In this document: positions 1 through 64,000 of the stretch, piece by piece
Numbering within the stretch: position 1 is the first letter of the stretch
Layout: the number at the start of each line of letters is the position of its first letter
Assembly: GCA_040879765.1 (NCBI GenBank)
Contig: JBBDJQ010000002.1
Coordinates: 5 to 64,004, forward strand
DNA from: Candidatus Pacearchaeota archaeon
GTDB lineage: Archaea > Nanobdellota > Nanobdellia > Pacearchaeales > GW2011-AR1
Direction: 5' to 3'
Length of the DNA: 64,000 nt
The notes under the pieces: model-generated
Databases searched by the model: none
The model's input: the letters and a program-made list of their open reading frames with translations, nothing else
What the model was told of the DNA's origin: nothing
Position numbers and translations under genes: made by a program

Positions 1-56
<56 letters not shown>

Positions 57-82
57 AATAATCCCAGGAATGCCTAACTAAT

Positions 83-229
83 TTATTTATTCAAGGTGCC
101 AATTCCAAAAAGGAGTACCAAAACAGCCCATAGGTAATTAAGTTGTCCTGACCAATCCATGAACTCAATTAGTCCCATAAGGATTCCAACAACGATAGCT
201 CCCCAGCCGAGAACTTCTTTTGAAAACAT
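83..229 (-). CDS. small hydrophobic protein (48 aa, one or two TM helices)
   Basis: ORF MFSKEVLGWGAIVVGILMGLIEFMDWSGQLNYLWAVLVLLFGIGTLNK, preceded by GGAGGTGGG Shine-Dalgarno-like motif. Not in the ORF track because it is under 60 aa. Confidence 0.3.
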   Translation of the reverse strand: MFSKEVLGWGAIVVGILMGLIEFMDWSGQLNYLWAVLVLLFGIGTLNK

Positions 230-479
230 ATTCCCACCTCCGTTTAATCAAAATATACAAGAAAGACTTATTATTAAATCTTCCGAAAATGGTTGATTAT
301 GTTCTGCCGTGTCTATTTTTATTTATGAGCAAAAAGGTTTTATAGCATCATTGAACTTTATTGGATCTGCTCTTCCTATCTACACTCTTATTGAGGTATC
401 ATTTCTATATATTGGAGGCAAAGTTTATATCATCCATCATTTTATGCAACCTTAGTTAATTTACATAAATTTCTGCGTT

Positions 480-1220
480 CTATTTCACCTTTCTGAGTTC
501 TCCAAAATTGAAGATTTCTCCATCCTTCCCAATTGCATAAGCATTGAATTTTTTCAATTCTTTTTTAGGAATTATTGAAAATTCTTTGTCTGGGTCTTCA
601 TTTTTATAATCCATATTTACAGGAGTTCCCTCAATCATTCCAAAAAAACTTGGTAGGATCAAAACTTGTTTATTTTTATATTTCCCAACTAAAAAAGATT
701 TGTATTTTTCTTTTTTTATCCCCTCGTCATCCGATAGCAAAATGGAAGGATGCAAATGTCCTGTCACAAGTGTTTTTACCTCTTTAGAAAAAATCTCAGG
801 AAAAGATTTGTGCCCATGTAAAAAAGCAATTCCAGAATCAATATGGTAATCTTCCATTTTCTTTCCAGTAAAATCAAATGTGTCGTGGTTTCCTTTTATT
901 AAAATAACATCTTCTTCTTTAACATAATTTTTTAACAAATCTAAAACTTGATTAAAATAAAATTTTTCTCTCCACTCATATCCAAAATAATGTTTTAAAT
1001 CTCCAAGGAAGATAATTTTTTTTAAAGTATAATTTTTTGATTTTGCTCTATCAAGAATTTCTTTTATATTTTCAAGTAACTCTTTTATCTGTGTTTCGGG
1101 AACCATGAACCCAGAATCTCTTAGAGCTTGTTCATAGCCAATATGCAAATCTCCAAATGCTAAAATTCCTTGCTTAGGAAAAAATGCGGTCTTTTCTATA
1201 AAAATAAATTCGTTTTCCAT
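480..1220 (-). CDS. calcineurin-like metallophosphoesterase (Lhr-associated MPE / SbcD-like, archaeal TIGR00024-type)
   Basis: Motifs GDLHIG, GDLKHY, GNHD and GHLHP. Start codon overlaps the stop of the upstream HEAT gene (translationally coupled). Confidence 0.7.
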   Translation of the reverse strand: MENEFIFIEKTAFFPKQGILAFGDLHIGYEQALRDSGFMVPETQIKELLENIKEILDRAKSKNYTLKKIIFLGDLKHYFGYEWREKFYFNQVLDLLKNYVKEEDVILIKGNHDTFDFTGKKMEDYHIDSGIAFLHGHKSFPEIFSKEVKTLVTGHLHPSILLSDDEGIKKEKYKSFLVGKYKNKQVLILPSFFGMIEGTPVNMDYKNEDPDKEFSIIPKKELKKFNAYAIGKDGEIFNFGELRKVK

Positions 1221-1606
1221 TAATCCCCCAATCTCTGCAAAGCAATCTCTGCGCTTTCAACTATTTCTGGTTCGTTTGATTTAAGAAATTTTTCTATAAG
1301 AGGCTTAACAGATTTATCTCCAAGAGTCGCCAAAGCAAGAATTGCCTCGTGCCTTACAAAAATATTTTTATCTTTTTCGATTGCTTCTTTAAGGTAAGGA
1401 ATTGCTATTTTTGGTTTTGCAATTTCTCCTAATGAAAAAGCAAATTCATGTCTTACTATGGGGGATTCGTCGGTTAGCAAAGCTTTTCCTAAATTTCTTA
1501 AAGATTCCTCTTTAATAGCATCTTCTAGCTGAAAAGCTGCCTGAATTCTTTCTTCTTTACTCCTATTTTTATCTAAAACCGCTTCATCAAATTCTTCCTC
1601 ATTCAT
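1220..1606 (-). CDS. HEAT-repeat (PBS-lyase type) protein
   Basis: Tandem repeats of the pattern ...VRHEAAFALGEIA.... 4-nt overlaps with both neighbours. Confidence 0.6.
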   Translation of the reverse strand: MNEEEFDEAVLDKNRSKEERIQAAFQLEDAIKEESLRNLGKALLTDESPIVRHEFAFSLGEIAKPKIAIPYLKEAIEKDKNIFVRHEAILALATLGDKSVKPLIEKFLKSNEPEIVESAEIALQRLGD

Positions 1607-4254
1607 CTTCTTTTTCCTCTTCTAATATGTTTTATTTGTTTAAATGGGATGTTGACAGTTTCGCTTCCTTTATTTTCTATTATTTTAATATGCTCATCAT
1701 GCATCCTCTTAAGGAACTTTTGCCTGTCCTCAATCCTAATTAAATCACTATATCCTTGGATTATTAAATTTGTTGCAAAAGGAGAAGGCAAGGGAGTTTC
1801 GCGAATATTTATTTTTAATTTCTTTTCCTTCATCCAACTAATAACAAGTTTTGCATTTTCAATGTCCATCAAGTCTTCCATAACCTCTCTTCTTGCCTCC
1901 CTTAAAATTGGAAATTCGTTTGTAATTTTTTTTACGGCATGTAATAAAAAATGGCTTTTCATATGCTGTTTACCTGCAGTTTTACTCCTACCCTTATAAT
2001 TTCTTAAAATCATCAAAGATCTCCCAGCACAATGCCTAAATCTTCTTGCAAGAACATCTGTTTTTTCTATGGCTTCTTTTAAAACTTCTTCCAGATTATC
2101 TTTGTTTATGAATTTCAGAACCTTCTCAAAATTTTCTTCTTTAGCTGCTTCGCCAGCAATGTAGAATCCATTATCATTTATTCCTATTTCAACGTCTCTT
2201 TCTCCAGCGCGACCAAGTAGAAAACCAAAAGCTCTTGATAATGCATCATTTACTCTTCTCCCATAAGTTGTATGGAAAATCAAATAGTTCTTTTCGGATT
2301 TGTATTTCTCAACTAAGAGATTGTCTCCGTCTGGAATTTCTAAAAATTTATGTTGTTCATTAAAATAATTATATATTGAGTCTGCAGTTTCTTCTCTTAC
2401 ATAAAGTTCATTTCTAATTGTTTGCTTTATTTCTTCTTTCTTAGCTTTGTTCGTAAATTTTTCATTCATTAATTTTCTAAATTTTAAAATTTCTAAACCG
2501 GAATCAAAACTTAAGGGAAGCATTTCTGAAAACCAAGAGGGGATTGTTGGCGAGAGATGTTCTGCAGAGGCAACATAAAGGTTCATTCCTCGGGTGTATC
2601 TATAGAGGTATTTTTTTCCTCCAAGAACAAATACGTCTCCTTTTTTCATTCTTTCCAAAAAACCTTCATCAACAAATCCAATTGGAACTCCATCAGAAAG
2701 TTTTACAGTTATGAAAGATTCATCTGGAATAGTTCCAATGTTTGTTAAGTATAAAACTCTTGCAAGTCTTCCTTTCTTACCAATTTCCTGTGTTTCAGGA
2801 TCATACCAAATTTTCCCATATACATTATTGCTTTCTAATTCATATTCCCCCGCAAGATAACTGATCACATCATAGAAATCGTTTTTTGTTAAATCTTTAA
2901 AACAATAACTTTTCTTTATCGTTGAAAAAAGCTCATTTGCTTTCCAAATTTTATAAATAGCCATCCCAAAAATTTGCTGTGATAAAACATCTAAACAATT
3001 CCTTGGAAAAGAAATTCTATTTATCTTTTTCTCAATCATTTCTTTTTGTATTACCGAACATTCAACTAAATCATCTCGATCTAAAACAATGAATCTTCCT
3101 TTCGCAGTTTCATGAAGTTTATGTCCTGCCCTGCCCAATCTCTGTAATGCTCTGGAAGAAGATTTTGGAGAGCCCAACATTATAACCAAATCTATGTATC
3201 CTATATCTATTCCCATTTCTAAAGAGGTTGAACAAACCACAAGTTTTAGATTTCCTTTTCTCAATCTTTCTTCTATGTCAAATCGATGTTCTCTGCTTAA
3301 AGAAGAGTGGTGTGCTGCAATATTATCTTCACCATATTCTGTTGGGAACTTATCTTTTAAGTGACTCACAACACGTTCTGTTGCTGAACGAGTATTTGTA
3401 AAAATAACCGTTGTCTTATGTTCTTGAATTAATTTTGAAAGCAAATCATACATGCTTGTAGAAATATTTTTTCCTTCTATTAAATCCCTAACAGGAGTTA
3501 AAACATCTATGTCTATTTTTTTATTTAATGGCACGCGAACATATGAGACTTCACGATTTTTTTCCTCACCAACAAGATATTTTGAAACATCTTCTATTGG
3601 TTCTACAGTTGCTGAAAGCCCTATTTTAGAAGGAAAGCTTTCACTAACTTCGTTTAATCTTTCAAGAGTCAGACTTAGATATGTTCCTCTTTTGTTATCC
3701 ATTGCATGAATTTCATCAACAATGCAAAATTCAACATTCCTTAAGTTGTCCACAAATTTTTTACTTGTTAAGACAATTGCCAAGGATTCTGGAGTTGTCA
3801 CAAAAATGTGGGGGGGTTTTCTTGCCATCTTTGCTCTTTCTGCAATAGTGGTGTCTCCTGTTCTTAAACCAACACGAATTTCTTGTAATTTTAGCCCCCT
3901 CAATTTTGCTAGGATTTGAATTTCTTCCAGAGGTTCAATTAGATTTTTATGAACATCATTACTCAATGCTTTTAAGGGGGAAGTATAGACAGCATAAATC
4001 CTGTCTTCCAACTTTCCTTTATCCGCAAGAATTACAAGCTGATTAAGGATAGAAAGAAACGCTGTTAAGGTTTTTGTGCTTCCAGTTGGGGCAGAAATTA
4101 GTATGTTTTTCCTTTTCCAAATATTCATGACTCCATACTGCTGAGTAAGTGAAAGCTCCTTGAACTTTGAGAAGAACCATTCTTTTACAAGAGGATGTAA
4201 AACTTTCTTGATTTCGTCTACACTATGTTTTTCAGCAATTTTTACTTTAGTCAT
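1603..4254 (-). CDS. lhr: Lhr-type ATP-dependent DNA helicase (superfamily 2, DEAH-like)
   Basis: Motif I APTGSTKT, motif II DEIH, motif VI QRLGRAGH. 883 aa with a long C-terminal extension typical of Lhr-core. Confidence 0.75.
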   Translation of the reverse strand: MTKVKIAEKHSVDEIKKVLHPLVKEWFFSKFKELSLTQQYGVMNIWKRKNILISAPTGSTKTLTAFLSILNQLVILADKGKLEDRIYAVYTSPLKALSNDVHKNLIEPLEEIQILAKLRGLKLQEIRVGLRTGDTTIAERAKMARKPPHIFVTTPESLAIVLTSKKFVDNLRNVEFCIVDEIHAMDNKRGTYLSLTLERLNEVSESFPSKIGLSATVEPIEDVSKYLVGEEKNREVSYVRVPLNKKIDIDVLTPVRDLIEGKNISTSMYDLLSKLIQEHKTTVIFTNTRSATERVVSHLKDKFPTEYGEDNIAAHHSSLSREHRFDIEERLRKGNLKLVVCSTSLEMGIDIGYIDLVIMLGSPKSSSRALQRLGRAGHKLHETAKGRFIVLDRDDLVECSVIQKEMIEKKINRISFPRNCLDVLSQQIFGMAIYKIWKANELFSTIKKSYCFKDLTKNDFYDVISYLAGEYELESNNVYGKIWYDPETQEIGKKGRLARVLYLTNIGTIPDESFITVKLSDGVPIGFVDEGFLERMKKGDVFVLGGKKYLYRYTRGMNLYVASAEHLSPTIPSWFSEMLPLSFDSGLEILKFRKLMNEKFTNKAKKEEIKQTIRNELYVREETADSIYNYFNEQHKFLEIPDGDNLLVEKYKSEKNYLIFHTTYGRRVNDALSRAFGFLLGRAGERDVEIGINDNGFYIAGEAAKEENFEKVLKFINKDNLEEVLKEAIEKTDVLARRFRHCAGRSLMILRNYKGRSKTAGKQHMKSHFLLHAVKKITNEFPILREARREVMEDLMDIENAKLVISWMKEKKLKINIRETPLPSPFATNLIIQGYSDLIRIEDRQKFLKRMHDEHIKIIENKGSETVNIPFKQIKHIRRGKRR

Positions 4255-4345
4255 TAGAAATCAACCTTATAGATAGAAATAATTAAAAATTAGGGTTTAA
4301 TAAATTTGCTGCAAGATTTAAAAGACTAAAAAACAATTAGATTTT

Positions 4346-4825
4346 ATGGAAAATAAAAGTGTAGGATATATTGTCCTTGGGATTGCTGTTTTGCTTATAA
4401 TAATAGTGGCACTTTTCAATTCTACCCTGAAGGAAATTGTTGAAGTCGGATGTGAAGTTGGACATGGAATTTCCTGCCCCATGTATGATTCCATAAACAA
4501 ACAAACCTACCTCTCTCTTGGAATTGTGGGATTCTTAATAATTCTTGGAATAGTATTAATCTTTACAAAGCCAAAGGAAAAAATAATTGTCAGAAAGGTT
4601 AAAGAAAAAAAGAAGAAGCTGGATGTTGGGAAACTTGATAAAAAAGAAAAGCAAATTATTGAAATTCTTGGAGATGAAAATGGAGCAATGTTTCAATCAG
4701 AACTCAAGGAAAAATTGGATGTTGGGAAGGTTGGTCTTACAAGACTTTTAGATAAACTAGAAGCAAAGCAATTGATAGAGAGAAAAAGAAGGGGAATGAA
4801 CAATATTGTTGTTTTGAAAAGTTAG
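4346..4825 (+). CDS. membrane-anchored winged-helix (MarR/TrmB-like) DNA-binding protein
   Basis: Two predicted TM helices followed by a wHTH region (SELKEKLDVGKVGLTRLLDKLEAKQLIERKRRG). Confidence 0.45.
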   Translation: MENKSVGYIVLGIAVLLIIIVALFNSTLKEIVEVGCEVGHGISCPMYDSINKQTYLSLGIVGFLIILGIVLIFTKPKEKIIVRKVKEKKKKLDVGKLDKKEKQIIEILGDENGAMFQSELKEKLDVGKVGLTRLLDKLEAKQLIERKRRGMNNIVVLKS

Positions 4826-4858
4826 AAAATTTTAAAAGTTAATAATCTATTTAGAGAT

Positions 4859-5506
4859 ATGCCATTCAAACTTTCTCCGTCTTCCTTGAATCTTATGAAA
4901 GAATGTCCTCGTTGTTTCTGGCTAACGCAGCATAAGGTGTGGAAAAGACCGACAGGGATTTTTCCAAGTCTTCCAAGTGGAATGGACAAAATTCTCAAAG
5001 AACATTTTAATAAATTTATGGATATTGGAGAGTTGCCTCCTGAATTGTACGACAATTCACATTGTGAAAATATGAAACTTTTTGACAACCATGAGATTCT
5101 TGCCATATGGCGAAGTAATTTTAAGGGAATCCAATGGGAAGATGGTAAAGGAAACATTCTCAGGGGTGCAGTTGATAATATATTAATGAAAGGAAAAAAA
5201 CTTATTGTGTTAGATTACAAGACAAGAGGCTATGCTTTAAAAGAAGATACTGCAGAACACTATCAAAATCAATTAGACATTTATAATTTCCTTCTAAGGA
5301 AAGCTGGCTATGAAACTGAAGATTACGCTTTCCTTTTATTCTATGTTCCTAGAGAAGTCACCAAAACCGGAGAGGTCATTTTTGATACGGAATTAGTAAA
5401 GATGAAGATTGATGTCAAAAATGCTGAAACAATATTTGAAAATGCAATAAGATTATTAAATTCTGATTGTCCTCAAAATAAATGTGAGTGGTGTGATGGA
5501 AGGTAA
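4859..5506 (+). CDS. Cas4-like / RecB-family PD-(D/E)xK nuclease with Fe-S cysteine cluster (DUF83-like), no CRISPR context
   Basis: N-terminal CPRC and C-terminal CPQNKCEWC cysteines. Core motifs VD...LDYK and QLDIYNFL (QhxxY). Confidence 0.6.
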   Translation: MPFKLSPSSLNLMKECPRCFWLTQHKVWKRPTGIFPSLPSGMDKILKEHFNKFMDIGELPPELYDNSHCENMKLFDNHEILAIWRSNFKGIQWEDGKGNILRGAVDNILMKGKKLIVLDYKTRGYALKEDTAEHYQNQLDIYNFLLRKAGYETEDYAFLLFYVPREVTKTGEVIFDTELVKMKIDVKNAETIFENAIRLLNSDCPQNKCEWCDGR

Positions 5507-5537
5507 AGAAAAATGCGATATCGGAATAATTAAAAAA

Positions 5538-6749
5538 TCACTGGATCTCAACACCCAATTTCTTAGAGCTTTCTTTTATCTCTTTTATTATTTTGTCTTT
5601 ATTTAGATTAAGCTCTTCTAATTTTTTCTCGGTTCTATCTTTCATATTTTTCAAATTTTCTATTTCGGATTTTAATTTCTCCCTCTTTGAATAAAGTTCA
5701 TTTGGTTTTTTTAGGAGAATTTCTTTTTTAATTTCATTTTCAAGATTAGAAATCTCCTCTTTTTTTGAATTAATGTTGCTTATTTTAATTGAAATAATAT
5801 TTTTATCATCAAGTTTTGCTTCTTTTATTAATTCAAAAATTGCCTTTCCATCATCCTTATGGAATGCCAACTCAAAATTGTTTTTGTATTCATTAACTAT
5901 ATGCATTTTTTCCTTAAATATATGATGAAAATTTCCTAAAACTTTAAAATCAACTTCCTTTCTTAAATCAAATACATCTTTGGATAATTTTTCTTTAAGG
6001 TTTTTCATATTTTCAGCCTTTTTTCGTAATTCAATGTATTTTTGGCTTTTCTTTATTCTTTCTTCTTCCTCAGAAACCTCTTTATCTTCATTTTGTCTAA
6101 TGCTTATTTCTTCATCAATAGATTTTACATCTTTCTTTATTTTTTTAATTTCTCTTTCCTTATTCTCAAGGAGATTAAGTTTTGACTTCATGGTATGGAG
6201 TCTTCTAAATCCATCAATAATATTCTTGTTTCTATCAAAAATTCCAATAATCCTACCATAAAAGTTTTTCAAAAGATTTCTTAAACTCGCCATTTCTTTC
6301 CCTATGAGAATTGTTGCCCTTTCATAGCTTTTGTATGATTTTTTATTAAATTCAGAAAAAATTGAGCTTATTTCATTAGCCACTTTTTCAAGGTTTTTGT
6401 TTTTAATACTTTTAAGACTTTCAATAAGATTTTCCAGCGATTCGATGTATTTTTTTCTCCCTTCCTCTGAAGCCCATTTAAACCTATCTTCAGCTTTTTT
6501 AGAATTAACATCAAACTCTTCAACAATTTTTATTTTTTCTTTGATATCCCCAGAGAACTCTTCTATTTCTTTTTTTATTTCTAAAAAAATCTCTCTTTCT
6601 TTTTCCTCATCTCCACTTATCTTAGATTCCACCCACTTTTCAAGGCCAAATAATGAAACCTTTTCTTTTTCAGGAATTATTTCGTTTTCAACTTTTATTT
6701 TACTAAATCTCTTTAAGAAATTAAATATTCTCATATCCAAATCAAACAT
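5538..6749 (-). CDS. K/E-rich coiled-coil protein (403 aa), function unknown
   Basis: Highly charged heptad-like composition throughout. No enzymatic motifs. Confidence 0.5.
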   Translation of the reverse strand: MFDLDMRIFNFLKRFSKIKVENEIIPEKEKVSLFGLEKWVESKISGDEEKEREIFLEIKKEIEEFSGDIKEKIKIVEEFDVNSKKAEDRFKWASEEGRKKYIESLENLIESLKSIKNKNLEKVANEISSIFSEFNKKSYKSYERATILIGKEMASLRNLLKNFYGRIIGIFDRNKNIIDGFRRLHTMKSKLNLLENKEREIKKIKKDVKSIDEEISIRQNEDKEVSEEEERIKKSQKYIELRKKAENMKNLKEKLSKDVFDLRKEVDFKVLGNFHHIFKEKMHIVNEYKNNFELAFHKDDGKAIFELIKEAKLDDKNIISIKISNINSKKEEISNLENEIKKEILLKKPNELYSKREKLKSEIENLKNMKDRTEKKLEELNLNKDKIIKEIKESSKKLGVEIQ

Positions 6750-7090
6750 GAATTGATTAAAAGTGTTTTGATTTTTTTTAAAACAAGAAGGATTTAAAAT
6801 TGGTGGTTCTTAGGGGTTTTAAGGCAAACTTTCAAGAAAAAGTAACCTTCATGCGGGGTTTAGTGGCCTTGATACTTGGTAGCATTCCATGGGTTGCAGC
6901 GATAGTTTATCTACTTGTTGATTTATCAGGGATCTGGTTTTTAGTAAAGCTTTTTAGATGAAAGTTCTTTAATTATTTTTATTTTTATATTTTTCTTTAA
7001 ATAATTTGTTTGATTACATTTGTGGCTAAACTAACCTCATGTAACTAGTTTCACCAAAGTGATTAAATAAAAACTTTTTCTGTAAGAATC

Positions 7091-7726
7091 ATGAAAAGCA
7101 AAAAGTATGATGCTGAATTTTTAGCTCAGATAGGAGTTATAATTATTCTGATGATTTTGCTGGTTTATACATTAGGCCCTTCAAAAAATTTCGGAGGAAT
7201 AGGAGTTGTATCTGCTTCATCAATTGTTCCCATAGGAACTCCTGAGATTTACGGAGAGGAATTGGGAATAAAATACGACCATGTTTCTCCAGACAACCAA
7301 AAACTTGCCAATCAGGCAATAAATCTTTTGGGAAATATTGATCGTGTTGAAAAGTTGGAAGGAGAAGAACTCGAGAGATACATTGATATCCTTTACAATA
7401 TGCATGGAGGGATATCTTGTGAGTATTGTTGCGGAGCACGTTCTGTAATTTTTTCCAATGGAGATCCTGCTTGCGGATGCGCTCATAGTTATGCAATGAG
7501 AGGCTTGACAAAATACCTTATATTGAATCATCCGGAAATTTCTGATGAAGAAATTATGACAGAAATAGGGAAGTGGAAGGTTTTATTTTTCCCGGGCATA
7601 ATTGAAGGCAAGGCCCAGGTCATGGAAACTCTCGGAATTGAAACAGATTACATAAGTCTCACAACAAATAAATACAGAGGTATAGAGAAGGGGCAAACAC
7701 AAGGAGAGATGATAGGTTCATGCTAA
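7091..7726 (+). CDS. N-terminally membrane-anchored Cys-rich protein (CEYCCG...CGCAHS)
   Basis: One N-terminal TM helix. Clustered Cys and His residues suggest metal binding. First gene of the metal island. Confidence 0.4.
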   Translation: MKSKKYDAEFLAQIGVIIILMILLVYTLGPSKNFGGIGVVSASSIVPIGTPEIYGEELGIKYDHVSPDNQKLANQAINLLGNIDRVEKLEGEELERYIDILYNMHGGISCEYCCGARSVIFSNGDPACGCAHSYAMRGLTKYLILNHPEISDEEIMTEIGKWKVLFFPGIIEGKAQVMETLGIETDYISLTTNKYRGIEKGQTQGEMIGSC

Positions 7727-7912
7727 TATTTTAAGATGAAAAAAATAAAATTAGAAAGGAGAAAACTTTTGTTATGGATTTTTATAGGGATTCTTTTGCT
7801 TGCATTGGTTTATGCAGTCTTCCTCAAAGATACAGCAATTGTAAGCAGCGTTGGACCAGGATCAACACAAGCAGCTTCGGCATATAGTGGAATGGTCGGA
7901 GGCTGTTAAAAA

Positions 7913-8362
7913 ATGAAAAAAATTTATTTATTAATTTTTTCAGCAATGATAGTCCTTGCTGTTTTTTTTATTTTTAACGCAGAAAAAGTTGAAGGTACTG
8001 AAGCAGTATATTACAAATCAATTTCCTGCGGATGTTGTGATGCCCATTCAAAATATTTAAACTCTAAAGGATTTAGTGTAAAAGTAAATAATCTTCAGAG
8101 CATAGATTCAATCAAATCTGACTTTGGAGTCCCATATGAACTACGAAGTTGTCATACAGTAATTATTGATGATTATTTTGTTGAAGGACACATCCCTCTT
8201 GAAGCAATAAATAAACTTCTTGAAGAAAAACCCAATATTAGAGGAATTGCAATGCCTGGGATGCCATCAGGAAGCCCGGGGATGCCCGGAGCTAAAACAG
8301 GGTTCTTTAAAATATATTCTGTAAATCATGACGGAAGTTATGGGGAGTTTATGGAAATTTAA
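7913..8362 (+). CDS. DUF411 / CopG-like periplasmic metal-binding protein
   Basis: Signal/TM N-terminus, CGCCDAH motif and MPGMPSGSPGMPG motif, as seen in copper-resistance DUF411 proteins. Confidence 0.6.
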   Translation: MKKIYLLIFSAMIVLAVFFIFNAEKVEGTEAVYYKSISCGCCDAHSKYLNSKGFSVKVNNLQSIDSIKSDFGVPYELRSCHTVIIDDYFVEGHIPLEAINKLLEEKPNIRGIAMPGMPSGSPGMPGAKTGFFKIYSVNHDGSYGEFMEI

Positions 8363-8876
8363 GATGAATTCAAAATTTCTTTTTTTATTATTCCTGCCAA
8401 TTTTATCTATAGATCTTGTCTCAGCACATTGTCCCTTGTGCACCCTAGGTGCTGGAGCTGCGGCTGCTGGAGCAACCTGGGCAGGAATTAGCAAAGTTGT
8501 AGTAGGATTATTTGTGGGAGCCTTTGCCATATCTCTTGGAATGTGGTTTGCAAAGGCAATCAAGAAAAAATACATCCCTTTTCAAAAAACATTTATAGTC
8601 TTAATAATTTTCATTACTACTGTGTTTCCACTGCTTCCTATTTTTAGTGCTATCGGGCCTTTATATATTTCTTTCATAGGAGAATATGGAAAAACATATG
8701 CAATTGATTATTCTTTATTCAGCAGCATTCTCGGAGGGATTATTACATTTTCTTCACCCTACATAAGCAAAAACATCTCCAAAAGAAGGATGGGAAAAAT
8801 AATTCCTTTTCAGGGAGTGATAATCACCCTTGCCTCATTAATAATAATTGGAGGAGCTATTCAGGCATTCATATAA
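8328..8876 (+). CDS. polytopic membrane protein with HCPLC motif
   Basis: Signal-like N-terminus (start is probably the internal Met near 8364). HCPLCTLGAGAAAAG followed by four or more TM helices. Confidence 0.4.
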   Translation: MTEVMGSLWKFKMNSKFLFLLFLPILSIDLVSAHCPLCTLGAGAAAAGATWAGISKVVVGLFVGAFAISLGMWFAKAIKKKYIPFQKTFIVLIIFITTVFPLLPIFSAIGPLYISFIGEYGKTYAIDYSLFSSILGGIITFSSPYISKNISKRRMGKIIPFQGVIITLASLIIIGGAIQAFI

Positions 8877-9301
8877 TGGAAATGATAATGTGGTCATTGA
8901 TAGGGATAACAGCATTGTTTTTTGTTTTATTGGCAATTAAATCATTTTTAAAATCCGAAAAATTTTGTGTAATTTGTTCTTCAGTTACGTTAACATGGAT
9001 TATGCTGCTAATATTGCATTTCATGGGGGTTTTTACAAATAAAATAATTATTGCGATTTTGATGGGGATGACTGCTTTAGGAATTTATTATGCATGGGAA
9101 AAGAAAACTAAAAATAAAAACCTGATTTTTAGATTGCCTTTGTTGTTAACGCTCATTTTTATCATATATTCTATTCTCAGCAAATTAGTTTTAGAAGGTT
9201 TGTATTTTATTATTATTTTATGGGGGTTTTTTATTTTAATTTATTTCTTTGAATTTAATAAATTTGCAAGAAAGCTTGTGGAGTGCTGCAAAAAATGGTA
9301 G
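8876..9301 (+). CDS. membrane protein with CxxC (CVICSS) adjacent to a TM helix
   Basis: 4-5 TM helices. Translationally coupled to both neighbours. Confidence 0.4.
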   Translation: MEMIMWSLIGITALFFVLLAIKSFLKSEKFCVICSSVTLTWIMLLILHFMGVFTNKIIIAILMGMTALGIYYAWEKKTKNKNLIFRLPLLLTLIFIIYSILSKLVLEGLYFIIILWGFFILIYFFEFNKFARKLVECCKKW

Positions 9302-9726
9302 ATAAAAAATCAATTTTATACGGCATCCTTGCAGGTCTTGGCTTATTCAGTTTATACATTTTAATTGTTTCCTTCTTTCAGGGATTTCAATTTGCAATTT
9401 TAAATTTCAAAAGTTTATGGTTTTGGATTATACCCTTGGTGGCTGGCTTCGGAACCCAAATAGGACTTTACACATCAATAAAACATACTGCAGAAATGAC
9501 AGGAACCGTGGCTGTTTCAGGAACAATCTCTGGAGGATCAATGCTTGCCTGTTGTAGTCATTTTCTTTTAAACATAATTCCAGTAGTTGGTTTTTCTGGA
9601 ATTGCAATTTTTTTAGTGAAATATCAAACAGTCTTTTTTGGCATAGGAATAATTTCCAACATAATTGGAATAGGTTTTTTATTTAATCATAAAAGAAAAA
9701 TGAAAGGGGGTTGTCATAGTGAATAG
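9283..9726 (+). CDS. membrane protein with an intramembrane vicinal Cys pair (ACCSHF), MerT/MerF-like pattern
   Basis: 4 TM helices. CC followed by a Pro within a TM helix, reminiscent of heavy-metal transporters. Confidence 0.35.
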   Translation: MLQKMVDKKSILYGILAGLGLFSLYILIVSFFQGFQFAILNFKSLWFWIIPLVAGFGTQIGLYTSIKHTAEMTGTVAVSGTISGGSMLACCSHFLLNIIPVVGFSGIAIFLVKYQTVFFGIGIISNIIGIGFLFNHKRKMKGGCHSE

Positions 9727-9949
9727 TAAAATAATACTGTGGATTTTAGTGGCATTAGCAGTGTTAACTCTTATGGTTTTTATATTTTTTCCGTATGCGG
9801 GGCATGCAATAAAAGATTTTGGAGCAAATCAATATTCAAATAGTGATGGGGACATATGTTCTCCTCCTGAAGGGACTAGTAAAGAAGACTGGGAAGATCA
9901 TATGAGTCATCACCCAAATATCTATAGAAGTTGTTTGGAGAGAATATAA
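9719..9949 (+). CDS. small membrane-anchored His/Cys-rich protein
   Basis: One TM helix. C-terminal HMSHHP and CLE cysteine. Confidence 0.35.
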   Translation: MNSKIILWILVALAVLTLMVFIFFPYAGHAIKDFGANQYSNSDGDICSPPEGTSKEDWEDHMSHHPNIYRSCLERI

Positions 9950-9973
9950 AAAGAAGAGACCATTCAATAAAAA

Positions 9974-10459
9974 ATGAAAACACAAATTTTATTTTTAATG
10001 GGATTGATTTTTCTTTCAGTTTTTGTAATTGCACATTCTGAAGACACTTTCACGGAAGCCGAAAAGATAATAATGCAAAAAATTCCTTGTGAAAATTTAA
10101 CAAATGAACAACTAGAAATTGTTGGAGATTATTATATGGAACAAATGCATCCTGGAGAGCTTCACGAAGCAATGGATGAAATGATGGGTGGCGAGGGGAG
10201 TGAATCTCTTAAAGAGAATCACATAAATATTGCCCTGTCTTTTTATTGTGGAAAACATCAGGAATTTTCATCTGGAATGATGAACATAATGATGGGAAGG
10301 GACAGCTATTATGGATATGGAATGATGGAGGGTTATTATTATAGGGCAAATCCCCTATTATTTTTATTTAATGCTATTCTAATAATAATCCTTATTTTAT
10401 TTATAATTTGGATTTTAAAGAAAATTTTAGAAAATAAAAAACGTGGGAAAAGAAAATGA
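9974..10459 (+). CDS. secreted Met/His-rich putative copper-binding protein with C-terminal TM anchor
   Basis: Signal peptide. MxxxM/H-rich tracts (MEQMHPGELHEAMDEMMGG, SGMMNIMMG, YGYGMMEGYYY). Confidence 0.5.
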   Translation: MKTQILFLMGLIFLSVFVIAHSEDTFTEAEKIIMQKIPCENLTNEQLEIVGDYYMEQMHPGELHEAMDEMMGGEGSESLKENHINIALSFYCGKHQEFSSGMMNIMMGRDSYYGYGMMEGYYYRANPLLFLFNAILIIILILFIIWILKKILENKKRGKRK

Positions 10460-10875
10460 GTTATGGAATTAGCAAAAAAACAGATTTGGAGTTTAACATT
10501 GCTGTTAAAAAAGTAAAGTATGAACTCAAGAAAGAAGGATTTGGAGTTTTGACCGAGATTGATGTTAAAAAAACCTTAAAGGAAAAATTAGATGTTGACT
10601 ATGACAACTATGTTATTCTTGGATCATGCAATCCTCCTTTTGCATACAAGGCTCTTCTTGCAGAGAAGGAAATTGGTTTGCTTCTGCCCTGTAATGTTAT
10701 TATATATTCTTCAAACGGAAAGACTTTTGTTTCAGCGATAAATCCCGAAGAAGCCATGGCCATGATTAATAATCAAAAGTTAAGAGAAATATCCAAAGAA
10801 GTTGGAAAAAGGCTAAAAAAAGTAATTAATAGCATAAATAAAAATAAGGGAGGTGCAAATGGCTCAAAAGCTTGA
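10456..10875 (+). CDS. DUF302 domain protein
   Basis: Sequence pattern typical of DUF302 (PF03625), a family often found in metal-stress loci. Confidence 0.5.
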   Translation: MSYGISKKTDLEFNIAVKKVKYELKKEGFGVLTEIDVKKTLKEKLDVDYDNYVILGSCNPPFAYKALLAEKEIGLLLPCNVIIYSSNGKTFVSAINPEEAMAMINNQKLREISKEVGKRLKKVINSINKNKGGANGSKA

Positions 10876-11104
10876 CGAAAAGGCTCTTGCATACAGTCTT
10901 GCCACAATCTCAGCGGCAGGGATGCTTATTCTAGGGATATTTGGGTACGCAGGAATTTATTCCGGTGCTGTTGGTATGATGATGCAATGGCACATGTATT
11001 TCAGAATAAGCCCATTGTGGATTTTATTAGGAATGGTGGAGGCAGCAATATGGGGATTCATTGCAGGATATGCAACTGCATGGGTTTACAATAAATTTAC
11101 ATAA
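10853..11104 (+). CDS. small two-TM membrane protein
   Basis: 83-aa hydrophobic protein. Overlaps the end of the DUF302 gene. Confidence 0.35.
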   Translation: MQMAQKLDEKALAYSLATISAAGMLILGIFGYAGIYSGAVGMMMQWHMYFRISPLWILLGMVEAAIWGFIAGYATAWVYNKFT

Positions 11105-11150
11105 AATTTAAATGAAAACATTTAAATATTAATATGTTATATATTATCAT

Positions 11151-11513
11151 ATGATAAATAAGAGCATATTAAAAAAAGGCAGAAATAAAGGATTTAATGA
11201 CGAGGAGATTTATGAAGCCTACAAGATATTTTTTGGGACCCTTGTTTCTGAACAAAGATTAAAAATCATAAATTTCCTCAGAAAAGGCAAAAAAAGTGTT
11301 TCAGAGATAATGAAGGAACTAAGAATGAATCAAACATCAGTGTCTCACAATTTATCCAGATTAAAAAAATGTGGGTTCGTAAAATCAGAGATTAAAGGGA
11401 AATACCGTTATTATGAATTGGATAAAAAAACTATTCTGCCTTTAATGAATCTAATTAACAAACACATGCTGTCTAATTGTATCCACATATTAAACAATAA
11501 GAAAAAAGCATGA
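11151..11513 (+). CDS. ArsR/SmtB-family metalloregulatory transcriptional repressor
   Basis: HTH segment SVSEIMKELRMNQTSVSHNLSRLKKCGFV. Translationally coupled to copA. Confidence 0.7.
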   Translation: MINKSILKKGRNKGFNDEEIYEAYKIFFGTLVSEQRLKIINFLRKGKKSVSEIMKELRMNQTSVSHNLSRLKKCGFVKSEIKGKYRYYELDKKTILPLMNLINKHMLSNCIHILNNKKKA

Positions 11514-13711
11514 GGGAAATAAAGATAGATATAGATGGCATGAATTGTGCATCTTGTGCAACAAATATAGAAAAAAGTTTCAGAAAAATTAAAGGAGTGA
11601 AAAAAGCATCGGTCAACCTTATGGCTAAAAAAGGGTTCATTGAAACTGAAAAAGAGATGAGTGATAAGGAAATAGAAGAAGCCGTCTCAAGAGCTGGGGA
11701 TTACAGAGTTTTAAAATTAAATAATAAAGATCTTAATAAGGATGGGAAAAATAACCCACCTAGGCATGAAAACCATGATCATTCTAGAAAGGTTGAAGAA
11801 AAGGAAATAAATTTATGGAAAAAGAAAATGCTTTGGGCATGGATTATTACGATCCCCATAGCCTTCATCATGTTTTCTGAAAGATTATTCGGCATAAAAT
11901 TATTTGATGAGATTACCATGACGATTGTGCTTCTAATTTTATCATTCCCGGTTATATTTATAATAGGTTTTTCAACTCTCAGAGGGGGATTAAGAGGATT
12001 TATTAATTTGTATTTCAACATGGATTCTCTCATCGCTCTTGGAACAATTATAGCCTATGCCACAGGGATAATGAGTTTATTCATGAATATTCTAGATTAC
12101 TCTGGAATTGCTTCAATGATCATGGCTTTTTTCATAACAGGAAAATATGTTGAAACAAAGGCAAGAGGAAAGGCAAGTCAAGAAATTAAAAAATTGCTTG
12201 AACTCGGAGCTAAGAAAGCAAGAATTTTAAGAAAAAATAAAGAAATTGAAATTCCAATTTCAGAAGTTGTAGAAGGGGATGTTATGATAATAAAACCAGG
12301 TGAAAAAGTTCCCACAGATGGTATAATTATAAAAGGTGAAAGCAGCGTGGATGAAAGCATGGTTACTGGAGAAAGCATTCCTTCAGACAAATTAAAAGGG
12401 GACAATATTATTGGTTCTACCATAAATCAGGATGGGATTTTATATGTGAAGGCTACAAAAGTTGGGAAGGATACTTTTTTGTCACACATAATAAAACTTG
12501 TCGAAAATGCTCAAGGAACAAAAATTCCCATACAAAGATTTGCCGATAAAGTAACTAGTATTTTTGTGCCAGTCATACTGGCAATAACTGTTTTAACATT
12601 CTTTGCATGGATGTTCATCTTAGATGCGAGTCTAAGTCGAGCCGTAGGAGTTTCAGTTTCAGTATTGGTTATAGCCTGCCCCTGCGCATTAGGTTTAGCA
12701 ACTCCAACCGCCCTCATGGTTGGAAGCGGAATGGGAGCCAAAAAGGGAATTTTAATTAGAAGAGGCGAAGCAATACAAACTATGAAAGAAATAAAAATAA
12801 TTATATTTGATAAAACTGGCACTATCACAAAAGGTCATCCAGAAGTAAAAAAAATTTATTCAAAAATAAAAGAAAGCTATCTTCTTGAAATAGCTGCTAG
12901 CATAGAAAAACTCAGCGAGCATCCGTTATCAAAAGCAATTGTTGAAAAAGCCAATCTAAAAAAATACAAGCCTGTTAAAAATTTTAAAATCATAAGAGGA
13001 AAAGGTGTTGAAGGAAAAATAGGAAACAAATTAATTCTTATAGGGAATAGCTTATTGATGAAAGAAAGGGGAGTTTTGCTTAAAGAAATTAGGAGTAAGA
13101 TAAAAAGTTTTGAGGAAAAGGGCTACACTTCGATGATTGTATCTGAAAACAAAAAACCTCTGGGAGTGATTGGCGTTGCTGATGCAGTAAAAGAAGATTC
13201 AATTTCTTCTATAAAAGAGTTGAAAAATCAAGGCTATAGGATTGTCATGATTACGGGAGATAATGAAAGAACCGCAAAGGCAATTGCTAAACAAGTTGGC
13301 ATAAAAGAGGTAATAGCTAATGTTCTTCCTGATGACAAGGCAAAAATAGTAAAAAAAATGAAATCTAAAGGTATGACAGCATTTGTAGGAGATGGAATAA
13401 ATGATGCTCCTGCACTGAAGGAAAGCAATGTCGGGATAGCCCTCGGAACAGGAACTGATATCGCAATAGAGTCTGGAGACATAGTTCTTTCAAAAGGCTC
13501 ATTAAAGGGGGTTGTTCAGGCAATAAACCTAAGCAAGGCAACTTTTGGAAAAATAAAACAAAATTTATTCTGGGCCTTTGCATATAACACTCTTGCAATT
13601 CCTCTGGCCATCGCAGGTTTCTTACATCCGGTAATAGCTGAAATTGCAATGGCCTTAAGCTCTATAACTGTTGTTGGTAATGCAAATCTATTAAGAAGAA
13701 AAAAGATATAA
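11510..13711 (+). CDS. copA: copper(I)-translocating P1B-type ATPase
   Basis: N-terminal HMA domain (GMNCASCA), CPC transmembrane motif, DKTGTIT, GDGINDAP. Confidence 0.9.
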   Translation: MREIKIDIDGMNCASCATNIEKSFRKIKGVKKASVNLMAKKGFIETEKEMSDKEIEEAVSRAGDYRVLKLNNKDLNKDGKNNPPRHENHDHSRKVEEKEINLWKKKMLWAWIITIPIAFIMFSERLFGIKLFDEITMTIVLLILSFPVIFIIGFSTLRGGLRGFINLYFNMDSLIALGTIIAYATGIMSLFMNILDYSGIASMIMAFFITGKYVETKARGKASQEIKKLLELGAKKARILRKNKEIEIPISEVVEGDVMIIKPGEKVPTDGIIIKGESSVDESMVTGESIPSDKLKGDNIIGSTINQDGILYVKATKVGKDTFLSHIIKLVENAQGTKIPIQRFADKVTSIFVPVILAITVLTFFAWMFILDASLSRAVGVSVSVLVIACPCALGLATPTALMVGSGMGAKKGILIRRGEAIQTMKEIKIIIFDKTGTITKGHPEVKKIYSKIKESYLLEIAASIEKLSEHPLSKAIVEKANLKKYKPVKNFKIIRGKGVEGKIGNKLILIGNSLLMKERGVLLKEIRSKIKSFEEKGYTSMIVSENKKPLGVIGVADAVKEDSISSIKELKNQGYRIVMITGDNERTAKAIAKQVGIKEVIANVLPDDKAKIVKKMKSKGMTAFVGDGINDAPALKESNVGIALGTGTDIAIESGDIVLSKGSLKGVVQAINLSKATFGKIKQNLFWAFAYNTLAIPLAIAGFLHPVIAEIAMALSSITVVGNANLLRRKKI

Positions 13712-13768
13712 TTGATAAGGTTTTTGCAATTCAATATCTTTAAAAAACTCTTTTGTTTTATTTTGTTT

Positions 13769-14569
13769 ATGTATGTAATAAAGGCTTCAGGAAAAAAAGA
13801 GGAATTTAATTCAGATAAGATTTTTAGAACTTTAGAAAAGGCGGGGGCATCAAAGGAACTTGCCATGGAGATTGTTTCAAAAGTTCAAAAGAAAGTTCAT
13901 GATGGAACCACAACTAAAGAAATTTTAAATTCTGCACTGAGGTTATTGAGAAATAGAAATCCTGTAGTTTGTGAAAGATATGATTTGAAAAGAGCAATAA
14001 TGTCTCTTGGCCCAACAGGATTTCCATTCGAGAAATTTTTTTCAAGAATTTTAGAAAATTATGGTTATAAAACAGAAGTTGGACAAATTGTAAAAGGAAG
14101 AATAACCAGGCATGAGATTGATATAATCGCAGAAAAAAATTCTAAGAGATACATGGTTGAGTTGAAATATCACAATTCTCTAGGGATTTATACAAGATTG
14201 AAAACCGTGCTCTATGTTTATGCCAGATTTTTAGATTTAAAGGGAAAATTTGATCAGCCTTGGATTGCAACAAATACAAAATTATCTCATCAAGCAAGGA
14301 GATATGCTGATGGAATGCATATGAAAATAACAAGCTGGGAATACCCTGAAGGGAAATCTCTTTCGGAAATGATAGATTACAAAAAGCTTTATCCTGTTAC
14401 GATTCTAAAATCAGTTAATAAAAAAATAATTCACCAACTTTGTAAAGCGGATATGATGCTTTCTAAAGATTTATTGGATATTGATGAGAAAGAATTAATG
14501 AAAAGAACCAACCTCTCTCTAGAAATGGTCCAGAGAATTTTAAAAGAGGCTAGACAAGTTTGTGGTTAG
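13769..14569 (+). CDS. ATP-cone domain fused to a PD-(D/E)xK (Mrr-like restriction endonuclease) domain, with C-terminal HhH-like tail
   Basis: MYVIKASGKKEEFNSDKIF... matches the ATP-cone N-terminus. Nuclease core is RHEIDIIAEKNSKRYMVELKYH. The ORF track begins at 13712; I prefer the Met at 13769. Confidence 0.55.
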   Translation: MYVIKASGKKEEFNSDKIFRTLEKAGASKELAMEIVSKVQKKVHDGTTTKEILNSALRLLRNRNPVVCERYDLKRAIMSLGPTGFPFEKFFSRILENYGYKTEVGQIVKGRITRHEIDIIAEKNSKRYMVELKYHNSLGIYTRLKTVLYVYARFLDLKGKFDQPWIATNTKLSHQARRYADGMHMKITSWEYPEGKSLSEMIDYKKLYPVTILKSVNKKIIHQLCKADMMLSKDLLDIDEKELMKRTNLSLEMVQRILKEARQVCG

Positions 14570-14648
14570 GAGAAAACTAAGAAAAAAGTTTTCACTCAAA
14601 AATAATCATAAAACTTTAAATACTTTTTATTTCTAAAGAAACTAAATC

Positions 14649-14695
14649 GTACAATTTATTGTAATGTATAACTTATATGATACAATATATAGTAT
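14649..14695. promoter_or_regulatory. two tandem NrdR-box-like 16-bp palindromes (centres about 31 bp apart) overlapping a TATA-like element upstream of nrdR
   Basis: GTACAATTTATTGTAA and ATACAATATATAGTAT, compared with the NrdR box consensus acaCwAtATaTwGtgt. TTATATGA lies at about -30 from the ATG. Confidence 0.5.
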
Positions 14696-14707
14696 GGGAA
14701 AAGGATA

Positions 14708-15151
14708 ATGGATTGTCCATATTGCGCTAACAACACATCAAAAGTAACAAATAAGAGAGAAGCCCCTCAAGGAATAAGGAGAAGGAGGGAGTGTTTGAAA
14801 TGCAGCAAGAGATTTACAACATATGAAAAAGTAGATAGTGGAAAATTGTATGTTATAAAGAAGGATGATTCAAGACAGAAGTTTATTAGAGAAAAACTTG
14901 AAGCAGGGATTGAGAGGGCTTTCGAGAAAAGACCAACAAAAAAAGAAGATATAGAAAAAATGATAAGGGAAATTGAGGAACAAATAAGGAGAAAGGGAAA
15001 AAGAGAGATAAAAACTTCAACAATTGGAGAATTAGTTGCAAGAAAAATAAAGAAATTAGATAACGTTGCCTACATAAGGTTTGCTTCTGTTTACAGAGAT
15101 TTTCAAGACGTTAAAGATTTTTCTGAAGAATTAAGGGGGTTGGAAAAATAA
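14708..15151 (+). CDS. nrdR: NrdR transcriptional repressor (Zn ribbon + ATP cone)
   Basis: CPYC...CLKC zinc ribbon followed by an ATP cone. 147 aa. Confidence 0.85.
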   Translation: MDCPYCANNTSKVTNKREAPQGIRRRRECLKCSKRFTTYEKVDSGKLYVIKKDDSRQKFIREKLEAGIERAFEKRPTKKEDIEKMIREIEEQIRRKGKREIKTSTIGELVARKIKKLDNVAYIRFASVYRDFQDVKDFSEELRGLEK

Positions 15152-15152
15152 A

Positions 15153-17810
15153 ATGAATGATGTTGCACTTAAAGAGATAATTATAGCAGAAAGAATTCAA
15201 GCACAAAAAGGAAATCTCCCTGATTACGTTGAAGCTAGAGAATTTGAAGAAAGAGTTGGTGGAAATAGGAAATATGCTTTTGAAAAAAAATACTCTCACA
15301 GAAATGAATCTGGAGAGATTGTTGAAAGTCCTTCGGAAGCCATATATAGGATGGCGCTCACAATGGCAGAAGTTGAAGAAAGCTATGGTGCAACGCCTGA
15401 ACAAGTTGAACAGCATGCTGAAGATTTTTTTAATATAATTTCAAAAGAAAGGTTTTCTCCAGGAGGAAGAATATGGACTAATGCGGGGACAAAGATTAAA
15501 GGTTTGTTTAATTGTTATGTTCTTCCAGTTCATGATAGCATGGACAAAGATGAAGAAGGGAGTATTTATGATTCTGTTGCAAATGCTGCAATGATTCACA
15601 AGAATGGAGGAGGAACTGGATATAATTTTTCAGAGCTAAGACCAAGAGGTACTTTTGTTCAGAGCTCAAAAGGAATCGCTTCTGGACCAGTATCTTTCAT
15701 TGGACAATTTGATAAAGAAACTGAAATTATAAATTCTGGTAATCGTAGAGGTGCAAATATGGGGATTCTTGATGTTACTCATCCAGATATTTTAGATTTT
15801 ATTTATGCTAAATCTAAAAGGGGGGAAATGACTAATTTCAATGTTTCAATAGGTGCTTTTGATAGATTTATGGGAGCCGCAAGAGATAAAGAATTTTATG
15901 GGCTTGAATTTCCTGAAGGAAAGCCATTACATTATACTTCTCTTGAACAAATGGTCAGAAATATAGAAGAAAATAAACTTGGAGCATCGGGAGTTGGAGA
16001 GGAACCAAGACCAGCATCATTAAGACTTGGATCAAAAGAAATAATTCCAGGAAAAACAGAAGTTGTAGATTCATTTTCTGGTGAAGTTGCAGGAAGAGTT
16101 AATAAAGAAGGGAATGTTGAACTTTATGCCCCTTATGTTTTAGATAGGGTTGCTAAATTGGCACATGAAACTGCAGATCCGGGGATGATATTTCTAGATA
16201 AAATAAACAAGACAAATCCATTACCAAAACTTGGACCCATAAAAGCTACAAATCCTTGTGGAGAACAGCCTCTTCATCCATATGATGCATGCAACTTAGG
16301 GAGTACATTGCTTTCAAATTTTGTTATTGAGAATGAAAATGGAGAGAATGAAATTGACTATGATGGTTTAGAAGATACTGTAAGGATAGCTACAAGATTC
16401 ATGGATAATGTAAATGATGCAAATAAAGGTCCGATTCAAAAAGTTGAAGAAACGGTTAAAAGTCATAGAAGAATTGGAATGGGAGTTATGGGTTTAGCAG
16501 ACATGTTGATTGAAATGGGTGTTCAATATGATTCAGAAGAAGGACGAGATTTAGCAAGAGAAGTTATGGGCTTTCAAACAAATATTGCAAAAGAAACTTC
16601 GGTTAATTTAGCCAAAGAAAAAGGCGTCTTTCCCGCTTTTGAAGGAAGTGCTTACGATACTGGGAAAGAGGAAGACAGAGTCAGAAACATTGATAGAACA
16701 ACTATTGCACCAACTGGAACAATCTCTATGCTATATGATGTTTCTTCGGGAGTAGAACCAATCTTTTCGGTCTTGTGGACAAAACATATTAGGGGAGGAG
16801 ATGCCCTACAATATGTTCATCCTGTTTTTGAAAAAGAATGCAAAAAAAGAGGAATAGATATAGATAAGGTTATTCCATTAATAGAAGAAAATCAGGGGGG
16901 TGTTCAAGGAATAGAAATTATACCTGAAGATATGCAAAGACTTTTCAAAACTGCTCTTGATATTAAATATGAAGACCACATACTTATGCAGGCGGCCATC
17001 CAAGAAAAGGTTGATAATGCAGTTAGCAAAACTATAAACATGCCAAACTCAGCAACTATTGAGGATGTTAAAAGTGCATACATTATGGCTTGGGAAAATG
17101 ATTTGAAGGGGATAACTGTTTACAGAGATGGTTCAAAATCTGTTCAAGTTCTAACAACAGGACATGGAAATAAAAAAGAAGAAGTAATAGATGAAAATAT
17201 CCCTTCTGTAAACAATCCCATGAAAATTCCGAGCTTCATGCCTGCTTTTAAGATTAAACAAAATACTCCTTTTGGAAATATGCATTTAAAATTCATAATA
17301 GATCCTAAAAGAGATTATGCGCCCGTTGAAGTTTTTGGTAGTTTAGGAAATGCCGGAGAAGATGAAGCTGCAAACATGGAAGGACTTGGAAGATTAACTT
17401 CTCTCTGGTTAAGGAGTGGGGGCGGTTTAGAAGGAATTATTAGTCAATTAGAAGGAATTGGTTCTGGAAGGATGACGGTTACAAGAGATGGAGGAATACA
17501 ATCTTTAGAAATGGGTTTTGCAAGAGGTTTGCAAAAATTTGAAGCCATGAGAAAAAATTATAATATGGAAGCAATACTTACTGGAAAACTTGATTATAGC
17601 GAAGTTGAAGGGCAAGTTTCAGATTCATTAAGAACTAGAAATAAAATTGTTAATGGTAAGGATGATGTGGATAGTGAAGAATCTGAAGAAAAAACAAATG
17701 TCAAAAAAAGTGAAAGATGCCCAGACCCAGATGAAATTGGTTGTAAAGGAACATTAATTCAAGAAGAGGGTTGTTCAAAATGTCGTTCTTGCGGATATTC
17801 TAGATGTTAA
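15153..17810 (+). CDS. nrdJ: class II (adenosylcobalamin-dependent) ribonucleotide reductase
   Basis: NPCGEQPL active-site motif, 885 aa, C-terminal Cys tail (CPDPDEIGC...CSKCRSC). No N-terminal ATP cone. Confidence 0.7.
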   Translation: MNDVALKEIIIAERIQAQKGNLPDYVEAREFEERVGGNRKYAFEKKYSHRNESGEIVESPSEAIYRMALTMAEVEESYGATPEQVEQHAEDFFNIISKERFSPGGRIWTNAGTKIKGLFNCYVLPVHDSMDKDEEGSIYDSVANAAMIHKNGGGTGYNFSELRPRGTFVQSSKGIASGPVSFIGQFDKETEIINSGNRRGANMGILDVTHPDILDFIYAKSKRGEMTNFNVSIGAFDRFMGAARDKEFYGLEFPEGKPLHYTSLEQMVRNIEENKLGASGVGEEPRPASLRLGSKEIIPGKTEVVDSFSGEVAGRVNKEGNVELYAPYVLDRVAKLAHETADPGMIFLDKINKTNPLPKLGPIKATNPCGEQPLHPYDACNLGSTLLSNFVIENENGENEIDYDGLEDTVRIATRFMDNVNDANKGPIQKVEETVKSHRRIGMGVMGLADMLIEMGVQYDSEEGRDLAREVMGFQTNIAKETSVNLAKEKGVFPAFEGSAYDTGKEEDRVRNIDRTTIAPTGTISMLYDVSSGVEPIFSVLWTKHIRGGDALQYVHPVFEKECKKRGIDIDKVIPLIEENQGGVQGIEIIPEDMQRLFKTALDIKYEDHILMQAAIQEKVDNAVSKTINMPNSATIEDVKSAYIMAWENDLKGITVYRDGSKSVQVLTTGHGNKKEEVIDENIPSVNNPMKIPSFMPAFKIKQNTPFGNMHLKFIIDPKRDYAPVEVFGSLGNAGEDEAANMEGLGRLTSLWLRSGGGLEGIISQLEGIGSGRMTVTRDGGIQSLEMGFARGLQKFEAMRKNYNMEAILTGKLDYSEVEGQVSDSLRTRNKIVNGKDDVDSEESEEKTNVKKSERCPDPDEIGCKGTLIQEEGCSKCRSCGYSRC

Positions 17811-17860
17811 TTCTACTTTACCACAATTATTCTTAAAAAGCCACTAAAAGTTTCTATCTT

Positions 17861-18394
17861 ATGGTGATTTTATCAGATAATGAAATAAAGAGATATATTG
17901 AAAAAGGAAAAATTGGGATTAGCCCATATGAAGAATCAAATGTTCAAGGAGCTTCTGTAGATTTTAGATTAGGGAGGGGTTTTTTGGTTCCTCCAAACTA
18001 TTATGGAGATTTTGCTAAAGAAGAAGGTATTGTCATTTCTTTGGATAGCAAGGTTAAATATGAGGAAGTTGATGATAGTGAAATCATTTTACCTCCCGGG
18101 CATTTTATTTTAGGGACTACTCTTGAAAAATTAACAATTCCGGATTTCCTTTGTGGAGAAGTTGGAGGAAAAAGTGGTGTTGCTAGAAAAGCCCTAAATA
18201 TAGAAAATGCGGGGCATTTAGGTCCTGGATTTGAAGGTCAAATTACTTTAGAATTATACAATGGATTGGCCTTTCCAATAAAACTAAAGGAAGGAGATGG
18301 GATTTGTCAAGTCCAATTCCATGAGTTATCTTCTGCAGCAACGAAAATTTATAGGGGTAAATTTCAAAATCAAGAAGGTCCAAAGGCTAATTGA
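17861..18394 (+). CDS. dcd: dCTP deaminase (dUTPase fold)
   Basis: Classic N-terminus ILSDNEIKRYI...GASVDFRLG. Confidence 0.8.
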   Translation: MVILSDNEIKRYIEKGKIGISPYEESNVQGASVDFRLGRGFLVPPNYYGDFAKEEGIVISLDSKVKYEEVDDSEIILPPGHFILGTTLEKLTIPDFLCGEVGGKSGVARKALNIENAGHLGPGFEGQITLELYNGLAFPIKLKEGDGICQVQFHELSSAATKIYRGKFQNQEGPKAN

Positions 18395-18443
18395 TATCTT
18401 AGAACACAACTAAATTTATAAATTCATCAAGATAAATTTTATA

Positions 18444-19064
18444 ATGTTACTTTCTGCTGTAAGAATTCTAGAGTTAAATAAAAAGCATAATCTTTTGGAA
18501 AATCTTTGTAAAAGAGAATCTGAAAATCCGGAGGGGGTTGGGATTGATTTAAGAGGGGGCAAGGTTTACAAAATAGAAGGAGATAGTTTTCTTGGTGCAG
18601 ATGAACATCCAATAACAAAAGAAAAGCTAGAGGGGTTAAGGCATTCTCCAAAAGTTAGTCTTGTTGCTAATTATGAGGATAATAAAGAAAGAGTAAGTAA
18701 ATTCACAATAAAACCAGGAGAATATTACCTCATTGAAACTATTGAAAAAGTTCATTCTCCAGCAGAAAAAGTAAAATATGATGATTTTTTCCCCGAGGGG
18801 TATTTGGTTCCAGTTATTTCTCCAAGAGTCTCACTTCAAAAAGGGGCTGTAGCACTTTATCATGCAAGGACCAATCCTGGCTATTCTGGACCTTTAATTT
18901 TTGGGCTAGCTAATAATGGAAAAGAAGATTTTACATTTGAACTTGGAGCAAGAATGTTTAGAATAGATTTTGAAGGAGTTATAGGGGACATTGATAGAAT
19001 TTATTCCGGACAGCATCAAGGAGGGAGAGTAACAAGTCAGGGAGAAAAAGAAAAACAAAATTAA
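18444..19064 (+). CDS. second, divergent dCTP deaminase/dUTPase-family paralog (possibly an archaeal-type dUTPase)
   Basis: GVGIDLRGG and other dUTPase-fold motifs. 206 aa. Confidence 0.5.
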   Translation: MLLSAVRILELNKKHNLLENLCKRESENPEGVGIDLRGGKVYKIEGDSFLGADEHPITKEKLEGLRHSPKVSLVANYEDNKERVSKFTIKPGEYYLIETIEKVHSPAEKVKYDDFFPEGYLVPVISPRVSLQKGAVALYHARTNPGYSGPLIFGLANNGKEDFTFELGARMFRIDFEGVIGDIDRIYSGQHQGGRVTSQGEKEKQN

Positions 19065-19065
19065 A

Positions 19066-20223
19066 ATGACAAGACAATATCTAGACCATTCAAGAGAAAT
19101 TCTTACTTCCCCTCTTTCAGAATACAAACACAATCAAAGAACTGGTATGGGGCATATTTCTTTATTTGGATATCAAAACCGACATGATTTAAGGGAAGGT
19201 TTTCCTCTTTTAACAACAAAGAAAACAAACTTTGATTTTATAGCTCATGAATTGGTTTTGTTTTTGCACGGAGACACAAATATAAAATATTTAGTTGATA
19301 ATGGGGTCCCTATTTGGAATGATAACGCTTTTGATTATAATTTGAGAGAAATGGTCGATGAAAGTATTTTTCCTGAATCTACTTTGGAGAAAAGATCAAG
19401 AGATTGGTATTCAGCAAAAGAAGAATATGTTCAGAGAATAAAAGAGGATGAAGAATTTGCTGAAAGATGGGGAGAACTTGGTCCAGTTTATGGTTCTCAA
19501 TGGGTCCATTGGCCTTTCTTTAAACAAACTGGTAAAAAAGATAGTGAAGGTCAAGAACTTTATGTTAGAGATCCAGAAGGAATAAATCAGATTGATAGAA
19601 CTATAGAAAAACTCGTTAAGAACCCAACAGCGAAAAGTAATCTTGTTTCTGCCTGGAATCCTCAAGAAGTTCCAAACATGGCTTTACCTCCATGTCACAC
19701 AATGTTTCAAGTTAATTCAAATGGAGAAGATTTAGATTTACAGCTTTACCAAAGAAGTTGTGATATGTTCTTAGGAGTTCCCTTTAACATTGCAAGTTAT
19801 GCCCTTATGACTCAAATAATAGCCGACCAAGCTGGATTAAATCCTAGGCATTTTGTCCACACTTTTGGGGATGTTCATTTTTATTGTGCAGATGGAGAAA
19901 GAGCAAAGTGGTATAGGGACAATTTAGATAAATTAAAGTTTGAAATTAAAGATGCTCCTTGGAGATGGGGAGGGAGTATTAAAGATGTTGTTGATTGGAT
20001 AAATAAAGAAGCCCCTTTAGAAGTTGAAAAAGATGGAACTGAAAGAAAAGGGAAAGACAGACAAGACCATGTTACTGCAATCCTAACCCAAATGCAAAGA
20101 GAACCGAGGGAATTACCTAGAGTGAAAATATCAAACAAACCTTATCGTGAGCTTGAAAGAAATGATTTTGAATTAATTGGTTATGATCCTCATAAAGGGA
20201 TTCTAAGATCTATGGCTGTTTAA
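19066..20223 (+). CDS. thyA: thymidylate synthase ThyA, with large insertions (385 aa)
   Basis: DRTGTG-like, SAWNPQEV, PPCH catalytic Cys region, QLYQRSCD. About 120 extra residues relative to bacterial ThyA. Confidence 0.85.
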   Translation: MTRQYLDHSREILTSPLSEYKHNQRTGMGHISLFGYQNRHDLREGFPLLTTKKTNFDFIAHELVLFLHGDTNIKYLVDNGVPIWNDNAFDYNLREMVDESIFPESTLEKRSRDWYSAKEEYVQRIKEDEEFAERWGELGPVYGSQWVHWPFFKQTGKKDSEGQELYVRDPEGINQIDRTIEKLVKNPTAKSNLVSAWNPQEVPNMALPPCHTMFQVNSNGEDLDLQLYQRSCDMFLGVPFNIASYALMTQIIADQAGLNPRHFVHTFGDVHFYCADGERAKWYRDNLDKLKFEIKDAPWRWGGSIKDVVDWINKEAPLEVEKDGTERKGKDRQDHVTAILTQMQREPRELPRVKISNKPYRELERNDFELIGYDPHKGILRSMAV

Positions 20224-20726
20224 TTTCTTTGATTTATTTCATAAAATCCACTTGAAGGATTTACTCTTGGAGTAATTCCTCTTGATAAATCATTTAACGG
20301 GATTTCGACAGATTTACTTGGGAAAGTAGGTTCTGCTAAAGTTACTAAATCTCTTTGAGAATTATAATCTAAAAAAAGAGCAATATGCAATCTTGGATTT
20401 TCTATTTGGATGGATTCTGGAAGAACTCTTGAATCATAGCCAATTATAACTTCGCCCCTAACTTGTTTTAAAAAATAGTCTAAATTTTGATAAACTTCAA
20501 AATCCCTGAAAGGGGTTTTGAAATCCACCCTTAAAGCAAAATCACTCAGGAAAGTTGCAAAAAGAGAATCATTAAATATCAATCCGTCTCTTTTTGTTGA
20601 TTTTGGAAAAGATTGAAAAATTTTCTGTTGACTAATTTCATGTCCTTGATTTCTCAATAACCCCTGTAATGTTGAAGGAACACACCAGTCCTTTTCTTCT
20701 GGCAATGAAACATCGTAGCACCTCAT
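20220..20726 (-). CDS. putative papain-like (C39-like) cysteine peptidase domain protein
   Basis: Candidate Cys (DWCVPSTLQGLL), His (RLHIALFLDY) and Asp (DLVTLAEP) in the order expected for C39-like peptidases. Weak call. Confidence 0.3.
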   Translation of the reverse strand: MRCYDVSLPEEKDWCVPSTLQGLLRNQGHEISQQKIFQSFPKSTKRDGLIFNDSLFATFLSDFALRVDFKTPFRDFEVYQNLDYFLKQVRGEVIIGYDSRVLPESIQIENPRLHIALFLDYNSQRDLVTLAEPTFPSKSVEIPLNDLSRGITPRVNPSSGFYEINQRN

Positions 20727-20812
20727 ATAAAAAAAATCACTTCTCTTTTATTTAAGGATTTCTATAAACTAAAATATACATATGTTTAAAAATTTTAAAA
20801 TTAATAATTTTT

Positions 20813-21334
20813 ATGGATTTGTCAATAATTGTTGCTTTTGATGAAAATTTTGTTATAGGAAATGATAAGGATATTCCTTGGAGAATGGATAAAGAGGGAA
20901 GAGAAAAATATTCCTTAGATATGCAAAGATTCGCTAGCCTCACAACAGGACATCCCGTAATTTCAGGAAAAGTAACTTATTTTTCAGTTCCAAGAAAATT
21001 TAGACCTTTGGACAATAGGCAAAACATAATTGTTACCTCGACCACTCCAGAGTCTATGCTTGAGGAAGAAAGAGAAAAAGGAGAGGTTTATACTGCTCAA
21101 AGTTTTGAAGAAGCTTTACAAATTGCAGAACAATTTGACACCCTTGCTTACGCAATTGGAGGAGAAGGAATTTACAGTGCTGCCTTTGAACATGCAACAA
21201 GGATGGATTTAACAAGAATAAAAGAGTCTTTCGAAGGAAATGTTTATTTTCCCCAACCAAACTGGGATAATTGGAAATTAACTGCAAAGCAAATTCATGA
21301 AGACTTTGATTTTGAAACTTATGTCAGAAAATAA
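20813..21334 (+). CDS. folA: dihydrofolate reductase
   Basis: IIVA...IGNDKDIPW and other DHFR motifs. 173 aa. Confidence 0.8.
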   Translation: MDLSIIVAFDENFVIGNDKDIPWRMDKEGREKYSLDMQRFASLTTGHPVISGKVTYFSVPRKFRPLDNRQNIIVTSTTPESMLEEEREKGEVYTAQSFEEALQIAEQFDTLAYAIGGEGIYSAAFEHATRMDLTRIKESFEGNVYFPQPNWDNWKLTAKQIHEDFDFETYVRK

Positions 21335-21385
21335 TTAATTTGCTCATCAAAAAAATTTATAAACACCTCTCCAATATAATTTTCT

Positions 21386-21715
21386 ATGGTGGAAAAAAAT
21401 TCTCAAGTTTCTGAACTTTCAAAGAAAAATTTTAATGAGTTTATAAAATCCGGAAAGGTTTTAATTGATTTCTACGCTGATTGGTGCATGCCCTGTATAA
21501 TGATGGCGCCAATTTTGGAGGAAACCTCTTCAAAATTTAAGGGGAAGGTCAAATTTGGAAAAATTAATACTGAAGATTATCCTGAGCTTGCTCAGAAATT
21601 TGATATTGTTTCAATACCTAATTTTATTTTGTTCGAAGAAGGAAAACCCAAAGAACAAATCATAGGTTCAATGACTGCTGAAGAGTTTGAGAAAAAGTTG
21701 AATGGGTTTGTTTGA
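21386..21715 (+). CDS. trxA: thioredoxin
   Basis: WCMPC active site. 109 aa. Confidence 0.85.
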   Translation: MVEKNSQVSELSKKNFNEFIKSGKVLIDFYADWCMPCIMMAPILEETSSKFKGKVKFGKINTEDYPELAQKFDIVSIPNFILFEEGKPKEQIIGSMTAEEFEKKLNGFV

Positions 21716-21772
21716 ACCTGAAAATATCTCCCGAATCACAATAAATTATTTAAACACAATCCCCTCAATTTC

Positions 21773-22039
21773 TTGATGACTTATGAGCCATGGACACAAA
21801 AAGAAATAGATGAATACGGAGAAATAGCCAATCAGAATCTTGTAGGACATTATAGGGAACTTGGTCTCTCGAAAAAGAATCCCGAGATGATAGCAAAACA
21901 CCTTATGGAAAACATCATTGGAGATTTGTCCATGACTGATGAGGAGGTTTTTAGAGGAAAAACAAAACATGAAGGTCGGCCTGTCGCACTTAGATTCCTT
22001 GAAGATCTTGCAGATGCGAAGTTTGAATTTAGGACATAA
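21773..22039 (+). CDS. hypothetical soluble protein (88 aa)
   Basis: Charged, protein-like composition. Preferred over the overlapping minus-strand ORF 21746..22069. Confidence 0.35.
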   Translation: MMTYEPWTQKEIDEYGEIANQNLVGHYRELGLSKKNPEMIAKHLMENIIGDLSMTDEEVFRGKTKHEGRPVALRFLEDLADAKFEFRT

Positions 22040-22070
22040 ATTCTTATAAATAATGTAATCAACCTGCATT

Positions 22071-22478
22071 ATGATTGATGAAGATATTTTTGACAGGATA
22101 GAAGGGGAATGTTACGACGAATTCAACGCATACATGTTAATTCTTGAAGGCAATACCAGTATTCCATCTGTCGATATTTATAGGATTGAAGACAACTCCG
22201 AGATGAGGTTGTCTGCGGGCAATGAAGACTACCGTATAAGATTTTTAGATTCTCAAAAATCTCATGCAACAATAAGGGGCGGAGATTTATTCCGGCAAAC
22301 AACCCCTGCAATAATCGACGGATCAATCCAAAGAAATTTCCTTATTAACAGAAAAATCTACCTTGGATTGCCTCTTAAAATAACAAGTTTGGATGGAAAG
22401 GTTATTCTTCCAACTGTCACAGAATTTGCCTATTTTGATAAGTTCACAGGATTGTGCAATTCCTCAATAGCTTCATGA
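22071..22478 (+). CDS. hypothetical protein (135 aa)
   Basis: ORF with no recognisable motifs. Local GC is slightly higher. Confidence 0.35.
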   Translation: MIDEDIFDRIEGECYDEFNAYMLILEGNTSIPSVDIYRIEDNSEMRLSAGNEDYRIRFLDSQKSHATIRGGDLFRQTTPAIIDGSIQRNFLINRKIYLGLPLKITSLDGKVILPTVTEFAYFDKFTGLCNSSIAS

Positions 22479-22522
22479 TTCCTCAATAGGTTTATAAAAA
22501 TAATTCTTCTTAGAAAAATTAT

Positions 22523-22597
22523 GGCTCCGTAGCTCAGTCTGGTTAGAGCACTGGACTCTTAATCCAGGTGTCGGGGGTTCAAATCCCCTCGGGGCCA
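22523..22597 (+). tRNA. tRNA-Lys (anticodon CTT)
   Basis: Cloverleaf: acceptor GGCTCCG/CGGGGCC, anticodon stem CTGGA/TCCAG with loop CTCTTAA, T-loop GGTTCAAAT. No encoded CCA. Confidence 0.85.
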
Positions 22598-23029
22598 CTA
22601 ACCAAAAGTATATCTCCCGTTAAGATGTCTTCTTTCAAATCTATAGCTGTTTTCATCAAGTAACTTCACTGAAAAATTACAAAGCAACTTGACTAAATCT
22701 TTATTTCTAGAAGAATCCTCTGGAGGCATGCTCCCCAGCTCCAAAGATAATAAACTCATTTGCAGACCTAAATCATCAAACTCTTCAATCTTTGTGTCGG
22801 AGTCTTTTTCTAAAACTCTTTTAAGGATTAAATAAGGGAACTTTACACGGTTTGAAAAACTATCTTTTTCTTCAGGCAAGTATTGTCTAAAAAATTCTCC
22901 CATCTTCTGACAATATTCAAATCCTTTTCCTTTTCCCGAAGAATAACTATCTATTTCCATTGCTGCGTTTATTGCTGCAATCCTCAAATATTCTAGTGAA
23001 CTAGGTTCTCCTCTTGGAAGTTTAAACAT
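22598..23029 (-). CDS. hypothetical protein (143 aa)
   Basis: ORF whose stop codon abuts the tRNA-Lys 3' end. Confidence 0.4.
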   Translation of the reverse strand: MFKLPRGEPSSLEYLRIAAINAAMEIDSYSSGKGKGFEYCQKMGEFFRQYLPEEKDSFSNRVKFPYLILKRVLEKDSDTKIEEFDDLGLQMSLLSLELGSMPPEDSSRNKDLVKLLCNFSVKLLDENSYRFERRHLNGRYTFG

Positions 23030-23192
23030 TCATCAAGTAAGTTAATCTATTTTATAAAGATTATTAAGTTCAAAAATAGAATAATTCCACTACAACCCCT
23101 ATATCAAATTTAAGGAAAAAGTTTATAAACTAAAATTTAGTTTCTTTTATTATTCGGAAGTTATTAAACCCTCTAACCATTTTTACTGCAAA

Positions 23193-23402
23193 ATGCATAC
23201 ATTACAGCCTAAACATACTAAATTAAATGAAAAAGACGCCCAAGAATTATTGGAAAAACTCAATATTTCACGTTCTCAAATTCCAAAAATATTTTCTAAC
23301 GACCCAGCCTTGCCAGAAAAGTGTGGCGTTGGAGATGTTATTAAGATAGAAAGAAAAATTGCCGACGGAAACACTGGACTATATTATAGAGTCGTTGTTT
23401 AA
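23193..23402 (+). CDS. rpoH: DNA-directed RNA polymerase subunit H (Rpb5 homolog)
   Basis: HTLQPKHTKL...GDVIKIERK...YYRVVV. Confidence 0.8.
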   Translation: MHTLQPKHTKLNEKDAQELLEKLNISRSQIPKIFSNDPALPEKCGVGDVIKIERKIADGNTGLYYRVVV

Positions 23403-23411
23403 ATAAAACTC

Positions 23412-26400
23412 ATGAAAACAGACAAACACCTAATAGTAAAGAAATACTTATCAGAGCATTCTCTCGTAGAATCTAATGTTACTTCTTTTAACAATTTTAT
23501 TGACTTCCGAATGCAAGAAATTGTTGATGAGATTTCAAGCGAAATAGACAATGAAGATTTTGAAATAAACTTAGGAAAGATTGAAGTAAAAAATCCGAGG
23601 ATTGTTGAATCCGACGGGAGCGCAGCTTTAATTTATCCTTATGAAGCAAGATTAAGAGATTTAACTTATTCTGCGCCCGTGACTTTAGAAATTACAATAA
23701 AGAAAGACGGACAAATTGATTCTGAAGTGGTTGAGATTGGAAGAATTCCAATTATGGTTAAGTCAAAAGCCTGTAACACTGCTGGAATGGATGAAAAACA
23801 ATTAATCGAGCAATACAACGATCCTTTAGACCCTGGAGGTTATTTCATAATTAATGGTAATGAAAGAGTCATGGTTATGTCTGAGGATTTAGCGGAGAAT
23901 CAATCTTTTATTGAAAAAAATAGTAAAGGGAATCTTACATTGAGAGTTTTTTCTTCAAAAGGAACATATAGAATTCCCACAACAATTTCTGAAAGTAAAG
24001 AAGGAATTTTAGAACTTTCATTTAGCAGATTTAAAGATTTACCAATAGTTGTAATTCTTAAAGCTCTTGGGATGGTTAAGGAATCTGAAATTGCAGAATA
24101 CATAAAGAAAGAAACTGATTCAGTGATTGTTAATCTTTATGAGTTTGTAGATCTTGCAACTGCAGAAGACGCAATGATGTATATTGCAGAAAAAACCCTC
24201 CTTCAAGGAACTAAAAAAGAAATTTTAGACAGAGTTAAACAAAGAATAGATTCCTATTTGCTTCCAAACATCAGACCAGGAAGAGAAGATAGAATGAAGA
24301 AAGCTATTACACTTTGCAAACTAGTTAAGAGATTTTTAATTGCAAAAGATAATCCAGAATTAATAACAGACAAGGATCATTATGCTAACAAGAGAGTTAG
24401 ACTTTCTGGAGATTTAATGTCAAACCTTTTCAGAGTTAATCTCGGAATTTTAATACGAGATATTCAGTATTCCTTGCAAAAATCCTCAAGAAGAAAAAAA
24501 ATCGTTTCAATAAAGACAATTGCCAAGGCCACTTTATTTTCTCACCGAGTTGAATCTGCAATAGCAACAGGAAGTTGGACTGGCGGTAGAAGTGGAGTTA
24601 CTCAAAACATGGATAAAACAAATTATCTTGTAACAATTTCTCAGCTTCAAAGGGTTTCTTCTATGTTATCTTCAGATCAAGAAAATTTCCAAGCAAGAAC
24701 CCTCCACCCTACGCATTATGGGAAGTTCTGCCCAATAGAAACTCCCGAAGGAACTGAAATTGGTTTAAGAAAAAACCTTGCAATTTTAAGCAGAATTTCA
24801 ACAAAAGTTGATTTAGAAGAAGAAAAATTTATACAAGATTTAGAGAAAGAAGGTTTAAATTTAGGAAGTGGTGGAGAAAATGAAAGAGATGTTTTCCTCG
24901 ATGGAAAATTCATTGGAAGCGTTTCAGATTATGTTCAATTCGTAAAAAGAGTTAAAGAAAAAAGAAGAAGTAGAGAATTCCCTTTGGAATTGAATATTAA
25001 AGATGACCATAATTTTGATGCCGTGCTTATTGCAACAGAACCAGGGAGGGCTTTAAGACCTTTGATTGTTGTGGATGAAGGAAAGAAAAAGTTAACTGAA
25101 GAACATATTGAAAAGTTAAAGAAGAATGAAATGACTTGGAATGATTTAGTTGGCCAAGGAATAATCGAATATCTGGATACTGCTGAAGAGGAAAATGCAT
25201 TGGTTGCTCTTTATGAAAATGATTTGACTTCTGAACATACGCATCTTGAAATTGATTTAATGGATTTACTTGGAGTTGTTACAAGTCTTGTCCCATACGG
25301 TAATCATGATCAGAGTTCTAGATTGAATAGAGGTTCTAAAACCCAGAAGCAAGCTCTTGGAGTTTATGCAGCAAATTATCTTTGCAGATTAGATACTGAT
25401 GTGAGTATTTTACAATATCCTCAAAAACCAATTGTAAGAAGTTTTGTTTATGATACTTTGAACACATACCCTGCAGGACAGAATATGATTGTTGCAGTTA
25501 TGACTCATGAAGGTTACAATATGAAGGATGCTTTGGTTTTGAACAAAGGAAGTTTAGATAGAGGAATAGGAAGAAGTTATTATTTTAGGCCTCATGGCGC
25601 TGTTGAAATGAATTATGCAGGAGGATTAAAGGATGAAATTGTTGTTCCAGAAAAGGGAACTACTGGATATAAAACCGAAGCAAGTTATAGATTCTTAGAA
25701 GACGATGGAATTATTTATCCAGAAGCAGAAATTCACGAGGGAGAAGTTCTTATAGGAAAGACATCCCCCCCAAAATTCCTATCCGAAGCTAGAGAGATTT
25801 CAATAAAAACAAAGAAAGAATCCAGTGTAACAATGAAGCAAGAAGAAAAAGGAATTGTTGAATCTGTTTTCATTACAAAAGATGATGAAGGAAATAAGAT
25901 TGTCCAAGTTAAAACAAGAGACTTAAGGATCCCAGAATTGGGAGATAAGTTTGCTACATCTCATGGACAGAAAGGAGTTATTGGAGCAATAATCCCAGAA
26001 AACGATATTCCATTTTCATCAAACGGGATAAGGCCAGACATAATTTTCAATCCTCATGGTTTACCAAGCAGAATGACTGTCGGATATCTATTAGAAATTC
26101 TTGCAGGAAAGGTTGGTTGTTTGAAGGGAGAAATTGTTGACGGAACTCCATTCTCTGGAGAGAGCAAAGAATATTTGGAAAAGAATTTGGAAAAAATGGG
26201 ATTCAGATACGACGGAAAAGAAACAATGTATAACGGAATAACTGGGAAAAGGATGGACGCTAAAATATTTATTGGGAACCTTTACTATTTGAAACTAAAA
26301 TATATGGTTGCAAACAAGATTCACGGAAGAGCTTCTGGAAAGATTGCCCTTCTTACAAGACAGCCAATAGAAGGAAGAGCAAGAGGTGGAGCTTTAAGAT

Positions 26401-26672
26401 TGGGAGAAATGGAACAGCAAGCACTTGTGGCTCATGGGGCATCATTATTATTGAAAGAAAGGTATGATTCAGATAAAGTTATTCTTTATGTTTGTGATAA
26501 ATGTGGCTCCATAGCAACGGAAGACAGCATAAGAAACAGAATTATTTGCCCTGTTTGTAACTCTGAAGATTCAGAGCCTGTAGAAATTTCATATGTTTTC
26601 AAATTACTATTGGAAGAATTACAAGGGATGCATATTCATACAAAATTAAAATTAAAAAACAGATACGATTAG
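23412..26672 (+). CDS. rpoB: DNA-directed RNA polymerase subunit B (unsplit)
   Basis: 1086 aa. GDKFATSHGQKGV, C-terminal Zn-binding Cys motif. Confidence 0.9.
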   Translation: MKTDKHLIVKKYLSEHSLVESNVTSFNNFIDFRMQEIVDEISSEIDNEDFEINLGKIEVKNPRIVESDGSAALIYPYEARLRDLTYSAPVTLEITIKKDGQIDSEVVEIGRIPIMVKSKACNTAGMDEKQLIEQYNDPLDPGGYFIINGNERVMVMSEDLAENQSFIEKNSKGNLTLRVFSSKGTYRIPTTISESKEGILELSFSRFKDLPIVVILKALGMVKESEIAEYIKKETDSVIVNLYEFVDLATAEDAMMYIAEKTLLQGTKKEILDRVKQRIDSYLLPNIRPGREDRMKKAITLCKLVKRFLIAKDNPELITDKDHYANKRVRLSGDLMSNLFRVNLGILIRDIQYSLQKSSRRKKIVSIKTIAKATLFSHRVESAIATGSWTGGRSGVTQNMDKTNYLVTISQLQRVSSMLSSDQENFQARTLHPTHYGKFCPIETPEGTEIGLRKNLAILSRISTKVDLEEEKFIQDLEKEGLNLGSGGENERDVFLDGKFIGSVSDYVQFVKRVKEKRRSREFPLELNIKDDHNFDAVLIATEPGRALRPLIVVDEGKKKLTEEHIEKLKKNEMTWNDLVGQGIIEYLDTAEEENALVALYENDLTSEHTHLEIDLMDLLGVVTSLVPYGNHDQSSRLNRGSKTQKQALGVYAANYLCRLDTDVSILQYPQKPIVRSFVYDTLNTYPAGQNMIVAVMTHEGYNMKDALVLNKGSLDRGIGRSYYFRPHGAVEMNYAGGLKDEIVVPEKGTTGYKTEASYRFLEDDGIIYPEAEIHEGEVLIGKTSPPKFLSEAREISIKTKKESSVTMKQEEKGIVESVFITKDDEGNKIVQVKTRDLRIPELGDKFATSHGQKGVIGAIIPENDIPFSSNGIRPDIIFNPHGLPSRMTVGYLLEILAGKVGCLKGEIVDGTPFSGESKEYLEKNLEKMGFRYDGKETMYNGITGKRMDAKIFIGNLYYLKLKYMVANKIHGRASGKIALLTRQPIEGRARGGALRLGEMEQQALVAHGASLLLKERYDSDKVILYVCDKCGSIATEDSIRNRIICPVCNSEDSEPVEISYVFKLLLEELQGMHIHTKLKLKNRYD

Positions 26673-26728
26673 CCATTATGCGCAATTAACATACGCATCG
26701 TTAAAAATAATATCACTAAAAAAACAAA

Positions 26729-29700
26729 ATGCAATCACATCATGTAAGAAAAAAAGTTGGGGAAATAACATTTGCTTTGCTTAATCCAGAGCAGATAAAG
26801 AAAATTTCATCAGCAAAAATAGTCACTCCGGAACTTTATGATATTGATGGATATCCTGTTGATGGTGGTTTGATGGATTTAAGACTTGGAGCCATAGACC
26901 CTGGAGTTAGATGTAGAACTTGTGGAGGAAGATTAAAAGAATGTTTAGGTCATCCTGGAAGAATTGAACTTGCAAGACCAATAATGCATTTGAAATATAT
27001 CCCTTTGATAGAGATGGGTTTGAGATCTTTCTGCAATGATTGTGGAAAATTAATGCTTGCTGATAAAGACTTAGAAAAATATGGTCCAAGTGAAAGAGTC
27101 AAAAAAGCCAAAGATTCTAAGAAATGCCCACATTGCAATGTTGCGAATGAAAAAATAAAATTGGACAAACCTACAACTTTCTACATTGGAAAGAAAAGGC
27201 TATTCCCAACAAAAATAAGGGAGCTTGTTTCTAATATTCCTGATGATGAATTAAGAAAAGCAGGAATTAATCCAGAAACTTGTAGACTAGAATGGGCTAT
27301 CTTAACTTTGCTTTTGGTTCCTTCAGTTACAATAAGGCCAAGCATTATTTTAGAATCTGGAGAAAGAAGTGAAGATGATTTAACACACAAGCTTTCAGAT
27401 ATCATAAGAGCCAATCAAAGGCTTTGGGAGAACTTAAACGCCGGAGCTCCAGAGGTTATTATAGAAGATCTTTGGGATTTATTACAATATCATGTCACAA
27501 CTTTCTTTGATAACACTGTTACAAGAATTCCTCCTGCAAGACACAGAAGCGGTCAACCTTTGAAAACAATTACAGAAAGAATAAAAGGTAAGGAGGGAAG
27601 AATAAGAAAGAATCTTGCTGGAAAGAGAGTTAATTATTCTGCAAGAACAGTTATTTCCCCAGACCCATCAATCAAGATTAATGAAGTTGGCGTCCCTTAT
27701 GAAATTGCGAAAATTGTAACCGTTGCTGAAACAGTGAATGATCTTAATATGGATAAATTAAAAGACATAATTAATCAGGGAGAAAATTATCCTGGAGCAA
27801 ACTATGTAATAAGACCTGATGGAAAGAGAAAAAAGATTTCTGAAGATTTGAAGGAAGAAATAATTGAAGAATTAGTTCCAGGCTATAAGGTTGAAAGACA
27901 TTTGCAGGATGGGGACATTGTTTTATTCAATCGTCATCCAAGTTTGCACAAAGGTTCTTTAATGGCCCACTATGTAAGAGTTTTACCTGGAAGAACTTTC
28001 AGATTACATTCAGCAGTCACATTTCCTTATAACGCAGATTTTGACGGAGACGAAATGAATATCCACTCCCCCCAAACAGAAGAAGCAAGAGCAGAAGCAA
28101 AAGTTTTACTTGATGTTAAAAATAATTTAATCTCTCCAAAGAACAATACAAACTTTTTAGGATTTGATGAAGATGCAATAACTGGAAATTACCTTCTTGG
28201 GAAGAGGGAATTTTCAAGAGAAGATGCAAACCAATTATTATACAAATCTGGAATAGATAAGGAAATTTCAAAGAAAATTATTTCTGGGAAGGAATTATTT
28301 TCTGAAATTATTCCAAAAATTAATTTTACAAATAAATCCTTAACAATAAAAGACGGAGAAATAAAATCAGGGAACATTGATAAAACAATCTTTGGTGAAG
28401 AAAATGGAGAGTTGATAAAAGAGCTTGACAGAGTTTTAGGAAGAGATGAAACTATAAATAAAATAGAAAAAGTATTCAACCTGGGAGTAAATTATCTTAG
28501 TGAATCTGGAATAACTGTTTCTATTCAGGATTTAAATCTTAATAGTAATGCCTTGAACGAAAGTGAAAACATAATTAAGAAAGCTGAAAAGAAGACTGAA
28601 GAAATTATAAAAACCTATGAAGAAGAAGATTTTGAAGTCATACCTGGAAAAACAAAGGACGAATCTAGGGAAACAAAAATTCTTCAAGTTTTGAATGAAG
28701 TTAGAACCAAGATTGGAGAGATGGTTAAGCAAGAATTCCATGAAGATAGTCCCGTAAATCACATGATTATTTCTGGAGGCGGGGGAAACATATTAAATAT
28801 TACACAGATTGCATGTTGTGTTGGTCAGCAGGCTCTTTGGGGTAAAAGAATTGAAATTGGATACAACAAAAGAACTCTTTCATTCTTCAAGAAAGGGGAA
28901 CTTTCGCCTGCGTCAAGAGGATTCATACATAGTTCATTCATAAAGGGTTTGAGACCTGATGAATTTTTCTTTGGGGCAATAACCGGAAGAGATTCACTTA
29001 TGGATACTGCTTTGAGAACTCCTAAATCTGGTTACCTTTATAGAAGATTGGCTAATGCAATCCAGGATTTAAGAAGAGAATATGATGGAACAATCAGAGA
29101 TAGTAATAACAATGTAATTCAATTCAAATATGGTTACGATGATTTAGATGTTTCTACATTGCATTTAAATAAAACTATGGATCCTGGAGAAGCCATAGGA
29201 ATTATTACAGCACAATCATTCGGAGAACCTTCAACACAGATGGCTCTTAACGTTTTCCACTTTGCTGGTGTTCAAGAAATGCAGATTACTGCAGGGTTGC
29301 CGAGATTAATTGAAATTTTTGATGCTAGAAGAAAACCTTCCTCGCCTAAGATGGAAATTTACTTGAACAAAGAATTCAACAATGAAAAAGATGCCAAGAT
29401 TCTTGCAGAAAAAATTAAGGAAGTGATGGTTAAAGAGATACTTTCCGAAATTAATATTGACTTTAATGATAAAAAGATTGAAATTAAAATAGATAAGAAA
29501 GCATTAAGGTCAGTACATATTTCAACTAAAAAAATTGTTGACACTCTTTCAGATAAAGGATTCAAGGCTAAAGAAAAAGGAGATTCTGTTGTTATAAGTT
29601 CTTCAGAAAGTACCTTCAAAGAACTTTATGCATTGAAAGAAAAAATTAAGGAGATTATAATTTCTGGAGTTAAAGGAATAAAACAAGTTATGGTTTTGAA

Positions 29701-30196
29701 GAAAGGAGGAGATTTTGTAATTATAACTCTTGGAACCAACTTAAAAAAAGTTCTTGAGATGAAAGAAGTCAATGGGAACAAAATTTTGTCCAATGATTTC
29801 CACGAAGTTGCAGAAGTCTTTGGGATTGAAGCTGCAAGGCAATTAATAATTGATGAAATTGAAAAAGTTCTTAACACACAGGGATTAGATATTAATAGAA
29901 GGCACATAGAGTTGGTTTCAGACGCCATAAGTAATACTGGAGAAATAAAAGGAATTACAAGAATGGGAATAATTTCTCAAAAGGCTTCTGTTTTAGCGAG
30001 GGCAACTTTTGAAACTCCAGTAAAGCAATTCGTTAACGCTTCGATAAAAGGAAGCAAGGACAATTTATCTAGCGTTATTGAAAACATAATCTTGAATCAA
30101 CCAGTTCCTGTAGGGACAGGACTACCTGGATTGGCAGTCAAGATAACTGGAGAGTTAGTTAAGAAAGGCGAAAAGAAAATTTCTTCTAAAAAATAA
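26729..30196 (+). CDS. rpoA: DNA-directed RNA polymerase subunit A, with A' and A'' fused in one 1155-aa ORF
   Basis: N-terminal Zn motifs, catalytic NADFDGDEMN, bridge helix, then the trigger loop (ITAQSFGEPSTQMALNVFHFAGV), which is normally in A'', continues in the same frame. Confidence 0.85.
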   Translation: MQSHHVRKKVGEITFALLNPEQIKKISSAKIVTPELYDIDGYPVDGGLMDLRLGAIDPGVRCRTCGGRLKECLGHPGRIELARPIMHLKYIPLIEMGLRSFCNDCGKLMLADKDLEKYGPSERVKKAKDSKKCPHCNVANEKIKLDKPTTFYIGKKRLFPTKIRELVSNIPDDELRKAGINPETCRLEWAILTLLLVPSVTIRPSIILESGERSEDDLTHKLSDIIRANQRLWENLNAGAPEVIIEDLWDLLQYHVTTFFDNTVTRIPPARHRSGQPLKTITERIKGKEGRIRKNLAGKRVNYSARTVISPDPSIKINEVGVPYEIAKIVTVAETVNDLNMDKLKDIINQGENYPGANYVIRPDGKRKKISEDLKEEIIEELVPGYKVERHLQDGDIVLFNRHPSLHKGSLMAHYVRVLPGRTFRLHSAVTFPYNADFDGDEMNIHSPQTEEARAEAKVLLDVKNNLISPKNNTNFLGFDEDAITGNYLLGKREFSREDANQLLYKSGIDKEISKKIISGKELFSEIIPKINFTNKSLTIKDGEIKSGNIDKTIFGEENGELIKELDRVLGRDETINKIEKVFNLGVNYLSESGITVSIQDLNLNSNALNESENIIKKAEKKTEEIIKTYEEEDFEVIPGKTKDESRETKILQVLNEVRTKIGEMVKQEFHEDSPVNHMIISGGGGNILNITQIACCVGQQALWGKRIEIGYNKRTLSFFKKGELSPASRGFIHSSFIKGLRPDEFFFGAITGRDSLMDTALRTPKSGYLYRRLANAIQDLRREYDGTIRDSNNNVIQFKYGYDDLDVSTLHLNKTMDPGEAIGIITAQSFGEPSTQMALNVFHFAGVQEMQITAGLPRLIEIFDARRKPSSPKMEIYLNKEFNNEKDAKILAEKIKEVMVKEILSEINIDFNDKKIEIKIDKKALRSVHISTKKIVDTLSDKGFKAKEKGDSVVISSSESTFKELYALKEKIKEIIISGVKGIKQVMVLKKGGDFVIITLGTNLKKVLEMKEVNGNKILSNDFHEVAEVFGIEAARQLIIDEIEKVLNTQGLDINRRHIELVSDAISNTGEIKGITRMGIISQKASVLARATFETPVKQFVNASIKGSKDNLSSVIENIILNQPVPVGTGLPGLAVKITGELVKKGEKKISSKK

Positions 30197-30241
30197 AACA
30201 ACAGAAAATTTATAAACACGTTCTTATACGAATATTAAAAG

Positions 30242-30667
30242 ATGGTAAAAGTTATTGATATGCAAGAGATGAGATATCTTAATCTTTTTGGAAAGGTTAC
30301 CCAAGTAAGCACAAGATTCTGTTTCAAATATAATGGAGCAATAATTTTTTGTGTTCCTAAGAAAGCAGTTTCTAAAGCAATTGGAGAAAATGGAAAAAAT
30401 ATAAAAAGGATAAGCGAAATAATTGGAAAGAGAGTCAAGGTTATTCCCATTCCTGTTGAGGAAGAAGAGGTAGAAAAAACTAAAAAATTAATAGAAGATA
30501 TTGTTTCTCCAGTTAAATTCAAAGATTTAGGTTTTAATGAGGATGAAATAATTCTAACTGCTGGTAGCCAAAACAAAGCAGTTTTAATCGGAAGAAACAA
30601 ACAAAGGCTTCACGAGCTGCAAAAAATTTCACAGGATTATTTTGGAAAGCAATTAAGGATTGTTTAA
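30242..30667 (+). CDS. nusA: archaeal NusA-like transcription termination factor (two KH domains)
   Basis: 141 aa with two KH-like GxxG segments. Position after rpoA matches the conserved archaeal operon. Confidence 0.7.
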   Translation: MVKVIDMQEMRYLNLFGKVTQVSTRFCFKYNGAIIFCVPKKAVSKAIGENGKNIKRISEIIGKRVKVIPIPVEEEEVEKTKKLIEDIVSPVKFKDLGFNEDEIILTAGSQNKAVLIGRNKQRLHELQKISQDYFGKQLRIV

Positions 30668-30767
30668 ATAAGCTTTATGAATTTCTTTCCGTATGGAAAG
30701 ATAACAAAAGATATAAAAAAGGAAATTTCGTGTGAAATTTAAATAATTGGTTGAAAGGAGGTTTATA

Positions 30768-31499
30768 ATGAGCGATAATACAATAACAATAAAGAAAGAC
30801 GATTTATGGAAATATTCTACTTTTGCATTAATAGCAATTGTTCTTATAGCAAGTATTTTTGTTTTCACAGGAAACACAACTGGCAACACAGTTCAAGAGC
30901 CCTCAAATCAACAGCCTGGAAAAGTGAGCGCAAGTGTTGATGATGACCCCGTTCTTGGAGATCCAAATGCCCCTATAACAATTATAGAGTTTAGTGATTA
31001 TCAATGTCCATTCTGTGGAAAATTTTGGTCTGATACTTTGCCATCTATAAAATCGGAATATATTGATACTGGAAAAGTTAATTTGGTCTATAGAGATTTT
31101 CCTTTAATAAGCATACATCCATTAGCTCAAGTTGCTGGTGAAGCTGTTGAGTGTGTGAGGGATGCTGCTGGAGGAAGTGATGAAGTTTACTTCAAATACC
31201 ATGATAAAATTTTCTCAAGTCAAAGTTCCCTGAGTACTGCAAATCTAAATATATGGGCCCAAGACATGGGTTATGACATTTCAGATTGTTTAAATTCTGG
31301 AAAATTTACAAGTGAAGTTGTGAAAGATACTGCAGATGCACAAGCAGCTGGAGGTAGAGGAACTCCATTCTTTGTAATTGGAGATTCTGCAATAAGTGGA
31401 GCATGTCCATTTAGTACATTTAGTCAGGCTTTAGAGGCAGAAGCAGCTGGAGAGAATTGGTATCAAGCACCAAATACTTGTCAGATATTAGTTAATTAA
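30768..31499 (+). CDS. membrane-anchored DsbA-like thioredoxin-fold thiol:disulfide oxidoreductase
   Basis: N-terminal TM helix, CPFC active site. AGGAGG precedes the Met at 30768. Confidence 0.65.
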   Translation: MSDNTITIKKDDLWKYSTFALIAIVLIASIFVFTGNTTGNTVQEPSNQQPGKVSASVDDDPVLGDPNAPITIIEFSDYQCPFCGKFWSDTLPSIKSEYIDTGKVNLVYRDFPLISIHPLAQVAGEAVECVRDAAGGSDEVYFKYHDKIFSSQSSLSTANLNIWAQDMGYDISDCLNSGKFTSEVVKDTADAQAAGGRGTPFFVIGDSAISGACPFSTFSQALEAEAAGENWYQAPNTCQILVN

Positions 31500-31507
31500 T
31501 TTATTTT

Positions 31508-32242
31508 TTAGTTATACTTTTCAAAGAAGATTCTTTCTTCTTTGATACTTTTTTCTTTTAATTTTTTAGAAACAGATTTAATCATTTCTTCTAAACCGCA
31601 AAGGTAAAAATCTCCTGAAAAATTTCTTGGGGAAATTTTAAATATAAAATTTTGAACTCTCCCTTTTCTTTCAAAGTTTTTTGATTTTGGTCTGCTAAAA
31701 ATATTAAAAAATTCAAAATTTTTAAATTTTTTACTTAAGGCTAAAAATTCCCTATCATAAAGATTTCTTCCTTCATTTCTAAATCCTTTGATTAAAATTA
31801 TTTTATTTTTAAAATTTTGATTAATTAATAAATCTGGAATCATGCTCTTGAAAGCAGAGATTCCAGTTCCTGTTGAAATAAAAATTAAATCTTTTTTCTT
31901 TGATTTTTCATCTACTATAAATTTTCCAGCAGGACCAAATAATTCTATTTTGTCTCCTTTTTTTAATTTCTTAAGAAAACTTGAACCTTCTCCTCCTTGA
32001 ACTAATTTTATGCAAAAGGACCCAAGATTCTCTCCAGGAATGGAAGAAATAGAATAAGGTTTCCTTATTTTTTTTCCATTTATTATCATACTTAGAGAGA
32101 GATATTGTCCCGCCTTAAACTTAAAATCTTTAGGTAAGGAGAACCTAAGTTCTATAACAGTTTTGTTTAACTTTTTTACCCCTAAAAGTTTTGATTCAAA
32201 TATTTTTATCAGCATTTTGTAGATTATATCCTTTTTCTTCAA
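31508..32242 (-). CDS. FNR-like FAD/NAD(P)-binding oxidoreductase, last gene of the suf operon
   Basis: RKPYSIS (RxYS FAD motif), GTGISAF (NAD motif). Confidence 0.55.
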   Translation of the reverse strand: MKKKDIIYKMLIKIFESKLLGVKKLNKTVIELRFSLPKDFKFKAGQYLSLSMIINGKKIRKPYSISSIPGENLGSFCIKLVQGGEGSSFLKKLKKGDKIELFGPAGKFIVDEKSKKKDLIFISTGTGISAFKSMIPDLLINQNFKNKIILIKGFRNEGRNLYDREFLALSKKFKNFEFFNIFSRPKSKNFERKGRVQNFIFKISPRNFSGDFYLCGLEEMIKSVSKKLKEKSIKEERIFFEKYN

Positions 32243-32933
32243 TTTCTTCGATTAATTTTTTATCTCCCGATCTTACAATCTTTCCATCTTCCATTAAGAA
32301 AATTTTTTCAGGTTCTAGATAATCAAGTATTTTCTTGTAATGGGTTATTATTAATATAGTTTTCCCTTCTTGCTTGAGTTTGTTTAAAATGCTTGAAACT
32401 TTCTTCAAAGAATCTATATCTAATCCAGAATCTATTTCATCTAAGATAACTACGCTTGGATTTAATACAAGCATTTGAAGAATCTCTAATTTCTTTTTTT
32501 CTCCTCCTGAAAAATTTTCATTTACGTTTCTTCTCAAAAATTCTTGGCCTAATCCTATTTCATTTAAATTTGATTCAAGTAAATTTTGAAATTCTAAAAA
32601 AGATAGCTTTTGTTTATTTGTTGAATTATATGCCATTTTGAGAAAATTAGAAATTCCTACTCCCGGAATTTCAGTAGGATTTTGCTGAGAAACAAAAATT
32701 CCTTTTTTTGATCTTTCATCAATGCTCATGAGATTTATCTTTTTTCCAAAGACTAAAATTTCCCCAGACTCTATTTCATATTTTGGATTTCCCATAATGG
32801 CTTGAGCAAAGGTTGATTTACCAGAACCATTTTTCCCCATAAGAGCATAAATTCCTTTTCCAAGATTCAAATTTATTCCTTGGAGAATTGTCTTTCCTTT
32901 TGAAGAAACTTTTAGATTTTTTATTTCAATCAT
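32196..32933 (-). CDS. sufC: Fe-S cluster assembly ATPase SufC
   Basis: Walker A GKNGSGKST, ABC signature. Start trimmed to the Met following the sufU stop. Confidence 0.8.
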   Translation of the reverse strand: MIEIKNLKVSSKGKTILQGINLNLGKGIYALMGKNGSGKSTFAQAIMGNPKYEIESGEILVFGKKINLMSIDERSKKGIFVSQQNPTEIPGVGISNFLKMAYNSTNKQKLSFLEFQNLLESNLNEIGLGQEFLRRNVNENFSGGEKKKLEILQMLVLNPSVVILDEIDSGLDIDSLKKVSSILNKLKQEGKTILIITHYKKILDYLEPEKIFLMEDGKIVRSGDKKLIEEIEEKGYNLQNADKNI

Positions 32934-33307
32934 TTTACAGAATTTCTTAAAGCCTCTAGAGAGAGGAGCATGCATTTGAGTCTGCCAGGATTTACTTTGA
33001 CTTTCAAAATCTCAAACATGTCTTCTTTATTTAATTTTTTTAAATCTTCAATGTTCATTCCTTTAATTTTTTCCATGAGGAGGGATGCTGAAACTATTGA
33101 AATCACACATCCACTTCCAGAAAACTTTGCTTCTTCCACCATATTTTTTGAAACTTTGATTTGCACTTTTATTTCATCTCCACAAATTGAATTATAAGAT
33201 TTATGCTGATTTGTAAAATCTTTTAGTTCCCCAAAACCCGAAGGATTTCTATATAAATCTAAGATATGTTCTCTATAAATCTCTGGGAAATCATTGTGGT
33301 CTTTCAT
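32930..33307 (-). CDS. sufU: SufU/IscU-like (NifU N-terminal domain) sulfur-transfer protein
   Basis: Three conserved Cys (CGDEIKV, GSGCVIS). 125 aa. Confidence 0.7.
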   Translation of the reverse strand: MKDHNDFPEIYREHILDLYRNPSGFGELKDFTNQHKSYNSICGDEIKVQIKVSKNMVEEAKFSGSGCVISIVSASLLMEKIKGMNIEDLKKLNKEDMFEILKVKVNPGRLKCMLLSLEALRNSVK

Positions 33308-34536
33308 TTTTTATTAAAAATCTTATTTATTTTATTTAAAACATTCACTAATTTATCAATATCTTCCAGAGTTGTATAAACTGAAAAACTAATCCTCACA
33401 GTTCCTCCAGAATTCATGTTTAATGATCTCATAAGAGGCATGGCGCAATGATGTCCTGCTCTAACTGCGATACCTTCCCTATTTAGAAGTTCTGAAATAT
33501 CATGGGGATGAATTCCATTTAGATTAAAAGAGACTATTCCTGAGCTAAGATTAGAATCTGGGGCATAAATCTTTACTCCTTGAATTTTCCTCAATTTTTT
33601 AATAGAATATTTTGCTAATTTGTTTTCCCATTCTAAGACATTTTTCATACCAATTTTATTGAGATAATTGACTGCTTCAGATAGTCCTATTGCGCCAGCA
33701 ATATTTTGGGTTCCAGCTTCAAACCTTTCAGGTGCATCTTGGAAAAGAGATTTTTCTAAAAAGACATTTTTAATCATTCCCCCTCCAAAATTAAAAGGAG
33801 GGAGTTTTTCAAGTAAATTTTGTTTCCCATACAAAACCCCAATCCCATTGGGACCGAGCATTTTATGACTTGAGAATACTGCAAAATCACAACCTATTTT
33901 CTTAAAATCAACAGGAATATGTGGGACACTTTGTGCTGCATCAATCATTGTAATTGCTTTGTATTTTTTTCCCAACTTAACTAATTTATTTACTGGATTA
34001 ATGGTTCCAAGAACATTTGATATGTGAGTAAAAGCAAAAATTGCAGTTTTTGAATTTATTTTTCTTTTTGCATCTTCTAAGTCTAATATTAAATTAGATT
34101 TTACCTTAACAAATTTTAATTTCATCTTTTCTCTTTTGGCTAATTCCTGCCAAGGAACCAAGTTGCTATGGTGTTCCATTTCCGTTAAAAGGATTTCATT
34201 TTTTCCTCTAGGAATTATTTCTTTTAATGTATAAGACAATAGATTAATAGATTCTGTTGCATTTTTTGTAAAAACAATTTCTTTTTCTTTTACGTTTATG
34301 AAATCTGCTACATTTTTTCTAGCTTTTTCATATTTTTCCATTGCCTTTTCTGCCAAAGTATACAATCCTCTAGAAACATTGGCATTCTCTTTTTCTATAA
34401 ACTCATTAAACACTTTTATGACTTGTTTTGGTTTTTGTGAAGTTGCAGAGCTATCTAAATAAACCAGTTTGGGATTATTTTTAAAAACAGGAAAATCTTT
34501 TCGCAGTTTCTTTGCTATTTTATTGTCCATTTTCAT
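33304..34536 (-). CDS. sufS: cysteine desulfurase SufS (class V aminotransferase)
   Basis: PLP lysine FSSHKMLGP, catalytic Cys in RAGHHCA. Confidence 0.85.
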   Translation of the reverse strand: MKMDNKIAKKLRKDFPVFKNNPKLVYLDSSATSQKPKQVIKVFNEFIEKENANVSRGLYTLAEKAMEKYEKARKNVADFINVKEKEIVFTKNATESINLLSYTLKEIIPRGKNEILLTEMEHHSNLVPWQELAKREKMKLKFVKVKSNLILDLEDAKRKINSKTAIFAFTHISNVLGTINPVNKLVKLGKKYKAITMIDAAQSVPHIPVDFKKIGCDFAVFSSHKMLGPNGIGVLYGKQNLLEKLPPFNFGGGMIKNVFLEKSLFQDAPERFEAGTQNIAGAIGLSEAVNYLNKIGMKNVLEWENKLAKYSIKKLRKIQGVKIYAPDSNLSSGIVSFNLNGIHPHDISELLNREGIAVRAGHHCAMPLMRSLNMNSGGTVRISFSVYTTLEDIDKLVNVLNKINKIFNKK

Positions 34537-35936
34537 ACTACTGAATTTTCTATTTCTAATTCTATCAATCTATTTAATTCAACTGCATATTCCAAAGGTA
34601 ATTCTTTCACTATTGGATTTATGAAGCCAGAAACAATTAATTTTATTGATTCTTTTTCGCTCAATCCGCGAGACATGAGATAGAAGAGTTGTTCTTCTTG
34701 AATTTTTCCAACAGCGGCTTCATGAGAAACTTCTACTTCACTTTCTTCAATTTCCATGCTCGGAATTGTAAATGCTTTGCTTTTATTATCAATCATCAAT
34801 CCATCGCACCTAACATTTGATTTTGCATTTTTACAACCCCTTTTTATATTTACCAAACCCCTATAAGAACTTATTCCTCCCGAGACTGAGATTCCTTTAC
34901 TTATGACATGGGAAGAAGTGTTTTCAGCAAGATGGTAAACCTTACAACCGGTATCTTGATATTGTCCTTCGGAAGCATATGCTATCCCTAAGTAATCTGT
35001 TTTGGAATTTTTCCCAATTAAAATAGAGCAAGGATAGAGCATCGTAATTTTTGATCCAAGATTTCCATTTACCCATTCTATTATTCCATTTTCATGAACC
35101 ACTGCACGTTTTGTGTTTAAGTTGTAAGTATTTTTGCTCCAATTTTCAATACTTGAATATCTCACTTTGGCATTTTTTAAGACATGGATTTCTACACAGC
35201 CGGCATGCATGCTTATTTCAGAGTAAAGTGGAGCTGAGCATCCCTCAATATAGTGAATTTCTGAACCCTCATCTGCGATTATTAATGTGTGTTCAAATTG
35301 TCCTCCTTGTTTTGCATTCATTCTAAAATAGGCTTGTAATGGTAAATCTACTTTGACATTTTTTGGAACATAAATGAAAGTTCCGCCAGACCAAACTGCA
35401 GCATGCAAGGCAGAAAATTTATGAAGAGCAGGAGTTACACAATTTGTCATAAAATATTTCTTTACTAATTTAGGATGTTCTTTCAAAGCTATATCCATAT
35501 CTAGAAAGATTACTCCTTTTTTCTCTAAGTCTTTTCTTAAATTATGATAGACAACCTCTGATTCATATTGCGCGCCAACCCCTGCAAGAGATTCTCTTTC
35601 GGCTTTTGGGATTCCTAGCTTTTCATATGTTTCTCTAATTTCTTTTGGAACTTCTTTCCACGATTTAGAATTCTTTTCCGCATTTGGTTTTATATAAAAA
35701 GAAATTTCATTCAAATCTAATCCTTCAAGACTTGGACCCCAGTTTGGCATTGGTTTTTTTTCAAATATTTTCAAAGCCTTCAGTCTTTTATTGAGCATCC
35801 ATTCTGATTCGTTTTTATCTTTAGAAATTCCTCTAATTATGGATTCATTCAATCCGGGAATAGATCTGAATTTTAAATCTTCAGGGTTTTTATGATTAAA
35901 GGTTTCCTTATTTAGTTCTACTTTTTGTTCTTGCAT
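34533..35936 (-). CDS. sufB: Fe-S cluster assembly protein SufB/SufD family
   Basis: 467 aa with the typical SufB C-terminal beta-helix region. Confidence 0.8.
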   Translation of the reverse strand: MQEQKVELNKETFNHKNPEDLKFRSIPGLNESIIRGISKDKNESEWMLNKRLKALKIFEKKPMPNWGPSLEGLDLNEISFYIKPNAEKNSKSWKEVPKEIRETYEKLGIPKAERESLAGVGAQYESEVVYHNLRKDLEKKGVIFLDMDIALKEHPKLVKKYFMTNCVTPALHKFSALHAAVWSGGTFIYVPKNVKVDLPLQAYFRMNAKQGGQFEHTLIIADEGSEIHYIEGCSAPLYSEISMHAGCVEIHVLKNAKVRYSSIENWSKNTYNLNTKRAVVHENGIIEWVNGNLGSKITMLYPCSILIGKNSKTDYLGIAYASEGQYQDTGCKVYHLAENTSSHVISKGISVSGGISSYRGLVNIKRGCKNAKSNVRCDGLMIDNKSKAFTIPSMEIEESEVEVSHEAAVGKIQEEQLFYLMSRGLSEKESIKLIVSGFINPIVKELPLEYAVELNRLIELEIENSVV

Positions 35937-36051
35937 AAGAAAATTAGAAAGATTAAGGTTTTAAAATTAACTATTGTTAAGTTTTTTAAAGGTTTTTGCT
36001 TCAAGAAAACTCTTAAATATGTCTTATTCGTTTTTCATTAAAAGGTGTTAA

Positions 36052-36870
36052 ATGAAAATATTTATTGATTCGGCAGATTTAGATGAAATAAAGGAAGCAA
36101 AAGATTTAGGTTTGCTTGATGGTGTGACAACAAACCCCAGCTTAATAAAAAAAGCATTTGAAAAAAGAAAGGAAAAAGGTTTTGAAATTGAAGACTATAT
36201 TTGCGAGATTCTCAAAGTTTGTAAAGGAAAACCTGTAAGTTTAGAAGTTGTAGGAAAAACCTATGATGAAATGATTTCTGAAGGGAGAAATTTATTTAAA
36301 AAATTCAATAAAATTTCAAAAAATGTTTATGTTAAAATTCCTGTGAATCCTTGTTTAGAAGATAAATGCTCTAGGAGTTCTGATGGAATAAAAGCAATTA
36401 AAGAATTATCAAAAAATAAAATCCCTGTAAATTGTACATTGGTTTTCACTCCAGAGCAAGCCCTTTTAGCTGCGAAAGCAGGAGCAAAAATAGTTAGTCC
36501 ATTTACTGGCAGAGAAGATGATTATCTTAGAGAGGTCAATAGGATAAAGTTTGAAAAAGAAGATTATTTTCCAAAAAAAGGATTTAAGAATAAAAATAAA
36601 ATTTTAGAAGATAATGGAATTGTTTCTGGTGTGCATTTAGTTGAAGAGTGTGTTAAGATTCTAAAGGCTTCAAAATTAAAAACAGAAGTTCTTGCAGCAA
36701 GTATAAGAAATCTGAAACAATTTCGGGAAGTTGGCATGGCTGGTGCAGATATAGCAACCATCCCAATCATAATTATAAGAAGTTTATTAATTCATGAAAA
36801 AACTTCTGAAGGGATGAGAAATTTTACAAAAGATGTTATTCCAGAATATAAAAAGGTGGTAAAAAAATAA
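36052..36870 (+). CDS. tal: transaldolase / fructose-6-phosphate aldolase family
   Basis: MKIFIDSADLDEIKEA...GVTTNPSLI. Confidence 0.75.
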   Translation: MKIFIDSADLDEIKEAKDLGLLDGVTTNPSLIKKAFEKRKEKGFEIEDYICEILKVCKGKPVSLEVVGKTYDEMISEGRNLFKKFNKISKNVYVKIPVNPCLEDKCSRSSDGIKAIKELSKNKIPVNCTLVFTPEQALLAAKAGAKIVSPFTGREDDYLREVNRIKFEKEDYFPKKGFKNKNKILEDNGIVSGVHLVEECVKILKASKLKTEVLAASIRNLKQFREVGMAGADIATIPIIIIRSLLIHEKTSEGMRNFTKDVIPEYKKVVKK

Positions 36871-36878
36871 TAGTAAAA

Positions 36879-37772
36879 ATGAAATTTGATGTTGTATGTT
36901 TTGGGAGTGCAATGATTGATGCCTTCATGGAAACAAATACTCTTGAAGAAAAAGGACATTTAATGATTCCTTATGGCTGCAAGCAATTGCTTAAAAGTCT
37001 TAGTTTTGAAGTTGGAGGAGGAGGAACAAATACTTCTGTTGCATTTTCAAGACTTGGTTTAAAAACAGGATATATAGGAAAGATAGGAAACGATCAAAAT
37101 GGAAAATCTATAGAAGAAATTCTTAAAAAAGAAAATATTAGCTTCATTGGAAAAAAGATAAATGGCAAGACAAGTGGTTTTTCTGCAGTTCTAATAAGCA
37201 AGAATCATTATAGGTCCATACTTGCTTACAAAGGAATCAATGATGAAATTTCTAAAAAAGATTTGATAAATTTTGAAACAAAATGGCTTTATCTTTCTTC
37301 TATGATGGGTAAAAGCCTTAAAACCCAAATTGAATTAGCTAGTATATTAAAAAAAACTGGCACAAAGATTGTATTTAATCCTAGTGAATATCTTATAAAA
37401 TCAAGTAATTTAAATAAGATTATTGGGCTTTCTGATGTTTTGATTTTAAACAAGGAAGAGGCAGGATTTTTAACAGAGAGAAAAAATAAACTTAGGGCAA
37501 TTTCAGACATGGGCCCTAAAACAGTAGTCATAACTGATGCAGAAAAAACTGTGTATTGTTATAGTGATGGAAAATTTTATTCAAGAAAACCAAGAAAGAT
37601 AAGAGTCGTTGATAGAACAGGAGCAGGAGATGCATTTTCTGCAGGTTTTATTGCAGGACTTATAAAAGAAAAGTCGATTGACTTTTGTATGAAACTAGGG
37701 ATAAAAGAAGCCAAGGGAGTAATAAAAAACGTGGGTGCAAAAAATGGCCTAATAAGGATGAAGTTAAAATGA
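36879..37772 (+). CDS. PfkB-family carbohydrate kinase (possible phosphofructokinase or ribokinase)
   Basis: GGGGTN and DRTGAGDAF motifs. Confidence 0.7.
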   Translation: MKFDVVCFGSAMIDAFMETNTLEEKGHLMIPYGCKQLLKSLSFEVGGGGTNTSVAFSRLGLKTGYIGKIGNDQNGKSIEEILKKENISFIGKKINGKTSGFSAVLISKNHYRSILAYKGINDEISKKDLINFETKWLYLSSMMGKSLKTQIELASILKKTGTKIVFNPSEYLIKSSNLNKIIGLSDVLILNKEEAGFLTERKNKLRAISDMGPKTVVITDAEKTVYCYSDGKFYSRKPRKIRVVDRTGAGDAFSAGFIAGLIKEKSIDFCMKLGIKEAKGVIKNVGAKNGLIRMKLK

Positions 37773-38527
37773 AAATAAGATTAAACAAGATAATGAAAAA
37801 TGGCAAGGCATTATATTTGGCCTATGATCAGGGGATTGAGCATGGGCCTGAAAGCGACTTCAATGACAAATCTGTAGACCCAAAGGAGATTATAAAGATA
37901 GCAGAAAAAGGAAAATTTCAGGGTGTTGTACTCCATAAGGGCATAGCTGAAAAATATAAGGATGAAATAAAAAAATCAAAGGTTCCTCTAATATTGAAGC
38001 TTAATGGAAAAACAAAACTTTACAAAGGAGATCCTTATTCTCCTCCTCTTGGGACTGTAGAAGAAGCTGTAAATCTTGGAGCCTCTGCTGTAGGCTACAC
38101 AATATATCCTGGAAGCAAGTATGAGGGCAAGATGTTTAAAGAATTTGAAATAATTGAGAAGGATGCACATGCAAAAGGTCTTCCTGTTATAACATGGATT
38201 TATCCAAGGGGGGAAAATATAAAAAATGAAACTTCAAGGGAAATGATGGCTTATTCTGCCAGAATTGCGTTGGAGTTAGGTGCAGATATTGTTAAGATGA
38301 AGTACGGAGGAAATCTAAAAGATTTGAAATGGGCTGTAAGATCTGCAGGAAAAACCAAAGTGGTAATTTCAGGAGGGGTAAAAAAATCAAATAAGGAATT
38401 TCTAAAACAAGTAAGGGAAATAATGTCTTCAGGCGCCATTGGATTAGCTGTTGGAAGAAACATATGGCAAAGCAAAGATCCTCTGGATATAACCAATAAA
38501 ATAAAAAAGATAATTTTCTATAAATAA
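37769..38527 (+). CDS. fba: class I fructose-bisphosphate aldolase (archaeal DhnA/FbaB type)
   Basis: TIM-barrel aldolase pattern. Start moved to ATG 37769, which overlaps the pfkB stop in ATGA. Confidence 0.6.
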   Translation: MKIRLNKIMKNGKALYLAYDQGIEHGPESDFNDKSVDPKEIIKIAEKGKFQGVVLHKGIAEKYKDEIKKSKVPLILKLNGKTKLYKGDPYSPPLGTVEEAVNLGASAVGYTIYPGSKYEGKMFKEFEIIEKDAHAKGLPVITWIYPRGENIKNETSREMMAYSARIALELGADIVKMKYGGNLKDLKWAVRSAGKTKVVISGGVKKSNKEFLKQVREIMSSGAIGLAVGRNIWQSKDPLDITNKIKKIIFYK

Positions 38528-38528
38528 T

Positions 38529-38825
38529 ATGAAAAAAAGAAAAAAATTAAAAGAGAAATGGGATGGAGAGCCATCATTAGTTTCCCTGTCCCTTCTCACA
38601 TTTGCAACTCTTTTTACAGGAACAATTTTTTATAGTTATGTGGAAAATTTAAATCTTATAGATGCGCTCTATTTTAGTTTTATAACGCTTACAACAATAG
38701 GTTATGGAGATATTACACCTACAGGGTCCATATCGAAAATTTTTACTATCTTCTATGTAATTATAGGACTAGGGATTATTTTTGGATTCATAAACTTAAT
38801 TGCGAAAAGAAGGAGAAGGATATGA
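38529..38825 (+). CDS. minimal two-TM potassium channel (98 aa; selectivity filter TIGYGD)
   Basis: M1 helix, pore helix, TTIGYGDITP, M2 helix, then a short basic tail. No cytoplasmic domain. Confidence 0.75.
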   Translation: MKKRKKLKEKWDGEPSLVSLSLLTFATLFTGTIFYSYVENLNLIDALYFSFITLTTIGYGDITPTGSISKIFTIFYVIIGLGIIFGFINLIAKRRRRI

Positions 38826-39445
38826 TTGTTATAAATTTCAAAAACTATAAAGTAGGAGAAAAATCTCTGGAGCTTGCAAAAAAGATTGAGAAATTTTTTC
38901 CGAAAGCAATTGTTTCTGTGCCCTCCATTAATGCACAAAAGATAAAGGACAAAACAAAATTAGAAGTTTATTTGCAACATATTGATTTCCATGAAAAAGG
39001 GAAAAGTAGCGGGTTTTTAATTCCTGAAGCATCTAAATCAATAGGAATTGAAGGAAGTTTATTAAATCATTCAGAGCATAGGTTGAAATCAAAAGAAATA
39101 AAAAAAACAATTAAAAGAGCAAATAAAAATAAATTGAAAATTATCTTGTGCGTTAAATCGATTAGAGAAGCTAGAAAATATAAAAAAGAAAAACCCTTTG
39201 CAATTGCTTTCGAAGACCCAAAATTAATTTCAACTGGAAAATCAATTACAAAATATAAAAGTAAGGAATTATTAAAATTTATTTCCTTATTTAAGAAATC
39301 AAAAATTTTGCCCTTCTGTGGGGCGGGAATTTCTTCAAATGAAGATTATATTGAAGCATTAAAGATGGGTTGTAAAGGAGTCTTAATCTCATCAGCGATT
39401 GCAAATTCAAAAAATCCGGAAAATTTTTTAAAAAGAATAGTTTAA
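38822..39445 (+). CDS. tpiA: triosephosphate isomerase (short archaeal type)
   Basis: 207 aa. Archaeal TIM motifs including GAGISS. Confidence 0.75.
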   Translation: MIVINFKNYKVGEKSLELAKKIEKFFPKAIVSVPSINAQKIKDKTKLEVYLQHIDFHEKGKSSGFLIPEASKSIGIEGSLLNHSEHRLKSKEIKKTIKRANKNKLKIILCVKSIREARKYKKEKPFAIAFEDPKLISTGKSITKYKSKELLKFISLFKKSKILPFCGAGISSNEDYIEALKMGCKGVLISSAIANSKNPENFLKRIV

Positions 39446-39483
39446 AAAAGAAAAATATTTAATTATAAGGGAAAAAATTAAAA

Positions 39484-40158
39484 ATGGTAGTTAAAAAAAG
39501 AGGCAAAAAAAAAGATAAAGAGCATTGGTGGCAAGGACACAAGAATTTTAAAGTTGTGATTTTTGGGTCTTCGAGAATAAAAAATGATGATTCTAGTTAT
39601 AAAAGAGTTAAAAATCTTGCAAAAATGATTGGAGAAAGGGGGATAGATGTAATAACTGGAGGGGGCCCTGGATTGATGAAGGCTGCAAGTTATGGGCACC
39701 ACCTTGGAAGAAAAAAATCCAAAGTGAAGACACATACATTTGGCTTGTCCATAAGACTTCCAAATGAACAGGAAACTAATAAATTTGTAGATATAGAAAA
39801 AAATTTTGTAAGATTTTCAAACAGGATAGATAATTTTATGCTTTTGGCAAATGCGATTGTTATTGCTCCTGGAGGTGTTGGAACTCTTTTAGAATTATTC
39901 TATTCATGGCAATTAGTTCAAGTAAAACAGGCTTGTGACATCCCAATAATCCTTATGGGGGATCAATGGCCAGATTTAATAAAATGGCTGAAAAAATATC
40001 CTATGAAGAAGAAATTAATAGGAAAAGATGATATGAATTTTTTGTTCTTTGTTAAAACTCCAGAAGAAGCAATGGAAATTATAGACAAGACATGTGACAA
40101 ATATAATAAAGGTGAAAAGGATTTCTGTTTGAATTATAAGAAGTATAAATTTAATTAA
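39484..40158 (+). CDS. LOG-family protein (TIGR00730 Rossmann-fold nucleotide-binding)
   Basis: VITGGGPGLM and PGGVGTLLE motifs. Confidence 0.75.
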   Translation: MVVKKRGKKKDKEHWWQGHKNFKVVIFGSSRIKNDDSSYKRVKNLAKMIGERGIDVITGGGPGLMKAASYGHHLGRKKSKVKTHTFGLSIRLPNEQETNKFVDIEKNFVRFSNRIDNFMLLANAIVIAPGGVGTLLELFYSWQLVQVKQACDIPIILMGDQWPDLIKWLKKYPMKKKLIGKDDMNFLFFVKTPEEAMEIIDKTCDKYNKGEKDFCLNYKKYKFN

Positions 40159-41972
40159 ATTTTTTTAGCTTCTTTCACAATATTTTTTGAGGAAATTCCA
40201 TATTTTTCTAAAAGTTCCTGAGATTTTCCTGAGTGTGGAATTTCTTTTATGGCCAAGTGTTTGAATTTAAATTTTCCTGAAACGGATTCTGAAATCATTT
40301 CTCCAATTCCTCCTTCACTATGGTGGTCTTCAACCACAATTAATTTTTTGCCGTGTTTTTTTAAAAAGTTTTCAAATTTTTTATGATTAAAAGGTTTAAC
40401 TGAATAAATATCTACTACTGCCGAATTTATTCCATTTTGTTTTAATTCTTCATGTGCTTTAAGAGATTCATGTAAAGTTATTCCTGCACCTGCAATTACT
40501 ATTTTATCTTTTTTAGATTGCTTTAATATTTTGAAATCTCCTGGCTTGAATTTTTCTTTATCTGGATAGATTACAGGAGTTTTACCCCTTGTTGTCCTTA
40601 GATATTTTATTCCATTCAACCTAGAGCATAAACTAGTTAGTTCTCTTGCAGAAACTGCGTCGCTTGGATAGAATACGTAACTTTTTGAAAGGTTTCTAAA
40701 AATTGCCAAATCTTCCAGTCCCATTTGAGAAGCCCCGTCTTCCCCTATAGAAACTCCTGCATGAGAACCACAGAAGGTTAATTTTTTTGGATTTGAAAGT
40801 GCAGCCATTCTTATTTGGTCGTGAGCTCTTGAAAAAAATGCTGAGAAAGTTGAAGCAAAAACGTTGAAACCTTTTTTTTCTAAGCCCAAGGCCATTGAAA
40901 CCATATTTTGTTCTGCTATAAAAGATTCTATAAAATTCCTTGGTTTGAATTTTTTTACTTTTTCAGAAAAAGTTGAATTGCTTACTTCTGCATCCAAGAC
41001 TAAAGTTTCTGGATTTTTATTTACCAAAGAAAGTAAGGCGTCTCCATAAGATTCCCTGGTTGCAATTTCTTCATTCAATAAATATTTTTTTGGGGCAAAT
41101 TTTCCAGGTTTTATTTTTCTTAATCTTAACTTAGAAGGTTTCTTTATATTTAATTTTGGAATTTTTGGGTTTGGAATTTCTTTCAGAGCTCTTTCTAAAT
41201 CTAATTCATTTAATGCTTTTCCATGAAAGCCCTCTTTATTTTCTAAGAAAGAAACTCCCTTCCCTTTGAAAGTTTTTGCAAGAATTATCGAAGGTCTTTT
41301 TGAATTTTTTGATTTCTTTAAAGCATTTCTTATTTGTTTTACATTGTGCCCATCAATTATTGAGACATTCCATCCGAAGCCTTTGAATCTTTTTTTATAT
41401 TCTTTTGTATCATGCCCTAAAAGGGTTTCCCCTCTTTGTCCAAGTCTATTGATATCAATTATCGCTATTAAATTATCCGTGTTGTAAAATTTTGCAATTT
41501 CTAAAGCCTCAAATATACTTCCTTCCGCAACTTCTGAATCTCCTAGAAGAACATAAGTTTTGTATTTTCTTCCTTGGAGTTTTGCTGCTAAAGCCATTCC
41601 GACTCCTACCCCTAAACCTTGTCCAAGACTTCCTGTTGCAACCTTTATCCAATTCAAAGATTTTGGCATTGGGTGCCCTTCCAAAGGAGAATTTAATTTT
41701 CTTAATTTCATTAAATCGTTTTTTATGCATCCTGCATGGAATAAAGAAGAGTAAAGAATTGGTGCTGCATGCCCCTTGCTTAAAATGAATTCATCATTGT
41801 CTGGATTTTCAGAATTTTTTACATCATAAGACATTTCATCAAAAAATAAAACAGACATTAATTCTGCACAAGACATGCAAGAAGTTGGATGACCTGAACC
41901 AGCTTTGGTTGTCATTTTTAAGACATCTCTTCTCAAGAGATTTGCCATGTTCGCAAGATGTTTATTGTTCAT
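40155..41972 (-). CDS. tkt: transketolase (N- and C-terminal halves fused, 605 aa)
   Basis: TPP-binding GDS/E motif, HxxxxG, and the C-terminal domain in one frame. Confidence 0.85.
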   Translation of the reverse strand: MNNKHLANMANLLRRDVLKMTTKAGSGHPTSCMSCAELMSVLFFDEMSYDVKNSENPDNDEFILSKGHAAPILYSSLFHAGCIKNDLMKLRKLNSPLEGHPMPKSLNWIKVATGSLGQGLGVGVGMALAAKLQGRKYKTYVLLGDSEVAEGSIFEALEIAKFYNTDNLIAIIDINRLGQRGETLLGHDTKEYKKRFKGFGWNVSIIDGHNVKQIRNALKKSKNSKRPSIILAKTFKGKGVSFLENKEGFHGKALNELDLERALKEIPNPKIPKLNIKKPSKLRLRKIKPGKFAPKKYLLNEEIATRESYGDALLSLVNKNPETLVLDAEVSNSTFSEKVKKFKPRNFIESFIAEQNMVSMALGLEKKGFNVFASTFSAFFSRAHDQIRMAALSNPKKLTFCGSHAGVSIGEDGASQMGLEDLAIFRNLSKSYVFYPSDAVSARELTSLCSRLNGIKYLRTTRGKTPVIYPDKEKFKPGDFKILKQSKKDKIVIAGAGITLHESLKAHEELKQNGINSAVVDIYSVKPFNHKKFENFLKKHGKKLIVVEDHHSEGGIGEMISESVSGKFKFKHLAIKEIPHSGKSQELLEKYGISSKNIVKEAKKI

Positions 41973-42194
41973 TTTCTAATTTGTCTAATATGAATTTAGA
42001 ATACCATTCATGCCACTTAGAATCTTTATTGCCAATTTTTTTTTCATATTTATGATGAGCCCTGCTAGCCTCGAGCAAAAGTCCAGCAAGTTTCTTATTG
42101 TTTAACTTTGCCATATAAACCCCTATGCACAGACGAATAAGGAATTAGTTATAAATTTAACTTAAATAAAAAAAATAAAAAAAATTATTCATGA

Positions 42195-42386
42195 TTAATG
42201 TTTATTAACCATGTGATAGATCATGTAAAGTGCAGAAATACCCACAAGACCGTATACAACGTTAACAAGAATTGGCCATGAACCAAGAATCAAATCAACT
42301 ACATTGTAGTTGAAAGCTTCAGATCCCCAGTTAAGACCCCCAATGATTAATAAAACCATTGAAACTCCTTTCAAATCGCTTTTCAT
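42195..42386 (-). CDS. DUF378 small membrane protein
   Basis: GGLNWG motif. 63 aa. Confidence 0.55.
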   Translation of the reverse strand: MKSDLKGVSMVLLIIGGLNWGSEAFNYNVVDLILGSWPILVNVVYGLVGISALYMIYHMVNKH

Positions 42387-42481
42387 TTTTACCTCCTTTT
42401 CTTTTTAATATTAGGTCTATAGAGTATAAAAATGTAATTCTTTCACAAGTTTTATAAGTTTTGAAGAATAGATAGTGTAAA

Positions 42482-43237
42482 GTGGTGATTAAGAAAGTTT
42501 TGTTATTAGGAGGTACTGGAAGAATAGGTCCGGGTTTTATTGAAGAATATGAAAAAAATTATTCTAAAAAATATGATTTGATTCTTGGATATCATACCAA
42601 AAAACCTAAATCAAAATTGAAATCAATTAAAGTAGATATTTCAAATATTAATTCTTTAAAAAAAGCCATGAAAGGAATAAGTGTTGTTATTAATTTGGCA
42701 GCAAATTCTAATGCCGATGCAAAATTTGAGGAAGTTTTGATGCCAAACATTGTTGGGGCTTACAATGTTTTCAAAGCGGCTAAAGAATCTAAAATTAAGA
42801 GAGTTATTTTTGCAAGTTCAATTCATGCCGTTAAAGGATATTCTGAAAAACATAAAATAAAATCAGATGACTCACCAAAACCTTCAGATTTCTATGGAGC
42901 TTCAAAAGCATTTGGAGAATCTTTATGTTTTGTTTTTTCAAAGAAATATAATTTATCTTGTTTAGCTATAAGAATCGGGGCTTATGTTTCAAATGATATG
43001 CAAAAAAGCATTTGTTATTCTAGAGAAGATTATGGACATGTTATAAGTCAAAGAGATTTTGGGCAATTGATTCATAAAGCAATAATGGCTCCAGAAAAAA
43101 TAAAATACGGAATTTTGCATGGAGTTTCAAAAAACCAACATAGTCACTTGAATTTGAAAGAAACTAAAAAGCTTGTTGGCTATAATCCAAAAGACGATGC
43201 TTATAAAATTTGTAAGGTTATTAAATTAAAAAAATGA
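42482..43237 (+). CDS. NAD-dependent epimerase/dehydratase (SDR family)
   Basis: GGTGRIG Rossmann motif, Y-x3-K. Confidence 0.7.
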   Translation: MVIKKVLLLGGTGRIGPGFIEEYEKNYSKKYDLILGYHTKKPKSKLKSIKVDISNINSLKKAMKGISVVINLAANSNADAKFEEVLMPNIVGAYNVFKAAKESKIKRVIFASSIHAVKGYSEKHKIKSDDSPKPSDFYGASKAFGESLCFVFSKKYNLSCLAIRIGAYVSNDMQKSICYSREDYGHVISQRDFGQLIHKAIMAPEKIKYGILHGVSKNQHSHLNLKETKKLVGYNPKDDAYKICKVIKLKK

Positions 43238-43298
43238 AACTGAATTTTGTTACGAAGTGGGATGCTGGAGATGATGAGAACCCGCAGGAGGTTCTTAA

Positions 43299-44204
43299 AT
43301 GAAAAAACATATAGGATTTATAGGATTGGGAAAAATGGGAAGCAACATGGTCCTGAAGCTGCTTGACGAAGGCTACAGGATTTCTGTTTACAATCGCTCC
43401 TCTGGAAAATCTAAAAGCCTTGGGAAGAAAAAAAATGTTTACCCTTATTTTTCATTAAAAGAATTTTCTGAAAGCCTTTCTAAACCAAGAATCATATTTA
43501 TAATGGTGACTGCAGGAAAAGCCGTTGACAAAATCCTCGAAGAACTTGAACCCCAGCTTTCAAAAAAAGATATCATAATAGATGGAGGAAATTCTAATTA
43601 TGAAGATTCAATAAAAAGATATAAGAAATTAAAGAAAAAAGGTCTTTATTTTCTTGACGTAGGAGTTTCAGGAGGTGTCAAAAGAGCAAGAAACGGGACT
43701 AGTCTGATGATTGGGGGGGACAAAAATATTTTCAAAAAAGTCGAAACTTTATTCAGAGATTTGTCTGCGAAAAAAGGTTATGAATATTTTGGGACCTCAG
43801 GAGCAGGGCATTTTGTAAAAACCATTCACAATAGCATTGAATATTCTCTTTTAGAATCTTATGGAGAAGGCTTCGAGATTCTTCACAGAAGCAGAGAATA
43901 CAAATTAGATTATGAAAAAATTTCAAGAGTCTGGAATAATGGGAGCATAATACAGTCAAGAATAATTGAATTGGCTGAGAAGGTTTTTAGAAAAGAACCT
44001 GAGTTAAAAAATTTTATAGGAAAAATAGGAGGAGGGGAAACGGGAAGCTGGGGATTAAAGATTGCGAAAAAAGAAAAAGTTGAAGCAGGGGCCCTTGAAC
44101 ATGCAATCAAAAAAAGAAAGTCTTCTATGAAAAAACAGTCATTTTCAACAAAGTTCGTTTCCGCATTAAGGAAAGAATTTGGAGGTCATGAAGAGCCAAG
44201 ATAG
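43299..44204 (+). CDS. gnd: 6-phosphogluconate dehydrogenase, short form (about 300 aa, decarboxylating-like)
   Basis: GFIGLGKMGSNM N-terminus. Confidence 0.7.
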   Translation: MKKHIGFIGLGKMGSNMVLKLLDEGYRISVYNRSSGKSKSLGKKKNVYPYFSLKEFSESLSKPRIIFIMVTAGKAVDKILEELEPQLSKKDIIIDGGNSNYEDSIKRYKKLKKKGLYFLDVGVSGGVKRARNGTSLMIGGDKNIFKKVETLFRDLSAKKGYEYFGTSGAGHFVKTIHNSIEYSLLESYGEGFEILHRSREYKLDYEKISRVWNNGSIIQSRIIELAEKVFRKEPELKNFIGKIGGGETGSWGLKIAKKEKVEAGALEHAIKKRKSSMKKQSFSTKFVSALRKEFGGHEEPR

Positions 44205-44205
44205 A

Positions 44206-44691
44206 ATGATTTCAAATTACAAAAAAACCATAAGATACTTTGAAAAGAGCGAATCTAAAAAAAGGCTCATGAAAGATGTAGGAGACTGGTATTCTGACAA
44301 GAGGGCTGTTGGAGAAGAGTTGAAAAAAAATCCAAAAAAAGTTGTTTATGAAACCTTTACAGATAAACTCAATCCTATAAATTTAACTTTAACAGTGATC
44401 CATCCCGGAACAATAGGAAAAGAATATCACATGACAAGGGGACATATTCATGGGAAAAAAACCCCTGAGTTTTATATTCTTTTGGATGGCAGAGGAATCT
44501 TACTAATTCAGAACAAATCAAAAGTTAAAACAATTAATTTAAAAAAAGGAGAAATTGCTTTGATTCCAAAAAATTATGCACATAGATTAATAAATAATGG
44601 AAGCAAAAAATTAAAAGTGTTGACGATTTATGATGAGAAATCTAAGCCAGACTATAAAATTAAGTTCAGACGTAGATTGTATAAGAAGTAA
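44206..44691 (+). CDS. pgiA: cupin-type glucose-6-phosphate isomerase (archaeal cPGI)
   Basis: TVIHPGTIGKEYHMTRGHIHGK and GEIALIPKNYAHRLINNG match the conserved cPGI metal-binding motifs as I recall them from archaeal cPGIs. Confidence 0.75.
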   Translation: MISNYKKTIRYFEKSESKKRLMKDVGDWYSDKRAVGEELKKNPKKVVYETFTDKLNPINLTLTVIHPGTIGKEYHMTRGHIHGKKTPEFYILLDGRGILLIQNKSKVKTINLKKGEIALIPKNYAHRLINNGSKKLKVLTIYDEKSKPDYKIKFRRRLYKK

Positions 44692-44745
44692 AATAGGTGA
44701 GAAAAATAAAAAACTGTTACACATAAGTGTAGTGAAGCGCAGAAA

Positions 44746-45219
44746 ATGAAAAATAAAAAAATTTACATTTCAGGGGACCACGCTGGTTTTAATCTAAAAG
44801 AAGAAATAAAACCCTGGCTCCAAAAAGAAGGGTATGAAATAAGGGAGTTTGGACCTTATGATTACAAGAAAGATGATGATTATCCGGATTTTATCATCTC
44901 TATGGCTAAAGCTCTCGTAAAAGACAAGGATAAAAATTCAAGGGGATTGATAATTGCTGGCAGCGGACAAGGGGAGATGATAGCTGCAAACAAATTGAAG
45001 GGAATAAGAGCTGCCTTGTTTTATGGCGGAAATCTTAAGATAATTAAAACAACGAGAAAGCATAATGATTCCAATATTTTATGCATTGGAGCCAGATTCA
45101 TAAGAGATGAAGCAGAGGTCAAAAAAGCTATTGATTTATTTCTAAAGACCAGGTTTAGCAATGCTGGAAGACATAAGAGAAGGTTGGAGAAATTTAAAAG
45201 TCTGGGTTCTAAATTATAA
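44746..45219 (+). CDS. rpiB: ribose-5-phosphate isomerase B
   Basis: IYISGDHAGF...GLIIAGSGQGEMIAANK. Confidence 0.8.
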   Translation: MKNKKIYISGDHAGFNLKEEIKPWLQKEGYEIREFGPYDYKKDDDYPDFIISMAKALVKDKDKNSRGLIIAGSGQGEMIAANKLKGIRAALFYGGNLKIIKTTRKHNDSNILCIGARFIRDEAEVKKAIDLFLKTRFSNAGRHKRRLEKFKSLGSKL

Positions 45220-45257
45220 AATATTAGGAAATTTATTTCAAAATAGAAGAGGCAAAA

Positions 45258-46331
45258 ATGAAGTTAAAAGAGATTCATAAAAAAGTTCCCAAAAAAAAGA
45301 ACAGGGGATTTTATCTTCTTGGGTTTATTATTTCACTTTATTTTTTCATCCTTTCAATTACAATAATTGTTCATTCCTTTTCTTTAATGGGAGAATCATT
45401 ATTTAATATAACAAAAAATGATTTAGATCCTTTGAATGCTCTTGGGATTGGATGGCTTCTGACTCTTATTATGCAATCAAGCGGGGCTGCGGCCTCTGGA
45501 CTCATGGCCCTGAGTCATGCAGGAGTGATAGGAACAGGAATTTTAATTTACATGATTATTGGGACAAGAATAGGAACGACAATTACAGCCTTAGTTGTTT
45601 CTCTTCTGATTCCAGCAAAAAGAAGGGACTTTAGACATGGTTTTGAAATAGGACTCGCCAATCTCGTTTTTGCGTTTCCTATAGTGATTGTAATGTTTCT
45701 TATAGAATTCTTCTTTTCGTTTTTCTCAAATGCTGGAGAGTATTTTTCAGGGATTAACACTTCTTTTTCAATTGGCTTTATAGAGGTGATAACAATTCCG
45801 GTGATAGAAATTCTGGGATTTGTTCCATTATACCTTCTTGGAATTTTAGGAGTCTTGCTCCTTATTATTAGCCTTAGAAAAATGCCCGATTTCATGTTTG
45901 AGCTTTGGGGAAGAGATTATGTAAAAAAACAGATGAATAAATACATGGACAAAAAAACCTTCTCATTCTTTGCTGGGCTTTTGATATCCATTCTTCTGGC
46001 TTCGACAACCACCACAATAACGCTCCTGATTCCTTTGATAGTCTCAAGAGTCATGAATCTAAAAAAAGTGATTCCTTACATAATCGGGACGAATCTTGGA
46101 GGTGTCATAGACATTTTGATAACAGGTCTGGTAATAGGTAGTTCTGCAATCCCTGCAGTTTTTACGTATGTTTCATTCAGCCTCATAGGTCTTCTATGGC
46201 TCTTAAACACAAACCTTCTGTTCAACATAACAAAATCCATATCAAAAAGAACCCTGCACGTTTCAAGAAAAAGAGCATTTTATTTCTTAATCGGTTTTAT
46301 ACTTCTCTCTGTTATTTTGAGTTTTGCATAA
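45258..46331 (+). CDS. Na+/phosphate cotransporter (PNaS) family membrane protein
   Basis: Two repeats of a QSSGA/GSSA-type motif within multiple TM helices. Confidence 0.45.
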   Translation: MKLKEIHKKVPKKKNRGFYLLGFIISLYFFILSITIIVHSFSLMGESLFNITKNDLDPLNALGIGWLLTLIMQSSGAAASGLMALSHAGVIGTGILIYMIIGTRIGTTITALVVSLLIPAKRRDFRHGFEIGLANLVFAFPIVIVMFLIEFFFSFFSNAGEYFSGINTSFSIGFIEVITIPVIEILGFVPLYLLGILGVLLLIISLRKMPDFMFELWGRDYVKKQMNKYMDKKTFSFFAGLLISILLASTTTTITLLIPLIVSRVMNLKKVIPYIIGTNLGGVIDILITGLVIGSSAIPAVFTYVSFSLIGLLWLLNTNLLFNITKSISKRTLHVSRKRAFYFLIGFILLSVILSFA

Positions 46332-46481
46332 AACCTAAAAATAAAAAACCAAAATAGTCCCAAAAGACACAAAGAAGTTAATAGAAGAAGAAATTGTATT
46401 TAATAGATTTGAGTTGAGGATAATAGGAATCATAGAATTGCTTTTTCTTGTTTTTCGTGGTCGCCCAAAATAATTTTTATT

Positions 46482-46973
46482 TTATACAACAAAAGCAAAA
46501 TTCAAAATTCCGGCGAAAGTTAACCATAATAAATAAGGAGCCAAAAGCCATGCTGATTTTCTATCAATCTTCCATGTTATAAAAATCATCGCCCATATTG
46601 TTACCCATATAAATGTCAAATCAATAAAAGCAAGAAGCGGTTTTTGAAGTTCAAAGAATAAATAACTCCATATTGCATTAAAAATTAAATTTAAACCGAA
46701 AACAATTCCAACAATTTTCTTTTCTCTTTTATCTGATTTTGTCCATGCGAAATAAAGAGATAGTGTAATTAAAAAATATAAAATAGTCCAAACAGGTCCA
46801 AAAATCCAGCTTGGAGGATTAAATGAAGGCTGATTTTCAACATACCAATTACTATCAACATTTCCCGATGTAAAAAGACTTCCAAAAAAAGCAACTACAA
46901 AGACCATCACAAGACAGACAAGGAAAATCTTCCAATCAAATCCGCCCTGCTTTTTAGCCTTCTTTCTCATTAA
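46482..46973 (-). CDS. tspO: TspO/MBR (tryptophan-rich sensory protein) family
   Basis: Trp-rich five-TM pattern. Start trimmed to the internal Met (MRKKAKK). Confidence 0.65.
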   Translation of the reverse strand, partial: LMRKKAKKQGGFDWKIFLVCLVMVFVVAFFGSLFTSGNVDSNWYVENQPSFNPPSWIFGPVWTILYFLITLSLYFAWTKSDKREKKIVGIVFGLNLIFNAIWSYLFFELQKPLLAFIDLTFIWVTIWAMIFITWKIDRKSAWLLAPYLLWLTFAGILNFAFVV

Positions 46974-47044
46974 ACAATAAAAGACAGAGAAGTTTATAAT
47001 ATATTCCAAGGAAGTTTTATATAATAAGTTTCCCATAAATAAAT

Positions 47045-47389
47045 ATGAAAAAAGAGAAGGATAAAAGGGAACTGGATGAGGTTTATTCAAAATATAAAAA
47101 GTCTGTGAATATGACTTACTCTCAGATGAAAAAGTGGGCTGAGAATCCATTGTCAAGAAAAGCAAGTTTAACCAGAGGGCCTGTAAAACGAAATTTGCAT
47201 TTGTTGGAAACTCTCAAATCTAAGTGGGGAAGAAAAGAAATAAGGTGGGCAAAAAAGACGATTGCGTTCAACAGTAGAATGAAAAAGGTTGCAAAGGGAA
47301 AGCCTCTAAGCAAAGACATTCCGCTGAGCAAAAGAGACATTTCTTTAAGAAATTGGGCCTGGAATCCCAATAAGAATGTTGGGTTTTGA
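47045..47389 (+). CDS. basic hypothetical protein (114 aa)
   Basis: K/R-rich, no recognised motifs. Confidence 0.4.
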   Translation: MKKEKDKRELDEVYSKYKKSVNMTYSQMKKWAENPLSRKASLTRGPVKRNLHLLETLKSKWGRKEIRWAKKTIAFNSRMKKVAKGKPLSKDIPLSKRDISLRNWAWNPNKNVGF

Positions 47390-47436
47390 TGATAATCAAG
47401 AGTTAACTTTTAATATTATATTTCAATATATATTTT

Positions 47437-47673
47437 ATGAAGATAAAAGATCTTCCAGAACAAAATAGACCAAGAGAGCGTTTTTTGAAACATGGAAAAG
47501 AAGCTTTGAGTGATGCTGAGCTTATGGCAATAATTCTAAGGACTGGGACGGCGAAGGAAAATGTTATGGAAGTTTCTAATAAACTAATAAGTAAATTTGG
47601 ACTAACATTCAGAATCAATGGAGATAGTGTTTACTTAATCTCAATTGACCACAGAAAATCTGCTTACTATTAA
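47437..47673 (+). pseudogene. radC: RadC N-terminal (HhH) fragment, lacking the JAMM domain
   Basis: MKIKDLPEQNRPRERFLKHGKEALSDAELMAIILRTGT is the canonical RadC N-terminus. The ORF stops after 78 aa, where pgk starts on the opposite strand. Confidence 0.6.
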
Positions 47674-48812
47674 TTTTTTAATGCTTCCAACCCCTTCAAC
47701 TTTTCTCCTGCCAAATACCTAATCAATGCTCCGCCACTTAATGAAACATAACCTAATTTCTTTTTGTTTATACCGAATTTTTCTATTGCTGAAGAAATAG
47801 AACCCCCAGAAGCAACACAAAATGCTTTTGATTTTTCAATAGCTTTCAAAAGTTCCTTAGTTCCTTTTTCAAATTTTTTAGACTCAAACATGCCGGGTGC
47901 GCCTTTGATTAATATTGCCTTGGATTTTTTTATTTCTTTAGAATATTCTTCAATTGTTTTGACTCCAACATCTAAAATCTTCCGTTTTACAGGCAAATCA
48001 TTCAATGTAATTTCCTTCCTTCCCCTAAAATCAACGCCAAGGTCTTTAGGAATAACAAGATTTTTTTTTATCCTATTAATCTTAGAAGAAAGTTTTAATT
48101 CGTCCTTTGTCAAACCGTTTTCCTTGACTATTTCGTAACCTTTTAATTTAAGAGCTAATATGGATAATTTTCCAGTTGTAAGGACTTTTTGGTTTTTTAT
48201 TATGGGCAAAAGGTCTTCCGTCTTAACACCCCCAAATACAAACAAGGCATTTTTAATTTTACTCTTTAATTTTCTTATATTTTCAAACTCTTTTTCGAAA
48301 ACTCTTCCTATAAAACTCGGGAAAACCTTGGGTAAGGAAACTATTGAAGAATGGTTTCTATGAGAAACTGAGAATGCATCATTAACATAATAATCAATTC
48401 TAACTTCTTTAAAAAAATTAATAAAATCATTTTCTTTACTTGGAGATAATTCATCTTTTAGAAACCTGGTGTTTTCCAAAAGCAAGGCTTCGCCGTTTTT
48501 CAGTTCGTTTATTGCAACCCAAGCTTTCTTTCCCACAGTTTCATTCACAAACTTTACCTTTGTGTATTTGTTTAAAATTACACAATGAGATTTTAAACTT
48601 AAGCAATCTTCCTTTCCTAGAGTTCCTTGATGTGCAAGAATTATTACTTTGGCTTTTTTTCTTTTCAATTCCTTTATCGAAATCGAAGAGGCCTTAATTC
48701 TTGGAGATTCCAAAATCCTGCCTTTACTAATTTCAGAATTCAAATCAATTCTTAGAAGAATTTTTTTACCTCGGGCTTTTTTTAATGTGAGATAATCTAA
48801 GGATTTTATCAT
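47670..48812 (-). CDS. pgk: phosphoglycerate kinase
   Basis: 380 aa. N-terminal substrate basic patch and C-terminal nucleotide-binding glycines. Confidence 0.75.
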   Translation of the reverse strand: MIKSLDYLTLKKARGKKILLRIDLNSEISKGRILESPRIKASSISIKELKRKKAKVIILAHQGTLGKEDCLSLKSHCVILNKYTKVKFVNETVGKKAWVAINELKNGEALLLENTRFLKDELSPSKENDFINFFKEVRIDYYVNDAFSVSHRNHSSIVSLPKVFPSFIGRVFEKEFENIRKLKSKIKNALFVFGGVKTEDLLPIIKNQKVLTTGKLSILALKLKGYEIVKENGLTKDELKLSSKINRIKKNLVIPKDLGVDFRGRKEITLNDLPVKRKILDVGVKTIEEYSKEIKKSKAILIKGAPGMFESKKFEKGTKELLKAIEKSKAFCVASGGSISSAIEKFGINKKKLGYVSLSGGALIRYLAGEKLKGLEALKN

Positions 48813-48813
48813 C

Positions 48814-49806
48814 TTACTTTTTAGAAATCAATTTTACTAAATCGGCGACTCTACAAGAATAGCCTTGCTCATTATCATACCATGCAAGAATTTTTACAAG
48901 ATTACCCTCTACCTTTGTCATCTTTGAATCAATTATAGCCGAATGTGGATTTCCCAAAACATCACTTGAAACCAAATCATCTGTCGAATATTCAATTATT
49001 CTTTTCATTTTTCCTTTTGACGCTTTTTTCAAAACATCATTTACTTTCTTTATTGAAGCTGGTTTTTTTACTTCTATAACAAAATCAATTATGGAACCAT
49101 CTGGTAAGGGAGCACGTATTGCAGAGCCATCAAGCTTCCCTTTTAGTCTAGGTAAAACTTCTGCAACTGATTTTGCAGCCCCTGTTGTTGTTGGAACTAA
49201 ATTAACTGCTGCTGCTCTTCCCCTCCTAGGGTCTTTTTCATTTGAAGAATCAACTAGACTTTGGCTTGAAGTATATCCATGAACTGTTGAAAGTAGAGCG
49301 AATCTTATTCCAAAAGTCTCATCAATTATTTTTGCAACAACAGCAGAACAATTAGTTGTGCACGAAGCAACTGAAATTATTTTATGAGTTTTTTTCAAAT
49401 CTTTATCATTAACCCCGGGGACAATTGTGACATCAGACTTGTCTTTCATAGGTGCTGTAACAATCACTTTTTTAGCTCCAGAGTAAATGTGTTTCATTGC
49501 ATCTTTCTTTGTTCTAAAAGCCCCTGTGCTTTCAATAACTAAATCAATTTTGAGCCTTTTCCAGGGAAGTTTTTCAGGATTCCTCTCTCCAATAATTAGA
49601 ATCTTTTTTCCATTAACATAAATATGTCCGTCCTTGGTTTTCACTCTTCCCTTAAATTTCCCATAAACAGAATCGTATTTTATTATATACTCTGTATTTT
49701 TTATTCCATGAACATCATTTATTGCTACGACATCTATTTTCTTAGTTAGGGCTGCTCGCAAAACGCTCTCCCCAATCCTTCCAAAACCATTTATTGCTAT
49801 TCTCAT
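48814..49806 (-). CDS. gap: glyceraldehyde-3-phosphate dehydrogenase, type I (bacterial/eukaryotic type)
   Basis: INGFGRIG and ASCTTNC active site. Confidence 0.85.
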   Translation of the reverse strand: MRIAINGFGRIGESVLRAALTKKIDVVAINDVHGIKNTEYIIKYDSVYGKFKGRVKTKDGHIYVNGKKILIIGERNPEKLPWKRLKIDLVIESTGAFRTKKDAMKHIYSGAKKVIVTAPMKDKSDVTIVPGVNDKDLKKTHKIISVASCTTNCSAVVAKIIDETFGIRFALLSTVHGYTSSQSLVDSSNEKDPRRGRAAAVNLVPTTTGAAKSVAEVLPRLKGKLDGSAIRAPLPDGSIIDFVIEVKKPASIKKVNDVLKKASKGKMKRIIEYSTDDLVSSDVLGNPHSAIIDSKMTKVEGNLVKILAWYDNEQGYSCRVADLVKLISKK

Positions 49807-49867
49807 TTAAACCTCTTTTAAAAACAAACAACTGAACTTTTATAAATTTTATATTCCACCCTAAAAC

Positions 49868-50488
49868 ATGAAAAAAGAGGTTGTGCCTGCGCTTATTGCT
49901 AAAAACAAGAAAGAATTAGAAAAAAGATTTAAAGTTGTTAAAAAAAGTTTCAAGACAATTCATTTAGATTTCATGGATGGAAAGTTTGTAAAAAATAAAT
50001 CTTTGATGTTTTCTTTTAAATTGCCTAAAAAAGATTTTAGATATAGAGCCCATTTAATGGTTTCTAATCCAGAAGCTTGGATAAAAAAGAATTCTAAATT
50101 TGTTGATTCGATCATATTTCATCATGAATCTGTGAAAAATCCTGAAGAAGTCATAAAGCTAATTAGAAAAAAGAAAAAGAAGGTTGGAATTGCTATAAAC
50201 CCAAAAACAAAGGTTGAGAAAATTTCATCTCTCTTAAAAAAAGTTGATTTTATTTTAATTATGACTGTGAATCCTGGAAAATATGGTAGCAAATTTCAGA
50301 AAGCTCCATTAGCTAAGATAAGAGATATCAGGAAGATAAAATCAAAGATGAAAATTATTATTGATGGAGGGATGAATCCTAAAACCATAAAGATTGCCCG
50401 TAAAAAAGGGGCAAATAGTTTTGTTGTTGGATCATGTATTCAAAAAGCTAAAAATCCTGAAGAAGTCATAAAGAAACTAAAGCAATAG
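49868..50488 (+). CDS. rpe: ribulose-phosphate 3-epimerase
   Basis: HLDFMDGKFV, HLMV and DGG motifs. Confidence 0.7.
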   Translation: MKKEVVPALIAKNKKELEKRFKVVKKSFKTIHLDFMDGKFVKNKSLMFSFKLPKKDFRYRAHLMVSNPEAWIKKNSKFVDSIIFHHESVKNPEEVIKLIRKKKKKVGIAINPKTKVEKISSLLKKVDFILIMTVNPGKYGSKFQKAPLAKIRDIRKIKSKMKIIIDGGMNPKTIKIARKKGANSFVVGSCIQKAKNPEEVIKKLKQ

Positions 50489-50518
50489 ATTTTAATATTC
50501 TCAATTTTTTGGTTTTCT

Positions 50519-50884
50519 ATGAAGAAGCTTATGCCTCAGGAAGTTGAAGTTTGGTATTTAATTCCTGCAATAAGAAGGGAATTTTCTAATATTTTTACAA
50601 AAGATTATAATTTAAATCAAAAGGAAACTGCTAAGATTTTGGGTATAACTGAATCTGCAGTTTCACAATACTTAAAATCTAGCAGGGGAAGTAAGGCTAA
50701 TTTTTCAATTGAAGATAAAAATAAGATAAAAATTTCTGCAGAAAAAGTAATAAATGGGAAAAAAGACTTTATGAAAGTGCTTTATAATTTATGTTTAGAT
50801 TTAAGGAAGTCTAGGACAATCTGTACAATTCATAAAAACCAAGACAAATCAGTTCCAAAAGATTGTGATATTTGTTTTGGCTAA
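50519..50884 (+). CDS. putative HTH transcriptional regulator with C-terminal Cys motif
   Basis: HTH segment ETAKILGITESAVSQYLK. C-terminal C...C-x2-C. Confidence 0.45.
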   Translation: MKKLMPQEVEVWYLIPAIRREFSNIFTKDYNLNQKETAKILGITESAVSQYLKSSRGSKANFSIEDKNKIKISAEKVINGKKDFMKVLYNLCLDLRKSRTICTIHKNQDKSVPKDCDICFG

Positions 50885-50948
50885 ATATTTAAGTTGTCAA
50901 AATCTTTGATTTTGGGACGCAGGATAGAAAATCCGCAGGGGTTTTCAA

Positions 50949-51067
50949 GCGTGGTTAGTTTAGTGGTAGAACAGGACGTTGCCAATACCAGTTTTTTAAA
51001 AAAAGTCGGCGCTCAAAAAGAGCAAAGCAAAAACGTTCAAACGCGGGTTCGATTCCCGCATCGCGCA
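50949..51067 (+). tRNA. tRNA-Gly (anticodon GCC) with an approximately 48-nt intron at or near the canonical 37/38 position
   Basis: Acceptor GCGTGGT/ATCGCGC, D-arm GTTT-AGTGGTA-GAAC, anticodon stem GGACG...CGTTC (the 3' half lies after the intron), loop TTGCCAA, T-arm GCGGGTTCGATTCCCGC, T-tract afterwards. Confidence 0.6.
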
Positions 51068-51069
51068 TT

Positions 51070-51462
51070 TTAGAATTTCCTGCCTATTGTAATAGGAGAA
51101 CCATGATACCTTGGCTTCTCTTCGCAATTTGGACAATATGGAACAACCTCATACTCACATCTTCCCGATCCAGAAAGGGGAAAGGGACCATCATGAATTG
51201 GGTGGGCCACTTTCGCTCCTTCTACATCCACACCACAATCAACACAAGAATAGGTTACATTTTGATAATCTTGCTCATCAGACGTAGCTATATAGACAAC
51301 TGAACCTTTCATATTTTTCATAGTCAAATTCCCTTTATCGTCTCTTGAAAATTCTGGTATAAAAGCCCTCCAAGATTCTCCTCTTAAAACTTCCCTATTT
51401 CCTTCGTTTATCTCGCTTAGTTCTTCCAAAGTTTTTAAAGCCATTATCCTTTCTTTAGTCAA
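51070..51462 (-). CDS. Cys-rich hypothetical protein (possible zinc-binding Mss4/MsrB-like fold)
   Basis: C-x2-C...H..HDGP.P...GRCE...CPNC. Only weak resemblance to the MsrB motif. Confidence 0.3.
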   Translation of the reverse strand: MTKERIMALKTLEELSEINEGNREVLRGESWRAFIPEFSRDDKGNLTMKNMKGSVVYIATSDEQDYQNVTYSCVDCGVDVEGAKVAHPIHDGPFPLSGSGRCEYEVVPYCPNCEEKPRYHGSPITIGRKF

Positions 51463-51482
51463 TTCTTTTTAAATTTCATCAT

Positions 51483-53090
51483 TCAATAATCATCCATGCT
51501 TATTGGCATTCCACCTTGTTTTGCTGAAGCATTGCCTGATGAAGCAATAACATCATCAATTCTCAAAATCATTGTCGCAACATCTGTAGAAGAATTTATT
51601 GCCTGTGATTTTATTTTCAAGGGTTCGAGGATTCTTGCCTGAAGTGTGTTTTCAATTTTATTTGTAAATAAATTTAATCCCGCATTTGTTTCTCCTGAAT
51701 CATGTCTCGATTTTAATTCTGTCAGAACATCTATTGGGTCTAATCCCGCATTCTCTGCAAGAGTTATTGGTATGAATTCTAAAGCTGAAGCAAATTCATC
51801 TACTGCTAATTGTTCTCTTCCCGTTAGTGATTGTCCGAATTCTCTCAGCCTTCTTGATAATTCAATTTCAACTGCCCCTCCTCCAGGAACAATCAATCCA
51901 GATTTAAGAGCACAAGAAACATCCCCCAAACCATCTTTCAAAGCCCTTTCAATTTCATCTATCACATGCTCTGTTCCCCCGTGAATTAAAATTGTCAATG
52001 CCTTAGGATTTTCGCAGCCACGAACATAAGTTAATTTATCATTCCCATGCCTTACTTGTTCAACCGTTTCTGCATTTCCTAATTCTCTTTCTGTTAATTC
52101 ATTCAAATTGCTCACAATTCTTCCGCTAGTTGCTTTTGAAATTTTTTCTAAATCATTTCTAGAAACTCTTCGGCAAGCATAAATTCCTGATCTTGAAAGA
52201 AGATATTGTGCAAAATCATCTATTCCTTTTTGACAGAAAACAACATTTGCTCCTGAAGAAATAATTTTTTCTATCATAACTTTTATGTCCCTTTCTTCTT
52301 GTTCTATGAAACTTTGCAATTGGTCTGGAGAAGAAATTGAAATTTTTGTATCAATTTCTGGGCTCTTTAATTCAAGAGGAAAATCAATAAGGCAAATTTT
52401 TGCTCCTTCAACTTTAGAAGGCATATCTTGTGAAACTTTCTCTTTATCAAAAACAATTCCAGGAATTAATTCAGTGTCTTCCATTCCATCTGATTTTGAC
52501 TTTTCTATTTTTATGTCTGAAAGATTTATGTCTCCTGAATCTTCAATTTGCCTTATTGCATCAACAATTATATCTGCAAATTTTTCTTTTGAACCTTCAG
52601 CGCCTTTTCCAGTCATTGCAGTCATAGCAATCTGTCTTAAAACTTCTCTATCTTCAGAAGTTATTTTTAAAGCAATTTCCTTTAAGATTTCTTGAGCTTT
52701 TTCAGCTGCGAGTCTATACCCTTTTGTTATAACGGTTGGATGAATTTTTTTATCCAAAAGAGTTTCGGCATTTTCCAAAAGTTTTCCTGCAATCATTACT
52801 GCAGTGGTGGTTCCATCTCCAACTTCTGTCTCTTGAGTTTTAGCAATCTCCACCATCATCTTTGCAGCTGGATGTTCTATCTGCATTTCATTAAGAATCG
52901 TAACTCCATCATTTGTAACAATTATTTCATTGGTCGGAGAAACAAGCAACTTATCCATCCCTTTTGGACCGAGGGTTGTTTTAACAATTTCAGAAACCAT
53001 TTTTGCAGCTGCAATATTATTTCTCTGGGCATCCTTCCCCATAATTCTTTGGACGTCTTCAGGCATTAGTACAATTGGTTTATCTGACAT
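51483..53090 (-). CDS. thsA: thermosome subunit (group II chaperonin)
   Basis: GDGTTT ATP-binding motif and the other GroEL/CCT family signatures. 535 aa. Confidence 0.9.
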
Positions 53091-53203
53091 ATCAATAAAT
53101 CACGGCTCTGTTTTTTAAAGATTATTGTTATTGAAAGCATTGAAACTCTCGAGGGGTAAAGCATTATAGGAACATTATTAAGTATGGCCTTTTTACTCAG
53201 GAC

Positions 53204-53767
53204 ATGAGTAAAATAATGGTTTCGGATATAATGGGAAGAGATTTAGTGACTGTCCATCCAGATACTAATTTGGTAGAATGCGCTAAAAAAATAGTTAGGA
53301 AAAGGACTAAAAGTTTGATAATTGCTGAAGGTAAGAAATTAAGAGGATTTATTTCCCCAAAAGATATTCTTTGGGCATTCATAAAAAAGCATGATGGAGA
53401 TTTGTCAAAAGTAAAAGCCATAGATATTTCTCCTAAAAAGATAGTTACTCTTAAACCATCTAATGATATTGAAGAAGTTATAAAAAAAATTAAGCAAACA
53501 AAATTTGAGAGATTTCCGGTTGTTGAAAATGATGAACTAGTGGGGGTTTTGACCATAAAGGATATTTTAAATTATAAGCCAGAACTTTATCCTGAATTTG
53601 AAGAACTAGAAAAAATAAAGGATGAAGAAGAAAAAATAAAAAGAATTGAAGAAGAAAAAGCAGGAAAATTAGGAAATGAAGGAATTTGTGAAGAATGTGG
53701 AAATCAAGATTTATTAGTTAAATATGATGGAATGATGATTTGTGGGTCTTGCAGAGAATCGTCTTAA
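53204..53767 (+). CDS. CBS-domain pair protein with C-terminal Zn ribbon
   Basis: Two CBS motifs. CEECG...CGSC. Confidence 0.65.
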   Translation: MSKIMVSDIMGRDLVTVHPDTNLVECAKKIVRKRTKSLIIAEGKKLRGFISPKDILWAFIKKHDGDLSKVKAIDISPKKIVTLKPSNDIEEVIKKIKQTKFERFPVVENDELVGVLTIKDILNYKPELYPEFEELEKIKDEEEKIKRIEEEKAGKLGNEGICEECGNQDLLVKYDGMMICGSCRESS

Positions 53768-54360
53768 GAATAGACGATTTTGCCCTTTCCTTCCTTAGAA
53801 GATACATTGGATTCAGAAGAATTTATTCTTTTGAAGGTTGAAGAAGTACTCATATAATCCTCATTTCTTGGTACACTTCCAAAAACAACATCATAGCCTA
53901 AAGTTTTTCTTATAGCTTCTTTTTCAGCTTCACCATACCCTTTATCCCCAGTCACCAAAACTTCTGGCCTTAAAATTTTTGCAACTTCTAGAGTAGGGCT
54001 ATTTTCTATAGCTAGATGAACAGTGGAGTAATCAACCGATGCAAGCATGGCTATCCCTCTTGCCCTTCTTTCTTGTTCAAATACTGGGCTTCCAGGTCTT
54101 TTCTTTGCCTTTACTCTTTCATCGTTTCTAACATTAACTATGAGTGAAACCCTATCATCTAAAGATTCCTCATTTTCTAATCCAAGACTATTTACTAAAT
54201 ATATTACTCCATTTGACCTACAAGATTTTAAAAAATAATCATGCCCATCTGTAACCATATCAAAAGTGCCACCAGTAAGAACTAAAACTTTGTTTTTTTC
54301 ACGCTCTTCATTCGCGATTTTCTCTAAATTTGATTCGCTAAAAGGTATGTATTCTCCCAT
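53764..54360 (-). CDS. cytidylyltransferase-like nucleotidyltransferase (HxGH class)
   Basis: LTGGTFDMVTDGH (HIGH-type) motif. 198 aa. Confidence 0.5.
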   Translation of the reverse strand: MGEYIPFSESNLEKIANEEREKNKVLVLTGGTFDMVTDGHDYFLKSCRSNGVIYLVNSLGLENEESLDDRVSLIVNVRNDERVKAKKRPGSPVFEQERRARGIAMLASVDYSTVHLAIENSPTLEVAKILRPEVLVTGDKGYGEAEKEAIRKTLGYDVVFGSVPRNEDYMSTSSTFKRINSSESNVSSKEGKGKIVYS

Positions 54361-54456
54361 TTTGCCTTAGCCTCGGGAGATATTTTGGATATATAAAGCT
54401 TCCCTTAGTAGTTTAGTTAAGTATTTAAAGAAGATTTTATTTTTGATAAAAAGAGA

Positions 54457-54963
54457 ATGGCAGAAAAAGAATCCTTATTTTCAAGTCAATTGAAGTATGT
54501 TGGAATTGTTTCGTTTAAAGATTTTTATCAGTTTTGCTATGATTGGTTGACTGAAGAAGTTGGTTTAGAGATTGCTGAAGAAAAATATGTTGAAAAGATA
54601 AAGGGGGATGGGAAAGATTTGGAGATAAAATGGGTTGGGAAAAAAGAGATTACCGATTATTTTAGATTTGATGTAAAGGTTTCTTTCAAAGTTTATGGTT
54701 TGCAAAAAGTTGAAGTAACTGAAGGTGCTGCAAAGGTTCAAACAAACAGAGGAGATTTAAGGATTAAAATTGAGGGAATAATTATTAGAGATTATAAAGG
54801 TAAATTTGAGACAACTGCTTTTAACAAATTTTTAAGGTCAATTTATGAAAAATGGGTTATTCCTTCAAGAATAGAAGAAATAAAGGCTAAAATAGTTGAA
54901 GATTCAGATGATTTTTTAGCTCAGGCAAAATCCTATTTAGATTTGGAAGGTAAGAAAGGTTAA
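54457..54963 (+). CDS. hypothetical protein (168 aa)
   Basis: ORF with protein-like composition. Confidence 0.4.
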   Translation: MAEKESLFSSQLKYVGIVSFKDFYQFCYDWLTEEVGLEIAEEKYVEKIKGDGKDLEIKWVGKKEITDYFRFDVKVSFKVYGLQKVEVTEGAAKVQTNRGDLRIKIEGIIIRDYKGKFETTAFNKFLRSIYEKWVIPSRIEEIKAKIVEDSDDFLAQAKSYLDLEGKKG

Positions 54964-54974
54964 TTATTGTTGGT

Positions 54975-55335
54975 CTTGGCTTCGATGAATTGTATAAATC
55001 AGTCCTAAAGTAGTTTTGTAGTTTTCTGAGTCATCTTCAGGATAAGGGCTGCTAAGCGTGCTTTCAGAAAAACTCTTCTTTAGACTCTCTTTCTTCCAGA
55101 GCTGGCAAATTTCGACACAAAGCTTCAGTAGGACTTATTATACCGCAGCAAGCTTCCCTTGCAAAATAAGCACTTTCCTCAGCTTCAAGATAGCCTTCCG
55201 AGAAAACTCTTTTAGGGTCAGAATGCGAACCTGTTTTTTCCCTTCTTTCATAAAAGATTTTATATATATTCTGGATTTAAATAATTAATTGAAATAAAAT
55301 CCCAACAAAACTTTTAAACTGCCTTTATCTAAAAT
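54975..55335. ncRNA. candidate structured non-coding RNA (GC-richer gap with no credible ORF; strand and identity undetermined)
   Basis: GC content is visibly higher than the flanks. The only ORF here (55058..55288) translates to low-complexity junk. The minus strand contains GAGGAAAGUGC, resembling RNase P CR-I. Confidence 0.3.
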
Positions 55336-55339
55336 TAGA

Positions 55340-56725
55340 ATGAAAAAAGAGATTTTCTTTATGATCCTGGTTATGTTGGTTTTTCCAACTCTGTCTGCAA
55401 TAAGTTTGAATGTTGAAGAGCAAGATTCATATCCAGTCATGATTCCTGAAACAAATAAGCCAGCAGAGTTTAATCTTCTTATAACAAATCTTGGACCGCT
55501 GGATAATTTAGAATTTTATAATCTTCTAGGATTTAGTATGTCTCCAAAAGGAACCATTAATTTCGATATGGGTGAAAGTAAGCTAGTTCCTATAACTATT
55601 TATCCAAGAGAAGATTTGGAGCAAAGAGGATTTTATAATTTTGGTTATTATATACGGTCCATTGATGGTACCGAAATTCAGAAAGAATTAACTTTCAAAA
55701 TAATTGATTTGGAAGATGCTTTTGAAGTTGGTTCTGGAGAAATTGACCCTGAGTCAAATCTTATGGAAGTTTATATTCATAATAGGGAAAACACAAGATT
55801 TGAGGAGATGACTACTAAATTTAATTCTTCTTTTTTTAAATTTGAAGAGACTTTTACCCTAGGACCAAATCAAAGAAAAGACTTCAATGTTACTTTAAAT
55901 AAAGAAGATTTCAAAAAATTAATTGCAGGATCTTATACTTTTGGGGTTGAAGTTCAAGTAGATGGAGGCTCAACAAGAATAGAGGGAGCAATAGAATTTG
56001 TTGAGAAAAATATTTTAACAACACAGGAAAATTATTTTGGAGGGGTTGTTAATACAGAGATAATACAAAAAAAGAATGAAGGAAATGTTTTGGCTTCTAC
56101 AGAAACCGTTATTAGAAAAAATATAATTTCTAGACTATTTACTACATTTAACCCTGAACCAGATATGGTTGATAGACAGAATGTTTTTGTTTATTACACT
56201 TGGAATCAGAACATTCCTCCTGGAGAAATTTTAACAATAACTGTTAAAACAAACTGGTTTTTCCCATTCATAATAATTATTTTGGTGGGAATTATTTTGG
56301 GTTTGGTAAAACAATATAAGAAAACTGATTTAATTTTGCGAAAGAGAGCAACTTTCGTAAAAGCTAAAGGAGGAGAATTTGCCCTAAAAGTTTCTATGAC
56401 AATTCATGCAAAAACAGATATGGATAGAATTGAGATAATTGATAGACTGCCAACTCTTGTAAAAGTCTATGAGAAATTCGGGAATGAAACTCCTAGAAGA
56501 GTTAGCGAAAAACATAGGAGAATTGAATGGGATTTTAATTCCCTATCTGCAGGAGAAACCAGAGTTGTTTCATATATAATTTATTCTAAAATCGGGGTTT
56601 TAGGGAAGTTTGTTCTTCCAGCAGCAACAGGAATTTTTGAAAAAAATGGGAAAATTCATGAGTCTCAATCCAACCAAACATTCTTTATAGCTGAACAAAA
56701 AAAAGGTGAAGAAGAATTCAATTAA
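55340..56725 (+). CDS. type I membrane protein with large extracellular domain (signal peptide, TM near residue 310, cytoplasmic tail)
   Basis: Signal peptide. Hydrophobic helix WFFPFIIIILVGIILGLV. Confidence 0.5.
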   Translation: MKKEIFFMILVMLVFPTLSAISLNVEEQDSYPVMIPETNKPAEFNLLITNLGPLDNLEFYNLLGFSMSPKGTINFDMGESKLVPITIYPREDLEQRGFYNFGYYIRSIDGTEIQKELTFKIIDLEDAFEVGSGEIDPESNLMEVYIHNRENTRFEEMTTKFNSSFFKFEETFTLGPNQRKDFNVTLNKEDFKKLIAGSYTFGVEVQVDGGSTRIEGAIEFVEKNILTTQENYFGGVVNTEIIQKKNEGNVLASTETVIRKNIISRLFTTFNPEPDMVDRQNVFVYYTWNQNIPPGEILTITVKTNWFFPFIIIILVGIILGLVKQYKKTDLILRKRATFVKAKGGEFALKVSMTIHAKTDMDRIEIIDRLPTLVKVYEKFGNETPRRVSEKHRRIEWDFNSLSAGETRVVSYIIYSKIGVLGKFVLPAATGIFEKNGKIHESQSNQTFFIAEQKKGEEEFN

Positions 56726-57001
56726 TCATTCTATGTTATGTCTGTGTAGATAAGATAGATTTTTTAGAAACTCGTCATCTGGAATTGATGTAGTTCTTGT
56801 TTTGGGAACTTCTTTAATTACTTCTAAAATTGCTCCAGAGATTTCTCCTACATCATCAGTAGTTGTCCCAAAACATCCTTGAAAATAATCACATATAGAA
56901 CCCGCGCAATATTCAAGAGGGACTTTTGCATTTGTACATTTAAACTTCAAAAAATCTTTTGGATTTCCATAAATTAAATCTGTAAAATTTCTGTCATCCA
57001 T
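56726..57001 (-). CDS. small Cys-containing hypothetical protein (91 aa)
   Basis: ORF with six Cys residues. Confidence 0.35.
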   Translation of the reverse strand: MDDRNFTDLIYGNPKDFLKFKCTNAKVPLEYCAGSICDYFQGCFGTTTDDVGEISGAILEVIKEVPKTRTTSIPDDEFLKNLSYLHRHNIE

Positions 57002-57053
57002 GAGATTCTTTGAAACAAGAACCTTTAAAAATATTTTGAATTTATATTTTACA

Positions 57054-57254
57054 CCCCGTGTAGCTTAGTGGTAAAGCGTCTGGCTGTAGATTGCAAGGAC
57101 ACCTAACGGTTTCCTTTGCGTAACCTTCCTTTGAGTTAGTCTTTAGGGAAATCTAGCATGGACATTCCGTTAGGAATTGGATGAAATGTGAAAAGTCGAT
57201 GGAATTCAGGGTGCAGAACCCGGAAGACCCCAAGTTCGAATCTTGGCACGGGGA
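57054..57254 (+). tRNA. tRNA-Tyr (anticodon GTA) with an approximately 129-nt intron
   Basis: 5' half: CCCCGTG-TA-GCTT-AGTGGTA-AAGC-G-TCTGG-CTGTAGA. 3' half: CCGGA-AGACC-CCAAGTTCGAATCTTGG-CACGGGG-A. The intron contains a CCTAACGG...CCGTTAGG stem. Confidence 0.6.
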
Positions 57255-57540
57255 TAATTTTTCTGGAAATTATGCGGGGAAATTTATATAGCTACAGGTT
57301 TTAATTATATTTTTGAAGGATCTCATGCTGGAGAGGATAGTTCGTTTTAAGGAGATTATGCTAGAGATAAGCTTTTATTCGATGAAAATCTTATGAGGAT
57401 TGTAATGATTGAAGGAAAGAAAAGATTAATTTTAAAATAATTCTCTTTAATATGGATGAAAGAGTTTTTTATTCTGTTATTGAAAAAAGGATAATTTTCT
57501 CAACCCCAATCTTAATAAAGATTAATTCATGAATTAGATT

Positions 57541-58530
57541 ATGAAGGTAGGTGTGTCAAATCTTATTTTAATAAAAAACAAAAGAGGTATTTCAACAGTC
57601 GTTGCAACGCTTATTCTTGTACTTATATCAATAATAGCTGTCGGAATTGTCTGGGGGGTCGTACAAAATGTTATTTCAGAAAATACAAATTCAGATTCTA
57701 TTTCTCAATTCACAATAAATTTAGAAATAATTGGGGCATATGTAGATGGTTCCACAATTTTTGTAAACTTAAGAAGAAACTCTGGATCCGGAAATCTCGC
57801 AGGAGTTAATTTTATTTTTAGTAATGAGCAACAAGGACACGTTGTAAAAAGATACATTATTTTAAGTGAACTAGAATCGAGATTGTTTAATTTTACATCT
57901 TTCGAGGCACCTGGAATAGAAAATGGAGATAGGGTTTCTGTTGCGCCAATAATAGATTCTGGAAATCAACAAGTAGTGGGGGCAATTACACACTCTTTCT
58001 TGATTGGAGGTTCTGGTTCAACTGGGACTGGTTCTGGTGATGATTCAGGAGGCTCTGGAAATGAATCAGAAGAAGAAGGAAATGAATCTGGTGGAGAAAC
58101 TCCTGGAACTTGCGATGGAGTGTGGGAAGGAAGTTCAGAAGACTTAGATGTAGAATGTGATGGAACACCAACCCCAAATAATTGTTTTGAATGTCAATGT
58201 GATTTTGGTTTCTCTGGGGATGGCTCGGGAAATTGTGTGGCAGATCCAAGTATAAATACAGGGACTATAAATACAGTTTGGCCCTCAGACGCAACCAAAT
58301 ATTTTGACAGCCCAGATTTACCAACAGACGCTTCAGAAATTTCATCTTACATTGGAAAGTATGTGAATTTTAGTGGAGCAGGAGCTGATTTAAGATGCCT
58401 AAGAATTTCTTATGCAGAATACCTTGATTCTGAATTCAATAGCAGTTATATCCGTGTAGAACTCATAGCAGAATTGAACTCGGGAAATACGTACGAAGTT
58501 TGGAATTCTGAAACTTGCGGGGCTGCTTAA
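57541..58530 (+). CDS. archaeal type IV pilin-like (class III signal peptide) secreted protein with G/S/D/E-rich linker and Cys-rich C-terminal domain
   Basis: KNKRG|ISTVVATLILVLISIIAVGIV N-terminus, then GSGSTGTGSGDDSGGSGNESEEEGNESGG, then 8 Cys. Confidence 0.55.
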   Translation: MKVGVSNLILIKNKRGISTVVATLILVLISIIAVGIVWGVVQNVISENTNSDSISQFTINLEIIGAYVDGSTIFVNLRRNSGSGNLAGVNFIFSNEQQGHVVKRYIILSELESRLFNFTSFEAPGIENGDRVSVAPIIDSGNQQVVGAITHSFLIGGSGSTGTGSGDDSGGSGNESEEEGNESGGETPGTCDGVWEGSSEDLDVECDGTPTPNNCFECQCDFGFSGDGSGNCVADPSINTGTINTVWPSDATKYFDSPDLPTDASEISSYIGKYVNFSGAGADLRCLRISYAEYLDSEFNSSYIRVELIAELNSGNTYEVWNSETCGAA

Positions 58531-58586
58531 TTAATCATAAAATAGAGTTCAATAATCTTTAAATACTAAAAATTTTAGTTAAAGTT

Positions 58587-59177
58587 ATGGTTTTACTGAA
58601 CAAAAAACATTTTCTTTTTTTATTTTTAGGAATTTTGCTTTCTGTTTTTCTGATAGGAAAGGTTTCCGCGGGATTCACATATTATTCTTATGAGCAACAT
58701 TACAATGTTCCAGCAGCCTACAATAAATATTATGAAAAAGAAAGTTTGTATTTCTATCCTCATGAAAAAGCCTGGGCTTCTAACCCAAGATATTATGATT
58801 ACGGAAGCGAAAAATATACAAGAAATGATTTGCATAGATACAAGGGAAAAAATTATCACACAAGCACTCCATTAAATTATAAATCATATGGAGCCTATGA
58901 TAATACTTATGGGGTTTTTGGGAGTAAGATAAATCAATATGATACTTGGGTAAAAAATAGTGAACCAAAGGCAGGATATTTTACAGTTAAATTCCATTTA
59001 TCTGATGGTGCAGGTAATAAAAGATTTGAAACAGTTACAAAATACGTAAAACCTTATGAAAGAAAACATTTCGAATATAGAAATGTATTCGATGATGATT
59101 ATGATTACTATCTTGGGTATGAAATTATTTCGCACAATAAAATTTTGAGAACAAAACATTACCCCCATTATTATTAA
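58587..59177 (+). CDS. secreted Tyr-rich protein (196 aa)
   Basis: Signal peptide and more than 25 Tyr residues (YYSYEQHY, YYEKESLYFY...). Confidence 0.5.
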   Translation: MVLLNKKHFLFLFLGILLSVFLIGKVSAGFTYYSYEQHYNVPAAYNKYYEKESLYFYPHEKAWASNPRYYDYGSEKYTRNDLHRYKGKNYHTSTPLNYKSYGAYDNTYGVFGSKINQYDTWVKNSEPKAGYFTVKFHLSDGAGNKRFETVTKYVKPYERKHFEYRNVFDDDYDYYLGYEIISHNKILRTKHYPHYY

Positions 59178-59247
59178 ACTTAATTAAAAACACAGAAGAA
59201 TTTATAAATTAAATTCTTCTTAGAAATAAAACAAAAAAAGAGGTAAA

Positions 59248-59343
59248 ATGGAAAAGGATTTAGTCGAGGAACTTCCTGGAGATGGATTTTCTGACGACGA
59301 ATTTGTGAATGATGTTGATTCCTTGGAGTTAGACTTTGACTAA
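59248..59343 (+). CDS. 31-aa acidic peptide (MEKDLVEELPGDGFSDDEFVNDVDSLELDFD)
   Basis: GAGGT 6 nt upstream of the ATG. Not in the ORF track because it is under 60 aa. Confidence 0.3.
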   Translation: MEKDLVEELPGDGFSDDEFVNDVDSLELDFD

Positions 59344-59352
59344 CTTTCAAAA

Positions 59353-60285
59353 CTAATTCTTATTTTTAATTTTTAATTTTAATTCGTTATTTGATTTGCT
59401 GAGTTCTTCTTCATTAGATTCTATAATATAAGTTATTTCATCCACACTTAATTGAGTTATTAAAATATTTTTTAAAATTATTGTAGAACCAAAACCAATT
59501 TCTATAGGTTCAATTTCAAATTCTTTTATAATTTTTTCGTCTGCATAGAGTATTAGATTTGCTTTTTCAGATTCTTTCAAACCTTCGTTTCTTATACTAA
59601 CATTTGTATCCAGAAATTTTCCATTCATAACTGCAGAAGCCTCTTTTAAATTTAAATCAGCATGGGTTGGATAAGCATAAATTTCATTTATATTTTCTAA
59701 AATATCTTGTCCAATTTTTTGATTACAATTACTAACTGGATACATTATGCTATTTTCATTTTCAGAATGTTTATAACCAATAGAGTGAAAAATCTCATGA
59801 ATTGCTACGTTTGGAATTTTACAATCAGATTCTTTTATTAAAGTAATTTCTCCTTTTAATATAACATTAAAATTTGACGTTTGGGTTATGTTTATTGGCC
59901 CTCCTTCTCCAGCTACATACGTTGCCCCCCTTCTAACCTCTCCCATAGAACGCTCACTACAGAAAGCAGAAATATCCCCCTCAGAAATAGTCGGATAAAA
60001 TTCTAGAATGGTTAAATTAGAAATTATTGAAAACGCCTCTTTGATCCTATTTTGTTTATATAACGGGCAATCATATATTTGATAAGAAATCCTTGAATTA
60101 GGATACCTCATATTTTCATAAAATTGCATTCCAGGATTAGAAAGAGAATTGTTTAGTAAAAAATTAAAATTTCTATCAGAATCTGAACTAAATTCAGTTA
60201 TTCCAAAAGGCGTCAAAAAGTAGAATCCTATTAAAAAAATAAAAAATAGAATAAGAAAAAAACCAAAAAAAGATTTCGCCTCCAT
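59353..60285 (-). CDS. membrane-anchored metzincin-type zinc metalloprotease
   Basis: N-terminal TM helix. HEIFHSIGYKH (HExxHxxGxxH) followed by a Met-turn (SIMYP). Confidence 0.65.
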   Translation of the reverse strand: MEAKSFFGFFLILFFIFLIGFYFLTPFGITEFSSDSDRNFNFLLNNSLSNPGMQFYENMRYPNSRISYQIYDCPLYKQNRIKEAFSIISNLTILEFYPTISEGDISAFCSERSMGEVRRGATYVAGEGGPINITQTSNFNVILKGEITLIKESDCKIPNVAIHEIFHSIGYKHSENENSIMYPVSNCNQKIGQDILENINEIYAYPTHADLNLKEASAVMNGKFLDTNVSIRNEGLKESEKANLILYADEKIIKEFEIEPIEIGFGSTIILKNILITQLSVDEITYIIESNEEELSKSNNELKLKIKNKN

Positions 60286-60337
60286 TGATTTTTTAAATAA
60301 TAAATAATATAAAAAGGTTTGTTAAATATTTTAATAT

Positions 60338-60487
60338 TTATTCGCTGTCTTCTTCGTGACTATCTTTGTCGGATGAATCATCATCGCTTGAGTCATCTTC
60401 AGATGAGTCATCGCTTTCTTCGTCACTTGAAGTTTCTTCTTTCATATCTTCGTCTTTTCCTTGATTCATTTCGTTTTCTTCTTCCAT
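60338..60487 (-). CDS. 49-aa D/E/S-rich acidic peptide immediately upstream of aEF-1alpha
   Basis: MEEENEMNQGKDEDMKEETSSDEESDDSSEDDSSDDDSSDKDSHEEDSE. The overlapping plus-strand ORF 60319..60600 looks spurious. Confidence 0.35.
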   Translation of the reverse strand: MEEENEMNQGKDEDMKEETSSDEESDDSSEDDSSDDDSSDKDSHEEDSE

Positions 60488-60518
60488 GTGTTTCCTCGTT
60501 TTATTTAATTAAAAGATC

Positions 60519-61802
60519 TTACTTAGTCTTTGTGATTTCTGTACACATTCCGGCAGCAACTGTTTGTCCGGTGTCTCTAATTGAAAATCTAGACATATAA
60601 GGATTATCTTTTTGTGTTTCCAAAACAAGATTTCCTCTTGGTTGGATTCTAACTTTTGCCGTGTCTCCGTTTTTTAAGAAGTCTGGACTTTCCTTCACAG
60701 GCTCTCCAGTTTTTGGGTCGATTTGTGCAATTATTTCAACAATTTGGCAAGGCACTTGAGCAGTGTGCACGTGGAATACAGGAGTATATCCTTTTGCCAA
60801 AACAGTTGGGTGGTTTATAACAGTGATTGTGGCTATAAACTCTTCGACAACTGGAATTGGTTTAGTCGCATCGCAAATAACATCTCCTCTTGCAATGTCT
60901 TTCTTCCCAACCCCCCTTATATTAATCCCAACATTATCTCCTGCATCTGCAGAATCCATCATTTCATGATGCATTTCAATAGTCTTAATTTCTCCTCCAA
61001 TTCCTTTTCCAGTTCTTCCTGGTAAAACTATAGCTTTCATTCCTTTTTTCATAATCCCTGTAACAACTTTCCCTACAGGAACTGTTCCGATACCTGTAAT
61101 TTCATAAACATCTTGGACAGGCATTCTCATTGGAAGGTCTGTTGCTGGTTCAGGTGCTGGGAAAAGATCCATTTGTTCCAATATTGTTGGGCCCTTGTAC
61201 CAAGCCATTTTATCTGACTTATTAGCAATATTATCACCCTGTAGTCCCGAACATGCAATAAAGGTTGTATCTTCAGCCTTTACCCCAACTCCCCCAAGTA
61301 ATTTTGCAACATCTTCTTTAACTGCGTTGAATTTTTCTTCAGAGTATTCTACTTCGTCCATTTTGTTTATTGCAACAGCAATGTTTTTTACTCCCCCTGT
61401 TCTCAAAAGCCATAAGTGTTCTGTAGTTTGTGGTTGAACTCCTGAAGGAGCTGCGATAACCAAGAAAGCAGAATCAGCCTGTGAGGCACCGGTAATCATG
61501 TTCTTAACAAAATCCCTATGCCCAGGGGCATCAATGATTGTGATTTGAAATTTATTTGTCATAATCTTCTTGTAGGCTAAGTCGATTGTAACCCCCCTTT
61601 CTCTTTCTTCTTTAATTTTATCCATAACGTAAGCAAATTCAAAACCACCCTTTCCGTGTTTTTCTGCTTCTTGTCTAAGTTTAACCATTTCCTGTTCAGG
61701 AACAGCACCAGAATCATACATAAGTCTTCCAACCGTGGTTGACTTTCCTGCGTCAACATGTCCAACGAAGACAACGTTCATATTTGGTTTTTCTCTTGCC
61801 AT
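60519..61802 (-). CDS. tuf: translation elongation factor aEF-1alpha
   Basis: GHVDAGKST, DAPGH, NKMD. Confidence 0.95.
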   Translation of the reverse strand: MAREKPNMNVVFVGHVDAGKSTTVGRLMYDSGAVPEQEMVKLRQEAEKHGKGGFEFAYVMDKIKEERERGVTIDLAYKKIMTNKFQITIIDAPGHRDFVKNMITGASQADSAFLVIAAPSGVQPQTTEHLWLLRTGGVKNIAVAINKMDEVEYSEEKFNAVKEDVAKLLGGVGVKAEDTTFIACSGLQGDNIANKSDKMAWYKGPTILEQMDLFPAPEPATDLPMRMPVQDVYEITGIGTVPVGKVVTGIMKKGMKAIVLPGRTGKGIGGEIKTIEMHHEMMDSADAGDNVGINIRGVGKKDIARGDVICDATKPIPVVEEFIATITVINHPTVLAKGYTPVFHVHTAQVPCQIVEIIAQIDPKTGEPVKESPDFLKNGDTAKVRIQPRGNLVLETQKDNPYMSRFSIRDTGQTVAAGMCTEITKTK

Positions 61803-61877
61803 ATTAATAAATTATTTTGCGTGGTTTTTAATGAAAATATATGTTTATAAAGTTTTTGATAACCTTTTGAGTGAAAA

Positions 61878-62177
61878 TTACTCCGCTTTAGCTCTATGTT
61901 CCAATTCAGAAAGTTTTTCTCCATCTAAGTCATACTTCCAAGAACCTTTTACCAAAATATCTGTGCCCTTCTTCTCTCCAGAAATGAAAACTCTTGCATT
62001 AAAATAATCCACGTGTGGAGGGACCTTTCTACATTTTTCCCACATAATTTTTGTTGCCTCTTTTATTGCTTCCTCGTCAGAATCAGAATCAAATTTAAAT
62101 TTTCTTGAACTCTCATACGGTTTTGGATTGTCCGAAAAAATTGAGAGCTTATCATACTCTAAAATATATTCTGTCAT
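61878..62177 (-). CDS. hypothetical protein (99 aa) between aEF-2 and aEF-1alpha
   Basis: Charged, protein-like ORF. Confidence 0.4.
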   Translation of the reverse strand: MTEYILEYDKLSIFSDNPKPYESSRKFKFDSDSDEEAIKEATKIMWEKCRKVPPHVDYFNARVFISGEKKGTDILVKGSWKYDLDGEKLSELEHRAKAE

Positions 62178-62242
62178 ACAGGCACAAAGAAAAATCTATT
62201 TTTATTAATTGCTGTCTTTTAAAACATATTATAGGTTAGGTG

Positions 62243-64000
62243 TTACTGATTCTCGCCCAAACCTTTTCTGTCTCTTATTTTCTTTATGACCTCTGCTTGA
62301 ATTCCTCGTGGAATTCTCTCAAAAAGCTGGTCTGCAAGTGAGCTTGTTCCTCTTCCCTCAGTAGCAGAACGCAAATCATTAGACCATCCAATCATTTCCG
62401 AAACTGGAATTTTTGCTTTTGCTTCTGCATTTGTTCCTTCTTGTGTAACATTCAATAATTGTCCCCTCTTACTTCCAATCAATTTAGTGATTTCTCCAAG
62501 AGCCTTGTCCGGCAAATCAATAAGGTGAATTTGAACAGGCTCTAATAAATATGCATCAGCTTTTTTCATGGCCTCAGTTATTGCTTCTCTAACTGCAGGA
62601 TAAACCTGTGCTGGGCCTCTATGAATCGCATCTTCGTGAAGTTTGGTATCAACTAAAGAAACTTTCAATTTCATACAAGGTTCTTTTGCTAAAGGCCCTT
62701 GGTCAATAACCATTTCAAAAGCATCCAAGACCATTTCTATAATCTCTCCTATATGCACTTCTCCCCGAGTTTCATCTAAGAACATGTTTCCTTTATAGAT
62801 ATCTCTAACATTTCTTACCATATCTCCAGACCAACCCAATTCCAAAAGTTTTTCTGAAACTTCTTGGCTCTTCTTCTTTACTCTTCCTTCTGGTAAGTCT
62901 CCAGATTTCATAGCCTCATAAATTTCATCTTCCAAAGGTTCAACTTGTATGAAGAAAGAATTATGTTTATTGGGACTTCTACCTTCTTGGGAAGAAGATT
63001 CTTTACCTGCAGTTTCTCTATAAACAATTATTGGAAGAGAAGTTCTCACATCTAAGCCTTTTTCTGTCTTAATTCTATTTTCAATAATTTCTAAATGTAG
63101 TTCCCCCATTCCAGAAATCAAAGATTCTCCAGTTTGTTCATTAATTTCAATTTTTATTGAGGGATCTTCCTTTCCAATCTGTTTCAAAACTTCAACCAGT
63201 TTTGGCAAATCTGCAGATTTTGTTGCTTCAATAGATTTTGTAATAACTGGTTCAAATAAATGCTTTATAGATTCAAAGGGTTCAATTTCATGCTTACTTA
63301 CAGTTTCTCCAACAAAAACATTCTTTAGACCCACAACTCCAACAATATTTCCTGGTTCAACTTGGTCTACTACAATCCTTTGGGCTCCTTTATAGACGGA
63401 AACTTGCTGAATTCTTGTTTTCATTTTTGCAAGATTCATATAAACTTCATCTCCTTGTTTTAGAGTTCCTGAAAATAATCTTCCTGCTGCAACTTCTCCA
63501 GCATGTTTATCCACGACAATCTTTATTGGAACAAAGGCAACTTCTCCTTTTGGATCGCAATTAACTAAATCTTTTCCAACTTGTGATTCTGCGTCTCCGT
63601 GCCAAATCTTTGGGATCCTATAAATCTGAGCTTTTGCAGGATTTGGATGATGTTTTATAGACATTTCCAAAACAACTTCATGTAATGGCGCTTTCTTGGC
63701 TAATTCCTTATGATTATCATTTTCATAAGCATCAATTATATCTTTGAAGGTTATTCCTTTTTCTTTCATATATGGGAAACTTAAAGCCCAGTTGTGGAAT
63801 GCAGAGCCAAAAGCAACAGATCCTTCACCAACTCCAACCTTCCATTTTTCCTTGTAACCTTCTGGAGCAATGTTGCTTATCAATTCATTAATATGATCAA
63901 TTATGGAAATGAATTTTTTCTCCATTTCCTGGGGAGTTAACTTAACTTCTTTGATTAATCTATCAACCTTATTTATGAATAAAACTGGTTTTACCAATTC
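62243..64000 (-). CDS. fusA: translation elongation factor aEF-2, C-terminal about 585 aa (N-terminus lies beyond the window end)
   Basis: Domains II-V, including the diphthamide-site His (DAIHRGPAQV). Confidence 0.9.
   Translation of the reverse strand, partial: ELVKPVLFINKVDRLIKEVKLTPQEMEKKFISIIDHINELISNIAPEGYKEKWKVGVGEGSVAFGSAFHNWALSFPYMKEKGITFKDIIDAYENDNHKELAKKAPLHEVVLEMSIKHHPNPAKAQIYRIPKIWHGDAESQVGKDLVNCDPKGEVAFVPIKIVVDKHAGEVAAGRLFSGTLKQGDEVYMNLAKMKTRIQQVSVYKGAQRIVVDQVEPGNIVGVVGLKNVFVGETVSKHEIEPFESIKHLFEPVITKSIEATKSADLPKLVEVLKQIGKEDPSIKIEINEQTGESLISGMGELHLEIIENRIKTEKGLDVRTSLPIIVYRETAGKESSSQEGRSPNKHNSFFIQVEPLEDEIYEAMKSGDLPEGRVKKKSQEVSEKLLELGWSGDMVRNVRDIYKGNMFLDETRGEVHIGEIIEMVLDAFEMVIDQGPLAKEPCMKLKVSLVDTKLHEDAIHRGPAQVYPAVREAITEAMKKADAYLLEPVQIHLIDLPDKALGEITKLIGSKRGQLLNVTQEGTNAEAKAKIPVSEMIGWSNDLRSATEGRGTSSLADQLFERIPRGIQAEVIKKIRDRKGLGENQ

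Follow-up and report, generated by a model that had tools for sequence, protein, structure and literature searches.

A DOHH-like HEAT-repeat gene, probably a relocated passenger, between the Lhr helicase and MPE phosphoesterase genes of a Pacearchaeota lineage

Three open reading frames on the minus strand, at positions 480 to 4254 of the 64,000-nucleotide stretch of Candidatus Pacearchaeota DNA analysed here (the window), prove to be real genes. In the direction of reading they are lhr (1603..4254), encoding an 883-aa archaeal-type Lhr-core SF2 helicase; a HEAT-repeat gene (1220..1606), encoding a 128-aa protein; and mpe (480..1220), encoding a 246-aa binuclear metallophosphoesterase of the MPE type (TIGR00024 / COG1407), which lies on the same strand as lhr and 387 nt downstream of it. 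Profile matches uphold the three domain assignments of the first-pass annotation of this DNA, and the genes lie at the coordinates stated there. The plus-strand reading frames of the region lie entirely inside the long minus-strand genes, and nothing supports them. The 64-kb window yielded no further copy of HEAT, Lhr or MPE, and the cluster contains no ligase or exonuclease gene. Upstream of lhr, an AT-rich intergenic region of 91 nt (4255..4345) separates it from a divergent membrane MarR-like gene, and presumably holds the promoter of the three-gene unit.

Adjacent genes overlap at both junctions, and the first-pass annotation had described both overlaps as ATGA. This holds for the Lhr/HEAT junction (...AGAAGATGAATG...), where the overlap is ATGA and 4 nt long, but the HEAT/MPE junction (...GGGGATTAATGGAA...) reads TAATG and the overlap is a single nucleotide. 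By a crude ORF call, 92.5% of the window is coding; overlaps occur in 17 of the 46 pairs of neighbouring same-strand genes, and are 4 nt long in six pairs and 1 nt long in two. Overlaps are routine in this window, so they are not unusual at lhr, the HEAT gene and mpe.

The helicase is an Lhr-core protein of archaeal type. It scores 1133.1 bits on the NCBIfam model PRK13767 (cut-off 849) over residues 7-865, with the motor domains DEAD (1.7e-26) and Helicase_C (3.2e-19) followed by a WH_Lhr winged helix at residues 405-566 (7.1e-35, profile positions 2-163 of 168) and by the DEAD_assoc domain 4 at residues 640-827, which is matched in full (5.5e-56, profile positions 1-191 of 191). Its best PDB matches are the M. 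smegmatis Lhr structures 5v9x and 7lhl, at about 1e-105 (5e-105 for 5v9x), and at least 120 homologues with 71-79% identity were found in Pacearchaeota/Nanoarchaeota. The Lhr identity proposed at first sight, including the winged helix and domain 4, is therefore borne out by the profiles. A Hel308 identity was rejected on the NF040935 model (cut-off 1200), which gives the protein just 45.9 bits from a match confined to the motor domain, and other SF2 identities were likewise ruled out on profile scores. Motif II is DEIH, as in 120/120 of the homologues listed. Motif I reads APTGSTKT and is atypical, with Thr or Ser in place of the usual Gly before the Lys, yet it is probably functional, since this variant is conserved (APTG[GS][TS]KT in 119/120 homologues listed). 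By analogy with characterised relatives, the protein would act as a 3'-to-5' single-strand translocase.

The phosphoesterase passes the TIGR00024 threshold (124.8 vs 115.2) over residues 3-245, confirming the type first suggested for it, and falls well short of the equivalog model for the bacterial ligase-associated PdeM (TIGR04123; 77.9 vs 150). It contains the motifs GDLH (23-26), GDLKH (73-77), GNHD (110-113), HGH and GHLH (154-157). Similarity to the P. putida nuclease MPE (6nvo) is distant (E = 0.003), and every one of the residues D33/H35, D78, H81, N112/H113 and GHxH of that enzyme is matched in the window protein, with H77 aligned on His81 and H112 on His113. According to PMC7826289, these two His residues are essential for the nuclease activity of P. 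putida MPE. All metal-binding and nuclease-specific residues are thus present, and by analogy the protein would be a Mn-dependent single-strand DNA endonuclease.

The pairing of these two genes in DPANN archaea is already known. Hajj et al. 2021 (PMC8301817) report a TIGR00024 gene adjoining aLhr2 in DPANN genomes, and an MPE gene adjoining bacterial lhr in 276/319 genomes. The window matches the archaeal aLhr2-TIGR00024/COG1407 neighbourhood in having the same two families, adjacent and on the same strand; it departs from it in the HEAT gene that lies between lhr and mpe with overlapping stops and starts, an arrangement seen only in one Pacearchaeota sublineage and not mentioned by those authors. 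When compared with the Lhr-Core/MPE repair operon of Pseudomonas putida (Ejaz, Goldgur & Shuman; PMC7826289; 6nvo), the helicase has the same combination of SF2 motor, winged helix and domain 4, and the phosphoesterase keeps the metal ligands and the equivalents of the nuclease-specific His81 and His113. The differences are a Walker A of G-S-T-K-T instead of G-S-G-K-T, a phosphoesterase below the PdeM cut-off, and a cluster that lacks the ligase and exonuclease genes.

We surveyed 42 loci that carry mpe downstream of lhr on the same strand, picked by exact peptide words of the window's Lhr and including duplicates (L031=L093, L035=L036, L037=L042, L053=L054 and others). The bacterial lhr-mpe arrangement that had been recognised in the window is reproduced there, and the 42 related loci are alike in this respect. 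In 14 of them the two genes are separated by a gap of no more than 130 nt with no intervening gene, while in the other 28 there is an insert of 0.4-2.7 kb whose contents include Fic, a HepT/MNT pair, RadC, a cupin, SAICAR synthase (purC), AsnC-type regulators and DUF1801. The HEAT gene occupies the slot in only four of the 42 loci, which derive from two organisms, and is absent from 38. The lhr-mpe junction in Pacearchaeota is thus a variable slot, often empty and otherwise filled by Fic, toxin-antitoxin genes and assorted other cargo, and this is what our survey adds to the published pairing.

A survey anchored on the HEAT family itself, covering 30 GTDB species-level genomes that carry it, with linkage defined as Lhr and MPE within 6 kb, gives the complementary picture. 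In 28 of the 30 genomes the HEAT gene lies away from lhr and mpe, beside unrelated genes, and only L001 and L002 are linked. Even in these two, a Fic gene and an antisense ORF part the HEAT gene from both partners; tight coupling of the three genes is therefore dispensable. The neighbours of unlinked members are heterogeneous: NFACT-R occurs at five loci and DUF4346 at four, with aminoacyl-tRNA synthetases, FtsZ, SOD, Fe-S assembly, tRNA-intron endonuclease and Spt5 genes among the rarer ones. No conserved neighbour that would reveal a pathway was found, no family occurring in more than six of 31 loci.

We found eight HEAT copies linked to lhr-mpe (in the window, L001, L002, P0003, P0006, P0008, P0011 and P0012), and all eight form one clade in an unbootstrapped NJ tree built on the 128-aa protein. 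The nearest relative outside the clade (P0016, 66% identity) is unlinked. As the linked proteins form a single clade, the data are consistent with a single relocation of the gene into the slot. A compact Lhr-HEAT-MPE order, overlapping or abutting, is kept in at least six clade members (the window, L101, L104, L105, L106 and L107), and it persists over about 25% Lhr and about 45% MPE sequence divergence. Since the arrangement recurs across a clade, co-transcription in this lineage is plausible. The persistence of the order could reflect selection for co-expression, which would count against a passenger status for the HEAT gene.

The 128-aa protein itself matches HEAT_2 (4e-28) and HEAT_PBS (36.7 bits), and has eight helices that make up four repeats. 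It shares the E-Z/PBS-type HEAT fold with human deoxyhypusine hydroxylase (DOHH; 4d4z/4d50). The family profile aligns at full length, and separately, to both halves of 4d4z (residues 16-135 and 166-285; 49.5 and 46.9 bits). Two His-Glu motifs, H53-E54 and H86-E87, occur without change in 24/24 family members and fall in register with H56/E57, H89/E90, H207/E208 and H240/E241 of DOHH. They are 33 residues apart, as in DOHH, and the C-terminal E-x-x-E-[ST] helix is shared with that enzyme as well. We take H56, H89, E90, H207, H240 and E241 of DOHH to be its di-iron and substrate ligands. The invariant residues are identical in linked and unlinked family members. An AF2 model of the protein (pLDDT 97) has 4d4z as its best natural fold match in Foldseek, with a query-normalised TM-score of 0.90 and an rmsd of 1.4 A over 126 columns.

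DOHH has its eight repeats on one chain, divided into two halves of four, and its four His-Glu motifs make one di-iron site. The window protein, in contrast, is a single four-repeat module with two of the four motifs, so that two copies would have to pair to complete the site. The protein is a single-module DOHH homologue, resembling half of the enzyme, and would most probably function as a di-metal (iron) homodimer whose two subunits correspond to the halves of DOHH. Its closest larger relatives are Heimdallarchaeota/Kariarchaeaceae proteins of 244-265 aa, which have two modules and all four His-Glu motifs, and eukaryote-like DOHHs of about 300 aa come next. JGI automatic annotation also labels family members 'deoxyhypusine monooxygenase'.

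Other assignments within the HEAT superfamily fared poorly. Phycobilin lyases (CpcE/F, NblB, CpeY) share a common repeat type and nothing more, with scores of 29 vs 300 for NblB and 14.5 vs 600 for CpeY. Matches to YibA-type models are far below cut-off, and those to AlkD-like HEAT DNA glycosylases are insignificant (AlkD2 6m9m, E = 0.37). The highest raw sequence scores are to designed alphaRep binders, which have the repeat type in common with the window protein, as does the thermostable archaeal HEAT-like protein MTH187 (PDB 1te4; E = 0.004). The alphaReps lack the His-Glu pairs, however, and the positions that are invariant in the HEAT family are variable in them (R/A and others).

In our preferred reading, which we consider probable as a whole, the locus would combine a conserved archaeal DNA-repair pair with a relocated DOHH-like passenger. 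The Lhr helicase and MPE nuclease probably act jointly on damaged DNA, by analogy with their characterised relatives. The small HEAT gene, which is widespread in DPANN archaea, would have moved into the slot between them in the ancestor of one sublineage, and loss of spacer in the present genome would then have packed the three genes into an overlapping unit that is probably co-transcribed. Most likely, the HEAT protein retains whatever function it holds in genomes where it is unlinked.

One candidate for that function is a catalytically active, homodimeric DOHH acting on aIF5A, for which the operon position would be incidental. This proposal is compatible with the preferred reading and would specify it further; we regard it as a real possibility, though short of an even chance. 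The alignment to both DOHH halves with motifs in register, the invariance of these motifs, the fold match, the four-motif Heimdallarchaeota relatives and the automatic label all speak for it, and the neighbours of the HEAT gene lean towards translation and oxygen/iron genes. On the other hand, the protein has just one half of the DOHH architecture, and dimerisation must be assumed. The top-listed neighbour families do not include deoxyhypusine synthase (DHS) or aIF5A, with no linkage in the 30 DPANN loci, and neither gene lies beside the two-module homologues at three Heimdallarchaeota loci. Regex matching for the hypusination loop of aIF5A and for a DHS motif gave no hit in the 64-kb window, which covers too little of the genome for this to be informative. 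DOHH requires O2, and many DPANN archaea live in its absence. The literature on aIF5A modification records no archaeal DOHH orthologue, and hypusine is reported from Crenarchaeota, which are said to have no DOHH homologue (PMC5178350, PMC6105217).

It is tempting to go further and suggest that a one-module homodimeric DOHH in DPANN archaea, and a two-module form in Heimdallarchaeota, represent the 'missing' archaeal enzyme, and that the one-module form keeps the ancestral state from before the duplication in the eukaryotic one. We offer this suggestion tentatively and think it rather doubtful. The placement in lhr-mpe would then be a case of hitch-hiking in an operon; a connection of DNA repair with oxidative chemistry is the less likely alternative. 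Our searches of the literature on Lhr with HEAT repeats, on DOHH with Asgard or Heimdallarchaeota, and on deoxyhypusine with DPANN lineages returned nothing relevant.

The first-pass annotation had instead suggested that the HEAT protein is a physical adaptor joining Lhr to MPE in a stoichiometric complex of all three proteins, a novel repair module with ratios set by translational coupling. HEAT repeats are classic protein-binding surfaces, the alphaRep binders top the list of sequence matches, and the compact overlapping order is retained in the six clade members named above. We nevertheless see a dedicated helicase-nuclease scaffold as unlikely. Largely as the first-pass annotation itself had specified for a refutation, the slot across lhr-mpe loci is empty or holds mostly unrelated cargo, the family is encoded elsewhere in nearly all genomes that carry it, and all linked copies belong to one clade, within which the order does recur. 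Intervening genes in L001 and L002, and the generic nature of overlaps in this genome, weigh against coupling, and the invariant residues correspond to metal and substrate ligands of DOHH rather than to a variable binding surface. An interaction in trans is possible despite non-adjacency, because both partners may occur in most DPANN genomes. Least probable is a regulatory rather than structural role, in which the HEAT protein would respond to iron or oxygen and modulate the repair by Lhr/MPE that follows oxidative damage: the putative di-iron ligands are conserved, SOD, AhpC and Fe-S assembly genes lie beside unlinked members in a few loci, and one clade has kept the linked arrangement, but oxidative-stress genes occur at only 2-3 of 30 loci and the arrangement is limited to that one lineage.

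As a DNA-repair finding the locus carries little weight, because the Lhr-MPE pairing in DPANN has been published and the HEAT gene is argued to be a lineage-specific passenger. Of more value is the HEAT family itself, a well-conserved DPANN family of single-module DOHH homologues in which the catalytic His-Glu motifs are intact. With this family and its nearest two-module relatives, the Heimdallarchaeota proteins that carry all four motifs, now identified, both deoxyhypusine hydroxylation in archaea and the origin of the pseudo-symmetric eukaryotic enzyme become testable with small, easily expressed proteins.

The three-gene locus on the minus strand is a lineage-specific variant of the known pair formed by lhr, which encodes an Lhr-core helicase, and mpe, which encodes a metallophosphoesterase (MPE). 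Its chief interest lies in the guest gene between them, whose HEAT-repeat product (hereafter HEAT) is a candidate single-module archaeal deoxyhypusine hydroxylase (DOHH). Archaeal Lhr neighbourhoods were analysed by Hajj et al. 2021 (PMC8301817); there, the TIGR00024/COG1407 phosphoesterase gene adjoins aLhr2 in DPANN genomes and in scattered other archaea, and in bacteria an MPE gene adjoins lhr in 276 of 319 genomes. As this pairing was already known, any novelty would have to lie in the HEAT insertion.

Profile searches bore out the identities that the first-pass annotation had given to the two outer genes. The helicase (1603..4254, minus strand, 883 aa) contains DEAD, Helicase_C, Lhr winged-helix (7e-35) and full-length DEAD_assoc/domain 4 (5.5e-56) Pfam domains, scores 1133 bits with NCBIfam PRK13767 against a cut-off of 849, and has mycobacterial Lhr (5v9x, 7lhl, ~1e-105) as its closest solved structures; judged by these matches, it is a complete Lhr-core. 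Hel308 was ruled out, as that model gave 46 against a cut-off of 1200. The Walker A motif reads APTGSTKT (residues 48–55, window ~4090–4113, minus strand), and APTG[GS][TS]KT is found in 119 of 120 close Lhr homologues (P0121–P0240). At the position where SF2 helicases usually carry the Gly of GKT, the homologues here have Thr or Ser; being conserved, the atypical motif is presumably functional. The phosphoesterase (480..1220, minus strand, 246 aa) scores 124.8 with TIGR00024, above the cut-off of 115.2, and 77.9 with the bacterial PdeM model, below its cut-off of 150. In an alignment with MPE, the nuclease of Pseudomonas putida (6nvo), its metal ligands are matched, and its H77 and H112 are the counterparts of His81 and His113, without which the P. 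putida enzyme has no nuclease activity (PMC7826289).

All three genes had been proposed to be coupled through ATGA overlaps. This holds for the Lhr stop and the start of HEAT (1220..1606, minus strand, 128 aa), which have ATGA in common (…AGAAGATGAATG…), but not for the HEAT/MPE junction, which is TAATG with a single base in common (…GATTAATGGAA…); overall, the three-gene observation stands in part. The window, from a Candidatus Pacearchaeota MAG, has 31–35% GC and is 92.5% coding by a crude ORF call, in which 17 of the 46 pairs of same-strand neighbours overlap, by 4 nt in six and 1 nt in two. Start/stop overlap is thus commonplace in this genome, and the overlaps alone are uninformative on the stoichiometric complex that had been read from them. 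Two proteins from the homologue sets, P0001 and P0121, are identical to window proteins and both lie on a 68.7-kb contig.

The junction between lhr and mpe is a variable slot in Pacearchaeota relatives. A metagenome scan with the window Lhr gave 69 loci, with Lhr identities of 46–91% on the best-matching segment and 61–83% for near-full-length matches; the loci were picked by exact peptide words and some occur more than once, so the proportions in this sample should be read as indicative. The lhr–mpe arrangement seen in the window recurs in 42 of these loci, with mpe downstream of lhr on the same strand; mpe was absent from seven further loci with ~5 kb of downstream sequence. In 14 of the 42 the slot is empty, with a gap of at most 130 nt between the two genes; in the other 28 the gap extends over 0.4–2.7 kb and is taken up by unrelated genes, namely Fic, a HepT/MNT toxin-antitoxin pair, RadC, cupin, SAICAR synthase, AsnC-type regulators and DUF1801, as well as ORFs that have no annotation (examples among loci L031–L093 are L064:7649-8483, L039:3276-3947 and L092:7621-8181). 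HEAT lies inside the gap in only four of the 42 loci, from two organisms; since the identities and the gene layout match, these are apparently the organisms of loci L001 and L002 below.

The HEAT family is tight and comprises at least 184 clusters (55–74% identity) from Pacearchaeota, Woesearchaeota and Nanoarchaeota. When one genome per GTDB species was scanned, giving 30 loci, Lhr and MPE lay within 6 kb of HEAT only in the closest two, L001 and L002. Here the order is Lhr, Fic (171–184 aa), HEAT, an antisense ORF (110–118 aa) and MPE, so that a common transcript of HEAT and MPE would need read-through of the opposing gene. The other 28 loci have heterogeneous neighbours, including NFACT-R, DUF4346, aminoacyl-tRNA synthetases, FtsZ, SOD, Fe-S assembly, tRNA-intron endonuclease and Spt5, and no neighbour family recurs in more than six of 31 loci. 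Look-ups of the closest HEAT homologues added five contigs with the compact Lhr-HEAT-MPE order (L101, L104, L105, L106 and L107), in which adjoining genes overlap by as much as 20 nt or stand as much as 2 nt apart. The arrangement is not a one-genome accident, and co-transcription of the three genes is plausible in the linked lineage. In one of these contigs (L105:2282-5979), the Lhr reading frame is broken into ORFs of 829 and 72 aa and MPE is truncated, at 199 aa, with HEAT intact; either the repair genes may be decaying or the assembly may be wrong.

The next HEAT homologue, P0016 (66% identity), is unlinked, and in a neighbour-joining tree the eight linked HEAT proteins form a single clade nested among unlinked ones. 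The simplest history would be that a DPANN gene which already existed moved into the variable slot once and was inherited vertically from then on; later, some members would have gained Fic and the antisense ORF, with compaction in others, including the window. With unrelated genes mostly occupying the slot and HEAT mostly missing from it, these surveys speak against HEAT as a general component of lhr-mpe loci, and they show most of what the first-pass annotation had named as refuting its reading.

The middle protein matches HEAT_2 (4e-28) and HEAT_PBS in Pfam, and 33 positions never vary across its family alignment, H53-E54 and H86-E87 among them. The family profile can be aligned over its whole length with each half of human DOHH (4d4z), scoring 49.5 bits on residues 16–135 and 46.9 bits on residues 166–285, and places the His-Glu pairs exactly on DOHH H56-E57/H89-E90 and H207-E208/H240-E241. 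Designed alphaRep proteins score higher than DOHH and have the repeat in common with the family, but lack the His-Glu residues. The AlphaFold model (pLDDT 97, eight helices) superposes best, among solved structures, on DOHH (TM-score 0.90, rmsd 1.4 Å). When 1.84 billion representatives were searched exhaustively with the profile, 99 matches reached E ≤ 1e-30, headed by giant multi-repeat proteins and two-module proteins (244–265 aa, four His-Glu motifs), those with names coming from Heimdallarchaeota, Kariarchaeaceae and ‘Asgard group archaeon’; eukaryote-like DOHHs of ~300–330 aa rank next. Among the relatives are P0241, P0245, P0247 and P0248 (loci L100 and L109–L112), and the closest two-module ones belong to Heimdallarchaeota/Kariarchaeaceae. 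The DPANN one-module proteins share 37–48% identity with either Heimdall half and 24–33% with eukaryote-like halves, and in a rough neighbour-joining tree they group as a separate clade next to the Heimdall halves. By these comparisons, HEAT is a one-module DOHH homologue whose His-Glu motifs are invariant.

In DOHH, the ligands of the di-iron centre are H56, H89, E90, H207, H240 and E241, and substrate binding requires E57 and E208. If two copies of the 128-aa protein paired head to head, the homodimer would restore this ligand set. Neither deoxyhypusine synthase nor aIF5A was found in the neighbourhood at the DPANN or Heimdall loci. That HEAT is an active, dimeric DOHH is a tentative proposal, somewhat doubtful in our judgement, which we made independently of how the locus is read. 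Archaea are stated to be without a DOHH orthologue (PMC5178350, PMC6105217), and full-text literature searches on DOHH in Asgard/Heimdallarchaeota and on deoxyhypusine in DPANN lineages were without result; JGI automatic annotation already names several family members ‘deoxyhypusine monooxygenase’.

For the locus as a whole, we think it probable that a repair pair carries a passenger. Lhr and MPE would be a conserved functional pair, in which, like their characterised relatives in bacteria and archaea, Lhr would act as a 3'-to-5' translocase/helicase and MPE as a Mn-dependent single-strand endonuclease on damaged DNA; we infer these roles from the families to which the two proteins belong and from the catalytic residues that they conserve. 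HEAT would be co-expressed with them in the linked lineage owing to its landing site, and its function is most likely the one that it has in the numerous genomes with an unlinked copy. A genuine lineage-specific ternary Lhr-HEAT-MPE complex would fit the compact gene order, but the novel HEAT-bridged repair module suggested by the first-pass annotation gains no support from co-occurrence, and we consider such a complex improbable. A regulatory iron or oxygen link between HEAT and Lhr/MPE, for which the putative di-iron ligands might speak, has against it that the arrangement is confined to one lineage, and is more improbable still.

Divergent from lhr, on the plus strand, are genes for a membrane-anchored MarR-like winged-helix protein (4346–4825) and a PD-(D/E)XK nuclease with a C-terminal Cys cluster (4859–5506); upstream of lhr in related loci, the MarR-like gene recurs in eight and the nuclease in five. 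Most linked-clade members (among L101 and L104–L107) instead have NrdR, an ATP-cone protein and ribonucleotide reductase upstream of lhr in divergent orientation, and in this the window differs from them. Further along the plus strand is a copper/metal-handling cluster (7913–13711) with DUF411, DUF302 and an HMA-domain P-type ATPase, and several small membrane proteins between them. A long trinucleotide microsatellite of ~15 copies (window 1–50; (TAA)n on the plus strand, (TTA)/(ATT)n on the minus) reaches the window edge, directly downstream of a small minus-strand membrane-protein ORF (~85–228).

Follow-up and report, generated by a model that had tools for sequence, protein, structure and literature searches.

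The stretch of Candidatus Pacearchaeota DNA analyzed here (hereafter, the window; 64,000 nt) carries a gene of 801 nt for a protein of 266 aa (positions 13769–14569, plus strand), situated directly 5′ of nrdR and nrdJ as the initial annotation had described, with further genes of a dNTP-supply island downstream (Table 1). A MAG-derived NCBI entry, 'ATP cone domain-containing protein [Candidatus Pacearchaeota archaeon]' (P0001), is 100% identical to the protein. The ATG start coincides with the N-termini of homologues (M-Y-V-I-K...), which span the protein end to end. The open frame extends further to a TTG at position 13712, and this alternative start was rejected because the hydrophobic extension it would add is found in no homologue. 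A candidate TATA box upstream of the ATG was judged by the archaeal promoter position rule, i.e., the distance of the TATA box, and might provide the gene with its own promoter and a nearly leaderless transcript. Neither a signal peptide nor a membrane anchor was detected in the protein sequence, and in the explanation favored below the nuclease is cytoplasmic. Inspection of the region around the gene gave no RNA element, riboswitch, or repeats; two matches to miRNA models were below threshold, one of them lying over the NrdR palindromes.

Table 1 Features of the ATP-cone nuclease gene and its surroundings. Positions are those of the window; amino acid numbers are those of the 266-aa protein.
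Feature	Position	Strand	Basis
Possible archaeal TATA box, TTTAAAAA, about 26 nt 5′ of the ATG	13739..13746	+	Read from sequence; position rule from general knowledge
CDS of the ATP-cone / PD-(D/E)xK nuclease / (HhH)2 protein (266 aa), stop included	13769..14569	+	ORF list, sequence
ATP-cone domain, aa 1-79: beta-hairpin lid (aa 2-4, 10-12) and helical bundle	13769..14005	+	
ATP-cone motif V3-I-K5-A-S-G8-K-K-E11-E-F13-N-S-D-K17-I, then T49, Y71, K74	within 13769..14005	+	
Linker L80-G-P-x-G-x-P-F-E88 between the final cone helix and the initial helix of the nuclease, ending at the catalytic Glu	14006..14032	+	Conservation, 141 members
Mrr-type PD-(D/E)xK nuclease domain, aa 86-195	14024..14353	+	
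E88 codon (GAG), first predicted catalytic acidic residue	14030..14032	+	Sequence; 141/141 members
Core catalytic motif H115-E116-I-D118 ... E131-L-K133	14111..14167	+	Sequence, conservation
D118 codon	14120-14122	+	Sequence
E131 codon	14159-14161	+	Sequence
K133 codon	14165-14167	+	Sequence
C-terminal (HhH)2-like domain, aa 198-265, presumed sequence-nonspecific DNA binding	14360..14563	+	
Two 16-bp NrdR-box palindromes, GTACAATTTATTGTAA and ATACAATATATAGTAT, 15 bp apart	14649..14695	n/a	Sequence, published geometry
nrdR	14708-15151	+	TIGR00244, 176.6 bits
nrdJ, cone-less class II RNR	15153-17810	+	Pfam, NCBIfam
dcd, dcd-like gene, thyA, then folA, all 3′ of nrdJ	up to 21334		
Unannotated ORF on the opposite strand, between thyA and folA	20220-20726	opposite	

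Three Pfam domains were recognized above their gathering cut-offs, i.e., ATP-cone (PF03477; aa 1–69, 38.7 bits with a cut-off of 25.8), Mrr_cat (PF04471; aa 84–190, 27.4 bits with a cut-off of 21), and AF1548-like_C (PF22357; aa 208–264, 53.6 bits with a cut-off of 23.9). The anatomy first read from the letters, an ATP-cone followed by an Mrr-like PD-(D/E)xK core and an HhH tail, was thus right. A sequence search of the PDB gave one strong match, 1Y88 (AF1548; E = 1.4e-42 over aa 90–266). The predicted structure is a confident single body (pLDDT 95, pTM 0.90), in which a short beta-sheet lid lies over a four-helix cone and the nuclease domain has a restriction-endonuclease-like alpha-beta-alpha core. 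With its C-terminal AF1548-like domain and the similarity of its nuclease and HhH parts to AF1548, which is at the level of orthologs, the protein belongs to the AF1548-like family. Ligand-gated enzymes such as Can2, Card1, Cdn1, and NucC are among the proteins closest in structure to the nuclease domain. NCBIfam has no dedicated model for the ATP-cone/Mrr-type nuclease architecture, and the PDB as searched here has no full-length structure of it; the names given to such proteins in databases include 'ATP cone domain-containing protein' and 'restriction endonuclease'.

A homologue search returned 1280 matches, the best non-identical one being far beyond chance (E = 1.2e-110). When 1.84 billion cluster representatives were searched using HMMER (1092 matches overall), the matches with E ≤ 1e-30 represented no fewer than 417 clusters (50% identity). 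The best 150 of the matches are almost all 260–290 aa long and align end to end, and given this uniform length the three-domain architecture is the rule in the family. Variants with an extra 40–60 aa inside the nuclease domain have no additional Pfam domain. Members were detected in Woese-, Pace-, and Nanoarchaeota, Diapherotrites, and Aenigmarchaeota, in Altiarchaeota, Hadarchaeota, Hydrothermarchaeota, and MSBL1, in Archaeoglobi (including the cultured Geoglobus and Ferroglobus), and in Bathyarchaeia, Korarchaeota, and other Thermoproteota. The few bacterial members are mainly from CPR lineages (Uhrbacteria, Peribacteria, Patescibacteria); two bacterial-labelled MAG sequences are nested inside Nanoarchaeota in the protein tree, which points to transfer or mis-binning. 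One full-length locus was found per genome, and one Altiarchaeales MAG has a partial second match in addition (L067). Identity reaches 57% between Pacearchaeota and Hadesarchaea proteins, and the tree broadly tracks taxonomy. Such a pattern is more in keeping with a single-copy housekeeping gene that is passed on vertically than with a defense gene.

Conservation was determined for 141 diverse members, each from a different 50%-identity cluster. The nuclease motif quoted in the initial annotation, RHEIDIIAEKNSKRYMVELKYH, is present and contains D118 and E131-x-K133, with E88 as the fourth acidic residue. E88, E116, D118, K133, and D156 are found in 141 of the 141 members, E131 and R153 in 140, and N169 in 139, so the D...E-x-K described there as intact is kept in nearly the whole sample. 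D118, E131, and K133 correspond to D38, E51, and K53 of AF1548. By its sequence, the family has a full Hjc-like catalytic tetrad (E...D...E-x-K), and the near-invariance of these residues argues for a working active site. The protein is distinct from Hjc itself, a stand-alone dimeric nuclease of ~120–140 aa, in both its profile (PF01870) and its size. The linker that joins the cone to the nuclease is similarly constrained, with G81, G84, F87, and E88 conserved in 100% and P82 in 96% of the members.

In the cone, K5, G8, E11, F13, K17, T49, Y71, and K74 are conserved among the same 141 members. A partly overlapping set of conserved residues (V3, K5, E11, F13, K17, and I18) matches V51, K53, E59, F61, K65, and L66 of E. 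coli NrdR, which cover and sandwich the adenine (bioRxiv 10.1101/2025.03.28.645925). The Arg of the canonical K-R-D-G is not kept in the Pacearchaeota protein (K5-A6-S7-G8), and at this position the members have mostly Ala (n = 72) or Ser (n = 22) and rarely Arg (n = 8); a basic residue after the lid Lys is typical of cones and is not strictly defining. Because Ala or Ser stands there in most members, nucleotide affinity or specificity may be altered, or the ligand may be other than ATP/dATP. The Archaeoglobus ortholog (P0290) keeps the canonical sequence (VRKRDGRLEEF) and scores 50.1 bits with the ATP-cone model PF03477.

AF1548 of Archaeoglobus fulgidus (PDB 1Y88; PF22357 and PF04471) is a structural-genomics protein without an assigned function. 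A literature search returned no functional, experimental, or comparative study of the family, in agreement with the initial annotation, which was not aware of any functional characterization. An earlier in silico mention is possible, as two papers by Aravind and Koonin from 2000, one of them the ATP-cone paper, might list the cone–nuclease fusion. The deposited chain of 1Y88 begins at the linker and is without the ATP-cone, whereas the Pacearchaeota protein has it. As the 99%-identical Archaeoglobus protein P0290 (265 aa) and all other Archaeoglobi orthologs have the cone, its absence from 1Y88 most likely stems from a start codon assigned downstream of the real one. At the Archaeoglobus locus, the longer ORF and the MscS gene upstream of it share 35 nt, which may explain the original call. 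This corrects the record for the 2004 entry, in which the regulatory domain had been overlooked. In the passages that treat AF1548, it was predicted to be a nuclease from D38, E51, and K53 and was grouped with Mrr_cat (PMC1821046; PMC1874628). The passages retrieved on 1Y88 name no ATP-cone, and the term is altogether absent from a PD-(D/E)XK survey (PMC1821046, PMC1874628, PMC3424549).

We profiled the genomic context of the gene in 63 species-level loci and the window (64 loci in total), with all neighboring ORFs clustered. The commonest neighbors were NrdR and NrdJ (13 of the 64 loci each). The link to nrdR was found only in Nanoarchaeota-type DPANN, where it occurs in three to four subclades of the protein tree despite rearranged flanks. 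At 12 of the 13 linked loci, nrdR follows the nuclease gene in the same orientation (within 3.4 kb in 11), often with unrelated or opposite-strand genes in between, and the upstream flanks vary. By our own estimate, in which the loci are not phylogenetically independent, about one such locus in 64 would be expected by chance for a genome of ~1 Mb. The link is suggestive of a functional connection, yet it is compatible with inherited synteny in one phylum. The co-occurrence with nrdR and RNR genes that the initial annotation put forward therefore stands for these 13 loci and is confined to Nanoarchaeota-type DPANN, often interrupted, and outside the NrdR-controlled unit (see below), so its emphasis on this neighborhood was too strong when the entire family is considered. 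The NrdJ of the window lacks an ATP-cone according to Pfam and NCBIfam, as had been noted from the sequence; this is the norm, since 93% of class II RNRs are without one (PMC4390871).

The two palindromes in the window sit inside the 139-bp spacer between the stop of the ATP-cone nuclease gene and the start of nrdR, and their geometry agrees with that of published NrdR boxes, which are 16 bp long with spacers of 15–16 bp (PMC12051234). Equivalent pairs were detected directly 5′ of nrdR at two other loci (L008 and L033). Across the 64 loci, convincing pairs were found only directly 5′ of nrdR (in the window, L008, and L033), with none upstream of the nuclease gene, and control of that gene by NrdR was rejected for this reason. 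A single operon with nrdR was also rejected, given that the operator and a T-rich stretch intervene and that opposite-strand genes lie in between in many relatives. Because the operator stands between them, the nuclease gene is outside the NrdR-controlled unit, and judged by this layout the two genes are separate transcription units. Our best reading for Nanoarchaeota-type DPANN is that the nuclease gene stayed beside the dNTP-supply island nrdR-nrdJ-dcd-thyA-folA and is transcribed separately.

Other recurrent neighbors included genes for Cu-type heavy-metal P-type ATPases (11 of the 64 loci), a small membrane protein (n = 9), and ArsR (n = 7), and a copper-related cluster with HMA-domain and cupredoxin-like members was present at eight loci. 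Approximately 40 of the 64 loci have no neighbor in common, and of 52 close neighbors in the same orientation, six at most belong to any one family. With no partner gene conserved family-wide across the 64 loci, context lends weak support to any particular cellular role. A gene for MscS, CorA, or an amino-acid permease precedes the nuclease gene and overlaps its start in three Archaeoglobi, and in Bathyarchaeia the nuclease gene overlaps the 3′ end of a nucleoside/AMP phosphorylase-type (AMP/thymidine-phosphorylase-type) gene beside an IF-2B-family gene. Genes for a HicA toxin and a transposase were found a few kb upstream in Ferroglobus. The loci of Korarchaeota, Aenigmarchaeota, and Geoglobus acetivorans provided no informative context, and that of G. 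acetivorans has no amino-acid permease. A general link to membrane transporters, hinted at by the Archaeoglobi genes and a P-type ATPase in the window, was rejected since multi-TM proteins are not enriched (14% at position −1 and 13% at +1, compared with 11% overall).

Compared with characterized systems, the protein newly combines two known kinds, an ATP-cone regulator and a PD-(D/E)xK nuclease of the gated type. NrdR consists of a Zn-ribbon and a C-terminal cone, whereas the cone is N-terminal here, the Zn-ribbon is absent, and the effector is a nuclease predicted to be intact; matches to Zn_ribbon_NrdR and TIGR00244 were obtained for the product of the neighboring nrdR and not for the nuclease. 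Can2, Card1, Cdn1, and NucC of CRISPR type III and CBASS provide the working analogy of a ligand-gated PD-(D/E)xK nuclease. Their sensors are CARF or SAVED domains with a dedicated second messenger as ligand, in contrast to the ATP-cone, for which ATP/dATP is presumed. The protein is not a member of the Can2/Card1 families, as it has no CARF domain, and it also differs from the CRISPR and CBASS nucleases in having no such context and no PADLOC match. Type IV Mrr enzymes have an N-terminal winged-helix reader of modified DNA before Mrr_cat. Unlike Mrr and the MspJI/AspBHI-type enzymes with their modified-DNA readers (Mrr_N, SRA-like), the protein has no reader and an extra (HhH)2 domain, and its distribution is vertical-like and outside restriction or defense contexts. 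The order of a restriction-like nuclease and a C-terminal (HhH)2 domain is the same as in structure-specific nucleases of the XPF/Mus81/Hef type.

Our best reading of the protein, to which we give a probability of about 0.45, is a housekeeping DNA endonuclease that is allosterically gated by ATP/dATP. It would be a metal-dependent PD-(D/E)xK enzyme that holds DNA with its C-terminal (HhH)2 domain and whose activity would be set by ATP versus dATP at the N-terminal cone. To our knowledge, ATP-cones work in only two settings, the overall activity of RNR and the DNA binding of NrdR. [quoted passage not shown] By analogy with these two characterized uses, nucleotide binding would most likely change the oligomeric state of the protein, such that two catalytic domains assemble productively on DNA or fail to do so. 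A second route could run from the last cone helix (Y71 and K74) via the LGPxGxPFE linker to the helix bearing E88; the Tyr of NrdR that is equivalent to Y71 contacts the nucleotide phosphate and has a role in ATP/dATP discrimination (bioRxiv 10.1101/2025.03.28.645925). The signal may be transmitted by oligomer assembly, by the geometry of the E88 helix, or by both.

The direction of regulation is a guess modelled on NrdR. With low confidence, the DNA-engaging state would be the dATP-containing one, in which the cell is replete with dNTPs. Such a direction would confine incision to times at which dNTPs are available for resynthesis. Biologically, the protein resembles a housekeeping enzyme that ties the repair of DNA, or processing linked to replication, to the supply of dNTPs. 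The recurrent links to nucleotide metabolism, i.e., nrdR-nrdJ at 13 of the 64 loci and the phosphorylase-type overlap in Bathyarchaeia, count in favor of a gated housekeeping endonuclease. Against it, an enzyme that cleaves DNA nonspecifically in the cytoplasm would endanger the cell, and branched DNA or RNA could be the substrate instead.

Several other roles were weighed. A function in defense or abortive infection, in which the cone would sense an ATP/dATP pool disturbed by a virus and free a nonspecific nuclease, much as CARF/SAVED domains do with Can2, Card1, and Cap4, was among the initial proposals and is unlikely. A sensor joined to an Mrr-like nuclease does resemble the nucleases activated by cyclic oligonucleotides that came up among the nearest matches in structure, neighborhoods differ by lineage, and the toxin and transposase genes near the Ferroglobus gene would also agree with it. 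However, there was no match to the 5027 models of PADLOC-DB v2 even at E ≤ 1, no defense, methyltransferase, or CRISPR genes at ~75 loci, where annotated neighbors are of the housekeeping kind, and no copy among the 2.9 million viral contigs of IMG/VR, and a single full-length locus with such inter-phylum identity and a taxonomy-like tree is atypical of defense genes. Among viral protein families (PHROGs), the cone matched RNRs, a short stretch of the nuclease matched an unannotated family, and a weak match to Hjc was obtained; no viral predicted structure in BFVD has the full architecture. A role in nucleic-acid salvage is quite improbable as well. DPANN are often without de novo nucleotide synthesis, and a shortage of dNTPs or adenylates could lead the cone to free the nuclease, so that DNA or RNA would be degraded for salvage, with the greatest importance in these lineages. 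The dNTP-supply island beside the gene in Nanoarchaeota and the phosphorylase-type and IF-2B-family genes in Bathyarchaeia are in line with this, but the family is also present in the free-living, metabolically complete Archaeoglobus, Geoglobus, and Ferroglobus, the protein has no signal peptide or membrane anchor for acting on external DNA, and (HhH)2 suggests the engagement of duplex DNA and not bulk degradation.

The initial annotation also considered an NrdR-like transcription factor, whose nuclease fold and HhH domain would only bind DNA under the control of ATP/dATP. A cone coupled to a DNA-binding domain is indeed the logic of NrdR, and the gene adjoins nrdR and RNR genes in some DPANN. 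Inactivated PD-(D/E)xK proteins that bind DNA normally lose catalytic residues, though, whereas E88, D118, and K133 are invariant here and E131 nearly so; moreover, no recognizable operator lies 5′ of the gene, with NrdR boxes only before nrdR, and canonical NrdR and boxes are already present in the organism, which together make a non-catalytic regulator very doubtful. We give the least credence of all to an ordinary restriction endonuclease (type II or Mrr-like type IV) with a passive or vestigial cone. The name 'restriction endonuclease' in databases, the Mrr_cat match, and the earlier predictions in the AF1548 passages (PMC1821046; PMC1874628) favor it. Yet no methyltransferase was found adjacent in annotated loci, nor, for the 52 likely operon neighbors, among the 25 most frequent of the 54 families that they matched, and the N-terminal modified-DNA reader of Mrr is absent with the cone in its place. 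The cone and its ligand-contact residues are moreover kept in essentially every member, and the phyletic pattern looks vertical.

We tentatively suggest that the protein could be a dATP/ATP-licensed DNA endonuclease, and as such the first ATP-cone-controlled enzyme beyond ribonucleotide reduction and its repressor, acting directly on DNA processing as a dNTP-pool checkpoint in many archaeal phyla and some CPR bacteria; it would have escaped notice because the one structure solved (1Y88) comes from a truncated gene model without the sensor. Most archaea have no NrdR, and their RNRs are cone-less. If the suggestion is true, dATP/ATP sensing would be extended from the synthesis of DNA precursors to the cutting of DNA, and archaea would gain a direct link between the nucleotide pool and genome maintenance.

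Canonical NrdR boxes (two of 16 bp, separated by a 15-bp spacer) were identified directly upstream of nrdR-nrdJ in the DPANN archaeon of the window and in two relatives. This fits with the NrdR control that has been reported for "a few archaeal RNRs" (PMC12051234). The nrdR-upstream box pair flanks a TATA-like TTATAT, suggesting that NrdR regulates its own expression by blocking an archaeal promoter. The search pattern for the NrdR-box core gave five matches in the window versus 2.3 expected, and the lone palindromic match at 405-414 is therefore probably due to chance. Further downstream, a tandem pair of dCTP-deaminase-like genes lies between nrdJ and thyA, with the second copy far more divergent by its Pfam DCD E-value.

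Coordinates of the features in the window and at the loci of relatives carrying homologues (L-numbers)
Feature	Locus	Position	Remark
NrdR-box pair	window	14649-14664 and 14680-14695	directly upstream of nrdR-nrdJ
NrdR-box pair	L008	8892-8939	directly upstream of nrdR-nrdJ
NrdR-box pair	L033	3804-3851	directly upstream of nrdR-nrdJ
Palindromic match CTATATATTG to NrdR-box core pattern	window	405-414	single, no partner box
dCTP-deaminase-like gene 1	window	17861-18394	Pfam DCD, E 2.1e-35
dCTP-deaminase-like gene 2	window	18444-19064	Pfam DCD, E 9.5e-12
Metallophos-HEAT-Lhr-type helicase block	window	480-4254	minus strand
Metallophos-HEAT-Lhr-type helicase block	L001 and L008	2831-7426	Pacearchaeota relative
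Heavy-metal P-type ATPase gene	window	11151-13711	
Heavy-metal P-type ATPase near homologue	L006, L012, L014, L019, L020, L022, L028, L036, L045, L063		
Small membrane-protein gene	L006; L007; L009	7498-7728; 7734-7961; 6264-6509	
Small membrane-protein gene	L027; L036; L050; plus others	1821-2096; 8823-9089; 8179-8463	
Archaeoglobus ORF (protein P0290)	L068 and L069	6001-6798	compared with PDB 1Y88
Phosphorylase-type gene, then homologue	L072 and L073	3467-5011 and 5001-5873	Bathyarchaeia

The upstream flank of the ATP-cone/nuclease gene differs from that of a Pacearchaeota relative (L001, L008), in which the Metallophos-HEAT-Lhr block, with a Fic gene between HEAT and Lhr, is immediately upstream of the homologous gene. 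In the window, the block and the gene are instead separated by ~9.5 kb (4346-13711) encoding MarR-like, DUF302 and ArsR proteins, a P-type ATPase and several small membrane proteins, which points to a metal-resistance block that came to lie between them through insertion or rearrangement. In 11 of the 64 loci compared, a heavy-metal P-type ATPase is encoded no more than a few kb away from the gene, on the same strand every time, and HMA, cupredoxin-like, ArsR and thioredoxin-like genes frequently occur with it; these loci are from Nanoarchaeota, Hadarchaeota and one bacterial MAG. A test for general enrichment of membrane proteins beside the gene found none. Nine Nanoarchaeota loci encode a predicted membrane protein of 75-116 aa on the opposite strand (within ~250 nt of the gene in six, further off in three), and this small protein is not present in the window.

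The sole solved structure of the family, Archaeoglobus fulgidus AF1548 (1Y88), is without an ATP-cone. The 99% identical Archaeoglobus P0290 is 265 aa long and includes the cone; its ORF shares 35 nt with the MscS gene that precedes it, and the AF1548 start codon was probably originally placed too far downstream. Some homologues (P0198, P0204, P0237, P0251 and P0266) have a 40-60 aa insertion within the nuclease domain, after approximately residue 160, in which no Pfam domain was recognisable.

The Bathyarchaeia homologue has 11 nt in common with the 3' end of a nucleoside/AMP phosphorylase-type gene (Glycos_trans_3N, Glycos_transf_3 and PYNP_C domains), which itself follows an IF-2B-family gene. 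This overlap is a second, independent tie of the family to nucleotide metabolism.

What the first reader, a model, noticed from the sequence alone, without database searches (positions are those of the whole stretch)
14649..15151. NrdR repressor with tandem NrdR-box palindromes in an archaeal genome
NrdR (Zn ribbon + ATP cone) is mainly a bacterial regulator. Here it is encoded 2 nt upstream of nrdJ. Its own upstream region carries two 16-bp palindromes, GTACAATTTATTGTAA and ATACAATATATAGTAT. The second matches the bacterial NrdR-box consensus acaCwAtATaTwGtgt at 14 of 16 positions. Their centres are about 31 bp apart, which is the usual tandem spacing, and they overlap a TATA-like TTATATGA at about -30. 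This layout suggests autorepression of an nrdR-nrdJ operon by promoter occlusion in an archaeon. It may reflect horizontal acquisition of the whole regulon from bacteria.
Basis: partly seen in the sequence, partly recalled or inferred. Interest (0 to 1): 0.6.

Follow-up and report, generated by a model that had tools for sequence, protein, structure and literature searches.

The report
NrdR operator on an archaeal promoter
A tiny archaeon (Pacearchaeota) carries the usual bacterial-type NrdR repressor, which senses the cell's supply of DNA building blocks, with its usual pair of binding sites in front of its own nrdR-nrdJ operon. This is a real and well-conserved example of a system already known to occur in archaea, so it is ordinary rather than surprising.

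Summary
nrdR lies at 14708-15151 and scores 176.6 bits against TIGR00244 (cutoff 124.65). It sits 1 nt before nrdJ (15153-17810). Two 16-bp NrdR boxes lie upstream, at 14649-14664 and 14680-14695, separated by the canonical 15-bp linker. With a matrix built from relatives, these are the two best-scoring sites in the 64-kb window. A pair like this is expected by chance about 6e-6 times per 64 kb.

The contig is archaeal (Ca. Pacearchaeota). The same layout recurs in 68 archaeal loci: BRE/TATA, 33-35 nt, box 1, 31-32 nt, box 2, a variable gap, then the nrdR ATG. A blind DNA-pattern scan of metagenomes gave 120 hits. In 118 of them nrdR followed; the other two ran off their contigs.

The conserved TATA box is TTTAAATA at 14615-14622, upstream of both boxes. 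It is not the linker's TTATATGA. The boxes therefore sit at or just after the predicted transcription start, which suggests NrdR blocks RNA polymerase rather than TBP/TFB. No boxes precede dcd, thyA or folA. This archaeal NrdR clade is about 49% identical both to a small Bacillota sample and to E. coli NrdR, so no recent bacterial donor is visible. Published work already reports NrdR in 22% of archaeal genomes.

Verdict: a new member of a known kind, of low to moderate interest.

The parts
14607..14614 (+). BRE-like element CATAAAAC, directly 5' of the TATA box
   Evidence: The upstream motif [TC]ATAAA[TC]N is conserved next to the TATA box in most of the 68 archaeal loci. Other promoters in the window have the same type of element. 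Its function is inferred.
14615..14622 (+). TATA box TTTAAATA, the predicted nrdR-nrdJ promoter
   Evidence: It matches the consensus exactly. A TATA box with at most 1 mismatch is found in 64 of 68 loci. In 55 of those 64 it starts 33-35 nt before box 1. In this window it starts 34 nt before box 1.
14641..14649 (+). Predicted transcription start zone (inferred, not measured)
   Evidence: Genes in the window that appear leaderless have a TATA-like element starting 26-33 nt before the ATG. Applying that distance to 14615 gives about 14641-14648.
14649..14664 (+). NrdR box 1, GTACAATTTATTGTAA
   Evidence: It differs by 1 base from the clade consensus for box 1, ATACAATTTATTGTAA. It is the second-best matrix hit in the window. 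It has 5 of the 6 conserved positions.
14665..14679 (+). 15-bp linker TGTATAACTTATATG.
   Evidence: The length is canonical at 15-16 bp. The sequence is not conserved among relatives. Its best TATA-like match has 2 mismatches.
14680..14695 (+). NrdR box 2, ATACAATATATAGTAT
   Evidence: It has 2 mismatches to the bacterial consensus and is unique in the window. It scores 17-20 bits on the archaeal matrix. All 6 conserved positions are present.
14708..15151 (+). nrdR, encoding a repressor with a Zn ribbon and an ATP-cone (147 aa)
   Evidence: C3, C6, C29, C32, R17, R24-27 and R35 are invariant in 67 archaeal sequences.
15153..17810 (+). nrdJ, a class II (B12-dependent) ribonucleotide reductase with no ATP-cone. 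Co-transcription with nrdR is inferred.
   Evidence: The gap after the nrdR stop codon is 1 nt.

Best explanation
This is the self-controlled nrdR-nrdJ operon of a Pacearchaeota (DPANN) archaeon.

**Proposed mechanism (inferred).**
1. Transcription starts from an archaeal BRE/TATA promoter (14607-14622), about 26-33 nt downstream of the TATA start.
2. The two NrdR boxes (14649-14664 and 14680-14695) begin at, or a few nucleotides after, that start. They occupy roughly the first 50 bp of a leader about 60 nt long.
3. When dATP rises relative to ATP, ATP-cone-loaded NrdR is expected to take up its DNA-binding tetramer form. It would then clamp both boxes on one face of the helix, three turns apart.
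4. Bound there, it sits inside the region RNA polymerase must occupy. It would block polymerase recruitment, promoter opening or clearance, without displacing TBP/TFB.
5. This would shut off synthesis of both the repressor and the only ribonucleotide reductase in the window.

**Shown here:** the gene identities, the box sequences and their spacing, their statistical uniqueness, and the conservation of the whole module with its fixed distance to the TATA box.

**Inferred:** the start-site position, co-transcription of nrdR and nrdJ, nucleotide control, and the step of transcription that is blocked.
For: **Family membership.** The protein exceeds the NrdR equivalog cutoff and aligns over its full length to solved NrdR structures. 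The Zn-binding cysteines and the R17, RRRR and R35 positions are invariant in 67 archaeal sequences. These align with the S. coelicolor DNA-contact residues R17, R26-29 and R37.

**Operator.** It has the canonical 16+15+16 bp layout. The boxes are the top two matrix hits in the window. The chance expectation for such a pair is about 6e-6 per 64 kb.

**Conservation in 68 archaeal loci.**
- The box-to-box distance is 31 (29 loci) or 32 (39 loci), with no other value.
- The distance from TATA to box 1 is 33-35 nt in 55 of 64 loci.
- The distance from box 2 to the ATG varies from -2 to 190 nt.

**Blind scan.** A metagenome scan with the TATA plus box pattern returned 120 hits. nrdR follows within 900 nt in 118. 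The other two hits are cut by the end of the contig.

**Promoter type.** Genes in the window carry the same kind of TATA element 26-33 nt before their ATG.

**Downstream gene.** In relatives the gene after nrdR is always a ribonucleotide reductase, either nrdJ or nrdD-nrdG.

Against: - There are no transcript or binding data for any DPANN archaeon. The start site is inferred from TATA spacing alone.
- Position 15 is Asn in this protein. It is Asp in 54 of 67 relatives, and Asp in S. coelicolor, where D15 lies near the bases.
- This genome looks mostly leaderless, so it is unclear how a message with a 60-nt leader is translated.
- A weak TATA-like stretch in the linker could act as a second promoter.
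- The blind scan required the TATA box at a fixed spacing. It therefore cannot reveal targets with a different geometry.
Confidence: 0.8

Rival explanations
1. The working promoter is the TATA-like TTATATGA in the linker (14673-14680). NrdR on the flanking boxes would then repress by keeping TBP/TFB off it, giving a nearly leaderless message.
For: In 13 relatives box 2 ends 5 nt before the ATG. In 11 of these 13 the linker carries a good TATA (1 mismatch or fewer) 29 nt before the ATG. This geometry therefore exists in the lineage, alongside the upstream TATA.
Against: In the window the linker's best TATA-like match has 2 mismatches and starts 35-36 nt before the ATG. The genome's usual distance is 26-33 nt. 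Linker sequence is not conserved in general. The upstream BRE/TATA is conserved at a fixed distance from box 1 in 55 of 64 loci.
Confidence: 0.12
2. The palindromes are chance products of AT-rich intergenic DNA and have no function.
For: The loose six-position regex is as frequent as chance predicts in this genome.
Against: The full-length boxes are the two best hits in 128 kb of scanned strand. The expected number of such pairs is about 6e-6. The same pair is present in 67 other archaeal loci and 120 metagenome contigs.
Confidence: 0.01
3. The boxes act as RNA hairpins in the 5' leader, affecting translation or stability, rather than as DNA operators.
For: By the promoter assignment both boxes would be transcribed, and each is self-complementary.
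Against: The conservation is base-specific, not pair-preserving. In box 1, pair 5-12 is complementary in 23 of 66 sequences, pair 8-9 in 15 of 66 and pair 1-16 in 9 of 66. In box 2, variation at position 7 is mostly uncompensated. The sequence matches the DNA motif bound by NrdR in bacteria.
Confidence: 0.03
4. On origin: the whole nrdR-operator-nrdJ cassette was recently transferred from a bacterium.
For: NrdR is far commoner in bacteria (77% of genomes) than in archaea (22%). Transfers of nrdR-nrdAB into haloarchaea are documented.
Against: Archaeal NrdRs form a tight group with median 72% identity. They are equally distant from the small Bacillota sample (11 sequences) and from E. coli, at 49% each, which is about the distance between Bacillota and E. 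coli (47%). The promoter is of the genome-typical archaeal type. The reductase after nrdR differs between relatives (nrdJ, nrdD or RTPR-like) while nrdR and its operator stay constant. An ancient acquisition is not excluded.
Confidence: 0.1

Closest known systems
Streptomyces coelicolor nrdRJ operon with its NrdR operator (structures 7P37, 7P3F, 7P3Q)
   Same: The gene order is the same: nrdR, then a class II nrdJ. Two 16-bp boxes sit in front of nrdR with a 15-bp linker. The repressor has the same Zn-ribbon plus ATP-cone build, with the Arg residues conserved.
   Different: The host machinery is archaeal (BRE/TATA, TBP/TFB), not sigma-factor based. The protein is 147 aa and lacks the long C-terminal tail. 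Position 15 is Asn instead of Asp. The box flanks read ATAC...GTAT rather than ACAC...GTGT.
Escherichia coli NrdR (9FVR, 9FZF, 9GEX, 9FXK)
   Same: This is the best-matching solved structure (E 6e-41, about 49% identity over the full length).
   Different: E. coli nrdR is not the first gene of a reductase operon. It controls three separate operons.
Haloarchaeal nrdR-nrdAB and nrdR-nrdBA operons acquired from bacteria (Lundin et al. 2010, PMC3019208)
   Same: nrdR leads a ribonucleotide reductase operon in an archaeon.
   Different: Those operons are class I and plasmid- or secondary-chromosome-borne. They are attributed to specific bacterial donors. The operon here is class II or III and is widespread across Pacearchaeota, Woesearchaeota and Nanoarchaeota, with no identifiable donor.
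Archaeal repressors that bind at or just downstream of the start site and block RNA polymerase recruitment (MDR1, LrpA and Phr; recalled from memory, not tested here)
   Same: The operator lies downstream of the TATA box and over the predicted start site. This predicts the same step of inhibition.
   Different: These are unrelated protein folds. NrdR's mode of action on an archaeal promoter has not been studied.

Membership tests
NrdR repressor (TIGR00244 / COG1327) | N-terminal Zn ribbon with two CxxC motifs | tested here: met
   PF22811 matches residues 1-40 (E 1e-15). C3, C6, C29 and C32 are invariant in 67 archaeal sequences.
NrdR repressor (TIGR00244 / COG1327) | ATP-cone domain following the Zn ribbon | tested here: met
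   PF03477 matches residues 48-134 (E 6e-21). K51, K52, K63 and R124 are invariant.
NrdR repressor (TIGR00244 / COG1327) | Whole-protein score above the curated equivalog cutoff | tested here: met
   176.6 bits against a cutoff of 124.65.
NrdR repressor (TIGR00244 / COG1327) | DNA-contacting residues (S. coelicolor R12, D15, R17, R26-29, R37) | tested here: inconclusive
   K12, R17, R24-27 and R35 are present. Position 15 is Asn here, and Asp in 54 of 67 relatives.
NrdR operator | Two 16-bp partially palindromic boxes with conserved C4 A6 A8 T9 T11 G13 | tested here: met
   Box 2 has 6 of 6 and box 1 has 5 of 6 (T8). T8 is the commonest base at that position of box 1 in the clade.
NrdR operator | A 15-16 bp linker, so that the boxes are about 3 helical turns apart | tested here: met
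   The linker is 15 bp here. The box-to-box distance is 31 or 32 in all 68 loci.
NrdR operator | Located in the promoter region of a ribonucleotide reductase operon | tested here: met
   It lies upstream of nrdR-nrdJ, 34 nt after the TATA start.
NrdR regulon function | ATP/dATP-dependent oligomer switch, DNA binding and repression | not testable with these tools
   This needs protein biochemistry or transcript data.

The most novel reading that the evidence does not exclude
Across the Pacearchaeota, Woesearchaeota and Nanoarchaeota, the NrdR operator may have been welded to an archaeal BRE/TATA promoter at one fixed register, with box 1 starting 33-35 nt after the TATA start. A bacterial-family nucleotide sensor would then gate RNA polymerase entry on a TBP/TFB promoter. 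In one sub-lineage a second TATA box sits inside the linker, so a single NrdR tetramer would silence two promoters at once. As far as I could find, this would be the first defined promoter and operator geometry for NrdR in any archaeon. A 2026 review I could not read may already cover it.
Probability: 0.5. Interest if true: 0.4.

Novelty: new member of a known kind. Interest (0 to 1): 0.3.

Why it matters
The main value is as a correction and a clean example. NrdR with a canonical operator is a standard feature of a large DPANN lineage, not an oddity of one genome. The fixed distance between TATA box and operator gives a concrete, testable model for how this nucleotide-sensing repressor works with archaeal transcription machinery. 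The enzyme in this window has no ATP-cone, so transcriptional control by NrdR may be its only dATP feedback. There is also a practical point. The loose regular expression used in large-scale NrdR box surveys finds chance-level matches in AT-rich genomes, so archaeal surveys need full-length matrices.

Tried and rejected
- **More operators in the window.** I scanned for further sites before dcd, the dcd-like gene, thyA, folA and the upstream ATP-cone/Mrr gene. None was found. dcd and the dcd-like gene have their own TATA-like elements 30 and 29 nt before the ATG.
- **More operators in relatives.** I scanned 490 kb of related archaeal loci. Only two unpaired sites turned up, both inside reductase coding sequence (L007:4957, L013:4651).
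- **Published loose regex.** It does not discriminate here.
- **Riboswitch in the long leaders.** Relatives with 66-190 nt between box 2 and the ATG gave no Rfam family hit.
- **Naming the nearest non-archaeal NrdRs.** The representative library and cluster look-up named only one (Zixibacteria). This is not enough for a phylogeny.
- **Three loci labelled Patescibacteria or Saccharibacteria.** I checked whether they are really archaeal from neighbouring genes. The result was not diagnostic.
- **2026 MMBR review on NrdR.** The library does not hold it.
- **Exact look-up of the window's NrdR in the contig index.** It found nothing.

Full report
**What is in the sequence.** The ORF at 14708-15151 encodes a 147-aa protein with an NrdR-type Zn ribbon (PF22811) and an ATP-cone (PF03477). 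It scores 176.6 bits against the NrdR equivalog TIGR00244, whose cutoff is 124.65. It aligns end to end with solved E. coli NrdR (9fvr, E 6e-41) and S. coelicolor NrdR (7p37). One nucleotide after its stop codon begins nrdJ (15153-17810). This is a class II reductase with a TSCPD domain and no ATP-cone. Next come dcd (17861-18394), a dcd/dut-like gene (18444-19064), thyA (19066-20223) and folA (20813-21334).

Box 1 is GTACAATTTATTGTAA at 14649-14664. Box 2 is ATACAATATATAGTAT at 14680-14695. The linker is 15 bp.

**The organism.** The window encodes Rpb2- and Rpb1-type RNA polymerase subunits, a thermosome and aEF-1 alpha. It has two tRNA genes with long introns. GC content is about 32%. The NrdR protein is identical to an NCBI record from a Candidatus Pacearchaeota MAG. 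The genome is therefore archaeal, in the DPANN group (Nanobdellati).

**Is it more than chance?** Box 2 is the only site in the window within 2 mismatches of the bacterial consensus. I built a weight matrix from 66 box 2 sites of other archaeal genomes. With it, box 2 (20.4 and 17.1 bits on the two strands) and box 1 (8.1 bits) are the two best sites on both strands of the 64 kb. The next site scores 6.8 bits. Under a composition model, a pair of this quality at 31/32 spacing is expected about 6e-6 times per 64 kb.

The regex used in a published survey, C.[AT].[AT][AT].[AT].G, hits 310 times. It gives 3 pairs at 31/32 spacing against 3.6 expected. The two other pairs lie in coding sequence and do not resemble NrdR boxes.

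**Comparative evidence.** A scan of species-representative genomes returned 69 archaeal loci, from Pacearchaeota, Woesearchaeota and Nanoarchaeota MAGs. Their NrdR is 53-76% identical to the window's. The scan also returned 11 Bacillota loci at about 50% identity.

Upstream of nrdR nearly all the archaeal loci share one layout:
- a BRE-like [TC]ATAAAT followed by TTTAAATA;
- then box 1, consensus ATACAATTTATTGTAA, with an invariant left half and a looser right half;
- then box 2, consensus ATACAA[TC]ATATTGTAT;
- then a variable stretch before the ATG.

Over 68 loci the box-to-box distance is 31 (29 loci) or 32 (39 loci) and never anything else. The TATA-to-box 1 distance is 33-35 nt in 55 of the 64 loci that have a good TATA. 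The distance from box 2 to the ATG ranges from -2 to 190 nt.

nrdR follows within 900 nt in 118 of them. The remaining two are cut by the contig end.

The gene after nrdR is always a reductase, but its class varies. Most loci have nrdJ. L001, L008, L017, L032, L045 and L068 have an ATP-cone-bearing nrdD, followed by nrdG where this was checked (L001, L017). L052 has an RTPR-like enzyme. No partnered extra operator was found in 490 kb of these loci.

**Promoter assignment.** In the window the conserved element is CATAAAAC-TTTAAATA at 14607-14622, which is 34 nt before box 1. Many genes in the window carry the same kind of TATA element 26-33 nt before their ATG. Examples are the genes starting at 11151, 58587, 32930, 51483 and 20813. 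The genome therefore looks largely leaderless, with transcription starting roughly 26-33 nt after the TATA start.

Applied to nrdR, this puts the start at about 14641-14648. Box 1 then begins at about +2 to +9, and box 2 about 31 nt further on. Both lie in a leader of about 60 nt.

It is a weak TATA match and is not conserved. One subset is of interest. In 13 relatives box 2 ends 5 nt before the ATG. In 11 of these the linker carries a good TATA 29 nt before the ATG, in addition to the upstream TATA.

**Mechanism.** The steps that are shown and those that are inferred need to be kept apart.

*Shown:*
- The protein meets the NrdR family criteria.
- The Zn-binding cysteines and the Arg17, Arg24-27 and Arg35 positions are invariant in 67 archaeal sequences. 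These correspond to the S. coelicolor DNA-contact residues.
- The operator has the canonical 16+15+16 build, known to bind an NrdR tetramer loaded with ATP and dATP.

*Inferred:*
- When dATP accumulates, NrdR binds both boxes and sits within the region RNA polymerase covers at an archaeal promoter.
- It then blocks polymerase recruitment or promoter clearance, rather than TBP/TFB binding.
- This represses both nrdR and nrdJ.

This is how archaeal repressors with operators downstream of the TATA box are known to act (general knowledge, not tested here). In bacteria NrdR boxes likewise lie upstream of and overlapping the start site.

The boxes are unlikely to act as RNA hairpins. Their conservation is base-specific, and many palindromic pairs are broken, especially in box 1.

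One difference in this protein is Asn at position 15. Asp is found there in 54 of 67 relatives and in S. coelicolor.

**Regulon and origin.** Within the window the operator is unique, so dcd, the dcd-like gene, thyA and folA are not predicted targets. dcd and the dcd-like gene each have their own TATA-like element 30 and 29 nt before the ATG.

Archaeal NrdRs share a median 72% identity with each other. They are 49% identical to both the sampled Bacillota and E. coli, and Bacillota and E. coli share 47%. The bacterial sample is small: 11 Bacillota sequences plus E. coli. In a library of 1.8 billion representatives, the nearest relatives outside the clade are about 50-54% identical. Only one of them could be named, a Zixibacteria protein.

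This fits long residence in the lineage, or an ancient transfer. It does not fit a recent import of a ready-made bacterial cassette. The promoter is entirely archaeal, and the reductase behind nrdR has been exchanged repeatedly. I could not build a properly rooted and labelled phylogeny.

**Comparison with what is known.**
- NrdR is reported in 77% of bacterial and 22% of archaeal genomes (PMC13584703).
- It is said to control 'a few archaeal RNRs' (PMC12051234).
- Haloarchaeal nrdR-nrdAB operons of bacterial origin were described in 2010 (PMC3019208).
- The published box surveys I could read analysed bacterial genomes.
- I found no paper linking NrdR with DPANN lineages.
- I could not read the 2026 MMBR review.

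The closest characterised system is the S. coelicolor nrdRJ operon. It has the same gene order and the same operator build.

**Verdict.** The promoter geometry is corrected, the wider regulon is not found, recent horizontal transfer is not indicated, and the rarity premise is overstated. This is a new, well-conserved member of a known kind. Interest is 0.3.

Noticed in passing
window 13712-14569 (+): The gene directly upstream of the nrdR promoter encodes an ATP-cone fused to an Mrr-type restriction endonuclease domain and an AF1548-like C-terminal domain. The same neighbour precedes nrdR in L010, L012, L016 and L065. No NrdR box precedes it.
   Followed up: partly
window 26729-30196 (+): RNA polymerase subunit A is a single 1155-aa ORF covering Rpb1 domains 1-5. 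From memory, most archaea split this subunit into A' and A''. No separate A'' gene follows.
   Followed up: no
window 50949-51067 and 57054-57254 (+): Rfam finds two tRNA genes of 119 and 201 nt, which implies long introns. ARAGORN missed both.
   Followed up: no
window 17861-21334: A deoxynucleotide cluster follows nrdJ: dcd, a divergent dcd/dut-like gene, an unusually long ThyA (385 aa against a 266-position profile) and a bacterial-type DHFR. The cluster is interrupted by an unknown 168-aa gene on the minus strand (20220-20726) with no Pfam match.
   Followed up: partly
L003, L005, L031, L038, L040, L044, L052, L057, L060, L061, L069 (linker before box 2): In relatives where box 2 ends 5 nt before the ATG, the linker holds a second TATA box 29 nt before the ATG. 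These loci may therefore have two promoters under one operator.
   Followed up: partly
L004, L006, L020, L023, L024, L026, L029, L037, L041, L042 (linker): A Shine-Dalgarno-like AAGAGGT recurs inside the linker, which is supposed to be non-conserved. No start codon follows it. The window lacks this motif.
   Followed up: no
L020, L039, L052: These contigs are labelled Saccharibacteria or Patescibacteria. They carry the archaeal BRE/TATA plus operator and an NrdR 66-72% identical to the window's. They are probably mis-binned DPANN contigs. Neighbouring genes were not diagnostic.
   Followed up: partly
L014, L016, L027, L029, L036, L051, L063: These loci have 66-190 nt between box 2 and the nrdR ATG and match no Rfam family. 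By eye, the L016 leader contains a long inverted repeat.
   Followed up: partly
window, whole: Many genes have a TATA-like element 26-33 nt before the ATG, which suggests mostly leaderless messages. The roughly 60-nt nrdR leader is then an exception.
   Followed up: partly

Follow-up and report, generated by a model that had tools for sequence, protein, structure and literature searches.

Within the 64,000-nucleotide stretch of Candidatus Pacearchaeota DNA analysed here (the window), we identified a gene for a 98-residue K+ channel subunit that lies between an aldolase gene (fba) and a triosephosphate isomerase gene (tpi). As judged from its sequence, this channel is a member of the known and well-studied NaK family that lacks the M0 helix and natively carries a K+-type filter, here in a DPANN archaeon. 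We consider it likely that it acts as a pore-only K+ channel subunit that was placed at this position by one insertion and that is not tied mechanistically to glycolysis. The unusual operon position is limited to one small clade.

The first-pass annotation of this DNA had put the gene forward as a candidate for a minimal prokaryotic K+ channel. That it represents a new kind of such channel is not supported: the protein is a member of the NaK family, for which the structure of the 110-aa founding member dates from 2006 (2ahy), and the exact same protein is already annotated in NCBI, where it is identical to MEX0933073.1 ([quoted passage not shown]), encoded on a 68.7-kb contig.

A two-helix pore-loop subunit without a sensor domain

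The channel gene (38529..38825, + strand), identified as encoding a NaK-family two-transmembrane (two-TM) K+ channel subunit from its matches to PF07885 and to the structure 3ouf, starts with an ATG at 38529 and ends with a TGA stop codon at 38823-38825. Its 98-residue product, read directly from the sequence, is MKKRKKLKEKWDGEPSLVSLSLLTFATLFTGTIFYSYVENLNLIDALYFSFITLTTIGYGDITPTGSISKIFTIFYVIIGLGIIFGFINLIAKRRRRI. It contains the full M1, pore and M2 (all coordinates on the + strand). A short and Lys-rich N-terminus (residues 1-16; 38529..38576), predicted as coil with a mean pLDDT of 59 over residues 1-10 and presumably cytoplasmic, precedes the predicted outer transmembrane helix M1 (residues 17-38; 38577..38642; pLDDT 98), which aligns with M1 of NaK. 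The predicted pore helix (residues 43-54, including Y48; 38655..38690) is followed by the selectivity filter TTIGYGD (residues 55-61; 38691..38711), which can be read in the sequence as T56-I-G-Y-G60 and then D61. The predicted inner helix M2 (residues 67-97; 38727..38819), which also aligns with 3ouf, includes G80 and G82 in its hinge region as well as F85, and the basic tail KRRRRI occupies residues 93-98 (38805..38822).

The helix boundaries come from an AlphaFold2 monomer model built with 60 homologues (mean pLDDT 90), in which a disordered N-terminus (residues 1-16) is followed by M1, the pore helix, the filter loop and M2. A transmembrane and pore prediction had been proposed as a check in the first-pass annotation. 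The model gives helices at residues 17-38, 43-54 and 67-97 and, together with the ORF and Pfam, bears out the description of the product as a K+ channel subunit that has two TM helices, a pore loop, a canonical filter and a basic KRRRRI tail. Both termini are strongly basic (MKKRKKLKEK at the N-terminus and KRRRRI at the C-terminus), which, by the positive-inside rule, would fit the cytoplasmic-in topology of K+ channels. The only Pfam matches of the protein were to the pore families Ion_trans_2 and Ion_trans; no sensor domain (RCK, CNBD, voltage or other ligand domain) was detected with Pfam, and the C-terminus extends at most five residues past M2.

The channel belongs to the NaK family

The match to Ion_trans_2 (PF07885) reached 76.3 bits for a cut-off of 22.5 (E 1.7e-21) and covered profile positions 2-75 of 79. 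When PDB sequences were searched with phmmer, the top match was 3ouf, the engineered K+-selective NaK2K, with an E-value of 1.4e-23; the two proteins share about 60% of the 73 residues at positions 20-92. The best 26 matches of this search were all constructs derived from Bacillus cereus NaK (NaK, NaK2K and chimeras), and K2P, TOK and MthK pores ranked below them, with E-values of 1e-13 or weaker. Comparing structures rather than sequences, all 50 Foldseek matches listed for the PDB were again NaK-derived constructs, with TM-scores (on the query) of 0.65-0.80 and, for the best matches, an rmsd of 0.7-2.0 A over 73-85 residues; the values were 0.7 A over 75 columns for closed NaK (2q67_B) and 1.9 A over 73 columns for NaK2K (3ouf_B). 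Named family members from Bacillus were 51-62% identical to the channel over the aligned regions.

This similarity extends to individual residues of the pore. With an offset of seven positions, Y48, Y59 and D61 of the channel correspond to Y55, Y66 and D68 of NaK2K, which are the positions probed in the mutant entries 3t4d, 3t4z, 3tet and 3tcu, and G80, G82 and F85 align with G87, G89 and F92 of NaK. In an alignment of 60 family sequences, Y48, T56 and G58 were invariant, and Y59, G60, D61, G80 and G82 were each conserved in at least 90% of the sequences. From its 60% identity to the tetrameric NaK2K, the protein would be expected to form a homotetramer with a conducting pore, and a conductance and a K+ selectivity would likewise be expected from homology. 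Our literature search found no paper establishing a physiological role for NaK and nothing specific on K+ channels in DPANN, and the gating of NaK is still debated (PMC9640265).

The channel gene lies in a string of sugar-phosphate genes

The channel gene is the fourth gene of a same-strand string (36052-40158) with the order TAL-pfkB-fba-channel-tpi-LOG. This string starts with genes for a transaldolase and a PfkB sugar kinase (36052..37772, +; PF00923 and PF00294), continues with fba, encoding a class I DeoC/LacD-family aldolase (37769..38527, +; PF01791, E 2.3e-46), and, after the channel gene, with tpi, encoding a short triosephosphate isomerase of 207 aa (38822..39445, +; PF00121, E 9.2e-26), and it ends with a LOG/lysine-decarboxylase-like gene (39484..40158, +; PF03641 and PF18306). 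A single base (38528) separates the TAA stop of fba, which ends at 38527, from the ATG of the channel gene, and the stop of the latter shares an ATGA with the start of tpi, whose ATG is at 38822. The 1-nt gap and the 4-nt overlap described in the first-pass annotation are both directly readable in the sequence. The pfkB and fba genes likewise overlap by 4 nt as ATGA (fba ATG at 37769), and the gaps between TAL and pfkB and between tpi and LOG are of 8 nt and 38 nt, respectively. The tight same-strand packing from TAL through tpi, with spacings of 0-8 nt and overlaps, makes it most likely, judging from spacing alone, that the channel gene is co-transcribed with the sugar-phosphate genes.

The string is flanked by a divergent minus-strand SUF Fe-S cluster and by a convergent minus-strand transketolase gene. 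Farther downstream lie genes for an epimerase, 6-phosphogluconate dehydrogenase, RpiB and a Na/Pi cotransporter, and the identities of all these neighbours indicate that the region is a sugar-phosphate metabolism island. The Na+/Pi cotransporter-family gene (45258-46331, +) comes right after those for 6-phosphogluconate dehydrogenase (43299-44204) and RpiB (44746-45219), and is a second transporter gene among the sugar-phosphate genes of the window.

The end of the channel gene may have an additional function. The codons of the KRRRRI tail, AAAAGAAGGAGAAGGATA (38805-38821), contain a GGAG located 9-12 nt upstream of the tpi ATG, and their counterpart in the related locus L001 (see below), AAGGAGGAT (L001:2128-2147), contains a GGAGG, so that the motifs fall 5-12 nt before the tpi ATG. 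No GGAG-type motif was found before tpi in channel-less relatives such as L002, which rely on the ATGA overlap. As a speculation based on these motifs, the Arg-rich tail codons may both encode the end of the channel and offer tpi a Shine-Dalgarno site; we put forward such a ribosome-binding role only cautiously, because the window shows hardly any enrichment of Shine-Dalgarno-like motifs (13 of 61 genes, or 21%, compared with 12.6% at random positions).

The GC content of the window is about 32%, and the channel gene has a GC and a GC3 equal to those of its neighbours. A recent foreign origin of the channel gene, which we also considered, was rejected since no compositional signal for it was found. 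As a side observation on the window, Rfam reports three tRNAs and ARAGORN only one; the two that Rfam reports in addition (50949-51067 and 57054-57254, +) are unusually long, with 119 and 201 nt, and may contain introns.

A probable single insertion at the fba/tpi junction in a small clade

We then compared this locus with its counterparts in other genomes. The fba-channel-tpi-LOG arrangement was seen in two further metagenomic lineages. On L001, a PfkB-aldolase-channel-TIM-LOG order includes a channel of 94 aa (P0002, 68% identical), with a gap of 1 nt upstream and a 1-nt TGATG overlap downstream, and on L009 and L010, an aldolase-channel-TIM-LOG order includes a channel of 97 aa (P0005, 60% identical), whose gene directly abuts the aldolase gene and overlaps the TIM gene as ATGA. 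The TTIGYGD filter is kept in the channels of L001, L009 and L010, and the channel is thus conserved in relatives with an undisrupted filter, where a loss or a disruption had been named in the first-pass annotation as an outcome that would speak against its reading. The LOG/lysine-decarboxylase-like (SLOG) gene directly follows tpi in L001, L002 and L009, which are all the close relatives examined, whether or not the channel gene is present.

A scan of GTDB species genomes with the aldolase gave seven relatives. In five of them (L002, L003, L005, L006 and L008), which are of DPANN type and comparably or more distantly related, fba and tpi overlap directly, without a channel gene. The closest of these channel-less relatives is L002, with an fba that is 70% identical. 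L007, a Woesearchaeota MAG, carries at the same junction an unrelated ORF (765-1379, +) for a 204-aa multi-TM protein with no Pfam match, which starts 10 nt ahead of the fba stop and whose end overlaps, as ATGA, with what is probably the start of tpi (1376). Small membrane-protein genes thus seem to have entered the fba/tpi junction on more than one occasion. L004 has the aldolase gene, and a TIM gene was not recognisable within its contig. This contig (JAQTNM010000170.1) is labelled Candidatus Omnitrophota bacterium, and its aldolase is 60% identical to the archaeal one, which could be the result of a binning error or of a gene transfer.

The presence of directly joined fba and tpi genes in five genomes fits one insertion in a small clade rather than a universal need. 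When the aldolase and TIM sequences were concatenated and used for a neighbour-joining tree, the window, L001 and L009 were grouped with a bootstrap of 72%, with L002 outside. In a neighbour-joining tree of the channels only (121 sequences, 77 columns), the window channel and P0002 were grouped at 66%, and the addition of P0005 was found at only 15%. Considering that this second tree leaves the three syntenic channels unsupported as a clade, the claim of a single insertion rests on synteny and on the tree of the flanking genes. What had first been described as an insertion between fba and tpi thus indeed looks like an insertion into an ancestrally contiguous pair, as seen from the channel-less relatives and from the fba and tpi tree. 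The fundamental role that had been suggested from the same position is not supported, given the absence of the channel gene from this locus in L002 and in four more distant DPANN-type genomes.

At the sequence level, purifying selection acts on the channel, with a dN/dS of 0.09-0.20, a ratio to be read with synonymous sites that are saturated. Its dN was 0.22-0.40, compared with 0.24-0.35 for tpi and 0.15-0.22 for the aldolase, again with saturated synonymous sites (pS of about 0.7).

These observations bear on an alternative in which the position of the channel gene is functional, so that expression of a K+ conductance is deliberately joined to that of sugar-phosphate metabolism. K+ is an activator of pyruvate kinase and of kinases of the PfkB family. 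The channel might supply K+ to such enzymes, or it might hold the membrane potential steady in a fermentative cell whose ATP comes from glycolysis. Three lineages, with flanking enzymes that are only 64-73% identical, keep the arrangement and its tight coupling (0-1 nt between the channel gene and the gene before it, and 1-4 nt shared with the gene after it), the channel is under purifying selection, and the Na/Pi cotransporter gene likewise follows the 6-phosphogluconate dehydrogenase and RpiB genes in the window, all of which would agree with a functional position. However, the channel gene is missing from this junction in genomes at a comparable or greater evolutionary distance, neither fba nor tpi was found near relatives of the channel at any of 80 further metagenomic loci, the unrelated membrane ORF of L007 suggests that the site simply tolerates insertions, and descent alone would give synteny within one small clade. 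We therefore regard a functional position as unlikely and favour a single insertion followed by inheritance.

A subgroup of the family lacks the M0 helix

A word-indexed search gave 171 relatives of the channel at E ≤1e-5. The 120 relatives among the matches listed have 82-163 aa; their sources are Bacillus, Brevibacillus, Enterococcus, Saccharibacteria, Patescibacteria, Rhizobiaceae, Solirubrobacterales and many metagenomic contigs. An exhaustive HMMER search retrieved 13,149 cluster representatives at E ≤1e-3 and 2,509 at E ≤1e-10; its top ranks were occupied by multi-pore proteins, and it also gave proteins with a single pore, which have 97-160 aa and are 45-60% identical.

In the alignment of the family, N-terminal columns that are filled in most homologues, and which correspond to the M0 interfacial helix of NaK, are gaps in the channel and in P0005, P0011, P0013, P0028, P0031, P0038, P0044 and P0061. 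An amphipathic N-terminal M0 helix is absent from the channel, as seen from these alignment gaps and from residues 1-16, which are modelled as coil with a low pLDDT. An M0-less subgroup is thus present in the NaK family, as far as the alignment can tell. The shortest entries among the matches listed, P0032 (82 aa) and P0087 (84 aa), begin inside M1 and are probably truncated or annotated with a wrong start codon. With these two set aside, the complete proteins of fewer than 100 aa among the matches listed are P0001, P0002, P0005 and P0011, the latter (91 aa) being encoded on a 672-bp contig with an unrelated context.

Starting from this subgroup, one could propose that M0-less and natively K+-selective NaK-type channels of 91-102 aa are the cellular counterpart of viral miniature channels and are characteristic of ultra-small, genome-reduced organisms (DPANN, and Saccharibacteria with P0013), and that the channel of this Pacearchaeota clade is wired into its glycolytic operon so that the K+ conductance scales with the sugar-phosphate flux. 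If this were true, its position would reflect a real physiological coupling of K+ conductance to sugar-phosphate flux and not an insertion accident. We judge this proposal, taken as a whole, to be distinctly unlikely.

The native filter is of the K+ type

A T[IV]GYGD filter is native not only to the channel but also to 93 of the 120 homologues among the matches listed, including several from the Bacillus cereus group, and an Asp at the position of the filter Tyr was found in P0015 only (TVGDSD) among these matches. This distribution makes the TVGDGN filter of NaK an exception within its own family and, from these sequences, the non-selective filter of NaK looks like a derived exception. The B. 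cereus-group members P0004, P0007, P0010, P0015 and P0023 mostly have a native TVGYGD or TVGYGE.

These results also allow weighing the possibility that the channel, like wild-type NaK, conducts monovalent cations without selectivity. Its closest relatives in sequence and in fold are indeed NaK constructs, and even NaK2K is termed just "partly K+-selective" in one paper (PMC9409022). However, according to PMC9822992, wild-type NaK is non-selective through its TVGDGN filter, in which two ion sites are left, and changing this filter to TVGYGD gives four sites together with K+ selectivity. The channel has TIGYGD at this place, and its highest-scoring PDB match is the K+-selective mutant and not the wild type. 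A non-selective channel is therefore quite improbable, and we retain a K+-selective pore as the reading that best fits the filter.

Similarity to viral miniature channels is limited to the pore

With 98 aa and no extra domain, the channel has a Kcv-like size, as had been stated in the first-pass annotation: viral pore-only K+ channels of fewer than 100 aa are described, as a viral finding, in a 2025 review, which gives the 78-aa Kmpv12T as the smallest functional one (PMC12332018). The further suggestion that the channel is specifically relevant to the origin of Kcv found no support. We also considered that it is a cellular relative or an ancestor of such miniature channels. Besides the similar size and the pore-only architecture, what speaks for such a relationship is that, when viral structures in BFVD were searched with Foldseek, the named viral channel matches had TM-scores (on the query) of 0.52-0.76. 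Yet these named potassium- or ion-channel matches were only 14-30% identical, with E-values of 6e-3 or worse. A BLASTP comparison with Kcv of PBCV-1 gave 41% identity over just 44 residues (34 bits), covering the pore helix, the filter and the start of M2, and a scan of IMG/VR gave two matches only, each limited to a stretch of 32-37 residues that includes the filter. Across the whole core, the similarity to NaK-family proteins is twice as high, with about 60% identity to NaK over 73 residues. We thus rejected a specific link to Kcv, with BFVD, BLASTP and IMG/VR detecting generic pore similarity alone, and consider a cellular relative or ancestor of Kcv-type channels very improbable. With such a low specific similarity, all that the channel says about where Kcv came from is the general point that pore-only channels exist in cells. 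That complete pore-only K+ channels of fewer than 100 aa exist outside viruses is nevertheless a point that is not discussed in the Kcv literature (PMC12332018).

Proposed mechanism and history

That the gene could be a spurious ORF or the decaying remnant of a larger channel, as might be feared for a short gene in an AT-rich genome (31% GC) where chance ORFs are common and where several antisense ORFs are present, is effectively refuted by E-values of 1e-21 to 1e-23, by a complete core with full M1, pore and M2, by syntenic orthologues of the same length and by the dN/dS of 0.09-0.20.

We propose a model in which the channel works as a NaK-family pore. Four subunits would assemble as a tetramer, and the native TTIGYGD, together with the conserved Tyr48 of the pore helix (with the filter Tyr and Asp), would form a four-site K+-selective filter as in the engineered NaK2K, through which K+ would pass passively, down its electrochemical gradient. 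Since the protein has no M0 helix, no voltage sensor and no RCK or other ligand domain, gating would have to reside in the pore itself, at the filter and at the M2 hinge and Phe85 region. From its position in the string, the gene would be expressed at a housekeeping level. The physiological role of the channel could be a K+ uptake driven by the membrane potential or the setting of this potential. As for its history, the gene would have been inserted once, in a small Pacearchaeota-like clade of DPANN, where fba and tpi ancestrally overlapped as ATGA, and would then have descended vertically under purifying selection.

The channel is of interest as a natural form of what structural biologists have engineered, namely a NaK that is shortened at the N-terminus and whose filter is changed to TVGYGD. 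Together with its orthologues of 94 and 97 aa, it could provide naturally minimal K+-selective cellular pore modules for biophysics, with a practical value that is modest. The operon position neatly illustrates how, in a compact DPANN genome, a gene can be inserted where a stop and a start codon overlap; by itself, it opens no long-standing question.

Comparison with known channels

The viral miniature K+ channels (Kcv and relatives, 78-124 aa) resemble the channel in their pore-only architecture, in a size that can be below 100 aa, in a TxxTxG[YF]GD filter and in their overall fold, but they differ from it by a low identity and by the cellular genome context of the present gene. KcsA of Streptomyces lividans is likewise a two-TM channel with a TVGYGD-type filter, and a BLASTP comparison with its sequence gave 32% identity over 44 residues. 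KcsA has 160 aa and is gated by pH, and it carries a helical bundle at its C-terminus; the channel has neither feature. MthK, Kch and other RCK-gated prokaryotic K+ channels have a homologous pore (E 3.5e-9 for the MthK pore); they carry a ligand domain, whereas the present protein consists of the pore only, with no RCK.

The closest known systems remain NaK and NaK2K (2ahy, 3e83 and 3ouf), which have the same fold of M1, pore helix, filter and M2, with no cytoplasmic domain in either protein. The glycines of M2 and a Phe equivalent to F92 are common to NaK and to the channel, and the TxGYGD filter is common to NaK2K and to the channel. N-terminally shortened NaK pore constructs have been crystallised many times and, with 92-97 residues, have a length close to the 98 aa of the channel. 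Compared with wild-type NaK, which has a TVGDGN filter and an M0 helix, the channel has a filter that is natively of the K+ type and lacks those extra N-terminal residues, and its M2 ends with the short KRRRRI tail. Finally, NaK comes from a Firmicute, whereas the channel described here comes from a DPANN archaeon, where its gene lies inside a sugar-phosphate operon.
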